Shown here: one piece after another, positions 1 through 64,000 of the stretch | Layout: each line of letters opens with the position of its first letter | Position numbering within the stretch: position 1 is the stretch's first letter | Source: Eledone cirrhosa | Taxonomy: Eukaryota | DNA length: 64,000 nt | Direction: 5' to 3' | NCBI GenBank assembly: GCA_964016885.1 | Contig: OZ024764.1 | Span: forward strand, 19,344,001 to 19,408,000 | Notes under the pieces: model-generated | Databases searched by the model: none | What the model saw: the letters and a program-made list of their open reading frames with translations, nothing else | Told to the model about the DNA's origin: nothing | Position numbers and translations under genes: made by a program

Positions 1-1440
1 ATACCATCCTTGAGATGTTGAGGATGAAGGACGTCAATTCCCGCGCCTGACCCAGCGGGGAAGGATGAAATCGCCTTTCTGATGATATTGGTGGTGTAAA
101 CCGGTCTCAAGTATTCTGGTGGTTCGGGCCAGTGTTGCTGATCATCTGGGGGTGCTTCTCTTTCAGACGCTCACGAGAGTCAGAGTTGCATGGAGCAAGG
201 GAGGACAGCCTCTTTAATGTCAAATTCGGTGAGTTTGGCATTGACGGCTCGCTTGAGGTCTACCGGTTGTCTGTTGGTGGACACCGACCTCGGAGACGAA
301 CTGAGATGAGACGTGGTTGGGGTGGACTCAAACAGCTGGAACTGCCGCTTGAGAGAGGACTTGAGGGAACCCGAGTTCGCATTGTGCACGTGAAGAGAGA
401 TGAGGGGAAACAAAAACAATTTCTGCCAGTCTATTGTTGGACGAGCAAACGTTTTTCAGTAAATTAGAGAGGGCACCTGCAAAGCTGTTCCGAGCTCCCT
501 TAAGGGTCCGGTTAACGAGCTTTGATTTGGAGAAGCCCTGGGGGGGGCTGTGGCAAAGTCGTCGGTAGAGTGTTGGTCATCCCCACGGAATAGTCGGAGC
601 TGAAGTGGCACCGATGACAGGTCCAATGTTGAAGCCTTTCGGCTTGAGCTTTGGTGATGCCGACACAGCTTCTGTGGTAGCTTGCGTGGCATAGGTGACA
701 TTTAATTGTCTTTAAGTACTGGTTAGTGCGGGCACAGAGGGCGCAATCAGGTGGCGGGCTGGCAACAGCCGGCAGTAGAGGGCCAGCGTTGGAATTCGGT
801 GAAGGGAGTGAGTCAGTAAAGGAGACAGCAGTGGTTCTAACGGTGGGACTAAAGCGGAGGTTGGGTGGTGAGCTAACAGTTGTAGGGGTGGTGTGGTTGG
901 CCGGGTTGGATTCGTTCGGAATCTGCCGTGAAGGAGAGGAGGGATAGGTGGGGGCAAGTTAGCTCCTCTCGTGCGTGCTGCAGTTGGTGGAGAATGAGAG
1001 GTCGGAGGCTGACCGTTTGTCACATTAGTCGTTCCACCAAGCAGGTCTCTTGGTCGTTCAACGCATGCCACCGCCACCTAGAGTGGACTAGGTTAAAGTG
1101 GTGGCAACTTTAGCAATCGGCAATCGCCGGTGATAGTTCGGTCGAAACATCGGGCCACCGGCGGGTTGAACGAATACCTAGGTGGGCTGTGCGCGAGGAG
1201 GAAGTAAGGGTTGAGCAAGGGGAGGGATGGAAGGTGTTGAAGGAGAGAGAAGATGATGAGTGCGTGGAGAGGAGTGTGGTCATGTGAGAGGCAGGTAAAT
1301 ACAGTGGGAGAGAAAGAGCACTGAACATGGAAAGAGAAGGAAAATAAAAACGCTAGAAATACAAAATCTAAGGCTGTGAGTTTGTGTAATAGTTCGCATG
1401 GGTAAATCCGCAGTAAAAACCGAAATTGTGAGTTTGTGTA
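1..1440 (-). mobile_element. 5' part of a CRE-clade (restriction-like endonuclease) non-LTR retrotransposon, cut by the window edge; degenerate
   Basis: Near-identical to 48441-49635, which is continuous with RT and RLE motifs at 46380-48440. The minus strand encodes a PHD finger (607-745) and 'PAGSGAGIDVLHPQHLKD'. Contains stops and frameshifts. Confidence 0.85.
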
Positions 1441-2415
1441 AAAAAGAAAAAAAAAAAAAAACATGGGCAAGACTTAAGTAAAATCAAAACCTGAATGATA
1501 GTGATACAAGATGTTTACAATTACGGAGTGATTATATTACTGGACCTGAATTCTATCAAGTGGTCAAAGCTTCTAATTCTGTGAAATAGAATGGAAGTAT
1601 GGATTGACCTTTCAGTCACACCTGACTATAAATAGATTCAGGTTATTTCAAGAGGGAGATGGGATGGTTCCTCGCCATTTATAATTATTTATATTTTATA
1701 TTTGGGGGGTTTGATTTTGAAAAATTGTAAGTGTATATTAAGGAGGAAAGTATAATTGTGTGATACAATTGCTCCAGGTTGGTTCCCTACGTTGTTGCCA
1801 CAAACAATTCTTTTTTCCTCCGAACATCTGTTATTCCTCTCCGTAGATTATAAATGGTAAAATCCGTTCGATCCAACCGAATGGAAAATCCAGTTCCTTG
1901 AAGAATATTTTGAGTTGTCTCGGACAAAGCAAAAAAAGGGGAAAGTTGAAAATCTTTACCTCGTTTCGTGGTGAATTGCCATCTCCCACTGTATTTTTCT
2001 TTCCTTTATCATTATTGTTCAATAAATTATATTATTATACACAGTTTAGACAATATATTTGTAATGTCTTTCTCAAGGAATTGCCAGCAATTTATAATGT
2101 TATTTACACACGTTATTTATGTATATATTTAAAACATATTTACAACGTTATTCTACTGTAAATTTATATAATTGTAATAAAATATATTAATTATATCATC
2201 ACATAATATAAAAACGACCTTTAGAATATTTAAATATTTAGTTTTGTTAATTTATTTTTCAGCAACAACAAAAGTTTTCACTTTAATTAATTAGAGGTAG
2301 GTAAAATATAGATAATTACGATAACATTTTATATTTCCAGTAATGAAACAAACAAGAAAATATATATTTGTGATGTGAAAAGTGAGCTTAAATCTACAAT
2401 ATTAATAGACATAAT

Positions 2416-2550
2416 ACTTACATTATAGTCTCAGGTGTTTAGTATTTACAGAAATGTTTTCTAAATGATATTGTAGGAAGACTAACACGTGGACAGGAAG
2501 TCGACAACTGCACCACTGCGCATGCTTCAATGTTTTTTTTGTGACGTAAA
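2416..2550 (-). promoter_or_regulatory. Putative zinc-finger gene promoter plus non-coding exon 1 (copy 1; its gene would lie left of the window)
   Basis: TGACGT 2542-2547, TGCGCATGC 2517-2525, CAGGAAGT 2494-2501, CACGTG 2486-2491, an Inr-like TTAGTC, and a minus-strand donor GTAAGT at 2421-2416. The block is conserved in five copies. Confidence 0.6.
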
Positions 2551-2914
2551 TATTTTTACCGAATTAAATTATGTCAAGTTTGTAATAAAAAAATGAAGTT
2601 GAAAACAGTAAATGTAATTAAAATAGAACAGCTAAGTACTCTTACAGAGATCAGAAAGAAAGGTGTTGGTGGTGAAGAATGGACGGTAGACGTTTCACCT
2701 CAGTCTAGGTAGTGTATTTTACCTGTGTCACTCGGACAATAGCCAGCGATGACCACTACACCAACCACTCTCTCCTTCAGGTGGTGTCCACTTTCGTGAG
2801 TCTGTAGAATAACAGGGCAGAGGACAGCAGAGGAGGTCTTGACTTGAAAAGAGTATCACTTGATACCTCGATATAACCTGTTGGTAGAAATAGTAGGGTG
2901 CTGGATCAATCGAG

Positions 2915-3110
2915 TACCCTGACATAGATCCCCGGGTATCTCGGTAAGATTGAGTCATATGGAGGCTAAGTTGCCAGAACAGCTAAGTACCCTGACAGAG
3001 ATCACCGGGTATCTCGGGTCATATGGGGGCTAAGTTGCCAGAACAGCTAAGTACCCTCACAAGAGTCATCGGGTACTTCGGTAAAGCCAGCCGCCAACAG
3101 TGACAACTTC
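2915..3110 (-). repeat. 73-bp minisatellite (~2.5 units) derived from the CRE endonuclease C-terminus
   Basis: Unit gaacagctaagtaccctgacagagatcaccgggtatctcggtaagatcgggtcatatggaggctaagttgcca. The minus strand reads LTEIPGDLCQGT*LFWQLSL. Confidence 0.75.
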
Positions 3111-3369
3111 GTTGTCAGCAGCCCAGCTTCTCAAACATCACAGACTGGAATAAATACTTTGCCGATAATTACTGGTAGTTTAGCTTTTATTTCGTTCGTC
3201 TACGGAAGCAGTGACCCTCACTTTTACTACAGCATGTAGGATGTGGGAGGGAGACAAAAACATCACTAACTGGGGTCTCACAAATGTGACAGTTAGTTTT
3301 GAAAATACATATACAAGATACAAGATAAATGACTAGACTGAAATATATTTGATAGGGAATAAAGAGTAG

Positions 3370-3546
3370 AATATTCTAGTCTGTGGTGTTGGAGAAGTTT
3401 GGAGGAGATAGGTCCCTGACAACGAGGTTCTTGTTATCGTTGGCAGCTCTCCTTACCGAGGTGTCAGGTGATACATATGAGGGTGTTTGGTAGTTCCAAC
3501 ATCTTAGCCTTGCTATCACTCGAGGTAAGACTGTCTCAGAAAGTAT
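3370..3546 (+). mobile_element. CRE-clade LINE 3' relic (RLE C-terminus)
   Basis: Translates IF*SVVLEKFGGDRSLTTRFLLSLAALLTEVSGDTYEGVW*FQHLSLAITRG, which aligns to IFQPVAFETFGGVGSLTARFLSSLAARLIEVTGE of the CRE at 46380-46913. Confidence 0.85.
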
Positions 3547-3911
3547 TAGAGGGAGACTCCAGCACCCCATGTGATGTGAGACTGATTGACAGAGTGTTGA
3601 CTTAATATTTTCATTTGTTGTGATTATATGTGAAATATATCTCTATGTAAGTAACTTGGTTACGTGAATCATTGTGAATCTCGTAAATACTTAAACAGAA
3701 ATCTACTTAGGACACAAAATAAAGTAGATTCCATTGTACAATGTATATCACAAAGAAGAGGGGATGTAACGAGAGTTGTCTCCCCTTACATATGTTTTCT
3801 GTTTTACAGTAGTAGAGGTTTATATGTGTTTGACTGTCTCTCTCTCGGTATAAACTACCATTTGCACTGCCTCTGTTTTTTGTTCCTGTCTAATATTTAA
3901 CTATATATATC

Positions 3912-4080
3912 TTGAGGTTGTGAGTTCGCTTCCTGGACCAGGCGATGCGTTATGTCCTTGAGCAAGACACTTTATTTCACGTTGTTCCTTCTACCTAGAG
4001 TTGCGACCGTTAGTACTAGCAATTGGAAAGACCAATGGAAACATTGCTTCCTCGGTCCGATTTGACGAAAGTCGATCGTT
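3912..4080 (+). mobile_element. tRNA-derived SINE, 5'-truncated
   Basis: B-box-like gagttcgcttcc followed by gtccttgagcaagacact. It is the reverse complement of the fuller copy at 33612-33826. Confidence 0.7.
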
Positions 4081-4112
4081 CCTTCATATATATATATATA
4101 TATACACACACA

Positions 4113-6113
4113 CTGTTGTACCTTGACTTAAGAGTTTAATTTGTTCCGTGGAGGACCTCGTAACTTAAATTACTCGTATGTCAAATCAATTTCCCCACTG
4201 AAATAAATTAAAATGCCGTTAATCCGTTCCAGACCCCCCAAAAACCACAGTTTGTTTTGTTACGTGTTTTTAAATAAGAAAAATGTACTTATAAATAACA
4301 AATATTGTATATAAAAAAAAACCATACAATAGAATGTACTGCAACAAACTAGTTTTATTAAGTATAATGTACAGCATCTATCTTGGAGATCAGACGACTT
4401 GAGGATGTTGACGAAGGAGAAAGGATGAACTGAATAACTGAATCTTATTCGCTGATTTTTGCCACACTTTCCTCACTTTTATCTGCAGGGATTTTCAATA
4501 AAAACCTGTCTAATGAGGTTTGTTTCATCTCACTTGTTGAGATAACCTGCTCTGTGTCACCTATTTCCTGCAAAACCTCCGTGTGTTGCTGTGTCTGTAG
4601 CTCCTTTAATTCCCCCGTTGTCAGTTCCTTGGAGTGCTCCTCGATGAGCTCGTTGATGTCACCTTCATCCATGTTCAGGCCCATGGACTTACCGAGGGGT
4701 AAAATCTCCTCCACCACTGCCGCTTCGGGTTCCAGTCTTTCAAAGTCTGTTTTAGACACAACCTCAGGCCACAGCTTCTTCCATGTAGAGGTCAAGGTCC
4801 TCTTTGTAAGACCCTGCCAGGTCATATCGATAATTCTGAGGCATATCACGATGTTATAATGGTCCTTCCAGACCTCTCAAGGGTGAAGTTTGTGCTCTCC
4901 GTCACTTCAAAGCAGCGACTGAACAGGTGCTTGGTGAAGAGCTTCTTGAAATTAGAAAGTACCTGCTGGTCCTTGGTCTGTAGGTTAGGGGTGGTGTTTG
5001 GTGAAAGGTAGAGGACCTTTATAAACTTGAACTCTTCGAGGGTGGGTTGGTGAGCAGGTGCATTGTGTAGGACAAGAAGGGTTTACAGGGGTAGGTTATT
5101 TTCCTGGAGATATTTTTTAACGTCAGGACCAAAGACCAAATTCACCCACTCCACAAAGAACTACCTGATGACCCATGACCTCCACAAAACCTGCAGTTTT
5201 TCTTTCAGAATCTTATGTGACTTAAAGGTTCTAGAGTTTTCTGAATGATAAACGAGCAGCGGCTTAATCTTACACTCACCGCTCAGTGCGAGGGTTAGCC
5301 TATCCGTCATGGGTTTGTGGCCAGGCATCCTCTTCTCCTCTGCATCTTCTTCCAAAAAAGTCCTGTTTCATCACAGTTAAAGACTTGCTGAAGGATGTAT
5401 CCTTTGGCTGCTATAATTCCGGCAAAGGTTTTGAGGTAATCCTCAGCTGCCTTCATATCCGTGCTCGCTGCCTCACCATGCCTGACAACGGAATGAATGC
5501 CGGTCCTCTTTTTAAAATTCTCAAACCAACCCCGACTGGTATTAAAGGGCTTGCCGATGGCTCGTCCGTAAAGTACCTGGGGTCTGCTGCAGCAAATCAG
5601 CGTAAATAGCTCGTGCCTGCTCACATATTATAATCTTCATCACGGTATCTCTTGCGAGCTGCTTCTCTGTCAACCACACCATCAGCAGCTTTTCCATAAT
5701 TTCATGGATAGATGTCCGCTGTTTAGAAATTATTTTACCACCCTTAGCTGGGGTTATAGCCTTTATCAACTCCTTCTACTTCAGTATGGTACATATCGTA
5801 GAAGTCCTACGCTCGTACTGCTTCACCAAGTCCACTACACACACCTTGGTCATGTTTTTCTATAATTTCTTTCTTTAATTCAATACACATCATCTGCTTC
5901 TTCTTCTCAGGACTGTCCTTCGAAGCCATGGGATGCTGGGCGGGTGTTATGGTATTCCCTGTGGCGGTCACTATGCCAACTAGTGGCGGGGCATCTGAAG
6001 CTGACTCGTAACCCGAATTTTACTCTGGAACTCAACGCAAAAAATCAGCCGAGAGAGGGCTCGTATCTCGAAAAACTTATTAGTTGGGACACTCGTAAGT
6101 CAAGGTACCACTG
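4113..6113 (-). mobile_element. Tigger/pogo (Tc1-mariner) DNA transposon with a degenerate transposase
   Basis: 23-bp imperfect TIRs (ctgttgtaccttgacttaagagt / actcgtaagtcaaggtaccactg). ORF fragments carry CENP-B HTH 'FNTSRGWFENFKKRTGI' and DDE_1 'QVFNCDETGLFWKKM'. Flanked by TA microsatellites. Confidence 0.92.
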
Positions 6114-6199
6114 AATATATATATATATTTGTGTTTGTGTGTGTGTGTGTATATGTATATTATGTATCTTCTGATTACTGAAGCTGGTGCATTAGATTT

Positions 6200-6770
6200 C
6201 ACTGTCAACACTGTAAAGAGGTTGTGTAGGTGTCATGACAAAAAGTACCCAGTCCACCCTGTAAAGTGGTCATGTAGGTGTCACGATAAAAAGTACCTAG
6301 TACTCACTGTAAAGTGGTCATGTAGGTGTCACAACAAAAATACCCAGTACACACTGTAAAGTGGTCATGTAGGTGTCACGACAAAAAGTACCCAATCCAC
6401 ACTGTAAAGTGGTCACATTGGTGTCATGGCAAAAAGTACCCAGTCCACCCTGTAAAGTGGTACTGTAGGTGTCACGATAAAAAGTACCCAGTACTCACTG
6501 TAAAGTGGTCATGTAGGTGCCATGACAAAAAGTAAAAAAGTACCCAGCCCACACTGTGAAGTGGTCGAGTTGGTGAGATAGTAAAAAGCACCCAGTACTC
6601 AATGTAAATAAGGTTGGTGCTAGGAAGGGCATCCAGCTGTAGAAACCAAACCATAATTGGTTTTGTAGGAGCAACACGTGGTCACCTGACCTGGCATTGC
6701 TTACAACAGGATAACTCGTCTAACCCATGCCAGCATGGAAAAACTGATGTAAAACAGTGATGATGATATA
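6200..6770 (+). repeat. RTE 3'-UTR relic with an amplified 47-48-bp repeat (~8 units) and (GAT)n tail
   Basis: Unit cactgtaaagtggtcatgtaggtgtcacgacaaaaagtacccagtc matches the internal repeats of the RTE 3' UTR at 30480-30600. Ends acccatgccagcatggaa...gatgatgat. Confidence 0.8.
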
Positions 6771-7170
6771 ACATTTGTTTAATAATGAACCCAATCTCAT
6801 TGTTAACAGCTATAGATGTCAGGATGTGAACCTTTTTACTGAAATATCTTCTCCATGTTAGTGGCTGAAGAAGATTTAGAAAACTTTCACACAATAACCG
6901 TATTCCCTAACTTCTCCCCTAAAAAATACAAGACAAGCAGGGCCAGACTTTTGCCTACTGAAGCCCTAAGCTATATGAAGTTAGAGGTTCTTCTCTAAAA
7001 ATATATAATTATCTTTTATATTAATGTTAATGATAAAGAATAAATAATATAATAAATATACCACCATAGGTGCTGAGGTGGCTAGCTGCTGGTGTGAACC
7101 TCACAAGATGGAATGGCTCTTCCAGCACATCTAGAACATGACCCTCTAATATCTAGTATTTAGTAACAAA

Positions 7171-7265
7171 CTAGTCCACCCGGGACCTGTTGGGTCACGT
7201 TGCCTTAAAATTATCTTTTAAGTTATTTAAAAATAATTTTTAAATAGTTAAAATATACACATACC

Positions 7266-7301
<36 letters not shown>

Positions 7302-7518
7302 ATTAAACAACACCACCAGCTCCCACTCTCTCACCACCACTGTCTCGCTCTCTCCCTATATTTATGAAGGTACCAGAAAACCCCGTATCTTGGGAACCTG
7401 TGCTCCAATTTATACAAATCTTGTTTTATTCCTTTCAAAGTATTTCCCCATTATGCACTGTTTTAGCTGTATTAAATTACAGACAAGACACAATCACAGA
7501 GTTTTAGTAGTATATAGA
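7171..7518 (-). mobile_element. Non-autonomous Helitron
   Basis: On the minus strand: A|TC...CTAG|T with a subterminal hairpin cgtgacc-caaca-ggtcccg, an internal (TA)/(CA) microsatellite, and no TSD. Confidence 0.8.
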
Positions 7519-8239
7519 TAATATAGCTTCAAATTAAAGTTAGTAAACAACAGTTTGGAGAAATCTGCAACATTTATTAAACATTCCTCAAGTTTGTCAA
7601 TTCTATAGCACAATAGTTTGTTAGTTAAAGTGTTTAGTTAGATGTTCTACATATAAAGAAGAGAGAATATTTTACCACAAATATTACAGTGGTATAATGA
7701 TTTTCCCATCTCTTCTGGAAAATATTCCTATGTTGATGTAAATATTTCTATTGTTCATAATTTTATCAAATGTGATCTTTGTCAATATCCAAATATTTTG
7801 AAAACTCCTTTGTAAATATCCAAAGTTTAATCAGAATGTAAAATCATCTTGTAAATATTCCAGAGTGAAAAAGGAATATGTTGTTATTTATCTCAATTCA
7901 GAAGAAATATTTCACCATAATTCACCACAGACTAAACAAGTTTATATCACTTGTATGTAACATCTTTCTGTTGTCTTTAAAAGACTCTTTTCTGTCAAGA
8001 TCATGTGATATTCTGAAATAGTAGAGAAACATTATTAAGATATTTAGAAAGTAGAGATACAACAGTGAAAACTTTACTACATCTCTATATTAATAGATAT
8101 AAACCTTACATGGTGACACAAACACTGCAACACTAACTTACAGGAAAACATCTAGTTACTTCAATCAGGTGAAGAGATAAACTAGATTGACTTCATTCTC
8201 TTCAGAAAACAGGATAGACAGATGGTTGGGAATATTAAC

Positions 8240-8730
8240 TCTTTTACTGGAGAAGGACGTACCACTCAACATAGACTAGATACTAGGTGTAAGATCTAGA
8301 GGGACTGACAGATACAAGACTATCTGGAGATAGAAGGGTTGGAGAGTAAAATATCTCCCTGTTAAATATAAGATCTACAGGGACTGTGAGAGTGGTACAA
8401 GACAACCTAGGGAAAAGGGTAGGGATAGTAACAGATCTCCCTGTTAAATATAAGATCTAGAGGGACTGTGAGAGAGGTACAAGACAACCTAGAGAAAAGA
8501 GTAGGGACAGTAAAAGATCTCCCTGTTAAATATAAATTCGGAGATGTTCTACATGATAAATATGATAAGGAGGAGATTGATAGCTATGACATAGAAGATA
8601 TCTGGAAGTTTCTTTCAGACAGCCTGTTGTGAACCACTGATGAGATCTGTACTTGATGAAAGCTGCCAGCCAGATGAATGTTGCCTTGGTGATGGAATAG
8701 TACAGTAGATAGAAGTTGAAATCTAAAAGA
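8240..8730 (+). repeat. Old RTE relic containing an 82-bp minisatellite (~3 units)
   Basis: Reads GEGRTTQHRL...RVGTVKDLPVKYKFGDVLHDKYDKEEIDSYDIEDIWKFLSDSLL, homologous to the RTE region that follows the APE domain. Confidence 0.75.
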
Positions 8731-9188
8731 CCTGATGAGACAGGAGGGGGAACAACAATATCAAATAGTTAAAATGGAAGCTAGATATTAGGCTTACAAT
8801 TTATTGATTTCTGTTGTTATTGTTAAAATCTGTTTAATCTGTGATATTTGAGACAATGTACAGGACAATAGAATTAATATCAATGTCAGACTAGCAACAA
8901 CAAAAGTTTTCATTTTATTGGCAGGTTTAAATTACAGAAGTTACCAACCTTTACTGAAAATACAAATATATATCTTACCTGTTAAAGAATAATAAATGAA
9001 AGTTTAATGTGAAAAACTTTAATTTACACAAAATCTTCAAACACTACTTCAAAAATGGAAACCTGGTGTTTATGATCCCTGTCATAGGTAAAACCTACAA
9101 GGTTAACCCTAGTTTTAGCCAGGATGATGGATCTACACAATTGTTGTTGTTGTTGTAGTATGCTGTAATGAGTTTGATATTGATACAG

Positions 9189-10657
<1,469 letters not shown>

Positions 10658-10944
10658 TCAATCACCTCAGTTTCTCACATAATTCACAGCTTAATACTGA
10701 GAAATTTAGTTATATTACTAAATAATTTCAAAGTGTTGAGTGTTTTTAAAATTATTTCAAAATGATGGATAGTGTCTTTCATTAGAAATGGTTAATGTTG
10801 AGGATATGTCTGATGTAACGTGCTCTTTAATGCCAATGTCCTCTGGTATTCTGAAATAATAAAAGAACATTATAAGATACTGAGAAACTTGTAATACATC
10901 AGTACAAATTTCATATAATATTTCTATATTGATAAATGGACTGT

Positions 10945-11291
10945 AATAAATACTAAGGCCATCCTTGGTGAAGAATGTGCTGACTAACATAGGTTAGTTA
11001 TTAGTGGTAGTAGATTATACTGACTGATAAAAGTAGTTATTAGTGACATTAGATTAAACTGACTGATAAAAGTAGTTATTAGTGACAGTAGATTAAACTG
11101 ACTGATAAAAGTAGTTATTAGTGACATTAGATTAAACTGACTGATAAAAGTAGTTATTAGTGACATTAGATTAAACTGACTGATAAAAGTAGTTATTAGT
11201 GACATTAGATTAAACTGACTGATAAAAGTAGTTACTAGTGACATTAGATTAAACTGACAGATAAAAGTAGTTACTAGTGACATTAGATTAA
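10945..11291 (+). repeat. 39-bp minisatellite (~7.5 units) grown from an RTE endonuclease relic
   Basis: Unit agtagttattagtgacattagattaaactgactgataaa. The flank reads NTKAILGEECAD*HRLVIS and the unit reads VVISDIRL; compare RTE EECTSQHRLIISDL. Confidence 0.85.
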
Positions 11292-11499
11292 CCCTTTAGT
11301 ATTCACATTACTCTATATTTACTATTATATTTTCACAGTAAATGCTTTATCTCACATGATATCAAATCTATGAGATTTTCATATTATTTATTTTGAGAAC
11401 AATACCTTAACATAAGTATAAGTGACCAATTATGGCCAGTTTGAACAGAAAGACATGAGACAATTCTGGCCAGATATGGCCAGTTTATATACTAAAGGG
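11292..11499. mobile_element. piggyBac-type MITE (208 bp)
   Basis: TTAA target duplication on both sides; TIRs ccctttagta / tactaaaggg. Confidence 0.85.
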
Positions 11500-14120
11500 T
11501 TAAGGAAATTAGGTGTAGAAGAATGGCTTGTGAGAAGCTGTCAGTAAAGTGTCTAGTGAGGAATTGAAGGTACAGGTAGGAGTTCATCATGGTTTAGTTC
11601 TCAGCCCACTGTTGTTCATCATAGTTCTCCAAGCCATAACAGAGAGGTTTAAGACTGGCTGTCTATGGAAACTTCTCTATGTAGATGACCAACTATAGAT
11701 ATAGAATTTGAAATGGTAAGTTCTGAGAATATACTTAGCCAAAACTAAAGTGCTAATGGATAGGAGAGAAGACCTTCAGGAAAGTGGCCCTGCTCCATAT
11801 GTAGAAAAGGAATAAGTAGAGATAACCACAATGACAGAGACCTAGTTATAATAGCAGGGGACTTCAATGGTCATGTTGGACAGCTCCAGGATGGATACAC
11901 TGGGGTACATGGTGGTTATGGTTATGGCTCAAGAAACGATGAAGGAGTGAGGCTTCTTGTATTTTGTGATGCAAGTGAACTAACCATTTGCAACACTTCA
12001 AGAAACCTACCAACCACCTAATAACCTACCAATCAGGTGAGCACATGAGACAGATTGACTTCTTGCTAGTTAGGCAGTAAGAGAGACAGATGGTGTCAAA
12101 TACTAAGGCATACCCCAGGGAACAATGTAACCCCCCAACATAGGTTAGTCGTTAGTGACATCTCAGTAAGCAAGAGACAAAATGAGACATACAAGAAGGT
12201 GTGAAAAAGGAAGGTCTGGAAACTAAAAGACCTTTCACTAAAATATAAACTTAGGCAAGCCCTTCAAAATGTGTATGAGGAAAAAGAAGACGTTTTAGCG
12301 TCGTATGACGTAGATGATAACTGGAATTTCTTACGTGACAACTTACTGCAGGTTACTCATAAAACTTGTGGCTGGAGCAGAGCTCCAACCAGACAGAGAG
12401 TGACCTGGTGGTGGAACAGCACGGTAGATAGAGCCATTAGAGCCAAAAGACTAGCATGGAATGTTTGGAAAAATTGTAGGGGTAGAGACCGATACACAGC
12501 CGCTAAGAGAGAAGCTAGATGTCACGTCTACTTAGCACGCAGGGAGGCTGAGAGTAGGAGGTTTGCCAATGTTCTGCGACGGGAAGATCAGAGGCGTGCA
12601 GTGTTCCACATTGCAAGGCAGTGTGTCAGTGCAAATCAGGATGTTGTTGGAGATAAATGTGTCCGGGATGATGCCGGTGTACTTAGTGTCACGAATGATC
12701 AGAAAAAGAAGGCCTGGAAATGTCATTATGAGAGACTGATGAATGTGGAGAATGAATAGGAGAGAAACTACCTTCAGTAGACCCGACAGAAGGACCAGCT
12801 ATTGAGATTGACGACTATAGGGTCCAAGAGGTAATTAAGGAAAGGAAAAATGGAGGTCTGCTGGACTGTTGGGGATAGTTGCTGAGATGCAAAAGGCATC
12901 AGGAGAAGTAGGAATTAAACTGGTTGCATGCATCATTAATCAGGCTATATATGGTGGTGTCATACCCAAAGATTGGTGCAGCAGTATTCTCATAAATTGA
13001 GGTAAAGGTAAAGGGGATGTTCTTGAGAGGAGTAATTATAGGGGCATAAAACTGATGGATCAGGTTATGAAAGTGACAGAAAGAATACTAGCGCAACTTA
13101 GAGAAAGGGTCAAACAGATGCCCTCTTCTTAGTGAGACAACTACAAGAGAGGTTCTTAGTGAAGAATAAACTACTATACTTAGTTTTTGTTGACCTAGAA
13201 AAGGCCTTTGATAGAGTACCCCAATCTGTCATCTGGTGGTCCCTAAGGAAACTAGGTGTAGAGGAATAGTTTGTGAGGACAATGCAAGCTATGTACAGAG
13301 GTGGTGTCAGTAAAGTGAGGGTAGGAATAGAGTTTAATAAGGAATTCCAGATACAAGTAGGAGTACATCAGGGTCGGTCCTCAGCCAGCTATTGTTCATT
13401 ATAGGCCTCCAAGCCATAAAAGAGGAGTTTAAGACTGGCTGCCCATGGGAACTTCTCTAGGCTGACGATGTGGTTCTTATAGCAGAATCAGTAGAGGAGC
13501 TAGAGCATAAATTCTGGCTATGGAAACAGCAGTTGGAAGCAAGAGGACTGAGAGTGAACCTAGCTAAGACTAAAGTGTTGAGTAGAAAAGAGGACAAAAC
13601 TCTCATTCCATCAGGGAAATGGCCTTTTTCAATATGTAGAAAAGGAACTGGCATAAATTCTATAATGTACACAATGCAGATTTTGGGTACACAAGAGATG
13701 TAGTGGGATAGCAGGCAAACTAACAGGTAGGGAAAACTACATATGCAGTAGATGTACAGAGAAATTTGACAGTAGAAGTCGCATTGATAGACACATTTTT
13801 CAAATGCAGGAAGGATCTACAGAGGTGGTTGATAGCTTCCGATACCTAGGTGATCAGAGGCCATAGTATCTAGAATAAGGACGGGTTGGAAGACGTTTAG
13901 GGAGCTGCTTGCTCTGTTGACAAAGAAGGGTTTCTCCCTAAGAACGAATGGCTTGTGATGCCTGCGTGAGATGTGTGATGCTGCACGGTAGTGAGACATG
14001 GACAGCAACTGCGGAGGATATGCAACGACTGGAGAGAAATGAAGCAAGTATGCTCCGTTGGATGTGCAATGTCAATGTGCATCAACGACCAAGCATAGAT
14101 GAGTTGAGAGAGAATGCTCA
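11500..14120 (+). mobile_element. Degenerate RTE LINE (short RT fragment followed by a long APE-RT relic)
   Basis: IIAGDFNGHVG, VTWWWNS, FVDLEKAFDRVP, GCPWELL*ADD, MLHGSETW; many stops and frameshifts. Confidence 0.9.
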
Positions 14121-14124
14121 ACAT

Positions 14125-14520
14125 GGCCATACCAGTGCATGTGTCTCCTGTGAAACACATCCTTGAGGTTGTCGATCAGCAGTTTTTTTAAGAGCTCAGT
14201 TGAGCTGACATCATCCTCAATGGTCACACTACACATCCAGTGAATCATAGCTCTGTCATTTCTTCAGAGTCAATTCAGACAGTCAGATAACATGGCCCAG
14301 GTCTCACTGGCATGAAACAACACACTTCTCCCACAGGTGTTATAAATCTGCCCCATGGTGTCTAATGGTAGCCAGCATGTCTAGGAGAAGCTGCCTAAAC
14401 TTGTTACCTGTGGAGTGGCACAGCACAATGGCAGTGAACTTGGCTCCACTTCCAGCTGACATGTCACACAGGTAGCAGAAAGATGTCACCACATCCAGCT
14501 TGTCCTCACCAACAGGCCTC
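14125..14520 (-). mobile_element. RTE LINE C-terminal relic on the opposite strand
   Basis: Minus strand reads GQIYNTCGRSVLFHASETWAML...RNDRAMIHWMCSV. Confidence 0.7.
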
Positions 14521-14659
14521 TAGTTATAAAGGTTATCATTGACCAACACTGACACCCCTCAGGGTAGACTGAACCAACACTTACACCCCCCAGGGTGGAC
14601 TGAACCAACATTTACCACAGGTCTATAAATAACTGTATTACCCTATCATGATACTATAA

Positions 14660-15074
14660 CATTATAAACCTAAAACTCTGTGATTGTGTCTTGTCTGTAA
14701 TGTAATACAGCTAAAACGGGGCATAATGGGAAAATAGTTTGAAAGGAAGTTGACCCTGACATGGGAATACAAATGGGATAAAATAAGTTTCACGTAAATC
14801 AGAGCACAGGTCCCCAGGATATGGGTTTTTTCTGGTACCTTTATAAATAGAGAGAGAAAGATAATGGGTGTGTGTGAGAGAGATAGCTGGTGGTGCTGTT
14901 GAACAAAGTTATAAAATTAGAACAAGTGACTTGTGTGTGTCTGTGACAGACATTCATATATATATATATATACTACTAATTTCATTTTACATTATATACA
15001 TGTCTGTGTATATTTTAATTATTTAAAAATTATTTTTAAAGGGAACGTGATCCAACAGGTCACAGGTGTTCTAG
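14660..15074 (+). mobile_element. Non-autonomous Helitron (same family as 7171-7518, opposite orientation)
   Basis: Reverse-complement homology to 7171-7518; hairpin gtgatc-caaca-ggtcac followed by CTAG|T. The 5' end is eroded. Confidence 0.75.
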
Positions 15075-15162
15075 TAAGATTATAAATATAAACACACAAA
15101 AGATAGAATCTACTCAAACCTTAATATCTCAGACCCCAGTAGATTACTGGAACTTTAATTTA

Positions 15163-15277
15163 TCCACTCCGTTAGAATGAAAGACAAAGTTAACTTTGGT
15201 GGGATTTGAACTCATAACATAAAGGGTTGAAATCCCGCCGAGGTTAGCTTTGCCCTTCATCTTTACGGGGTTGATTT
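15163..15277. repeat. Imperfect inverted repeat of two SINE-like arms (copies near 21365, 30995 and 63798)
   Basis: gaatgaaagacaaagttaactttggtgggatttgaac pairs with gttgaaatcccgccgaggttagctttgcccttcatc across a ~15-nt spacer. Confidence 0.65.
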
Positions 15278-15550
15278 AAGATCTTATAATAGTTTCTGAT
15301 TAAGACACAAGGTCGACAATGTTTGGGGGGAATAAGTTGATTAAATCAAACACAGTTACTGTGAGATCACTTCTTTGATAGTTTGTTTAAAAATAACTGA
15401 TTCACAATTTACGTATGAAAAGTTGACAAAGATTTACAGGTGGTGTTATCAATAAATAGGGTCTTCAAAGTAGCAGGAAACGACTAGATTTATAGATAAA
15501 GAAGTGGGAGACAGGATTATCAGAGTTAAGAAGAGCTACACACTTCTCCA

Positions 15551-15754
15551 GTTGGCTGGGAAATAATTACTTTTCCTTAATTTTATTTCTCGACCTCTTA
15601 GATGTTTGGAATCGACTTTTCTTCCTGAAAACTGAAACCCTAACCCTAATACTGGGGAATAAAACGTCTATTGCAAGTATCGAAGGGGTCCAGAGAAAAT
15701 ATTGAAAAGGGGTCTAGAAAAAAATCTAAGAAAAATAATTATTTCCCACCCAAC
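15551..15754. mobile_element. Foldback MITE with (CCCTAA)2 in its loop
   Basis: Long imperfect TIRs gttggctgggaaataatta... / ...taattatttcccacccaac, an inner arm pair, and central aaccctaaccctaa. Confidence 0.7.
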
Positions 15755-15831
15755 GTGAGGTGTGAGTAGATCTGTGAAACTACATCTCTTCATATACTTT
15801 CACCCTACTTTTTCTACAAATCTAGTCGTTT

Positions 15832-16020
15832 CCGTAAGGGTACCCTGGTTATCTCAGCACCTTAGCCTCACCTTACTGAGGTGTCAGGTGATACCCGTGA
15901 GGGTTCCTGGTTATTTAAGCACCTTAGCCACACCTTACCGAGGTGTCAGGTGATACCCGTGAGGGTACCTGGTTATTTCAACACCTTAGTAATGCTGCCA
16001 GTGTGTTGGCTTGCCTCAAA
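15832..16020 (+). repeat. 62-bp minisatellite (~2.5 units) derived from the CRE endonuclease C-terminus
   Basis: Unit ccgtgagggtacctggttatttcagcaccttagcctcaccttactgaggtgtcaggtgatac reads LTEVSGDTREGTWLFQHLSL and ends in NAASVLACLK. Confidence 0.85.
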
Positions 16021-16521
16021 GTGTGTAGTTAACCCCTAAGGTGTGAGGTGTGGCCTATTATCACACTTGGTGGTCAATTGCCATCTCCCACTGTGTTTTT
16101 CTTTCCTTTATCATTATTGTTCAATAAATTATATTATTATACACAGTTTAGACAATATATTTTTAATGTCTTTCTCAAGGAATTGCCAGCAATTTATAAT
16201 GTTATTTACACACTTATGTTATTTATGTATATATTGAAAACATATTTACAACGTTATTCTACTGTAAATTTATACAATTGTAATAAAATATATTAATTAT
16301 ATCATCACATAATATAAAAACGACCTTTAGAATATTTAAATATTTAGTTTTGTTAATTTATTTTTCAGCAACAACAAAAGTTTTCACTTTAATTAATTAG
16401 AGGTAGGTAAAATATAGATAATTACGATAACATTTTATATTTCCAGTAATGAAACAAACAAGAAAATATATATTTGTGATGTGAAAAGTGAGCTTAAATC
16501 TAGAATATTAATAGACATAAT

Positions 16522-16665
16522 ACTTACATTATAGTCTCAGGTGTTTAGTATTTACAGAAATGTTTTCTAAATGATATTGTAGGAAGACTAACACGTGGAC
16601 AGGAAGTCGACAACTGCACCACTGCGCATGATTCAATGTCAAAGGTCAAGTTTTTGTGTGACGTA
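16522..16665 (-). promoter_or_regulatory. Putative promoter plus non-coding exon 1 (copy 2) of the 9189-10850 zinc-finger gene
   Basis: CACGTG 16592-16597, CAGGAAGT 16600-16607, TGCGCATG 16623-16630, TGACGT 16659-16664; donor GTAAGT at 16527-16522. Confidence 0.6.
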
Positions 16666-16708
16666 AATATTTTTACCGAATTAAATTATGTGAAGTTTGT
16701 AATAAAAA

Positions 16709-16956
16709 CGTGGGTATGGTGTGGCGTGCGGTGGCCGGAAGCGGGGGATTGCCCGACCGGAAGGGTGCTTGGCCGGAAGGATGTTCGACCGGAAGGGCCA
16801 GCAGATGGCCCTTTCTAGTGGTGACCAGCAACGGTGTAGACGCGAGTTTTGGCATCTCCCGGTGTTAAGGAGTTGGACGCACGTGGGAGAGGAGAGACCA
16901 GCAGTGGAAGTTAGCGGCGCCTATGAAAAGCGGTGAGATAGCTTTTTCTAACCACA
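16709..16956 (+). repeat. Gypsy 5' LTR
   Basis: (c)gtggg...ccaca; direct repeat of 20569-20818. Confidence 0.9.
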
Positions 16957-17076
16957 AGCTATTTCGGCACTGGAAACTGAGATCTGATTGAAAAAAAATA
17001 AATAAATAAAGCTACTGGAAAAACAGAGAGGAGTCTGTTGTTTTTTTTTATCACGTACCGCAAGACAAATTAGAAG

Positions 17077-20000
17077 ATGGCGTCAAGACTACGAACAAGC
17101 GAAGCTATCAGGGCATTTACCGGGGTAGGTGTTGTCGCTTGGCTGCGAAAAGTCCGGCTGGTCGCAAGCTTGCAGAAGATAGAAGATGTGGCTGGCCTCA
17201 TGGCACTGTACCTCGAGGGGGACGCGTTGGTACTCTTCCTTGAGTTGGACGAACACAGCGAAAGAGATGCGCAAAAGATTGAGAGGCGCATGATGGAAGC
17301 GTTCGCAGAGGCACCGTTAGCCGCTTTCGCTAAGCTGGCAAGAATTAGATGGAACGGTGAACACGTTGATATTTTCGCAGCGGAAATACGGTGATTGGCC
17401 ATGTTGGCTGGATATCAGGTGGAATGCGAATGCACGGTGCGGTTGGCGTTCTTAAATGGATTTCCAGACGACATAGCGGTGAAACTGCAGCAAGTCCCGG
17501 GTTACAAAGAAATGGAAATGCATTCACTGGTGGAACAAGCCCGGATTATAGCAGAAGATGCCAAGAAGAGTGTTGCAGCGATAGCAACTACAGAGGCTCA
17601 AGACAGCTGGCAGCTAAATGGTGAAAGGGAGGCAACCGCGGCACGCGGCCGCCCGCGAACGTTTAGAGGTCGCTGTTTTTGGTGCCAGGGACCGCACATG
17701 GCTAGAGACTGCAGAGAGTCAAGGCTGGAAATAATATGCTACCGGTATTAACTGCGACCAGGGAAACAATCCAAGGGGAACTACTGCGCCGGTAGTTTCC
17801 CCTTACGAGTAGAGGCGCTGCCCGTGGTGGAAGTCTTCGTGAGGGGAAAGCCACAGCGAGCACTCGTGGACACGGGCTGTTTGACGACACTGATGGCGCA
17901 GGGGTGGAGAGGGAAGAGCAGTGTAAGGGCAGTCGACGGCAGGAAAATTGAATGCCGAGGTCACAGCGAGATGGAAATAGCGGTACGGGGAAGGAAAGTA
18001 AGGTGGATGGGATTGGCGTGGTTATGGGCATGGACGCAATTGGCCGTCTAGGAGGCGTCACAGTGAACAACGTCGGTGTGCCGTTTAGCGCCGCTACATC
18101 GGTATGCGCTGTGAGTGCGCGACAGGAGAACCAGAAGGCCCACGAGGAGAAATACCCCGCTTACACTGTGCAGGACAAAGACTTCAAGGCCGTGTTCGAT
18201 GGGCAGCGATGGGTTGTTGAGTGGTACTGGAAGGGAGAACCACCAACACTGAAGACCAAAGTGGGCTGCTATCAACACACATTGAAAGGAAACTATTAGG
18301 AGCGAGTTCGAGCGAGAGGTAGAGAGATGGATTGAGGAGGGCATACTGCTTCCCTGGAAAGAGGAGGTGAAGTGCAGAGTATTGCCGTTAATGGCGGTGG
18401 CGCAACCCACGAAGAACAAGGTGAGGCCGGTGCTGGACTTTCGGGAGCTGAACGAGCACCTGTCATGCCACACGGGTGGCGAGGTCACGGATGTCTGTGG
18501 GGAAACCCTGCGTGAGTGGAGACGCATGACAGGGGGTTCAGCAATCGTAGATCTAAAGTCGGCTTACTTGCAATTGCATATAGATGAGAAGCTCTGGCAG
18601 TATCAGCTGGTCAGGTATAAGGGCCGGACATATTGCCTGACCAAGCTCGGATTCGGGCTGAGCTCCGCACCGAAGATCATGGCGGCGGTCCTCAAGACCA
18701 TTCTGGGAAAGGCCGACAAGATGAAGTGGGCCACTAACTCCTATATTGACGACATCCTAGTGGACGAGTCTGTGGTGGCGGCGGCGGAGGTCACGAGCCA
18801 TTTACAGGGGTATGGACTGGCTGCGAAGCCGTCAGAAGCGTTGGAGGGAGGAGCCGCGCTGGGACTTAGGCTACGGCGAGACAGGACGGGCGTCTTGGTA
18901 TTCCAGAGGGGAAATGAAGTTCCAGAACTGGACCCAAGTATGAGTAGGCGGGAGCTTTTCTCGGTGTGTGGAAAGTTGGTGGGTCACTACCCGATTGCTG
19001 GGTGGCTCCGGACGGCATGCAGCTATGTCAAGAGACGAGCGGGAGGGGTGACTTGGAGTGACAGAGCGGGAGAGAGGATGGTGGCCATGATGCAGGAGAT
19101 CGTGGGGAGGGTGAAGGCCGACGACCCAGTGCGGCGACGCTGGTATGTTCCCAAATCACAGAGCGGGACCGTATGGTGCGATGCCAGCAGCATAGCGCTG
19201 GGTGTCACGTTGGAGATAGGAGGTGTTGAGGTCGAGAATGCATCAATGTGGCCGAACTGGACGCAGTGTTGAGAGGGGTGAACCTCGCCCTGAGGTGGGG
19301 ACTGCGCACCATCGAGAAATGCACCGACTCGGCTACTGTACTCGGATGGGTGAGATCAGTGCTCACCAGTGAGAAGAGAGGCGCAGCGGAGATGCTGATA
19401 AAGCGCCGCCTGGGAACTTTAGGAGAGCTGGCCACCGAGTTCGTTCTGAGGCTGAGCGTAGTTTTCGTGCCCTCAGAGAAAAATAGGGCGGACATCTTAA
19501 CTAGGGTGAAGAAAGCCTGGATGGAAGCGCCGGAGGAGGTAGAAGATGAGATAGCTGCCGTGTGTCGGCTGACCGAGTCGGATCTGAAAGGGTTGCATGA
19601 CATGCACCACATGGGAGTGGATAGGAGCCTGTTCCTAGCCAGGAGAATCGACTCGGACGTTAACAGTCTCAGTGTTCAAAGGGTGGTTAGAGGCTGCGTC
19701 CGATGCCAGTCCATTGATTCCGCCCCGGGTGTACACGAAACGGGAAGCCTCCCAGTGGATCGCGACTGGAAGCGATTGGCGGTGGATGTAACGCACTACC
19801 GACAGGGAACATACCTCTCGCTGGTCGACTGTGGACCAGGACGGAAGGCGATATGGAGGGAGATGAAGACTGGAACGGCCGAGGAAATCATGCGGGCGTT
19901 GAGAGGTGTTCTTGGAGCGGGGCCCTGTGGACGAACTGCTGATGGACAACGGCGCAGCGTTCCACTCGGAGGCACTGAGGGAGATGCTCGACGGATGGAA

Positions 20001-20547
20001 GGTGGACGTTTCTTCAGAGCGGCGCACAGGCCGAGCGGGAATGGAATCGTGGAGCGACACCACCGGACGATCAAGGCAATAGCGGAGCGGGGCCATATCT
20101 CACCAATGGAGGCAGTGTTCTGGTACAATGTCCCCTCGGGTTGGACAGGTCGAGGAATCGGTGCCACATAGAGCAGTATTCAAATACGAGTGGCGGCACC
20201 CGTGCACGCCACCACAACGGCCAGTGGGGAGAGAGAGTGCATTCGTGCAGGTAGGCGAAGAAGTCTGGGTTAAGCCCCCAGATGCACGTTGCACATCTCA
20301 ATGGGGAAGGGGAACAGTGACGGCCGTAAATTCAAAGAAAAATGTGTCCGTGGACGGGGTGCCACGTCATGTCCTGGACGTAAGAAGAATCACTGTGTCG
20401 ACGGACTCCGAGGAAGAGGAAACCCAAGATGAGGTGGGAACCCAGAGCTCTGCCCCAATACTACGAAGATCTCAACGAAGTCGTAGACCACCGACCTGGA
20501 CAGCAGACTTTCATATGCAGAGGGACGAGGGGGAAATTGATCCTTGA
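17077..20547 (+). pseudogene. Gypsy gag-pol polyprotein broken by stops and frameshifts
   Basis: Consecutive ORF fragments 17077-17394, 17395-17751, 17824-18051, 17952-18299, 18367-19272, 19248-20171 and 20128-20547. Confidence 0.88.
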
Positions 20548-20568
20548 GATCAGGGGGGGGGGGGGGCG

Positions 20569-20818
20569 TGTGGGTATGGTGTGGCGTGCGGTGGCCTGAG
20601 GCGGGGGAATGCTCGACCGGAAGGTGTTTGGCTGGAAGGATGCTCGACCGGAAGGGCCAGCAGAGGGCCTCTCTCTAGTGGTGACCAGCAAACGGTGTGG
20701 ACGCGAGTTTTGGGCAGCTCCCGGTGTTAAGCAGATGGACGCACGTGGAAGAGAAGTAACCTGCAGTGGAATTTAGCGGCGCCTGTGAAAAGCGGTGAGA
20801 TAGCTTTTTCTAACCACA
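20569..20818 (+). repeat. Gypsy 3' LTR
   Basis: TGTGG...CCACA termini, preceded by a polypurine tract. Confidence 0.9.
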
Positions 20819-21275
20819 CATTCTAAACCTAAAACTCTGTGATTGTGTCTTGTCTGTAATGTAATACAGCCAAAACGGGGCATAACGGGAAAATAGTTTG
20901 AAAGGAAGTTGACCCTGAAATGGGAACACAAACGGGATAAAATAAGTTTCACGTAGATCAGAGCACAGGTTCCCGAGATATGGGTTTTTCTGGTACCTTC
21001 ATAAATAGAGAGAGAAAGATAATGGGTGTGTGAGTGAGAGAGCTGTTGGTGTTGTTGAACGAAATTTTTAAATTATAACAAGCGACTTGTGTGTGTGTCT
21101 GTGACATATATATATACACACACACACATATATATATACACACACGCATATATATATATATACATGGGCCTACCTACTAAATTCATTTTACATTATAGAC
21201 ATGTCTGTGTATATTTTAATTATTTAAAAATTATTTTTAAAGGGAACGTCACCCAACAGGTCACAGGGTTTCTAG
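20819..21275 (+). mobile_element. Non-autonomous Helitron (paralog of 14660-15074)
   Basis: Same body, subterminal hairpin, and CTAG|T at 21272-21276. Confidence 0.75.
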
Positions 21276-21753
21276 TAAGATTATAAATACAAACACACAA
21301 AAAGATAGAATCAACTCAAACGTTTAATATCTCAGACCTCAGTAGATTACTGGAACTTTAATTTATCCACCCCGTTAGAATGAAAGACAAAGTTAACTTT
21401 GGTGGGATTTGAACTCATAACATAAAGGGTTGAAATCCCGCCGAGGTTAGCTTTGCCCTTCATCTTTACGGGGTTGATTTAAGATCTAATAATAGTTTCT
21501 GATTTAGACACAAGGTCGACAATGTTTGGGGGGAATAAGTTGATTAAATCAAACACAGTTACTGTGAGATCACTTCTTTGATAGTTTGTTTAAAAATAAC
21601 TGATTCACAATTTACGTATGAAAAGTACACAAAGATTTACAAGTGGTGTTATCAATAAATAGGGTCTTCAAAGTAGCAGGAAACGACTAGATTTGTAGTT
21701 AAAGAAGTGGGAGACAGGATTATCAGAGTTTAGAAGAGCTACACACTTCTCCA

Positions 21754-21956
21754 GTTGGCTGGGAAATAATTATCTTTCCTTATTATTTTTCTCGACCTCT
21801 TAGATGTTTGGAACCGACTTTTCTTCCTGAAAACGGAAACCCTTACCCTAATACTGGGGAATAAAACGTCTATTGCAAGTATCTAAGGGGTCCAGGGAAA
21901 ATATTGAAAAGGGGTCTAGAAAAAAATCTAAGAAAAATAATTATTTCCCACCCAAC
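21754..21956. mobile_element. Foldback MITE copy
   Basis: Paralog of 15551-15754. Confidence 0.7.
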
Positions 21957-22030
21957 GTAAGGTGTGAGTAGATCTGTGAAACATCTCTTTGTATACTTTC
22001 ACCCTACTTTTTCTACAAATCTAGTCGTTT

Positions 22031-22417
22031 CCGTGAGGGTACCTGGTTATTTAAGCACCTTAGCTTCACCTTACTGAGGTGTTAGGTGATACCCGTGAGG
22101 GTACCTGGTTATTTAAGCACCTTAGCCTCATGATACTGAGGTGTCAGGTGATACCCGTGAGGGTACCTGGTTATTGCAGATCCCTAGCCTCACCTTACCG
22201 AGGTGTTAGGTGATACCCGTGAGGGTACCTGGTTATTTAAGCACCTTAGCCTCATGATACTGAGGTGTCAGGTGATACCCGTGAGGGTACCTGGTTATTT
22301 CAGCACCTTAGCCTCACCTTACTGAGGTGTCAGGTGATACCCGTGAGGGTACCTGGTTATTTCAGCACCTTAGCCTCACCATCTGGTATTGCTGCCAGTG
22401 TGTTGGCTTGCCTCAAA
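22031..22417 (+). repeat. 62-bp CRE-derived minisatellite (~5.7 units)
   Basis: ccgtgaggg recurs at 22031, 22093, 22155, 22217, 22279 and 22341. Confidence 0.9.
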
Positions 22418-22494
22418 GTGTGTAGTTAACCCCTAAGGTGTGAGGTAAAATATAGATAATTACCATAACATTTTATATATCCAATAATGAAACA

Positions 22495-23195
22495 CCATAT
22501 CAATTGCTCCAATGCAGTTTATCATCTCGCCAAACTTGTTGGCACCAACTCTCTGTCGCCAAAGACTGCAATATAAGATTGAAATAAAGCAGCTCTGGTA
22601 CCATGTTGGCTCTCGTCGATCTAGACAATGATGGACTCACCATTGTCATCGAAGCCTCCAAGTTGTTGGCGATTTTCCTCCAAATATTGCTCGCAAATGT
22701 CTCGAGTAAAATTGCACCAGTCAATAATTGTCGGTTGGGAGACTCCCGTTTCTCGAATCATCTCAGCTTGTGTATAATTGTAGCACCACGTGTATAAAAT
22801 AAAAATAAGGTGGTCGAGTGGCACATGGCTTCCATGAAAAAAACAATTATGTCGCACTGCTTGGGAGACATTGTCGGGGTTACATCGCCATCTCCATTTC
22901 TTGTGAGTCTCAGAATAATGGTTTAATGTGCAGGTTTCATTACAAACAGGACAATTGACACTGTCACTGCCGTCTTACCAGCCACTCTAACATAGATTGT
23001 CACCGTGTATGACAGGTATAAGAGTAACAAGTGTAATATTCTCATTAACGATGTCATTTACATCCAAAACATCAACTAACGTAGTGCCAGCCCGTAGTCG
23101 TCCAACCAGTTTTTGTATTCAGATAAACAATAGTTTTTAATGAATCGAAAATGAAAATAAATTTCATTTCTGACGTGAGACTTAAGGTTGAGCGA
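22495..23195 (-). mobile_element. Merlin/ISXO2-like transposase relic, internally deleted
   Basis: CPVC...WRWRC Zn ribbon, then HNCFFHGSHVPL...TIIDWCNFTRDICEQYL...LGG...IV*IDES. Absent from the paralogous modules (empty site aatgaaacaaacaagaaaa). Confidence 0.8.
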
Positions 23196-23256
23196 AGAAA
23201 ATATATATTTGTGATGTGAAAAGTGAGCTTAAATCTACAATATTAATAGACATAAT

Positions 23257-23390
23257 ACTTACATTATAGTTTCAGGTGTTTAGTATTTACAGAAATGTTT
23301 TCTAAATGTTGTTGTAGGAAGACTAACACGTGGACAGGAAGTCGACAACTGCACCACTGCGCATGCTTCAATGTTTTTTTGTGACGTAAA
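23257..23390 (-). promoter_or_regulatory. Putative promoter plus exon 1 (copy 3, orphan)
   Basis: CACGTG 23327-23332, TGCGCATGC 23358-23366, TGACGT 23382-23387; donor at 23262-23257. Confidence 0.6.
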
Positions 23391-23739
23391 AATATTTTTA
23401 CCGAATTAAATTACGTAAAGTTTGTAATAATAAAATGAAGTTGAAAACAGTAAATGTAATTAAAATAGAGAAAGTAAGGTGTTGGTGGTGAGGAATGGAC
23501 GGTAGACGTTTTACCTCAGTCTAGGTAGTGTATTTTACCTGTGTCACTCGGACAATAGCCAGCGATGACCACTACACCAACCACTCTCTCCTTCAGATGG
23601 TGTCCACTTTCGTGAGTCTGTAGAATAACAGGGCAGTTGGAAGACAGAGGACAGCAGAAGAGGTCTTGACTTGAAAAGAGTATCACTTGATACCTCTATA
23701 TAACCTGTTGGTAGAAATAGTAGGGTGCTGGATCAATCG

Positions 23740-24150
23740 AGTACCCTGGCAGAGATCACCGGGTATCTCGGGTCATATGGAGGCTAAGTTGCCAGAACAG
23801 CTAAGTACCCTGACAGAGATCACCGTGTATCTCGGTAAGATCGGGTCATATGGAGGCTAAGCTACCAGAACAGCTAAGTACCATCACAAGAGTCATCGGG
23901 TATCTCGGTAAGATCTTGTTATAAGGAAGCTAAGCTACCAGAACAGCTAAGTACACTGACAGAGATCACCGGGTATCTCGGTAAAATCATGTCATGTGGA
24001 GGCTAAACCGCCAGAACAGCTAAGTACACTGACAGAGATCACCGGGTATCTCAGTAAAATCTTGTCATATCGAGGCTAAACCACCCAAACAGCTAAGTAC
24101 CCTCACAAGAGTCATCGGGTACTTCGGTAAAGCCAGCTGCCAACGGTGAC
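23740..24150 (-). repeat. 73-bp CRE-derived minisatellite (~5.5 units)
   Basis: aacagctaagta recurs every 73 bp (units at 23795, 23868, 23941, 24014, 24087). Confidence 0.85.
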
Positions 24151-24419
24151 CACAACTTCATTGTCAGCAGCCCAGCTTCTCAAACATCACAGACTGGAAT
24201 AAATACTTTGCCGATAATTACTGGTAGTTTAGCTTTTATTTCGTTCGTCTACGGAAGCAGTGACCCTCACTTTTACTACAGCATGTAGGATGTGGGAGGG
24301 AGACAAAAACATCACTAACTGGGGTCTCACAAATGTGACAGTTAGTTTTGAAAATACATATACAAGATACAAGATAAATGACTAGACTGAAATATATTTG
24401 ATAGGGAATAAAGAGTAGA

Positions 24420-24594
24420 ATATTCTAGTCTGTGGTGTTGGAGAAGTTTGGAGGAGATAGGTCCCTGACAACGAGGTTCTTGTTATCGTTGGCAGCTCTC
24501 CTTACTGAGGTGTCAGGTGATACATATGAGGGTGTTTGGTAGTTCCAACATCTTAGCCTTGCTATCACTCGAGGTGAGACTGTCTCAGAAAGTA
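24420..24594 (+). mobile_element. CRE 3' relic (paralog of 3370-3546), ending at the inversion breakpoint
   Basis: Near-identical to 3370-3545. Confidence 0.8.
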
Positions 24595-24673
24595 TACATC
24601 CATATATTGCGAGGAGAAAAATATTAAAACTGTGAATTATGTGAGAAACTGAGGTGATTGATATCTTTTATGA

Positions 24674-25726
<1,053 letters not shown>

Positions 25727-25775
25727 TAGTAAATCATTCAGTCAGGGTAATACCTTAACTACCCACAAACGTTAA

Positions 25776-26416
25776 ATATATTTAAAGATGATACAAACTG
25801 TTTTGTAGATCTCTTCAAGTTTAATATACATATAAAATTATTTTGTACATATTCCTGACAGTGAAGAATCTAATTTTTCTGGTCTTCATTTGATTAGTTA
25901 TTCCTGTAATAATGGAAATATTTCTACTCCTGTAGTTCCATCAACTATCATCTTTGTCAATATATGAAGATCTTACAAAATCATGTGTAATTGAGTTTAC
26001 AAGAAATATTTCCCAGTATTTCTCGCATAGATTTATATAAACAAGGTTGTATCTGTTCTGTATAACAGCTTCCTTTAGTCTTTAAATAATGGTGTTGATG
26101 AAACAACTGATATAAAAGTGTTTTATCTTTTTCATACCAGTCTTTATATTTATCTAAAAACTTTCCATTGTAAGTTCATGAAATTGTGCAAAGTTATGTT
26201 CCAAATAGCAGCTTAATACTGAGAAATTTAGTTATATTACTAAATCCCTTGAAAGTGTTGAGTGTTTTCAAAATTATTTGAAAATGATGGGTAGTGTCTT
26301 TCATTAGAAATGGTTAATGTTGAGGATATGTCTGATGTAACGTGCTCTTTAATGCCAATGTCCTCTGGTATTCTGAAATAATAAAAGAACATTATAAGAT
26401 ACTCAGAAACTTGTAA
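25776..26416 (-). pseudogene. Orphan 5' part of a zinc-finger exon 2 (acceptor plus leader)
   Basis: Homologous to 42805-43505; acceptor tttcAG at 26374-26373. Confidence 0.8.
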
Positions 26417-26747
26417 TAACTGTATTACCCTATGATGATACTATAACATTATAAACCTAAAATTCTGTGATTGTGTCTTGTCTGTAATGTAATACAGCCA
26501 AAACGGGGCATAATGGGGAAATAGTTTGAAAGGAAGTTGACACTGAAATGGGAATACAGATGGGATAAAATAAGTTTCATGTAAATCAGAGCACAGGTTC
26601 CCGAGATATGGGGTTTTTCAGGTACCTTCATAAAGAGAGAGAGAGAGAGAGAGAGATAGTGTAAGAAAGCTGGTGGTGTTGTTGAACGAAAAATTTTAAA
26701 ATTATAACAAGAGACTTGTGTGTGTGCGTCTGTGAGAGACACTCCCA

Positions 26748-29700
26748 TTATCATCATCATCATCATCATCAACGTTTAACGTCCGTGTTCCACGCTTGCA
26801 TGGGTTTGGACGGGGGTATTCCCACTTGAGGCAAGAGTGATTGTCTTGCTCGCATAGGACTGTCTGGCGGGTTTTCTACAGTTGGATGCCCTTCCTAACA
26901 CCAACCACATTTACAGTATGGAACTGGGAGGTTTTTACCGTGTTACCTACACGGCCACATTACAGCGTGGACTGTGTGTTTTTTTGTCGTGACACCTACA
27001 CGATCTCATTTGTTTCGGCCTGGATGGTGTGGCACCAACATAACTTTACATAGGAGGGGGTGGTGTGGATGGGGTGGGGGGGACGGGGGGTGTATTTTGT
27101 TAGAGATGCCTACTGGCTGTAGTAGGTTTTACTATGTATTTAGGCAAGGCGGGTCTTCTCTATTACTGAGTACCGCCAAAGGTCTCGGTCCAGTGACATT
27201 GTCTTGGAGAGGTGTAAGTGTGTGAGGTCGGAGTTTATCAGCTCGTCCCAGGATTTTCTAGGTCTGCCTATTCCGTGGCTACCGTCTATCTTTATTGCCC
27301 TGCACTTTGTTATACAGCTATCGACTTTCATGCGCATCACGTGTCCATACCAACGTAGCCTTCTCTCGAGTAAACAACATCTGATCCCTCTTATTTCTAA
27401 TTTTTTCCTTAGTTCGTTTATGCTTTGCCGTTCACGTATATTACTATTACACATCCAGCGGAGCATGCAAGCTTCATTCCTCTCTAGTCTGCGTATATCC
27501 TCTGCACACAATGCCCAGGTCTCACTGCCATGCAACATTGCTGTTCGTATGCAGGCATCATACAACCTGCCTTTCATTTTTAGGGAGAACCCTTTAGCGG
27601 CTAATAGTGGTATAAGCTCTCTGAACTTTTTCCATCCAGTTCTGACTCTAGCTACTGTACTTTCAGAGCACCCTCCCCCACTGCTGATTTTGTCACCCAG
27701 GTAACGGAAGCTGTCCACTATTTCTATAGAGCCCTCTGCGCAGTTGTAAGAGCTAGTATTTTGTGGGCACTCGCTGCTACTTATTGCACCAGAGCACCGC
27801 CCACATGTAAAATCTATGTTCTTAGTTAGCTTACCTGTGATCCCACTACATCTTTTATGCACCCATACTTTGCATTTGGGACATAAAATGGAGTTTCTAC
27901 CTACGCCTTTCCTACACACTGAGCATGGCCATTTCCCGGAAGGGACCGCCGCCTTATTTTCTTTCCTACAAACTAGAACTTTAGTCTTAGCCAGGTTAAT
28001 TTTAAGGCCTTTTGATTCTAGGCCGTGCTTCCATGTTTGGAATTTCTTCTCTAGCTCGGCCATTGATTCAGCTATGAGTGTCAGGTCGTCTGCGTATAGG
28101 AGTTCCCATGGGCAGCCGGTCTTGAACTCCTCTGTTATAGCCTGAAGGGCAATAATAAATAGTAGGGGGCTGAGAACAGAGCCCCGATGGACGCCAACTT
28201 TTACGCTAAACTCTTCACTATATTCGTTAATTCTAACCGTGCTGGCTGTTTCTTTATACGTAGCTTGTATAGCTCTCACAAGCCATTCGTCGACACCTAG
28301 TTTTCTAAGGGCCCACCAGATAATGGAACGGGGGACTCTGTCGAAGGCTTTCTCCAAGTCGACAAAAGCTAAGTAGAGGGGTTTACCTTTAGCTAGGTAC
28401 TTCTCCTGTAGTTGACGTACAATGAAAAGAGCGTCTGTGGTACTTTTGCCTGACACAAACCCGAACTGCATTTCATCTAGGTCAATTCTCTCTCTGATTA
28501 GTTGCGCTATTACTTTTTCCGTGACCTTCATGACCTGGTCGATTAATTTAATGCCTCTATAGTTACTCCTATCTAGGGCATCTCCTTTACCCTTATAACA
28601 GTTAACGATGATGCTGCTATGCCAGTCCTTCGGAACAACCCCATTCTGTACGACTTGGTTAACTATCCGGGTGACCATGGTGTGTCCCACCGTGCCAGAT
28701 GCCTTCAGCATCTCAGCAGCTATTTCCGAAGGCCCAGCCGCCTTACCCGTCTTCATATCCTTGATTGCCTTACATATTATACTACCCTCGACTAACACTG
28801 CTGGTCCCTCTATTGGGTCAATATGGGGGAGACTGTCTTTCTCCCATTTATTCTCCTCATTTAGTAGCCTTTCATAGTGACACTTCCAAGCTACCTTCTT
28901 ATCAGCGTCGGTGATGGCAAGTACGCCGTCATCATTAAGTACACACTTCTCCCCGACAATATCACGGTTTTCCTTGACACATTGCCTAGCAATCCTGAAC
29001 ACCTCACGTTTTTGGTCCTCGCGTTGTAGAACATGCTTGAACTTTCTTTCCTCTGCTTCCCTTCTTGCAAAGTACACTTGTCTCCTAGCTTCCCTCCTGG
29101 CCACTTGATAGTCTTCTCTACTTCCCCCATCCCGCCATACTTTCCAAGCCTTTTTTTTGGCCTTAATTGACCCCTCCACCTTACTGTTCCACCACCATGT
29201 TACTCTCCTCCTGCCAACAGGCCTGCTCCAGCCACAGACTTCGTCTGTCGCCATCAGCAGGTTTGCTTTCAGAAATTCCCACTGTCCCTCTATATTGTCC
29301 AACTCTAAATGCTCTTCCTTACTGTCGAAAGCATCAAGTAATATGCTTTGAAATTTATTTCTGGCTGTGGGGTCCTTTAGCTTCCATATTTTTCTCCTGA
29401 GGATAGTCCTCTTCTGCTGTCGAGTACGTCTCGTCCTGACTATGAGGTCGCTAATTATCAGTCTATGTTGGGAGGTGCATTCTTCATGCACAGGGGGAGG
29501 GATTTAGTGTTTACAACAGACACTCTGTCACGTCTTCTGGTAAGGATATAATCTACCTGGCTTGTGTGTTCCCTGGATCTATAGGTGATCAGGTGATTGT
29601 CACGTTTTTTGAAGTTAGTGTTACAGATAGTTAGGTTATTTGAGTCACAGAATTCCAGGATTCTGGAGCCTTCCTCATTTCTGGTACCAAACCCATAGCC

Positions 29701-30300
29701 TCCATGGACTTCGTCGTAGCCATCACAATGTTGTCCAACGTGACCATTTAGGTCGCCTGCAATAATTATATAGTCACTGTCGGTTATTTGGGAGGTAGTG
29801 AGCATCAGTGTCTCATAGAATCTGTCTTTTATAGTGCCGGGCAGACCGGATTGGGGTGCGTACGCAGATATTACTGTCACTGTAGTTCTATTGAGGACAA
29901 GTCTTATTTTAATTATTCTGTCGTTCACTCTATTTACGTCTATTATCTTATCTGCCCACTTTTCTGCTACCATGATTCCTACTCCACCCAGCCCATCGTC
30001 GTCGTTTCCCACCCACAAAAGCTTATAGCATCGTTCTTTACCCACGATGAATCTAGCAGACCCACCCCTCCACCTGGTCTCTTGAATACAACAAACATCG
30101 ACCTCCTTACGTTCAAGCATTTCTACAACCTCGTTAGCGCGACCCTTTAAGGTGCCTACATTTATGGTACCAACTCTGAATTTTGGATTGCGTTTGGAGG
30201 GTGGGGGCAGTGGGGGGCGGGGGGAGATGGGGTTATGTTAGCCGTCCGTGGTCGAAACAAAGAGGAGTGCTCGCATTCTCGTCCACGAGGTGAATTTGTC
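26748..30300 (-). mobile_element. Near full-length RTE-clade LINE (APE endonuclease plus RT) with one frameshift near 29490
   Basis: GTINVGTL, CCIQETRW, SAYAPQ, AGDLNGHVG, VDYIL. The 783-aa ORF has FVDLEKAFD, LLYADD and RWYGHVMR. It has a 3' UTR and a (GAT)n tail at 26748-26770. Confidence 0.95.
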
Positions 30301-30330
<30 letters not shown>

Positions 30331-30333
<3 letters not shown>

Positions 30334-30748
30334 GATGAGGTGATAAAAGCCGACCTTACCCAACTACACCTCTCAAAGTCAATGACACACGACCGTGACT
30401 TCTGGCGTCACGCAGTAATACAGGGTACCCGACCTCCCATGGGTACATGCTGAAGCATATAAACAATATGCCCCCCCCCCCACCGCAAGGTGGTCGTGGA
30501 GGTGCCACGGCAAAAAAGCACCCAGCCCACACTGTAAAGTGGACGTGTAGGCGCCACGAAAAAGCACCCAGCACTCACTGTAAATGAGGTTGGTGTTAGG
30601 AAGGGCATCCAGCTGTAGAAATCAAGCCAGATCAGTTCCTGTATGAGCAAGGCATGGTCAGCCGACCAGACACTGCCCACAACAGGACAACCCGTCTAAC
30701 CCATGCTAGCGTGGAAGAACGGACGTAAAATGATGATGATGATGATGA
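30331..30748 (+). mobile_element. 5'-truncated RTE copy
   Basis: WDEVIKADLTQLHLSKSMTHDRDFWR...*, then 3' UTR and (GAT)n tail; embedded in (TA)n. Confidence 0.88.
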
Positions 30749-31383
30749 TATATATACACACTTATATATATATATATATATATATATACATAAACATGGG
30801 CCTACCTACTAATTTCATTTTAGATTATAGACATGTCTGTGTATATTTTAATTATTTAAAAATTATTTTTAAAGGAAACGTGACCAAACAGGTCACAGGT
30901 GTTCTAGTAAGATTATAAATACAAACACACAAAAGATAGAATCTACTCAAACGTTAATATCTCAGACCCCAGTAGATTACTGGAACTTTAATTTATCCAC
31001 CCCGTTAGAATGAAAGACAAAGTTAACTTTGGTGGGATTTGAACTCATAACATAAAGGGTTGAAATCCCGCCGAGGTTAGCTTTGCCCTTCATCTTTACA
31101 AGGTTGATTTAAGATCTAATAATAGTTTCTGATTTAGACACAAGGTCGACTATGTTTGGGGGGAATAAGTTGATTAAATCAAACACAGTTACTGTGAGAT
31201 CACTTCTTTGATAGTTTGTTTAAAAATAACTGATTCACAATTTACGTATGAAAAGTTGACAAAGATTTACAAGTGGTGTTATCAATAAATAGGGCCTTCA
31301 AAGTAGCAGGAAACGACTAGATTTGTAGATAAAGAAGTGGGAGACAGGATTATCAGAGTTTAGAAGAGCTACACACTTCTCCA

Positions 31384-31586
31384 GTTGGCTGGGAAATAAT
31401 TATCTTTCCTTATTATTTTTCTCGACCTCTTAGATGTTTGCAATCGACTTTTCTTCCTGAAAACGGAAACCCTAACCCTAATACTGGGGAATAAAACGTC
31501 TATTGCAAGTATCTAAAGGGTTCAGAGAAAATATTGAAAAGGGGTCTAGAAAAAAATCTAAGAAAAATAATTATTTCCCACCCAAC
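31384..31586. mobile_element. Foldback MITE copy
   Basis: Paralog of 15551-15754. Confidence 0.7.
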
Positions 31587-31663
31587 GTGAGGTGTGAGTA
31601 GATCTGTGAAACTACATCTCTTCGTATACTTTCACCCTACTTTTTCTACAAATCTAGTTGTTT

Positions 31664-31790
31664 CCGTGAGGGTACCTGGTTATTTCAGCCCCTTAGCCTC
31701 ACCTTACCGAGGTGTCAGGTGATACCCGTGAGGGTACCTGGTTATTTCAACACCTTAGTAATGCTGCCAGTGTGTTGGCTTGCCTCAAAG
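31664..31790 (+). repeat. 62-bp CRE-derived repeat (~1.5 units)
   Basis: Same unit as 22031-22417. Confidence 0.8.
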
Positions 31791-32286
31791 TGTGTAGTTA
31801 ACCCCTAAGGTGTGAGGTGTGGCCTATTATCACACCTAGTGGTGAATTGCCATCTCCCACTGTGTTTTTCTTTCCTTTATCATTATTGTTCAATAAATTA
31901 TATTATTATACACAGTTTAGACAATATATTTGTAATGTCTTTCTCAAGGAATTGCCAGCAATTTATAATGTTATTTACACACGTTATTTATGTATATATT
32001 TAAAACATATTTACAACGTTATTCTACTGTAAATTTATATAATTGTAATAAAATATATTAATTATATCATCACATAATATAAAAACGACCTTTAGAATAT
32101 TTAAATATTTAGTTTTGTTAATTTTTTTTTCAGCAACAACAAAAGTTTTCACTTTAATTAATTAGAGGTAGGTAAAATATAGATAATTACGATAACATTT
32201 TATATTTCCAGTAATGAAACAAACAAGAAAATATATATTTGTGATGTGAAAAGTGAGCTTAAATCTACAATATTAATAGACATAAT

Positions 32287-32420
32287 ACTTACATTATAGT
32301 CTCAGGTGTTTAGTATTTACAGAAATGTTTTCTAAATGATGTTGTAGGAAGACTAACACGTGGACAGGAAGTCGACAACTGCACCACTGCGCATGCTTCA
32401 ATGTTTTTTTGTGACGTAAA
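32287..32420 (-). promoter_or_regulatory. Putative promoter plus exon 1 (copy 4)
   Basis: CACGTG 32357-32362, TGCGCATGC 32388-32396, TGACGT 32412-32417; donor at 32292-32287. Confidence 0.6.
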
Positions 32421-32498
32421 ATATTTTTACGGAATTAAATGATGTAAAGTTTCTAATAATAAAAATGAAAGTTGAAATCAGTAAATGTAATTAAAATA

Positions 32499-32850
32499 GA
32501 ACAGCTAAGTACTCTTACAGAGATCACCGGGTACTTCGGTAAGATCGGGTCATATGGGGGCTAAGTTGCCAGAACAACTAAGTACCCTGACAGAGATCAC
32601 CGGGTATCTCGGTAAGATCGGGGTCATATGGAGGCTAAGCTACCAGAACAGCTAAGTACCTTGACTGAGATCACCGGGTATCTCGGTAAAATCATGTCAT
32701 GTGGAGGCTAAACCGCCAGAACAGCTAAGTACACTGACAGAGATCACCGGGTATCTCAGTAAAATCATGTCATGTGGAGGCTAAACCACCCAAACAGCTA
32801 AGTACACTCACAAGAGTCATCGGGTACTTCGGTAAAGCCAGCTGCCAACA
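32499..32850 (-). repeat. 73-bp CRE-derived minisatellite (~4.5 units)
   Basis: Same unit as 23740-24150. Confidence 0.85.
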
Positions 32851-33124
32851 GTGACAACAACATCGTTGTCAGCAGCCCAGCTTCTCAAACATCACAGACT
32901 GGAATAAATACTTTGCCGATAATTACTGGTAGTTTAGCTTTTATTTCGTTCGTCTACGGAAGCAGTGACCCTCACTTTTACTACAGCATGTAGGATGTGG
33001 GAGGGAGACAAAAACATCACTAACTGGGGTCTCACAAATGTGACAGTTAGTTTTGAAAATACATATACAAGATACAAGATAAATGACTAGACTGAAATAT
33101 ATTTGATAGGGAATAAAGAGTAGA

Positions 33125-33300
33125 ATATTCTAGTCTGTGGTGTTGGAGAAGTTTGGAGGAGATAGGTCCCTGACAACGAGGTTCTTGTTATCGTTGGCAG
33201 CTCTCCTTACTGAGGTGTCAGGTGATACATATGAGGGTGTTTGGTAGTTCCAACATCTTAGCCTTGCTATCACTCGAGGTAAGACTGTCTCAGAAAGTAT
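33125..33300 (+). mobile_element. CRE 3' relic (paralog of 3370-3546)
   Basis: Near-identical sequence. Confidence 0.8.
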
Positions 33301-33611
33301 TAGAGGGAGACTCCTGCACCCCATGTGATGTGAGACTGATTGACAGAGTGTTGACTTAATATTTTAATTTGTTGTGATTCTATGTGAAATATATCTCTAT
33401 GTAAGTAACTTGGTTACGTGAATCATTGTGAATCTCGTAAATACTTAAACAGAAATCTACTTAGGACACAAAATAAAGCAGGTTCCATTGAACAAAGTAT
33501 TTAAAGGACGTATATCAAAAAGAAGGGTGGATGTAACGAGAGTTGTCTCCCCTTACATATGTAATACAGTAGCGTATGTTTGTGTGTTTCTCTCTCTATA
33601 TATATTTTTTA

Positions 33612-33826
33612 TGATCGACATTTCGTCAAATCGGACCGAGGAAACAATGTTTCCATTGGTCTTTCCAATTGCTAATACTATCTATCGGTTGCAACTCTAG
33701 GTAGAAGGAGCAACGTGAAATAAAATGTCTTGCTCAAGGATATAACGCATTGCCTAGTCTGAGAATCGAACTCACAACCTCACAATTCCGAATCCAATTC
33801 TCTAACCACTCAGCCACACGCCTTCA
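33612..33826 (-). mobile_element. tRNA-derived SINE
   Basis: Minus-strand A box TGGCTGAGTGG and B box GTTCGATTC, followed by ccttgagcaagaca. Confidence 0.8.
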
Positions 33827-34249
33827 TATATATATATGAAAAAGATATCGTTTTTTTACAAAAACATTATAAAATAATAGAAGGTGAAGTTAAAACAGCT
33901 CAACATACAGTAATTTATTATAATAAACACTACAAAAGACTGTCTCATACTTCTTTGAAAGATGTTTTCAAACAAACACGTGTACAAAATCCTATTGTGT
34001 TAAAAGTAATAATTACGTATGAAACAAATTATTCATTAAAGTAATTAGCAAATACGTTTTTATATATGGTGTCTAGCAGAGGGACCCACTCGCCTCACTC
34101 CTATTGGTGGTGACAGTTGACAACATGGTCTAGTCACCCCTGTCTGGTACCTAGATGACACAACCCTGGGTGGCCCGGCTGAGACAGGTTAAGGCATCTC
34201 TATACCCCAGTATATTACAGTCCAACATAACTGGGATGACATCAATTGT

Positions 34250-34520
34250 AGGTCTCTTCACACCGGTCACCATTGAGACCTCAGAAGTACTTGGACCCCG
34301 TACTGCCAAGCTCCTCTGTAAGATCAGAACGTTGGTGGCCCTTCTGAAGAGGGAGCCCCATGAGGTTGGGGTGGCTGTTGCAGTGGGTGTCACTGTCCAT
34401 CGTCCGGGGCGAATACTTTTGCAGTCTTATCCACAGGGCGCAGCACTTCTGCCCCTTGACCTAGACCCAAAGCTCAATTATTTGCTTGTTGCTGTGAGGA
34501 CTTTCGTATTTAGTTCTTTT
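34250..34520 (+). mobile_element. 3' relic of a second, divergent CRE-like family
   Basis: FTPVTIETSEVLGPRTAKLLCKI...KREPHE, a frameshift, then GWLLQWVSLSIVRG. This is the same RLE C-terminal pattern as the CRE at 46380-46913. Confidence 0.7.
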
Positions 34521-34631
34521 ATGACTCTTCTTTGAAATGTAGTCTTTGTCTCATGTGGTGACCTCCTGGTAGTTAATGTAGCAGAACACACTGAAGGACA
34601 TGCTGCCTTCCCTAGTGTTGGTAACCTACAT

Positions 34632-36661
34632 CAGACATGTCAAACATGCGGCCCTTTGCAAGGAAAGCTGCGGCGCACACAAAGGTTTTTACAGTGCCAC
34701 CATGTTTCATTTTCGTAATATAAAATTTAAAAATTTTTTCGATACAAATGTTTTTTTTGTGCAATTTTTGTCAACTATTTTTAACTTCCATTAATCACGT
34801 GCAGCTCATTAACAGAAAACTTTCTTTCAAAATTTCAAAAGTTTTTGTTTTTGAAATAGTTAGTGCTCCTCCAGCTAAGAGAAAAAGGAAATTGAATGAA
34901 GAAGGGCAAGTGTTTCAAGAAAAGTGAGAATTACAGTATTTTTGCTCAATGCTGAACAGAAAGATACACTGTTTAATTTGCAACAACTACATCGCCACGC
35001 CAAAAGAGTACAATTTAAAAAGACATTATGAAACAAACCCTCGATCTTACGATAAATATGAAGCCCCAATGTGTGTTTCAAGACTCAAGGAATTGAAGTC
35101 TAACTTGACACAGGAATAGACCTGTTTTATGTTAATTCAGGAAGAGAATATCACTTCCGTTACTGCAAGCTATGAACTCAGTCGAATGATTGCCATGAGT
35201 GGGAAATCTTACAGTGAAGGAGATTTTGTAAAGCAATGTCTTGTAAAAACAGCTGAAATTGTCCAGAGAAAGCAGAGTTATTCAAAGACATTTCATTAAC
35301 CAGGAACACTGTTGCTGAACAGATTAATGAAATGTCAGGTGATCTGAAACAACAGTTAAAGGCTGTATCATCAAGGTTTGAACATGTTTCTATTGCTATT
35401 GATGAGACTGTTGACATCACTGGAATAGTACAGCTTGCATTCTTCATCAGGGCCTGTGACAGTGAATTTAATATTTATGAAGAACTGATTGAACTGGTCC
35501 CCAAACATGACACTATAACAAGCCAGGACATCTTTGAGAAGGTCAAGCAGGGTCTGCATGGTTTTGATCTGAGTAAACTTGCATGTTTATCTACTGACAG
35601 TGCTGCAAATATGGTTGGTAGACATAATGGTGTTGCTGCCAAGTTACAAACAAAAATAGAAAACTCATATCTAGATTCATCATTTGCACATTTTCACTGT
35701 ATTATTCATCAGCAAAATTTATGTTCAAAGATTTTAAAATTGCATCATGTGCTTAGCTTGGTCACAAAGACAGTGAACTAAATCAGAGGCCGTGCTCTCA
35801 ACCACCGTCAGTTCAGCCAGTTGTTGGAAGATATGGATAATCAGTTCACCGATGTTCCATTCTACACAGAAGTCTGCTGGTTGACATGTCACAAAGTGCT
35901 GAAAAGATTCTATTTGTTGAAATAATTATGTTTTTGGAGATGAAAGGTCAAAACACAGATGAAATAAAAGATGAAAGTTGGCTCCAACATCTGGCTTTTG
36001 TTGTGGATATTACTGCACAATTAACTGATCTTAATTTGAAATTACAAGGTAAAAACAAACCCATCACTCAGTTGTATGATGACATCAAGTTCTTCATTAG
36101 AAAACTTAGCTTATGGAAGTCTCCGTTGTCAGATGAAAATTTAATTCATTTTCTTATGTGCAAAGAGCTGAAAATCACTGCCCATACTGAGTCTGTACTT
36201 TGCTTAACAAAAACTTCTCAGAGAACAAGGTTGACAGATCAACACATGTCATTTCTGATTAAAGTTGGAACTGTACAGACATTTCAGCCAGACATACCAA
36301 ACATTGTTAACAGAAAGAAGTGTCAAGCCTCAGGACAAAACACTAAAAATGGTTGAATGGTAGCAAATAAATGTTCAGTTTTGAACTGTTGTTATTTGTG
36401 TACAATGTATTTGTTGCTGTAAACAATCTGCAAGTATATGTTGACATGTTAAATTTTAGTTTTTTATCAAACTACTTCATTACTTTGTATTCATGAATGC
36501 TGCTAAAACATTTGTATGTACATTGTATGTTTCTAAATTTAAGTAACAAATCTTTCTGCAATATATTTTATTAAATGACTTTAATTAGTTGCAGTGTGCA
36601 ACCCTCAGACAACACATGTGACCTATGTGGACCTTGGGGAACCCTCAGTTTTTTATGCCTC
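34632..36661 (+). mobile_element. hAT (Charlie/SPIN, GTF2IRD2-like) DNA transposon, degenerate
   Basis: 8-bp TSD ACCTACAT (34624-34631 and 36662-36669); left end cagacatgtcaaac; SIAIDETVDITGIVQLAFFIR, STDSAANMVG, HCIIHQQNLC, LNLKLQG. Confidence 0.92.
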
Positions 36662-36959
36662 ACCTACATGATAAACACACCCAACACAGGCTGTAATGTG
36701 GTTGGTCATGTGAAGGACATCTAGCCATAGAAAGCTTGCCCGACAATAGTGTCGGAGAACCCTTCAATCATGACAAAGACATGACAACCTTTTCTGTGCA
36801 CTCAGTAGCTAATGAGACCTTATGTAAATAAGTCTCAGATCCTTGGTCTGTCTGGGAGATCAGTAGCCTCACTTCAGTACTTACTTGGTTGAAGTAGACT
36901 CATTAAACCCTTGCTAGCAGGGAAATCTGATGTTGATTATGTAACCTCAACCTCTTCTT

Positions 36960-37450
36960 ATTAACCCACTTATTCCAGAAAGGGTCTTGGGGGCAGAGTC
37001 CTCAAACACTCCCTCCAACAGGTCCTATCAGAAGCAACCCACTCCAACTGATCTGGCTGGATCTCCCAGAGAGACCAGCCAAGCTCATGGATGTTATGTG
37101 ACCATCTTGCTCAGGTCTACCCCTGGGTCTCCTGCCGGTTAGTTTTGCCTGTAAAATCTATCCAGTGATTCTTTCCTCAGACATTCTAACCACATGGCCA
37201 TAGTATTGCAGCTGTGATCTCTCAATTAGGAGAAGTAACAGCTCCACCTGGAGTGACTCTCTGATCTCAGAGCTATGCACTTTATTGAGAAACGTTCCTT
37301 CAAAGATCCTGCAGAGGAATCCCATATCTGCCATTTGTATTCCCAATCATATTCTTTTGGTCATTACCCAAGATATGTGACCATAGGTAAGGGTTGGCAC
37401 AAAAACCTAATTGAAGACAGCAAGTTCGGCTTTTATACCTACCTCCCTTC
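36960..37450 (-). mobile_element. RTE-clade C-terminal relic (different family)
   Basis: IQMADMGFLCRI...SSEIRESLQVE...IERSQLQYYGHVVRMSEER. Confidence 0.75.
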
Positions 37451-37494
37451 TTCTGATTACTGAATGTTGGAGCTGGTGCATTACTGATATTTCA

Positions 37495-37956
37495 CTGCCC
37501 ACACTGCAAAGTGGTTGGGTAGGAGATATGACAAAAAGCACCCAACCCACACTGTAGAGAACATACAGTCAACATTATAAGGTGGTCATGTAGGCGATAT
37601 GACAAAAAGAAACTAGCCTACACTGTAAAGAACACACAGCCAACACTATAAGCTGGTCATGTAGGTGATATAACAAAAAGAAACCAGCCCACACTGTAAA
37701 GCGGTTACGTAGGTGTCACGGCAAAAAGGACCCAGCCCAAACTGTAAAGTGGTCATGTAGGTGTCACGACAAAAAGCACCCAGTACTTAATGTAAATAAG
37801 CTTGGTTCTAGGAAGGTCATCCAGCTGTAGAAACCAAACCAAAATTTGTTCTGTAGGAGCAACACGTGGTCACCTGACCTGGCATTGCTTACAACAGGAT
37901 AACTCGTCTAACCCATGCCAGGGTGGAAAAAATGATGTAAAACAGTGATGATGATA
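37495..37956 (+). repeat. RTE 3'-UTR relic with ~48-bp repeats (paralog of 6200-6770)
   Basis: Same repeat unit, tail and downstream flank. Confidence 0.75.
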
Positions 37957-38359
37957 TAACATTTGTTTAATAATGAATTCCAATCTCATTGTTAACAGCT
38001 ATAGATGTCAGGATGTGAACCTTCTTACTGAAATATCTTCTCCATGTTAGTGGCTGAAGAAGATTTAGAAAACTTTCACACAATAACTGTATTCCCTAAC
38101 TTCTCCCCTAAAAAATACAAGACAAGCAGGGCCAGACTTTTACCTACTGAAGCCCTAAGCTATATGAAATTAGAGGTTCTTCTCTAAAAATATATAATTA
38201 TCTTTTATATTAATGTTAATGATAAAGAATAAATAATATAATAAATATACCACCATAGGTGCTGAGGTGGCTAGCTGCTGGTGTGAACCTCACGAGATGG
38301 AATGGCTCTTCCAGCACATCTAGAACATGACCCTCTAATATCTAGTAGTTAGTAACAAA

Positions 38360-38779
38360 CTAGACCACCCGCGACCTGTTGGGTCACGTTCCTTTAACAC
38401 TATTTTAAAAGTCATTTAAAATAATTTTTAAATAGTTAAAATATACACATACGTATATATATATATCATCATCATCATCATCACCGTTTTACGTCCGTTC
38501 TTCCACGCTAGCATGGGTTAGACGGGTCGTCCTGTTGTGGGCATCGTCTGGTCGGCTGACCATGCCTTGCTCATACAGGAACTGATTTGGCTCGATTTCT
38601 ACAGCTGGATGCCCTTCCTAACACCAACCTCATTTACAGTGAGTGCTGGGTGCTTTTTCGTGGCGCCTACATGTCCACTTTACAGTGTGGGGTCGGTGCT
38701 TTTTTGCCGTGGCACCTCCACGACCACCTTGCAGTGGGAGGTGTGGGGGCATATTGTCTATATGCTTCATACGTATATC

Positions 38780-38814
<35 letters not shown>

Positions 38815-39035
38815 ATTTTATTTAACACCACCAGCGCCCACTCTCTCACCACCACTGTCTCGCTCTCTCCCTATATTTATGAAGGTACCCAGAAAACCCC
38901 CGTATCTTGGGAACCTGTGCTCCAATTTATACAAAACTTGTTTTATTCCTTTCAAAGTATTTCCCCATTATGCACTGTTTTAGCTGTATTAAATTACAGA
39001 CAAGACACAATCACAGAGTTTTAGTAGTATATAGA
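38360..39035 (-). mobile_element. Non-autonomous Helitron with a nested RTE fragment
   Basis: A|TC...CTAG|T on the minus strand; hairpin cgtgacc-caaca-ggtcgcg. Confidence 0.8.
38467..38767 (-). mobile_element. 5'-truncated RTE copy (3' UTR only) with TSD
   Basis: (CAT)n tail at 38467; ~19-bp TSD catacgtatat(a/c)tatatat at 38448-38466 and 38768-38786; absent from the 7171-7518 paralog. Confidence 0.85.
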
Positions 39036-39769
39036 TAATATAGCTTCAAATTAAAGTTAGTAAACGACAGTTTGGAGAAATCTGTAACATTTATTAAACA
39101 TTCCTCAAGTTTGTCAATTCTATAGCACAATAGTTTGTTAAAGTGTTTAGTTAGATATTCTACATATAAAGAAGAGAGAATACTTTACCACAAATATTAC
39201 AGTGGTATAATGATTTTCCCATCTCTACTGAAAAATATTCCTATGTTGATGTAAATATTTCTATTGTTCATAATTTTACCAAATGTGATCTTTGTCAATA
39301 TCCAAATATTTTGAAAACTCCTTTGTAAATATCCAAAGTTTAATCAGAATGTAAAATCATCTTGTAAATATTCCAGACAGTGAAAAAGCAAAATGTTGTT
39401 ATTTATCTCAATTCAGAAGAAATATTTCACCATAATTCACCACAGACTAAACAAGTTTATATCACTTGAATGTAACATCTTTCTGTTGTCTTTAAAAGAC
39501 TCATTTCTGTCAAGGTCATGTGATATTCTGAAATAGTAGAGAAACATTATTAAGATATTTAGAAAATAGATATACAACAGTGAAAACTTTACTACATCTC
39601 TATATTAATAGATATAAACCTTACATGGTGACACAAACACTGCAACACTAACTTACAGGAAAACATCTAGTTACTTGATCTAGTTACTTCAATCAGGTGA
39701 AGAGATAAACTAGATTGATTTCATTCTCATCTGAAAACAGGATAGACAGATGGTTGGGAATATTAACTC

Positions 39770-40608
39770 CTTTACTGGAGAAGGACGTACCACTCAACAT
39801 AGACTAGATACTAGGTGTAAGATCTAGAGGGACTGACAGATACAAGACTATCTGGAGATAGAAGGGTTGGAGAGGTGGTATAAGACAACCTAGAGAAAGA
39901 GGTAGGGACAGTAAAACATCTCCCTCTTTAATATAAAATCTAGAGGGACTGTGAGAGGGGTACAAGACAACCTAGAGAAACGGGTAGGGATAGTAAAAGA
40001 TCTCCCTGTTAAATATAAAATCTAGAGGGACTGTGAGAGAGGTACAAGACAACCTAAATAAAGGGTAGGGATAGTAAAAGATCTCCCTGTTAAATATAAA
40101 ATCTAGGACTGTGAGAGAGGTACAAGACAACCTAGAGGAAAGGGTAGGGATAGTAAAATATCTCCCTGTTAAATATAAGATCTAGAGGGACTGTGAGAGA
40201 GGTACAAGACAACCTAGAGAAAAGGGTAGGGATAGTAAAATATCTCCCTGTTAAATATAAGATCTAGAGGGACTGTGAGAGAGGTACAAGACAACCTAGA
40301 GAAAAGGGTAGGGATAGTAAAATATCTCCCTGTTAAATATAAGATCTAGAGGGACTGTGAGAGAGGTACAAGACAATCTAACAAAAGGGGGTAAGGACAG
40401 TAAAAGATCTCCCTGTTAAATATAAATTCAGAGATGTTCTACATGATACATATGATAAGGAGGAGGAGATTGATAGCTATGACATAGAAGATATCTGGAA
40501 GTTTCTTTCAGACGGCCTGTTGTGAACCACTGATGAGATCTGTAGTTGATGTAAGCTGCCAGCCAGATGAATGTTGCCTTGGTGATGGAATAGTACAGTA
40601 GATAGAAG
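39770..40608 (+). repeat. RTE relic with an 82-bp minisatellite (~7 units, 39820-40430)
   Basis: tctagaggga recurs at 40181, 40263 and 40345 (82-bp period); paralog of 8240-8730. Confidence 0.85.
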
Positions 40609-40976
40609 CCGACCTTACCCAATTACACCTCTCAAAGGCAATGACACACGACCGTGACCTCTGGCGTCACGCAGTAATACAGAGTACCCGACCTCCCATG
40701 GGTACAAGCTGAAGCATATAGACAATAAGCCCCCACCGCAAAAAAGCACCCAGCTCACACTGTAAAGTGGACGTGTAGGCGCCACGAAAAAGCACCCAGC
40801 ACTCACTGTAAATGAGGTTGGTGTTAGGAAGGACATCCAGCTGTAGAAATCAAGTCAAATCAGTTCCTGTATGAGCAAGGCATGGCCAGCCAAACAGACA
40901 CTGCCCACAACAGGACAATCCGTCTAACCAATGCTAGCGTGAAAGAACGGACGTAAAACGGTGATGATGATGATGA
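40609..40976 (+). mobile_element. 5'-truncated RTE copy
   Basis: Same family as 30331-30748. The empty site gatagaagttgaaatct is visible at 8708-8724. Confidence 0.88.
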
Positions 40977-41446
40977 AAGTTGAAATCTAAAACAACTGAA
41001 GAGACAGGAGGGGAACAACAATATCAAATAGTTAAAATGGAAGCTAGATATTAGGCTTACAAATTATTGATTTCTGTTGTTATTGTTAAAATCTGTTTAA
41101 TCTGTGATATGTGAGACAATGTACAGGACAATAGAATTAATATCAATGTCTGACTAGCAACAACAAAAGTTTTCATTTTATTGGCAGGTTTAAATTACAG
41201 AAGTTCCCAAACCTTTACTAAAAATACAAATATATATCTTACCTGTTAAAGTATAATAAATCAAAGTTTAATGTGAAAAACTTCAATTTACACAAAATCT
41301 TCAAACACTACTTCAAAAATGGAAACCTGGTGTTTATGATCCCTGTCATAGGTAAAACCTACAAGGTTAACCCCAGTTTTAGCCAGGATGATGGATCTAC
41401 ACAATTGTTGTTGTAGTATGATGTAATGAGTTTGATATTGATACAG

Positions 41447-42643
41447 CTAAACTTCTGTATGAATACGCACATGCTTGAAGTTACCTCTGAGAGAGAATGA
41501 TTTACCACAGATGTCACAGTGATATGGCTTCTCTCCTGTATGAGTACGTTTGTGGGTAGCTAAGCTACTTCTGTTAGCGAATGATTTACCACAGATGTCA
41601 CAATGATATGGCTTCTCCACTGTATGAATACAATTGTGAGTAGTTAAGGTACTACTGCGACTGAATGATTTACCACAGATGTCACAATGATATGGCTTCT
41701 CCCCTGTATGAATACATTTGTGAGTAGTTAAGGTTCTACTGCGACTGAATGATTTACCACAGATGTCACAGTGATATGTCTTCTCTCCTGTATGAATACG
41801 TTTGTGACTAGTTAGGCCACTACTCTGAGAGAAGGATTTATCACAGATGTCACAGTGGTATGGCCTCTCTCCTGTATGAATACGTTTGTGAGTAGTTAAG
41901 GTATTTCTGAGACTGAATGATTTACCACAGATGTCACAGTGATGTGGCTTCTCTCCTGTATGAATTTGCTTGTGAACTCTGATGCTACTACCGTAACTAA
42001 ATGATTTACCACAGATATCACAGTGATATGGCTTCTCTCCTGTATGAATACGTTTGTGAGTAGTTAGATTATTATTTTTAGTGAATGTTTTACCACAGAT
42101 ATCACAGTGATATGGTTTCTCTCCTGTATGAATACGTTTGTGAGTAATTAGGTGATTACTCTGAGAGAATGATTTACCACAGATATCACAGTGATATGGT
42201 TTCTCTCCTGTATGAATATGTTTGTGAAGAGTTAAGCTAATACTGTGACTGAATGATTTGTTACAGATATCACACTTATAAGGCTCCTCTCCTGTATGAA
42301 TACGTTTGTGAGTAGTTAGGTGATTACTCTGAGAGAATGAATTACCGCAGATGTCACAGTGATATGGCTTCTCTCCTGTATGAATACGTTGGTGTTTAGT
42401 TAAGCTATATCTGCAAGAGAATGATTTACTACAGATGTCACAGTGATGTGGCTTCTCTCCTGTATGAATATGTTTGTGAACTCTGACGCTACTACTGTGA
42501 CTGAATGATTTGTTACAGATATCACACTTATAAGGCTTCTCTCCTGTATGAATACGTTTGTGACTAGTTAGGTGATTACTACAAGAGAATGATTTACCAC
42601 AGATATCACAGTGGAATGGTGATTTTACTATATTTTTCGACAT
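41447..42643 (-). CDS. C2H2 zinc-finger protein, 398 aa, 14 tandem fingers, no recognisable effector domain; the only intact copy in the window
   Basis: Uninterrupted [19 protein letters not shown] repeats; the last finger is one residue short. Acceptor AG at 43462-43461; predicted exon 1 near 50615-50680. Confidence 0.93.
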   Translation of the reverse strand: MSKNIVKSPFHCDICGKSFSCSNHLTSHKRIHTGEKPYKCDICNKSFSHSSSVRVHKHIHTGEKPHHCDICSKSFSCRYSLTKHQRIHTGEKPYHCDICGNSFSQSNHLTTHKRIHTGEEPYKCDICNKSFSHSISLTLHKHIHTGEKPYHCDICGKSFSQSNHLITHKRIHTGEKPYHCDICGKTFTKNNNLTTHKRIHTGEKPYHCDICGKSFSYGSSIRVHKQIHTGEKPHHCDICGKSFSLRNTLTTHKRIHTGERPYHCDICDKSFSQSSGLTSHKRIHTGEKTYHCDICGKSFSRSRTLTTHKCIHTGEKPYHCDICGKSFSRSSTLTTHNCIHTVEKPYHCDICGKSFANRSSLATHKRTHTGEKPYHCDICGKSFSLRGNFKHVRIHTEV

Positions 42644-43599
42644 AACTCCTACTAAAAGATATCAATGACCTCAGTTTCTCACATAATTCACAGTTTTAAT
42701 ATTTTTCTCCTCTTAATATATGAATATTTTTCTTCTTTATGTTTATAATATTATTCCTAAAACATATTCCTCCAGATATATTTACATCAACTTGGTCTTT
42801 CTTTATATTTAAAGATGATACAAACTGTTTTGTAGATCTCTTCAAGTTTAATATACATATAAAATCATCCTGTACATATTCCAGACAGTGAAGAATCTAA
42901 TTTTTCTGGTCTTCATTTGATTAGTTATTCCTGTAATAATGGAAATATTTCTACTCCTGTAGTTCCATCAACTATCATCTTTGTCAATATATGAAGATCT
43001 TACAAAATCATGTGAAAATTTCTTCAGCTTTATTTTGTATCTTCTACATATTCCAGACAGCAAAGAATAGAAGTGTTATTGAGTTTACAAGAAATATTTC
43101 ACAGTATTTCTCCCCTAGATTTATATAAACAAGGTTGTATCTGTTCTGTATAACAGCTTCCTTTAATCTTTAAATAATAGTGTTGATGAAACAACTGATA
43201 TAAAAGTGATTTATCCTTTTCATACCAGTCTTTATATTTATCTAAAAACTTTCCATTGTAACTTCATGAAATTGTGCTAAGTTATGTTCCAAATAGCAGC
43301 TTAATACTGAGAAATTTAGTTATATTACTAAATCCCTTCAAAGTGTTGAGTGTTTTCAAAATTATTTGAAAATGATGGGTAGTGTCTTTCATTAGAAATG
43401 GTTAATATTGAGGATATGTCTGATGTAACGTGCTCTTTAATGCCAATGTCCTCTGGTATTCTGAAATAATGAAAGAACATTATAAGATACTCAGAAACTT
43501 GTAATACATCAGTACAAATTTCATATAATATTTCTATATTGGTAAATCGACTGTAATAAATACTAAGGCCTTCTTTGGTGAAGAATGTGCTGCCTAACA

Positions 43600-44750
43600 T
43601 AGGTTAGTTATTAGTGGCAGTAGATTATACTGACTGATAAAAGTAGTTATTAGTGACATTAGATTAAACTGACTGATAAAAGTAGTTATTAGTGGCAGTA
43701 GATTAAACTGACTGATAAAAGTAGTTATTAGTGACATTAGATTAAACTGACTGATAAAAGTAGTTATTAGTGATATTAGATTATACTGACAGATAAAAGT
43801 AGTTATTAGTGACATTAGATTATACTGACTGATAAAAGTAGTTAATAGTGACATTAGATTATACTGACTGATAAAAGTAGTTAATAGTGACATTAGATTA
43901 AACTGACTGATAAAAGTAGTTATTAGTGACATTAGATTAAACTGACTGATAAAAGTAGTTATTAGTGACATTAGATTATACTGACTGATAAAAGTAGTTA
44001 TTAGTGACTTTAGATTATACTGACTGATAAAAGTAGTTATTAGTGACATTAGATTATACTGACTGATAAAAGTAGTTATTAGTGACATTAGATTAAACTG
44101 ACTGATAAAAGTAGTTATTAGTGACATTAGATTATACTGACTGATAAAAGTAGTTATTAGTGACTTTAGATTATACTGACTGATAAAAGTAGTTATTAGT
44201 GGCAGTAGATTAAATTGACTGATAAAAGTAGTTATTAGTGACATTAGATTATACTGACTGATAAAAGTAGTTAGTAGTGACATTAGATTATACTGACTGA
44301 TAAAAGTTATTAGTGGCATTAGATTATACTGACTGATAAAAGTAGTTATTAGTGACATTAGATTATACTGACTGATAAAAGTAGTTATTAGTGACATTAG
44401 ATTATACTGACTGATAAAAGTAGTTATTAGTGACATTAGATTATACTGACTGATAAAAGTAGTTATTAGTGACATTAGATTATACTGACTGATAAAAGTT
44501 ATTAGTGACATTAGATTAAACTGACTGATAAAAGTAGTTATTAGTGACATTAGATTATACTGACTGATAAAAGTAGTTAATAGTGACATTAGATTAAACT
44601 GACTGATAAAAGTTATTAGTGGCATTAGATTATACTGACTGATAAAAGTAGTTATTAGTGACATTAGATTAAACTGACTGATAAAAGTAGTTATTAGTGA
44701 CTTTAGATTATACTGACTGATAAAAGTAGTTATTAGTGACATTAGATTAA
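43600..44750 (+). repeat. 39-bp RTE-derived minisatellite (~29 units)
   Basis: Same unit as 10945-11291; three units lack one agt triplet. Confidence 0.92.
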
Positions 44751-44957
44751 CCCTTTAGTATTCACATTACTCTATATTTACTATTATATTTTCACAGTAA
44801 ATGCTTTATCTCACATAATATCAAATCTATGAGATTTTCATGTTATTTATTTTGAGAACAATACCTTAACATAAGTATAAGTGACCAGTTACGGCCAGTT
44901 GAACAGAAAGACATGAGACAATTCTGGCCAGATATGGCCAGTTTATATACTAAAGGG
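44751..44957. mobile_element. piggyBac-type MITE copy
   Basis: TTAA|ccctttagta...tactaaaggg|TTAA. Confidence 0.85.
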
Positions 44958-45585
44958 TTAAAGAAATTAGGTGTAGAAGAATGGCTTGTGAGAAGCTGTC
45001 AGTAAAGTGTGTCTAGTGAGGAATTGAAGGTACAGGTAGGAGTCCATCATGGTTTAGTTCTTAGCCCACTGTTGTTCATCATAGTTCTCCAAGCCATAAC
45101 AGAGAGGTTTAAGACTGGCTGTCTATGGAAACTTCTCTATGTAGATGACCAACTATAGATATAGAATTTGAAATGGTAAGTTCTGAGAATATACTTAGCC
45201 AAAACTAAAGTGCTAATGGATAGGAGAGAAGACCTTCAGGAAAGTGGCCCTGCTCCATATGTAGAAAAGGAATAAGTAGAGATAACCACAATGACAGAGA
45301 CCTAGTTATAATAGCAGGGGACTTCAATGGTCATGTTGGACAGCTCCAGGATGGATACACTGGGGTACATGGTGGTTATGGTTATGGCTCAAGAAACGAT
45401 GAAGGAGTGAGGCTTCTTGTATTTTGTGATGCAAGTGAACTAACCATTTGCAACACTTCAAGAAACCTACCAACCACCTAATAACCTACCAATCAGGTGA
45501 GCACATGAGACAGATTGACTTCTTGCTAGTTAGGCAGTAAGAGAGATAGATGGTGTCAAATACTAAGGCATACCCCAGGGAACAA
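44958..45585 (+). mobile_element. RTE relic truncated by a ~3.3-kb deletion
   Basis: Matches 11500-12125, then jumps to the equivalent of 15470 through 'caa' microhomology. Confidence 0.8.
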
Positions 45586-45667
45586 AGTAGCAGGAAACGA
45601 CTAGATTTGTAGATAAAGAAGTGGGAGACAGGATTATCGGAGTTTAGAAGAGCTACACACTTCTCCA

Positions 45668-45873
45668 GTTGGCTGGGAAATAATTATCTTTCCTTAATTT
45701 TATTGCTCGACCTCTTAGATGTTTGCAATCGACTTTTCTTCCTGAAAACGGAAACCCTAATCCTAATACTGGGAAATAAAACGTCTATTGCAAGTATCTA
45801 AGGGGTCCAGAGAAAAAATACTGGAAAAGGGGTATAGCAAGAATTCTAAGAAAAATAATTATTCATACCCAAC
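45668..45873. mobile_element. Foldback MITE copy
   Basis: Paralog of 15551-15754. Confidence 0.7.
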
Positions 45874-45950
45874 GTGAGGTGTGAGTAGATCTGTGAAACT
45901 ACATCTCTTTGTATACTTTCACCCTACTTTTTCTACAAATCTAGTCGTTT

Positions 45951-46094
45951 CCGTGAGGGTACCTGGTTATTTCAGCACCGTAGCCTCACCTTACTGAGGT
46001 GTCAGGTGATACCCGTGAGGGTACCTGGTTATTTCAGCACCTTAGCCTCACCATCACCCGTTGTAATGCTGCCAGTGTGTTGGCTTGCCTCAAA
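45951..46094 (+). repeat. 62-bp CRE-derived repeat (~1.7 units) with the best-preserved tail
   Basis: Reads LTEVSGDTREGTWLFQHLSLTITRCNAASVLACLK. Confidence 0.85.
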
Positions 46095-46142
46095 GTGTGT
46101 AGTTAACCCCTAGGGTGTGAGGTGTGGCCTATTATCACACTA

Positions 46143-49100
46143 TAAATTCAATTTATTCACGTTTATAATAACATATATAATGACACAATGCTTAGAGGAA
46201 AGTCATAGAATCACTTATATCAACACAAGTGGATAAGTTCCTTCAGACTGAAAATATAAACAGAGCATATAAATAAATTTACAGTAGAATAACATAACAA
46301 ATATGTTTTAAATATATAAATAACATTGCAAATGCCTCGGTAACACTATAAAGGATGATACAATGAAAGATAAATTCCTTCAATGTTGCAATATTAAAGA
46401 AAATGTAAAGGAAGGGGTGGACAACGGAGCCAACACCAGAGCAAAAGACAGCAACGAGGGGTACTGGGAAACCGCTCTAATGAGTTTTGAGGCAAGCCAG
46501 CACACTGGCAGTGTTACCTCGGGTGATGGCGAGGCTGAGGTGCTGGAACAGCCAAACGCCCTCGCGATTTCGCCAGTTACCTCTATAAGGCGAGCCGCCA
46601 GTGAGGAAAGGAACCTCGCAGTCAGCGACCCGACTCCCCCAAACGTCTCGAAAGCCACAGGCTGAAAAATGTAGCTGGTCGACAGATCAGAGTATTTGAG
46701 GGTCTTACTCCGCTCGGCTGCCGAAGCTGTGGCTCTCGTCCTTACCGCAGCATCAAGGATGTGGGAAAGAGCAAAGGAGTCACTAACAGTGACGTCCCAG
46801 ATTAAGCACCTGCCTCTCGACCAGGGGCACAGGGTAAGGCTGTCAGGTCTTTTGCCGTCACTTCTGGACAACCCAGATGGTTCCAAGACTGAGGGGATGT
46901 TTGCCCGGGCCAAAGCTATCTTCAGAATAAAGTTTAGCTCCGTGTGACGGGTGAAGTGGTCGGCATTCAGGCGGCAAGAAAGACCGTGGAGGCCTGTGGA
47001 GTGGAGGAGTTAGCCACATCTCAAACCCATGCAGACGTCAGCTCCCAGTCTGAGGGTGATGGAGACACGAACTTCATCCAGGCTGAGTAGGCCTCCAACG
47101 TTGGCCACGGGTAAGGCATCGACCCAGTCACCGGAGTATTTGGCGCTGGCAGATGGTAAGCGGCACCTTGTAAACTGATCTGAGAGGACAAAGAGGGAGT
47201 CGAAGGTGGCATTCCAACGTATCCTGTCCCAAGTTCTCTGACTTCGACTGTCCTCCACCTTCTCAGGAAGAGACAAGCCCAACTCACTCCATTGCTGGAG
47301 CTTCACACAACTCCCTGTTGGAACTAGTCCATGTTGGAGAGGAGAGGATGCTGCAAGCTTGGGTGGAGGAAAGGACGAACACTTACTAACATTGACCAGA
47401 CACTCGAGTCTCTCGAAGATTAGGTCGTCGAAGCGTTGGAGGCAGGATGGAAATCTGTGAGAGGGGCTGACTCTGAGCAGATACAGAAGCTTAGGAATAG
47501 ACAGGTAGTTCCTGAGTAAGAAGAAACCTTGATGGGGTTCGATATCTTCAATATTCCTCAGCAGCTGCTCAAGGCCAACCATCTTCGATTGGATGGTTGA
47601 CTCGAAGGCCAGGTCTGTGATTGGGGCTCCTAAGGAGCACCAAGCCGACGGGGGAGGGACCGTGATGGAAGGGAAGGACTCTGCGAACAGGTCGATCAGC
47701 TGTTGGTGTTAAGAAGCCGTGTGGTTGAGGATCCAGAGCTCACATTTGGAGCTATTGATCTGGAGACCCCGGCGCCAAGCTCCTCCACCATCCTGTTGGC
47801 AGTGGCGAGAACCATATCCGGAGTTCCCCCCACCAGGCGTCGTCGAGCTACCAGACATTGAGGTCCAACTCAGCCCCCATCATGGTGACGTCATCAATGT
47901 CCAGTGCGGGGGGGGGGGGGGGTCCTCGAGTGGGTCACCCTGTTGAACTCCTGAGGCAGAGGTGATGATCTGGTCACTGAAAGAGAGGTAGGAGGGCTCC
48001 CGATAAGCCTGCCAAGCAAAGTGGTAGAGTTGTGGGACCCTCTCTCTTACTGAGCCGAGGACGATGTTACGGCTGACGGAGTTGAAGGCATTCCTGAGGT
48101 CAAGTTTGAGGATGACCTTGGGGGATGAGGAGGGCAAGTTGGCAAATGCTCTGGCCGCGTGGACAGCAGCCACACATCCCAACCTGGTACCCACCCACAG
48201 CTGGATGGGGGAAAATTCCTCCGCCAGTGGGTTGGAGACCAACAGCAATCACGCCTTTGCAGTGAGGCGGCGAGGTGTGCAGCCAACCGCAATGCGGCGC
48301 AGGTCCCCGTTGGGCTTGGTGAGACCAAATAGCTTCACACCGAAGAACAGTGGGCGGATGAACGGGAGAAGGTTCACCGATTCACAAACTGAGTCAGACT
48401 CTCCAAGAGCTCGAGTCCGGCATCACCGGCCGATAAGGAGATACCATCCTTGAGATGTTGAGGATGAAGGACGTCAATTCCCGCGCCTGACCCAGCGGGG
48501 AAGGATGAAATCGCCTTTCTGATGATATTGGTGGTGTAAACCAGTCTCAAGTATTCTGGTGGTTCGGGCCAGTGTTGCTGATCATCTGGGGGTGCTTCTC
48601 TTTCAGACGCTCACGAGAGTCAGAGTTGCATGGAGCAAGGGAGGACAGCCTCTTTAATGTCAAATTCGGTGAGTTTGGCATTGACGGCTCGCTTGAGGTC
48701 TACCGGTTGTCTGTTGGTGGACACCGAGCTCGGAGACGAACTGAGATGAGACGTGGTTGGGGTGGACTCAAACAGCTGGAACTGCCGCTTGAGAGAGGAC
48801 TTGAGGGAACCCGAGTTCGCATTGTGCACGTGAAGAGAGATGAGGGGAAACAAAAACAATTTCTGCCAGACTATTGTTGGACGAGCAAACGTTTTTCAGT
48901 AAATTAGAGAGGGCACCTGCAAAGCTGTTCCGAGCTCCCTTAAGGGTCCGGTTAACGAGCTTTGATTTGGAGAAGCCCTGGGAGGGGCTGTGGGAAAGTC
49001 GTCGGTAGAGTGTTGGTCATCCCCACGGAATAGTCGGAGCTGAAGTGGCACCGATGACAGGTCCAGTGTTGAAGCCTTTCGGCTTGAGCTTTGGTGATGC

Positions 49101-49635
49101 CGACACAGCTTCTGTGGTAGCTTGCGTGGCATAGGTGACATTTAATTGTCTTTAAGTACTGGTTAGTGCGGGCACAGAGGGCGCAATCAGGTGGCAGGCT
49201 GGCAACAGCCGGCAGTAGAGGGCCAGCGTTGGAATTCGGTGAAGGGAGTGAGTCAGTAAAGGAGACAGCAGTGGTTCTAGAGTGGACTAGGTTAAAGTGG
49301 TGACAACTTTAGCAATCGGCAATCGCCGGTGATAGTTCGGTCGAAACATCGGGCCACCGGCGGGTTGAACGAATACCTAGGTGGGCTGTGCGCGAGGAGG
49401 AAGGGTTGAGCAAGAGGAGGGATGGAAGGTGGAGAAGGAGTGAGAAGATGATGAGTGCGTAGAGAGGAGTGTGGTCATGTGAGAGGCAGATAAATACAGT
49501 GGGAGAGAAAGAGCACTGAACATGCAAAGAGAAGGAAAATAAAAACGCTAGAAATACAAAATCTAAGGCTGTGAGGTTGTGTAATAGTTCGCATGGGTAA
49601 ATCCGCAGTAAAAACCGAAATTGTGAGTTTGTGTA
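46143..49635 (-). mobile_element. Near full-length CRE-clade non-LTR retrotransposon (PHD, RT, CCHC, RLE), inactive
   Basis: FGLTKPNGDLRRIAVG, LKLDLRNAFNSVSR, GVQQGDPL, W*LDD (catalytic Tyr changed to TAG), HGLSC...RH, RPDSLT..WDVTV..K..KY, PVAFETFG. AT-rich 3' UTR with AATAAA. Confidence 0.9.
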
Positions 49636-50608
49636 AAAAAGAAAAAAAAAAAAACATGGGCAAGACTTAAGTAAAATCAAAACCTGAATGATAGTGATAC
49701 AAGATGTTTACAATTACGGAGTGATTACATTACTGGACCTGAATTCTATCAAGTGGTCAAAGCTTCTAATTCTGTGAAATAGAATGGAAGTATGGATTGA
49801 CCTTTCAGTCACACCTGACTATAAATAGATTCAGGTTATTTCAAGAGGGAGATGGGATGGTTCCTCGCCATTTATAATTATTTATATTTTATATTTGGGG
49901 GGTTTGATTTTGAAAAATTGTAAGTGTATGTTAAGGAGGAAAGTATAATTGTGTGATACAATTGCTCCAGGTTGGTTCCCTACGTTGTTGCCACAAACAA
50001 TTCTTTTTTCCTCCGAACATCTGTTATTCCTCTCCGTAGATTATAAATGGTAAAATCCGTTCGATCCAACCGAATGGAAAATCCAGTTCCTTGAAGAATA
50101 TTTTGAGTTGTCTCGGACAAAGCAAAAAAAGGGGAAAGTTGAAAATCTTTACCTCGTTTCGTGGTGAATTGCCATCTCCCACTGTGTTTTTCTTTCCTTT
50201 ATCATTATTGTTCAATAAATTATATTATTATACACAGTTTAGACAATATATTTGTAATGTCTTTCTCAAGGAATTGCCAGCAATTTATAATGTTATTTAC
50301 ACACGTTATTTATGTATATATTTAAAACATATTTACAACGTTATTCTACTGTAAATTTATATAATTGTAATAAAATATATTAATTATATCATCACATAAT
50401 ATAAAAACGACCTTTAGAATATTTAAATATTTAGTTTTGTTAATTTATTTTTCAGCAACAACAAAAGTTTTCACTTTAATTAATTAGAGGTAGGTAAAAT
50501 ATAGATAATTACGATAACATTTTATATTTCCAGTAATGAAACAAACAAGAAAATATATATTTGTGATGTGAAAAGTGAGCTTAAATCTACAATATTAATA
50601 GACATAAT

Positions 50609-50742
50609 ACTTACATTATAGTCTCAGGTGTTTAGTATTTACAGAAATGTTTTCTAAATGATGTTGGAGGAAGACTAACACGTGGACAGGAAGTCGACAA
50701 CTGCACCACTGCGCATGCTTCAATGTTTTTTTTGTGACGTAA
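50609..50742 (-). promoter_or_regulatory. Putative promoter plus exon 1 (copy 5) of the intact 41447-42643 gene
   Basis: CACGTG 50679-50684, TGCGCATGC 50710-50718, TGACGT 50735-50740; donor at 50614-50609. Confidence 0.6.
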
Positions 50743-52305
50743 ATATTTTTACCGAATTAAATTATGTCAAGTTTGTAATAAAAAAATGAAGTTGAAAACA
50801 GTAAATGTAATTAAAATAGAACAGCTAAGTACTCTTACAGAGATCAGAAAGAAAGGTGTTGGTGGTGAAGAATGGACGGTAGACGTTTCACCTCAGTCTA
50901 GGTAGTGTATTTTACCTGTGTCACTCGGACAATAGCCAGCGATGACCACTACACCAACCACTCTCTCCTTCAGGTGGTGTCCACTTTCGTGAGTCTGTAG
51001 AATAACAGGGCAGAGGACAGCAGAGGAGGTCTTGACTTGAAAAGAGTATCACTTGATACCTCGATATAACCTGTTGGTAGAAATAGTAGGGTGCTGGATC
51101 AATCGAGTACCCTGACATAGATCCCCGGGTATCTCGGTAAGATTGAGTCATATGGAGGCTAAGTTGCCAGAACAGCTAAGTACCCTGACAGAGATCACCG
51201 GGTATCTCGGGTCATATGGGGGCTAAGTTGCCAGAACAGCTAAGTACCCTCACAAGAGTCATCGGGTACTTCGGTAAAGCCAGCCGCCAACAGTGACAAC
51301 TTCGTTGTCAGCAGCCCAGCTTCTCAAACATCACAGACTGGAATAAATACTTTGCTGATAATTACTGGTAGTTTAGCTTTTATTTCGTTCGTCTACGGAA
51401 GCAGTGACCCTCACTTTTACTACAGCATGTAGGATGTGGGAGGGAGACAAAAACATCACTAACTGGGGTCTCACAAATGTGACAGTTAGTTTTGAAAATA
51501 CATATACAAGATACAAGATAAATGACTAGACTGAAATATATTTGATAGGGAATAAAGAGTAGAATATTCTAGTCTGTGGTGTTGGAGAAGTTTGGAGGAG
51601 ATAGGTCCCTGACAACGAGGTTCTTGTTATCGTTGGCAGCTCTCCTTACCGAGGTGTCAGGTGATACATATAAGGGTGTTTGGTAGTTCCAACATCTTAG
51701 CCTTGCTATCACTCGAGGTAAGACTGTCTCAGAAAGTATTAGAGGGAGACTCCAGCACCCCATGTGATGTGAGACTGATTGACAGAGTGTTGACTTAATA
51801 TTTTCATTTGTTGTGATTCTATGTGAAATATATCTCTATGTAAGTAACTTGGTTACGTGAATCATTGTGAATCTCGTAAATACTTAAACAGAAATCTACT
51901 TAGGACACAAAATAAAGTAGATTCCATTGTACAATGTATATCACAAAGAAGAGGGGATGTAACGAGAGTTGTCTCCCCTTACATATGTTTTCTGTTTTAC
52001 AGTAGTAGAGGTTTATATGTGTTTGACTGTCTCTCTCTCGGTATAAACTACCATTTGCACTGCCTCTGTTTTTTGTTCCTGTCTAATATTTAACTATATA
52101 TATCTTGAGGTTGTGAGTTCGCTTCCTGGACCAGGCGATGCGTTATGTCCTTGAGCAAGACACTTTATTTCACGTTGTTCCTTCTACCTAGAGTTGCGAC
52201 CGTTAGTACTAGCAATTGGAAAGACCAATGGAAACATTGCTTCCTCGGTCCGATTTGACGAAAGTCGATCGTTCCTTCATATATATATATATATATACAC
52301 ACACA

Positions 52306-54306
52306 CTGTTGTACCTTGACTTAAGAGTTTAATTTGTTCCGTGGAGGACCTCGTAACTTAAATTACTCGTATGTCAAATCAATTTCCCCACTGAAATAAA
52401 TTAAAATGCCGTTAATCCGTTCCAGACCCCCCAAAAACCACAGTTTGTTTTGTTACGTGTTTTTAAATAAGAAAAATGTACTTATAAATAACAAATATTG
52501 TATATAAAAAAAAACCATACAATAGAATGTACTGCAACAAACTAGTTTTATTAAGTATAATGTACAGCATCTATCTTGGAGATCAGACGACTTGAGGATG
52601 TTGACGAAGGAGAAAGGATGAACTGAATAACTGAATCTTATTCGCTGATTTTTGCCACACTTTCCTCACTTTTATCTGCAGGGATTTTCAATAAAAACCT
52701 GTCTAATGAGGTTTGTTTCATCTCACTTGTTGAGATAACCTGCTCTGTGTCACCTATTTCCTGCAAAACCTCCGTGTGTTGCTGTGTCTGTAGCTCCTTT
52801 AATTCCCCCGTTGTCAGTTCCTCGGAGTGCTCCTCGATGAGCTCGTTGATGTCACCTTCATCCATGTCCAGGCCCATGGACTTACCGAGGGGTAAAATCT
52901 CCTCCACCACTGCCGCTTCGGGTTCCAGTCTTTCAAAGTCTGTTTTAGACACAACCTCAGGCCACAGCTTCTTCCATGTAGAGGTCAAGGTCCTCTTTGT
53001 AAGACCCTGCCAGGTCATATCGATAATTCTGAGGCATATCACGATGTTATAATGGTCCTTCCAGACCTCTCAAGGGTGAAGTTTGTGCTCTCCGTCACTT
53101 CAAAGCAGCGACTGAACAGGTGCTTGGTGAAGAGCTTCTTGAAATTAGAAAGTACCTGCTGGTCCTTGGTCTGTAGGTTAGGGGTGGTGTTTGGTGAAAG
53201 GTAGAGGACCTTTATAAACTTGAACTCTTCGAGGGTGGGTTGGTGAGCAGGTGCATTGTGTAGGACAAGAAGGGTTTACAGGGGTAGGTTATTTTCCTGG
53301 AGATATTTTTTAACGTCAGGACCAAAGACCAAATTCACCCACTCCACAAAGAACTACCTGATGACCCATGACCTCCACAAAACCTGCAGTTTTTCTTTCA
53401 GAATCTTATGTGACTTAAAGGTTCTAGAGTTTTCTGAATGATAAACGAGCAGCGGCTTAATCTTACACTCACCGCTCAGTGCGAGGGTTAGCCTATCCGT
53501 CATGGGTTTGTGGCCAGGCATCCTCTTCTCCTCTGCATCTTCTTCCAAAAAAGTCCTGTTTCATCACAGTTAAAGACTTGCTGAGGGGTGTATCCTTTGG
53601 CTGCTATAATTCCGGCAAAGGTTTTGAGGTAATCCTCAGCTGCCTTCATATCCGTGCTCGCTGCCTCACCATGCCTGACAACGGAATGAATGCCGGTCCT
53701 CTTTTTAAAATTCTCAAACCAACCCCGACTGGTATTAAAGGGCTTGCCGATGGCTCGTCCGTAAAGTACCTGGGGTCTGCTGCAGCAAATCAGCGTAAAT
53801 AGCTCGTGCCTGCTCACATATTATAATCTTCATCACAGTATCTCTTGCGAGCTGCTTCTCTGTCAACCACACCATCAGCAGCTTTTCCATAATTTCATGG
53901 ATAGATGTCCGCTGTTTAGAAATTATTTTACCACCCTTAGCTGGGGTTATAGCCTTTATCAACTCCTTCTACTTCAGTATGGTACATATCGTAGAAGTCC
54001 TACGCTCGTACTGCTTCACCAAGTCCACTACACACACCTTGGTCATGTTTTTCTATAATTTCTTTCTTTAATTCAATACACATCATCTGCTTCTTCTTCT
54101 CAGGACTGTCCTTCGAAGCCATGGGATGCTGGGCGGGTGTTATGGTATTCCCTGTGGCGGTCACTATGCCAACTAGTGGCGGGGCATCTGAAGCTGACTC
54201 GTAACCCGAATTTTACTCTGGAACTCAACGCAAAAAATCAGCCGAGAGAGGGCTCGTATCTCGAAAAACTTATTAGTTGGGACACTCGTAAGTCAAGGTA
54301 CCACTG
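52306..54306 (-). mobile_element. Tigger/pogo transposon (duplicate of 4113-6113)
   Basis: Same TIRs and transposase fragments. Confidence 0.92.
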
Positions 54307-55363
54307 AATATATATATATATTTGTGTTTGTGTGTGTGTGTGTATATGTATATTATGTATCTTCTGATTACTGAAGCTGGTGCATTAGATTTCACTGTCA
54401 ACACTGTAAAGAGGTTGTGTAGGTGTCATGACAAAAAGTACCCAGTCCACCCTGTAAAGTGGTCATGTAGGTGTCACGATAAAAAGTACCTAGTACTCAC
54501 TGTAAAGTGGTCATGTAGGTGTCACAACAAAAATACCCAGTACACACTGTAAAGTGGTCATGTAGGTGTCACGACAAAAAGTACCCAATCCACACTGTAA
54601 AGTGGTCACATTGGTGTCATGGCAAAAAGTACCCAGTCCACCCTGTAAAGTGGTACTGTAGGTGTCACGATAAAAAGTACCCAGTACTCACTGTAAAGTG
54701 GTCATGTAGGTGCCATGACAAAAAGTAAAAAAGTACCCAGCCCACACTGTGAAGTGGTCGAGTTGGTGAGATAGTAAAAAGCACCCAGTACTCAATGTAA
54801 ATAAGGTTGGTGCTAGGAAGGGCATCCAGCTGTAGAAACCAAACCATAATTGGTTTTGTAGGAGCAACACGTGGTCACCTGACCTGGCATTGCTTACAAC
54901 AGGATAACTCGTCTAACCCATGCCAGCATGGAAAAACTGATGTAAAACAGTGATGATGATATAACATTTGTTTAATAATGAACCCAATCTCATTGTTAAC
55001 AGCTATAGATGTCAGGATGTGAACCTTTTTACTGAAATATCTTCTCCATGTTAGTGGCTGAAGAAGATTTAGAAAACTTTCACACAATAACCGTATTCCC
55101 TAACTTCTCCCCTAAAAAATACAAGACAAGCAGGGCCAGACTTTTGCCTACTGAAGCCCTAAGCTATATGAAGTTAGAGGTTCTTCTCTAAAAATATATA
55201 ATTATCTTTTATATTAATGTTAATGATAAAGAATAAATAATATAATAAATATACCACCATAGGTGCTGAGGTGGCTAGCTGCTGGTGTGAACCTCACAAG
55301 ATGGAATGGCTCTTCCAGCACATCTAGAACATGACCCTCTAATATCTAGTATTTAGTAACAAA

Positions 55364-55458
55364 CTAGTCCACCCAGGACCTGTTGGGTCACGTTGCCTTA
55401 AAATTATCTTTTAAGTCATTTAAAAATAATTTTTAAATAGTTAAAATATACACATACC

Positions 55459-55494
<36 letters not shown>

Positions 55495-55711
55495 ATTAAA
55501 CAACACCACCAGCTCCCACTCTCTCACCACCACTGTCTCGCTCTCTCCCTATATTTATGAAGGTACCAGAAAACCCCGTATCTTGGGAACCTGTGCTCCA
55601 ATTTATACAAATCTTGTTTTATTCCTTTCAAAGTATTTCCCCATTATGCACTGTTTTAGCTGTATTAAATTACAGACAAGACACAATCACAGAGTTTTAG
55701 TAGTATATAGA
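55364..55711 (-). mobile_element. Non-autonomous Helitron (duplicate of 7171-7518)
   Basis: TC...CTAG termini on the minus strand. Confidence 0.8.
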
Positions 55712-57349
55712 TAACATAGCTTCAAATTAAAGTTAGTAAACGACAGTTTGGAGAAATCTGCAACATTTATTAAACATTCCTCAAGTTTGTCAATTCTATA
55801 GCACAATAGTTTGTTAGTTAAAGTGTTTAGTTAGATGTTCTACATATAAAGAAGAGAGAATATTTTACCACAAATATTACAGTGGTATAATGATTTTCCC
55901 ATCTCTTCTGGAAAATATTCCTACGTTGATGTAAATATTTCTATTGTTCATAATTTTATCAAATGTGATCTTTGTCAATATCCAAATATTTTGAAAACTC
56001 CTTTGTAAATATCCAAAGTTTAATCAGAATGTAAAATCATCTTGTAAATATTCCAGACAGTGAAAAAGGAATATGTTGTTATTTATCTCAATTCAGAAGA
56101 AATATTTCACCATAATTCACCACAGACTAAACAAGTTTATATCACTTGTATGTAACATCTTTCTGTTGTCTTTAAAAGACTCTTTTCTGTCAAGGTCATG
56201 TGATATTCTGAAATAGTAGAGAAACATTATTAAGATATTTAGAAAGTAGAGATACAACAGTGAAAACTTTACTACATCTCTATATTAATAGATATAAACC
56301 TTACATGGTGACACAAACACTGCAACACTAACTTACAGGAAAACATCTAGTTACTTCAATCAGGTGAAGAGATAAACTAGATTGACTTCATTCTCTTCAG
56401 AAAACAGGATAGACAGATGGTTGGGAATATTAACTCTTTTACTGGAGAAGGACGTACCACTCAACATAGACTAGATACTAGGTGTAAGATCTAGAGGGAC
56501 TGACAGATACAAGACTATCTGGAGATAGAAGGGTTGGAGAGTAAAATATCTCCCTGTTAAATATAAGATTTACAGGGACTGTGAGAGTGGTACAAGACAA
56601 CATAGGGAAAAGGGTAGGGATAGTAACAGATCTCCCTGTTAAATATAAGATCTAGAGGGACTGTGAGAGAGGTACAAGACAACCTAGAGAAAAGAGTAGG
56701 GACAGTAAAAGATCTCCCTGTTAAATATAAATTCGGAGATGTTCTACATGATAAATATGATAAGGAGGAGATTGATAGCTATGACATAGAAGATATCTGG
56801 AAGTTTCTTTCAGACAGCCTGTTGTGAACCACTGATGAGATCTGTACTTGATGAAAGCTGCCAGCCAGATGAATGTTGCCTTGGTGATGGAATAGTACAG
56901 TAGATAGAAGTTGAAATCTAAAAGACCTGATGAGACAGGAGGGGGAACAACAATATCAAATAGTTAAAATGGAAGCTAGATATTAGGCTTACAATTTATT
57001 GATTTCTGTTGTTATTGTTAAAATCTGTTTAGAATTAATATCAATGTCAGACTAGCAACAACAAAAGTTTTCATTTTATTGGCAGGTTTAAATTACAGAA
57101 GTTACCAACCTTTACTGAAAATACAAATATATATCTTACCTGTTAAAGAATAATAAATGAAAGTTTAATGTGAAAAACTTTAATTTACACAAAATCTTCA
57201 AACACTACTTCAAAAATGGAAACCTGGTGTTTATGATCCCTGTCATAGGTAAAACCTACAAGGTTAACCCTAGTTTTAGCCAGGATGATGGATCTACACA
57301 ATTGTTGTTGTTGTTGTAGTATGCTGTAATGAGTTTGATATTGATACAG

Positions 57350-58818
<1,469 letters not shown>

Positions 58819-59150
58819 TCAATCACCTCAGTTTCTCACATAATTCACAGCTTAATACTGAGAAATTTAGTTATATTACTAAATAATTTCAAAGTGTTGA
58901 GTGTTTTTAAAATTATTTCAAAATGATGGATAGTGTCTTTCATTAGAAATGGTTAATGTTGAGGATATGTCTGATGTAACGTGCTCTTTAATGCCAATGT
59001 CCTCTGGTATTCTGAAATAATAAAAGAACATTATAAGATACTGAGAAACTTGTAATACATTAGTACAAATTTCATATAATATTTCTATATTGATAAATGG
59101 ACTGTAATAAATACTAAGGCCATCCTTGGTGAAGAATGTGCTGACTAACA

Positions 59151-59920
59151 TAGGTTAGTTATTAGTGGTAGTAGATTATACTGACTGATAAAAGTAGTTA
59201 TTAGTGACATTAGATTAAACTGACTGATAAAAGTAGTTATTAGTGACAGTAGATTAAACTGACTGATAAAAGTAGTTATTAGTGACATTAGATTAAACTG
59301 ACTGATAAAAGTAGTTATTAGTGACATTAGATTAAACTGACTGATAAAAGTAGTTATTAGTGACATTAGATTAAACTGACTGATAAAAGTAGTTATTAGT
59401 GACAGTAGATTAAACTGACTGATAAAAGTAGTTATTAGTGACAGTAGATTAAACTGACTGATAAAAGTAGTTATTAGTGACAGTAGATTAAACTGACTGA
59501 TAAAAGTAGTTATTAGTGACATTAGATTAAACTGACTGATAAAAGTAGTTATTAGTGACATTAGATTAAACTGACTGATAAAAGTAGTTATTAGTGACAT
59601 TAGATTAAACTGACTGATAAAAGTAGTTATTAGTGACAGTAGATTAAACTGACTGATAAAAGTAGTTATTAGTGACAGTAGATTAAACTGACTGATAAAA
59701 GTAGTTATTAGTGACATTAGATTAAACTGACTGATAAAAGTAGTTATTAGTGACAGTAGATTAAACTGACTGATAAAAGTAGTTATTAGTGACATTAGAT
59801 TAAACTGACTGATAAAAGTAGTTATTAGTGACATTAGATTAAACTGACTGATAAAAGTAGTTACTAGTGACATTAGATTAAACTGACAGATAAAAGTAGT
59901 TACTAGTGACATTAGATTAA
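59151..59920 (+). repeat. 39-bp RTE-derived minisatellite (~19.5 units)
   Basis: 468 bp (12 x 39) longer than its duplicate at 10990-11291. Confidence 0.92.
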
Positions 59921-60128
59921 CCCTTTAGTATTCACATTACTCTATATTTACTATTATATTTTCACAGTAAATGCTTTATCTCACATGATATCAAATCTAT
60001 GAGATTTTCATATTATTTATTTTGAGAACAATACCTTAACATAAGTATAAGTGACCAATTATGGCCAGTTTGAACAGAAAGACATGAGACAATTCTGGCC
60101 AGATATGGCCAGTTTATATACTAAAGGG
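59921..60128. mobile_element. piggyBac-type MITE copy
   Basis: TTAA TSD and ccctttagta TIRs. Confidence 0.85.
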
Positions 60129-62755
60129 TTAAGGAAATTAGGTGTAGAAGAATGGCTTGTGAGAAGCTGTCAGTAAAGTGTGTCTAGTGAGGAATTGAAG
60201 GTATAGGTAGGAGTTCATCATGGTTTAGTTCTCAGCCCACTGTTGTTCATCATAGTTCTCCAAGCCATAACAGAGAGGTTTAAGTCTGGCTGTCTATGGA
60301 AACTTCTCTATGTAGATGACCAACTATAGATATAGAATTTGAAATGGTAAGTTCTGAGAATATACTTAGCCAAAACTAAAGTGGTAACGGATAGGAGAGA
60401 AGACCCTGACACCTTCAGGAAAGTGGCCCTGCTCCATATGTAGAAAAGGAATAAGTAGGGATAACCACAATGACAGAGACCTAGTTATAATAGCAGGGGA
60501 CTTCAATGGTCATGTTGGACAGCTCCAGGATGGATATACTGGGGTACATGGTGGTCATGGTTATGGCTCAAGAAATGAAGGAGTGAGGCTTCTTGTATTT
60601 TGTGATGCAAGTGAACTAACCATTTGCAACACTTCAAGAAACCTACCAACCACCTAATAACCTACCAATCAGGTGAGCACATGAGACAGATTGACTTCTT
60701 GCTAGTTAGGCAGTAAGAGAGACAGATGGTGTCAAATACTAAGGCATACCCCAGGGAACAATGTAACCCCCCAACATAGGTTAGTCGTTAGTGACATCTC
60801 AGTAAGCAAGAGACAAAATGAGACATACAAGAAGGTGTGAAAAAGGAAGGTCTGGAAACTAAAAGACCTTTCACTAAAATATAAACTTAGGCAAGCCCTT
60901 CAAAATGTGTATGAGGAAAAAGAAGACGTTTTAGCGTCGTATGACGTAGATGATAACTGGAATTTCTTACGTGACAACTTACTGCAGGTTACTCATAAAA
61001 CTTGTGGCTGGAGCAGAGCTCCAACCAGACAGAGAGTGACCTGGTGGTGGAACAGCACGGTAGATAGAGCCATTAGAGCCAAAAGACTAGCATGGAATGT
61101 TTGGAAAAATTGTAGGGGTAGAGACCGATACACAGCCGCTAAGAGAGAAGCTAGATGTCACGTCTACTTAGCACGCAGGGAGGCTGAGAGTAGGAGGTTT
61201 GCCAATGTTCTGCGACGGGAAGATCAGAGGCGTGCAGTGTTCCACATTGCAAGGCAGTGTGTCAGTGCAAATCAGGATGTTGTTGGAGATAAATGTGTCC
61301 GGGATGATGCCGGTGTACTTAGTGTCACGAATGATCAGAAAAAGAAGGCCTGGAAATGTCATTATGAGAGACTGATGAATGTGGAGAATGAATAGGAGAG
61401 AAACTACCTTCAGTAGACCCGACAGAAGGACCAGCTATTGAGATTGACGACTATAGGGTCCAAGAGGTAATTAAGGAAAGGAAAAATGGAGGTCTGCTGG
61501 ACTGTTGGGGATAGTTGCTGAGATGCAAAAGGCATCAGGAGAAGTAGGAATTAAACTGGTTGCATGCATCATTAATCAGGCTATATATGGTGGTGTCATA
61601 CCCAAAGATTGGTGCAGCAGTATTCTCATAAATTGAGGTAAAGGTAAAGGGGATGTTCTTGAGAGGAGTAATTATAGGGGCATAAAACTGATGGATCAGG
61701 TTATGAAAGTGACAGAAAGAATACTAGCGCAACTTAGAGAAAGGGTCAAACAGATGCCCTCTTCTTAGTGAGACAACTACTAGAGAGGTTCTTAGAGAAG
61801 AATAAACCACTATACTTAGTTTTTGTTGACCTAGAAAAGGCCTTTGATAGAGTACCCCAATCTGTCATCTGGTGGTCCCTAAGGAAACTAGGTGTAGAGG
61901 AATAGTTTGTGAGGACAATGCAAGCTATGTACAGAGGTGGTGTCAGTAAAGTGAGGGTAGGAATAGAGTTTAATAAGGAATTCCAGATACAAGTAGGAGT
62001 ACATCAGGGTCGGTCCTCAGCCCGCCCTTGTTCATTATAGGCCTCCAGCCATAAAAGAGGAGTTTAAGACTGGCTGCCCATGGGAACTTCTCTAGGCTGA
62101 CGATGTGGTTCTTATAGCAGAATCAGTAGAGGAGCTAGAGAATAAATTCTGGCTATGGAAACCGCAGTTGGAAGCAAGAGGACTGAGAGTGAACCTAGCT
62201 AAGACTAAAGTGTTGAGTAGAAAAGAGGACAAAACTCTCATTCCATCAGGGAAATGGCCTTTTTCAATATGTAGAAAAGGAACTGGCATAAATTCTATAA
62301 TGTACACAATGCAGATTTTGGGTACACAAGAGATGTAGTGGGATAGCAGGCAAACTAACAGGTAGGGAAAACTACATATGCAGTAGATGTACAGAGAAAT
62401 TTGACAGTAGAAGTCGCATTGATAGACACATTTTTCAAATGCAGGAAGGATCTACAGAGGTGGTTGATAGCTTCCGATACCTAGGTGATCAGAGGCCATA
62501 GTATCTAGAATAAGGACGGGTTGGAAGACGTTTAGGGAGCTGCTTGCTCTGTTGACAAAGAAGGGTTTCTCCCTAAGAACGAATGGCTTGTGATGCCTGC
62601 GTGAGATGTGTGATGCTGCACGGTAGTGAGACATGGACAGCAACTGCGGAGGATATGCAACGACTGGAGAGAAATGAAGCAAGTATGCTCCGTTGGATGT
62701 GCAATGTCAATGTGCATCAATGACCAAGCATAGATGAGTTGAGAGAGAATGCTCA
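60129..62755 (+). mobile_element. Degenerate RTE LINE (duplicate of 11500-14120)
   Basis: Near-identical sequence and ORF fragments. Confidence 0.9.
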
Positions 62756-63294
62756 ACATGGCCATACCAGTGCATGTGTCTCCTGTGAAACACATCCTTG
62801 AGGTTGTCGATCAGCAGTTTTTTTAAGAGCTCAGTTGAGCTGACATCATCCTCAATGGTCACACTACACATCCAGTGGATCATAGCTCTGTCATTTCTTC
62901 AGAGTCAATTCAGACAGTCAGATAACATGGCCCAGGTCTCACTGGCATGAAACAACACACTTCTCCCACAGGTGTTATAAATCTGCCCCATGGTGTCTAA
63001 TGGTAGCCAGCATGTCTAGGAGAAGCTGCCTAAACTTGTTACCTGTGGAGTGGCACAGCACAATGGCAGTGAACTTGGCTCCACTTCCAGCTGACATGTC
63101 ACACAGGTAGCAGAAAGATGTCACCACATCCAGCTTGTCCTCACCAACAGGCCTCTAGTTATAAAGGTTATCATTGACCAACACTGACACCCCTCAGGGT
63201 AGACTGAACCAACACTTACACCCCCCAGGGTGGACTGAACCAACATTTACCACAGGTCTATAAATAACTGTATTACCCTATCATGATACTATAA

Positions 63295-63709
63295 CATTAT
63301 AAACCTAAAACTCTGTGATTGTGTCTTGTCTGTAATGTAATACAGCTAAAACGGGGCATAATGGGAAAATAGTTTGAAAGGAAGTTGACCCTGACATGGG
63401 AATACAAATGGGATAAAATAAGTTTCACGTAAATCAGAGCACAGGTCCCCAGGATATGGGTTTTTTCTGGTACCTTTATAAATAGAGAGAGAAAGATAAT
63501 GGGTGTGTGTGAGAGAGATAGCTGGTGGTGCTGTTGAACAAAGTTATAAAATTAGAACAAGTGACTTGTGTGTGTCTGTGACAGACATTCATATATATAT
63601 ATATATACTACTAATTTCATTTTACATTATATACATGTCTGTGTATATTTTAATTATTTAAAAATTATTTTTAAAGGGAACGTGATCCAACAGGTCACAG
63701 GTGTTCTAG
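63295..63709 (+). mobile_element. Non-autonomous Helitron (duplicate of 14660-15074)
   Basis: Hairpin and CTAG|T at 63706-63710. Confidence 0.75.
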
Positions 63710-64000
63710 TAAGATTATAAATATAAACACACAAAAGATAGAATCTACTCAAACCTTAATATCTCAGACCCCAGTAGATTACTGGAACTTTAATTTATCC
63801 ACTCCGTTAGAATGAAAGACAAAGTTAACTTTGGTGGGATTTGAACTCATAACATAAAGGGTTGAAATCCCGCCGAGGTTAGCTTTGCCCTTCATCTTTA
63901 CGGGGTTGATTTAAGATCTTATAATAGTTTCTGATTAAGACACAAGGTCGACAATGTTTGGGGGGGAATAAGTTGATTAAATCAAACACAGTTACTGTGA

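Follow-up and report, generated by a model that had tools for sequence, protein, structure and literature searches.

Two tandem arrays from one LINE coding segment lie on opposite sides of a predicted zinc-finger promoter and probably arose as neutral minisatellites

A tandem repeat of 70–90 bp reportedly lies near C2H2 genes of Octopus bimaculoides (Albertin et al., 2015), and it is not known to have a transposon origin. In the literature covered, mostly main texts of open-access papers, no description of the arrays treated here was found, and the 70–90 bp octopus repeat is not restated in passages of PMC9068888, PMC6279123, PMC7656900, PMC13218726, and PMC12988792. According to passages of PMC3389668, 23% of human minisatellites derive from transposons, and only 6% of the tandem repeats with such an origin are accounted for by models based on direct repeats or incomplete units; parts of PMC3389668 and PMC6947457 treat how minisatellites are born under the direct-repeat model. 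Among retrotransposons, known CRE elements make a target-site duplication (passages of PMC3636483), and CRE types among molluscs occur almost only in cephalopods (passages of PMC10294476). The locus described here holds arrays of 62-bp and 73-bp units, and by their sequence both are transposon-derived minisatellites, with head-to-tail units of 10–100 bp and homology to, or continuity with, a transposon. We consider it probable that they formed from a LINE by slippage, vary in unit number by unequal exchange, and are copied with the surrounding gene module, having no selected regulatory role. Later co-option is compatible with such a neutral origin.

The window, that is, the whole stretch of 64,000 nucleotides analysed, comes from an animal genome that looks octopus-like in finger style and repeat content, and its minus strand carries C2H2 zinc-finger genes in a tandem cluster. 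The search for zinc-finger homologues returned mixed taxa at 37–62% identity. Positions 1–15364 are repeated at 48441–64000 with ~99% identity (the 48-kb duplication), and therefore modules A and F, as well as the genes at 9.2–10.7 kb and 57.4–58.8 kb, are not independent. In the direction of the genes, a module consists of a LINE relic, the 73-bp array, the predicted promoter and first exon, intron 1, the zinc-finger exon, an 82-bp array, and a 48-bp array; intron 1 contains the 62-bp array and a 39-bp array, and the zinc-finger exon is long. Module A (2354–3546) is a copy of module F (50547–51739) with a predicted promoter (donor at 2421; 50614 in F), and its repeats are a 30-bp unit stub, ~3 units of 64/73 bp, and the relic. 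Module B (15832–16708) has 2.5 units of the 62-mer and a predicted promoter with a donor at 16527, and its 73-mer side is replaced by an LTR element. Module D (31664–33300) has 1.5 units of the 62-mer, a predicted promoter with a donor at 32292, 4.6 units of the 73-mer, and the relic; here the 73-mer directly adjoins the promoter and is at most ~100 bp from the promoter motifs. The 62-mer of module E (45951–46052, plus strand; 1.5 units) is now 4.6 kb from the donor because a young LINE was inserted in between.

The module reported here, module C, is the only one in the window to contain a 700-bp insertion (22494–23195, minus strand), whose broken ORF may resemble those of Merlin-type DNA transposases; the corresponding contig joint was found in runs X1, X2, and X5. 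An inverted repeat (21679–22032; 126-bp arms, 73% alike) touches the left edge of the 62-bp array, where the upstream LINE sequence is absent. Beyond the relic lies an inverted zinc-finger coding block of gene D, the gene of the next module (24598–25772, plus strand). It lies antisense to promoter D and lacks a splice acceptor; its identity with gene E is 88%, the two sharing 250 exact 21-mers and one uninterrupted match of 92 bases. The block is not an exon of the module C promoter, since its sequence is that of the gene D coding part in inverted orientation.

The 62-bp minisatellite (22031–22380, plus strand) comprises 5.6 copies, a 33-bp partial unit and five full units, which are identical to each other at 52–60 of 62 bases; units 1–2 and 3–4 form a 124-bp higher-order pair. 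The array is located in predicted intron 1, antisense to the gene, its source is the end of the LINE endonuclease-coding region, and its plus-strand peptide is LTEV[S/L]GDTREGTWLF[Q/K]HLSL. It is followed by the single-copy end of the old LINE ORF (..AASVLACLKVCS*) and the start of the 3' UTR (22381–22446, plus strand). In modules B and D, the UTR-like part extends further and matches the UTR of the young element at 16223–16273 and 31988–32041, respectively. The last unit and the tail align with positions 46594–46486 of the young element (80 matches, 24 mismatches, and 6 gaps), a score reached by none of 500 shuffles, and a profile of 120 homologous proteins matches both the 62-mer with its tail and the relic. 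In the four modules with a 62-mer, the unit numbers are 2.5, 5.6, 1.5, and 1.5, and the distances to the donor are 534, 538, 882, and 4562 bp.

Upstream of the predicted promoter, the 73-bp minisatellite (23703–24131, minus strand) has units of 73, 73, 73, 73, and 64 bp and a diverged last unit; TRF delimits it to 23768–24131, and the diverged unit extends it to 23703. Single units are only weakly similar to the element (83, 3, 38, 0, and 0 of 1000 shuffles reach the scores of five units), and the 120-homologue protein profile gave no match on them. The LINE origin of the array is shown by its continuity with 190 bp of upstream LINE sequence: the 256-bp stretch from 24319 to 24063 aligns with the LINE at 64% (163 matches, 91 mismatches, and 13 gaps; 0/1000 shuffles). 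The single-copy LINE sequence continuous with the array (24132–24330, minus strand) is the left arm of an imperfect inverted repeat. In the four modules that carry it, the 73-mer has about 3, 6, 4.6, and 3 units, two of these modules being counterparts in the 48-kb duplication; its distances from the donor are 205, 441, and 455 bp, and it is absent in module B. Over both arrays, the distance from the donor extends from 205 to 4,562 bp, showing that the geometry is not kept. Unit C1 equals unit D1 at 73 of 73 bases, and the second units of modules C and D agree at 69 of 73. Between the 62-bp and 73-bp units, ~60–72% of the aligned bases are shared, and in a tree of the units those of 73 bp group on a single branch, separate from the 62-bp units and the relic.

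These results agree with most of what the first-pass annotation had described. It had placed the two arrays and the relic at the positions given here and matched all three to one stretch of the CRE; all three do derive from the C-terminal coding end of the LINE, and the shuffling tests bear out the alignments for the 62-mer with its tail, the relic, and the 256-bp stretch of the 73-mer. The opposite orientation of the arrays (62-mer plus, 73-mer minus) was likewise found, and the differing unit boundaries and the separate branch of the 73-bp units support its view that the arrays were amplified separately. Unit numbers do vary between modules, from 1.5 to 5.6 for the 62-mer and from about 3 to 6 for the 73-mer, and the relic peptide had been given exactly. 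The peptide given for the 73-mer proved to be a composite; the nearest single unit in module C reads LTEIHGDLCQGT*LFWQLSL.

A younger LINE lies in the same window (46142–50157, minus strand; 4,016 bp). Its insertion site falls within intron 1 of module E/F, in 3' UTR sequence left by an older copy. The young LINE carries stops and frameshifts and encodes a PHD finger, a reverse transcriptase (RT), and an endonuclease region. Since the array fragments are 64–76% identical to it, it is a relative and not their direct parent. Its translation contains a KRPD..WDVTV motif and a degraded CCHC, no LTRs are present, and the order is RT, CCHC, and a PD-(D/E)xK-like region; by these sequence features it is a non-LTR retrotransposon of the R2 group (RLE). 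The RT gave RVT_1 at an E value of 0.0008, below the Pfam cut-off, and a PDB search with the LINE protein yielded no match. The 508 homologues (best, 60% identical) bear no clade names, and the CRE label is a putative assignment from motifs. Comparison of the filled site with the empty sites in modules B and D revealed no target-site duplication, 0–3 bp being lost; the element is filed as CRE-like only. Within ~3 kb of the promoter, this LINE type is represented by three old fragments and a young insertion, while the rest of the ~15-kb module contains only one weak further LINE match (34254–34367, E 0.038). This clustering counts against the neutral reading; insertion preference or retention could explain it.

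The relic (24333–24587, plus strand; clear match at 24411–24587) is present in single copy and forms the right arm of the inverted repeat. It aligns with positions 46666–46509 of the young element (118 matches, 39 mismatches, and 4 gaps; 0/500 shuffles), and the protein profile matched 24411–24587 at an E value of 1e-5. The 73-bp fragment and the relic are arranged head to head as an imperfect inverted repeat of ~550 bp, which had been overlooked in the first pass. The plus-strand RNA of 24050–24600 is predicted to fold into a long hairpin (−197 kcal/mol, z −8.9, 0/100 shuffles) with 129 long-range pairs, the longest unbroken helix being 19 bp including G-U pairs; the minus strand gave −153.9 and z −3.0. 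We rejected this strand asymmetry as a sign of selection, since the plus strand folds more stably than the minus strand in 32 of 43 windows across the sequence and the bias is thus general. One and the same LINE codon may be the starting point of both arms, with a small palindrome between them at 24314–24346, where an inverted core of 8 bp + 5 bp is found; an equally good core occurs at 162 of 21,267 positions of the window. The arm and the relic share 31 states with each other, compared with 42 and 41 shared with the young element, and their inner 90 bp do not align (151/1000 shuffles). A recent fold-back with closely related arms is unsupported, the arms being no closer to each other than to the young element. 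That the two are the arms of one old fold-back or head-to-head event is a proposal to which we give about an even chance. The differences from the young element are mostly C>T and G>A (44 of 100 in the 73-bp arm and 37 of 89 in the relic). As a check for selection, identities between modules were compared: the relic shows 1–3 mismatches in 196 bases and the promoter core 1–4 in ~130.

The predicted promoter and non-coding first exon of module C (23262–23390, minus strand) end in a GTAAGT donor at 23262. Four motifs occur in the promoter (at 23382, 23358, 23334, and 23327), which we take to be ATF/CREB-like, NRF1-like, and ETS-like motifs and an E-box, respectively. All four classes are found within 80 bp in four of the five modules, and three of them in module B; none of 1000 simulated regions had three classes, the motifs having been chosen after reading the sequence. 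The GTAAGT donor is present at the same place in 5/5 modules, and an acceptor precedes 4/4 exon copies. The promoter is likely to be real on these sequence features, and the earlier placement of a promoter between the arrays is plausible as a prediction. In module C, it is severed from its own zinc-finger exon: intron 1 ends at an LTR element at 20818 that has no target duplication, and from there on the closest acceptor is that of gene B, at a distance of 12.4 kb. Of the five predicted promoters, B and F are the only ones followed within the window by a zinc-finger exon in sense orientation; A extends past the window edge, C is orphaned, and D is antisense. Promoter D, as placed, would transcribe 1.2 kb of antisense zinc-finger sequence. 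As a separate observation, the summed contig depth over the first exon was 6,298, against 394 and 2,739 in the adjoining bins (5,932–9,250 against ~2,400 in a second count); more promoter copies or overlapping contigs could account for this.

How the arrays may have arisen is suggested by the LINE itself. Three fragments from its last 150–300 coding bases lie within 2.6 kb, and all three are decayed 3' ends. LINE copies are usually 5'-truncated, and bases of the 3' end are therefore the commonest remnant; decayed, 5'-truncated copies would have landed beside the predicted zinc-finger promoter. In the young element, which stands in here for the true parent, direct repeats of 6 bp (46594/46533) and 8 bp (46583/46520) have spacings of 61 and 63, or 62 and 64 after counting the 1-bp deletion of the young copy. 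The former is the period of one array and the latter that of a unit type in the other. Exact homology of at least 6 bp is found at 0.27%, and of at least 8 bp at 0.035%, of the 239,486 possible junctions in the element, and the 8-bp pair is the top-scoring near-repeat in the last 330 coding bases. The idea that the flanking near-repeat is exceptional in itself was rejected; 196 of 300 shuffles reach its score, and it falls outside the 12 best in the whole element. For the 73-bp period, no exact direct repeat of at least 5 bp was found at the required spacing and place. A direct-repeat (Haber-Louis) birth is thus suggested by sequence for the 62-bp and 64-bp periods and not for the 73-bp period. 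We presume that slippage at the 6-bp and 8-bp repeats started the 62-bp array and the 64-bp unit, and that the 73-bp junction arose once in a family member and then spread to several sequence variants, as the contigs described below suggest.

Unit number would subsequently change by unequal exchange while the whole module duplicates. Units at the same position are alike or identical across modules, indicating that the arrays are older than the module duplications, and the partial growth of the module C 62-mer by a 124-bp pair is as expected of unequal exchange after array formation. Other arrays of the module behave similarly. The 48-bp array, 3.8–5.2 kb away from any donor, matches the 3' UTR of an RTE LINE (26.8–30.2 kb) at 26 of 30 bases (0/1000 shuffles). 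For the 39-bp array, the copy numbers are 7.6, 29.6, and 19.6 and the donor distances 5.2–5.9 kb for the two measured, and the 82-bp array has 3.0 and 6.8 copies. From these three arrays we consider transposon-derived, length-variable arrays to be a general trait of the module.

Contigs from six runs, of which X1 and X3 are one sample and whose kind of DNA is at best guessed, extend the picture beyond the window. They were aligned to module D at 80% likeness, a level at which joints can arise from repeats, and the evidence comes from 15 of the 76 joints and from 12 of the 90 rows of between-letter changes. Two positions within the 62-bp unit vary in run X1, with variants in 83 and 106 contigs, and 35 contigs run past the unit into an undecayed LINE tail. 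The summed depth over the unit is 65,166 compared with 2,308–2,433 in module-only bins, depth not being equal to copy number. The many distinct contigs over the 62-bp unit in this run indicate a dispersed parent family. Among the joints listed, three contig variants (X1/X3) have a tandem junction at the place of the module 73-mer in 62-mer/relic-like sequence, at depths of 10–32 compared with 2,287–2,647 for module contigs. Two of the three have a period of exactly 73 (40+33 and 39+34 letters), and the junction variants have six bases between the tail and the unit start. In the absence of microhomology, a junction would hardly form twice at the very same base, which suggests that the 73-bp junction had a single origin and spread afterwards; because the same junction occurs in other sequence variants of the family, the 73-bp array is probably older than this promoter. 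The other copies could themselves be older zinc-finger modules or linked to zinc-finger genes. A contig joint from 31715 to 31668 was considered as evidence of a separate array and rejected, since a variant with a small deletion accounts for it. The 62-mer, the first exon, and the relic are also present in contigs of organism B, and the arm junction and the relic in one contig of organism D, all at 95–99% identity, which shows sharing among close relatives and not selection.

The first-pass annotation had suggested that the arrays could form a feedback or decoy system. In the protein version, zinc-finger proteins of the cluster would bind units beside their own promoters and the unit number would tune repression. 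In modules A/F, C, and D, the predicted promoter that the arrays flank is indeed rich in motifs, and the parent family looks abundant in organism A. In passages of PMC10547256, the consensus sequences of transposons are enriched for the motifs predicted for octopus zinc fingers, and knockdown of the zebrafish FZNF genes raises FZNF expression, for which feedback is proposed; in passages of PMC8015857, ZNF91 binds the SVA VNTR region and its loss raises KZNF clusters. However, just 11 of 236 predicted KZNF motifs matched experiment in the same part of PMC10547256. The 13 fingers of the protein at 41447 have T (7), S (2), V (2), K (1), and L (1) at helix position 6 and no Arg, so that a code-based motif prediction would be weak, and neither an accessory domain nor KRAB was found on it among the best 25 of 34 Pfam families, its ORF consisting of fingers only. 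The low likeness of the 62-bp and 73-bp units (just ~60–72% of aligned bases), the widely varying promoter distances, the lack of the 73-mer in module B, and the restriction of sense zinc-finger exons within the window to two of five promoters also argue against this version, which we regard as very improbable. More generally, the feedback or decoy role is unsupported: the coincidence behind it has a neutral explanation in the 3'-end bias and the short direct repeats at the unit boundaries, similar arrays of transposon origin or with greater variation are found in the same modules at a long distance from the promoter, the 73-bp junction occurs in other variants of the family, and the promoter of module C is cut off from its own zinc-finger exon.

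Feedback might instead act through RNA, with the hairpin of the 73-bp arm and relic and the antisense RNA of promoter D giving rise to small RNAs by which both the LINE family and the zinc-finger paralogues would be silenced. Transcription across the arm and relic, whether divergent or by read-through, would yield the stable plus-strand fold predicted for 24050–24600 (z −8.9), the inverted block closely matches gene E (88%, 250 exact 21-mers), and coleoids edit repeat-derived RNA (passages of PMC9068888). Against this, the longest unbroken helix is 19 bp even with G-U pairs. Differences of the G-U type outnumber those of the A-C type without reaching significance in modules C (22:13, p 0.18) and D (22:14, p 0.24); in module A, whose copies are not independent, the excess is marginal (24:11, p 0.04). 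Moreover, the strand asymmetry is general (32 of 43 windows), any two inverted LINE remnants would fold, and extra 73-bp units add nothing to the hairpin. We therefore consider the RNA version improbable. A co-opted sensor, in which the 73-bp repeat is the C2H2 tandem repeat of octopus and LINE silencing via the hairpin and antisense RNA sets the cluster output without KRAB, is likewise improbable. Neutral arrays might also alter promoter output as a side effect, through spacing, methylation, or the spread of heterochromatin from a LINE family under silencing, while proteins of the cluster would not recognize them. The 73-mer of module D is within ~100 bp of the promoter motifs, and expansion of minisatellites is known to alter expression (passages of PMC3389668), but the unit numbers here are small (1.5–6), and we find a side effect unlikely as well. 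Neutral, LINE-derived minisatellites remain the reading that we prefer. The locus is then a clear natural example of minisatellite birth, in which one LINE segment gave 62-, 64-, and 73-bp periods and the single-copy state and a related full-length element are present in the same window. The near-identical modules differing in unit number provide a ready-made test set. Should feedback be true after all, this would be a first concrete locus for the question whether zinc-finger expansions of invertebrates are coupled to transposon control.

The 73-bp and 82-bp arrays are in the size range of the 70–90 bp repeat that Albertin et al. (2015) are reported to have described in Octopus bimaculoides, and like it they flank C2H2 genes; the origin of that repeat may be named by the present LINE. 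Compared with the R2 group (RLE) and its CRE clade, as treated in passages of PMC4640811, PMC3636483, and PMC10294476, the young element shares the RT followed by a PD-(D/E)xK-like region, whereas it lacks a target-site duplication, and its place in the CRE clade is putative. For the feedback idea, the closest model is the SVA VNTR and ZNF91 in human KZNF clusters (passages of PMC8015857), which resembles this locus in having a tandem repeat of transposon origin close to C2H2 genes in a cluster. In the human case, binding and effects on expression were shown and the repressor has KRAB, whereas the units here are decayed remnants. The Alu-, L1-, and LTR-derived VNTRs and the Haber-Louis scheme, as given in passages of PMC3389668 and PMC6947457, share with the arrays a 10–100 bp unit taken from a transposon remnant, direct repeats at the boundaries (for the 62-bp and 64-bp periods), an incomplete end unit, and a later change of unit number, and multi-locus families of such VNTRs exist. 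In comparison with the VNTRs described in those passages, the arrays here come from the endonuclease-coding end of a LINE of the R2 group, the genome looks octopus-like, and one segment has given two periods on opposite sides of one promoter, which were spread by duplication of the gene module.

In the zinc-finger gene cluster, gene D is broken by an inversion together with a deletion. Its coding block (24598-25772) is flipped relative to its 5' UTR, which faces minus and extends to 25775, and ~8 kb farther downstream is absent. The predicted promoter D would be expected to produce an antisense zinc-finger RNA. The antisense block is 88% identical to gene E, with which it shares 250 exact 21-mers. 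Gene E itself is predicted to have a 5' UTR of ~930 nt (42640-43461) that contains 16 upstream ATGs; from the equivalent sequence of gene B, ~600 bp is gone.

Upstream of the promoters, modules A, C, and F have a spacer of ~260 bp (23470-23700) between the promoter and the 73-bp array (73-mer); module D lacks it. On the promoter side of the spacer, modules A and F carry a 30-bp stub of the array unit, which suggests either that the spacer split the array or that module D lost it through exchange between units.

The young R2-group (CRE-like) LINE in intron 1 of module E/F (46142-50157) lies in the same sense as the gene and carries an AATAAA close to its end, which might cause premature ending of the zinc-finger transcript. 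It is inserted in an older, oppositely oriented fragment of its own type, within that fragment's 3' UTR stretch, and there is no target duplication at the site. One loose end in run X5 suggests that the identical 5' junction also exists in organism B. A further, far more distantly related fragment of the LINE endonuclease end (34254-34367, E 0.038) shows 42-45% DNA identity to the other endonuclease-end fragments and carries no array. An LTR element with broken frames (16710-20818; RT, DUF7047, and RNase H-like) connects the upstream side of promoter B with intron 1 of module C without a target duplication, suggesting that a deletion between two insertions produced the joint. An RTE-type LINE is the source of the 48-bp array (6204-6534 and 37519-37783), which comes from its 3' UTR; a nearly full copy of this LINE occupies ~26750-30237 on the minus strand.

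On a larger scale, 1-15364 and 48441-64000 belong to a 48.2-kb duplication of ~99% identity, representing either a recent duplication or a second haplotype, in which the 39-bp array runs to 7.6 copies on one side and 19.6 on the other. Contig depth, which is not a copy number, was compared over 31600-33400 in the public contig runs X1, X3, X5, and X7. In organism B, module-specific contigs had a depth of 4-7 and the divergent family contigs listed a depth of 2-5; in organism A, the corresponding depths were 2,138-2,647 and 5-17, a hint that this module has been amplified there to a very large extent.
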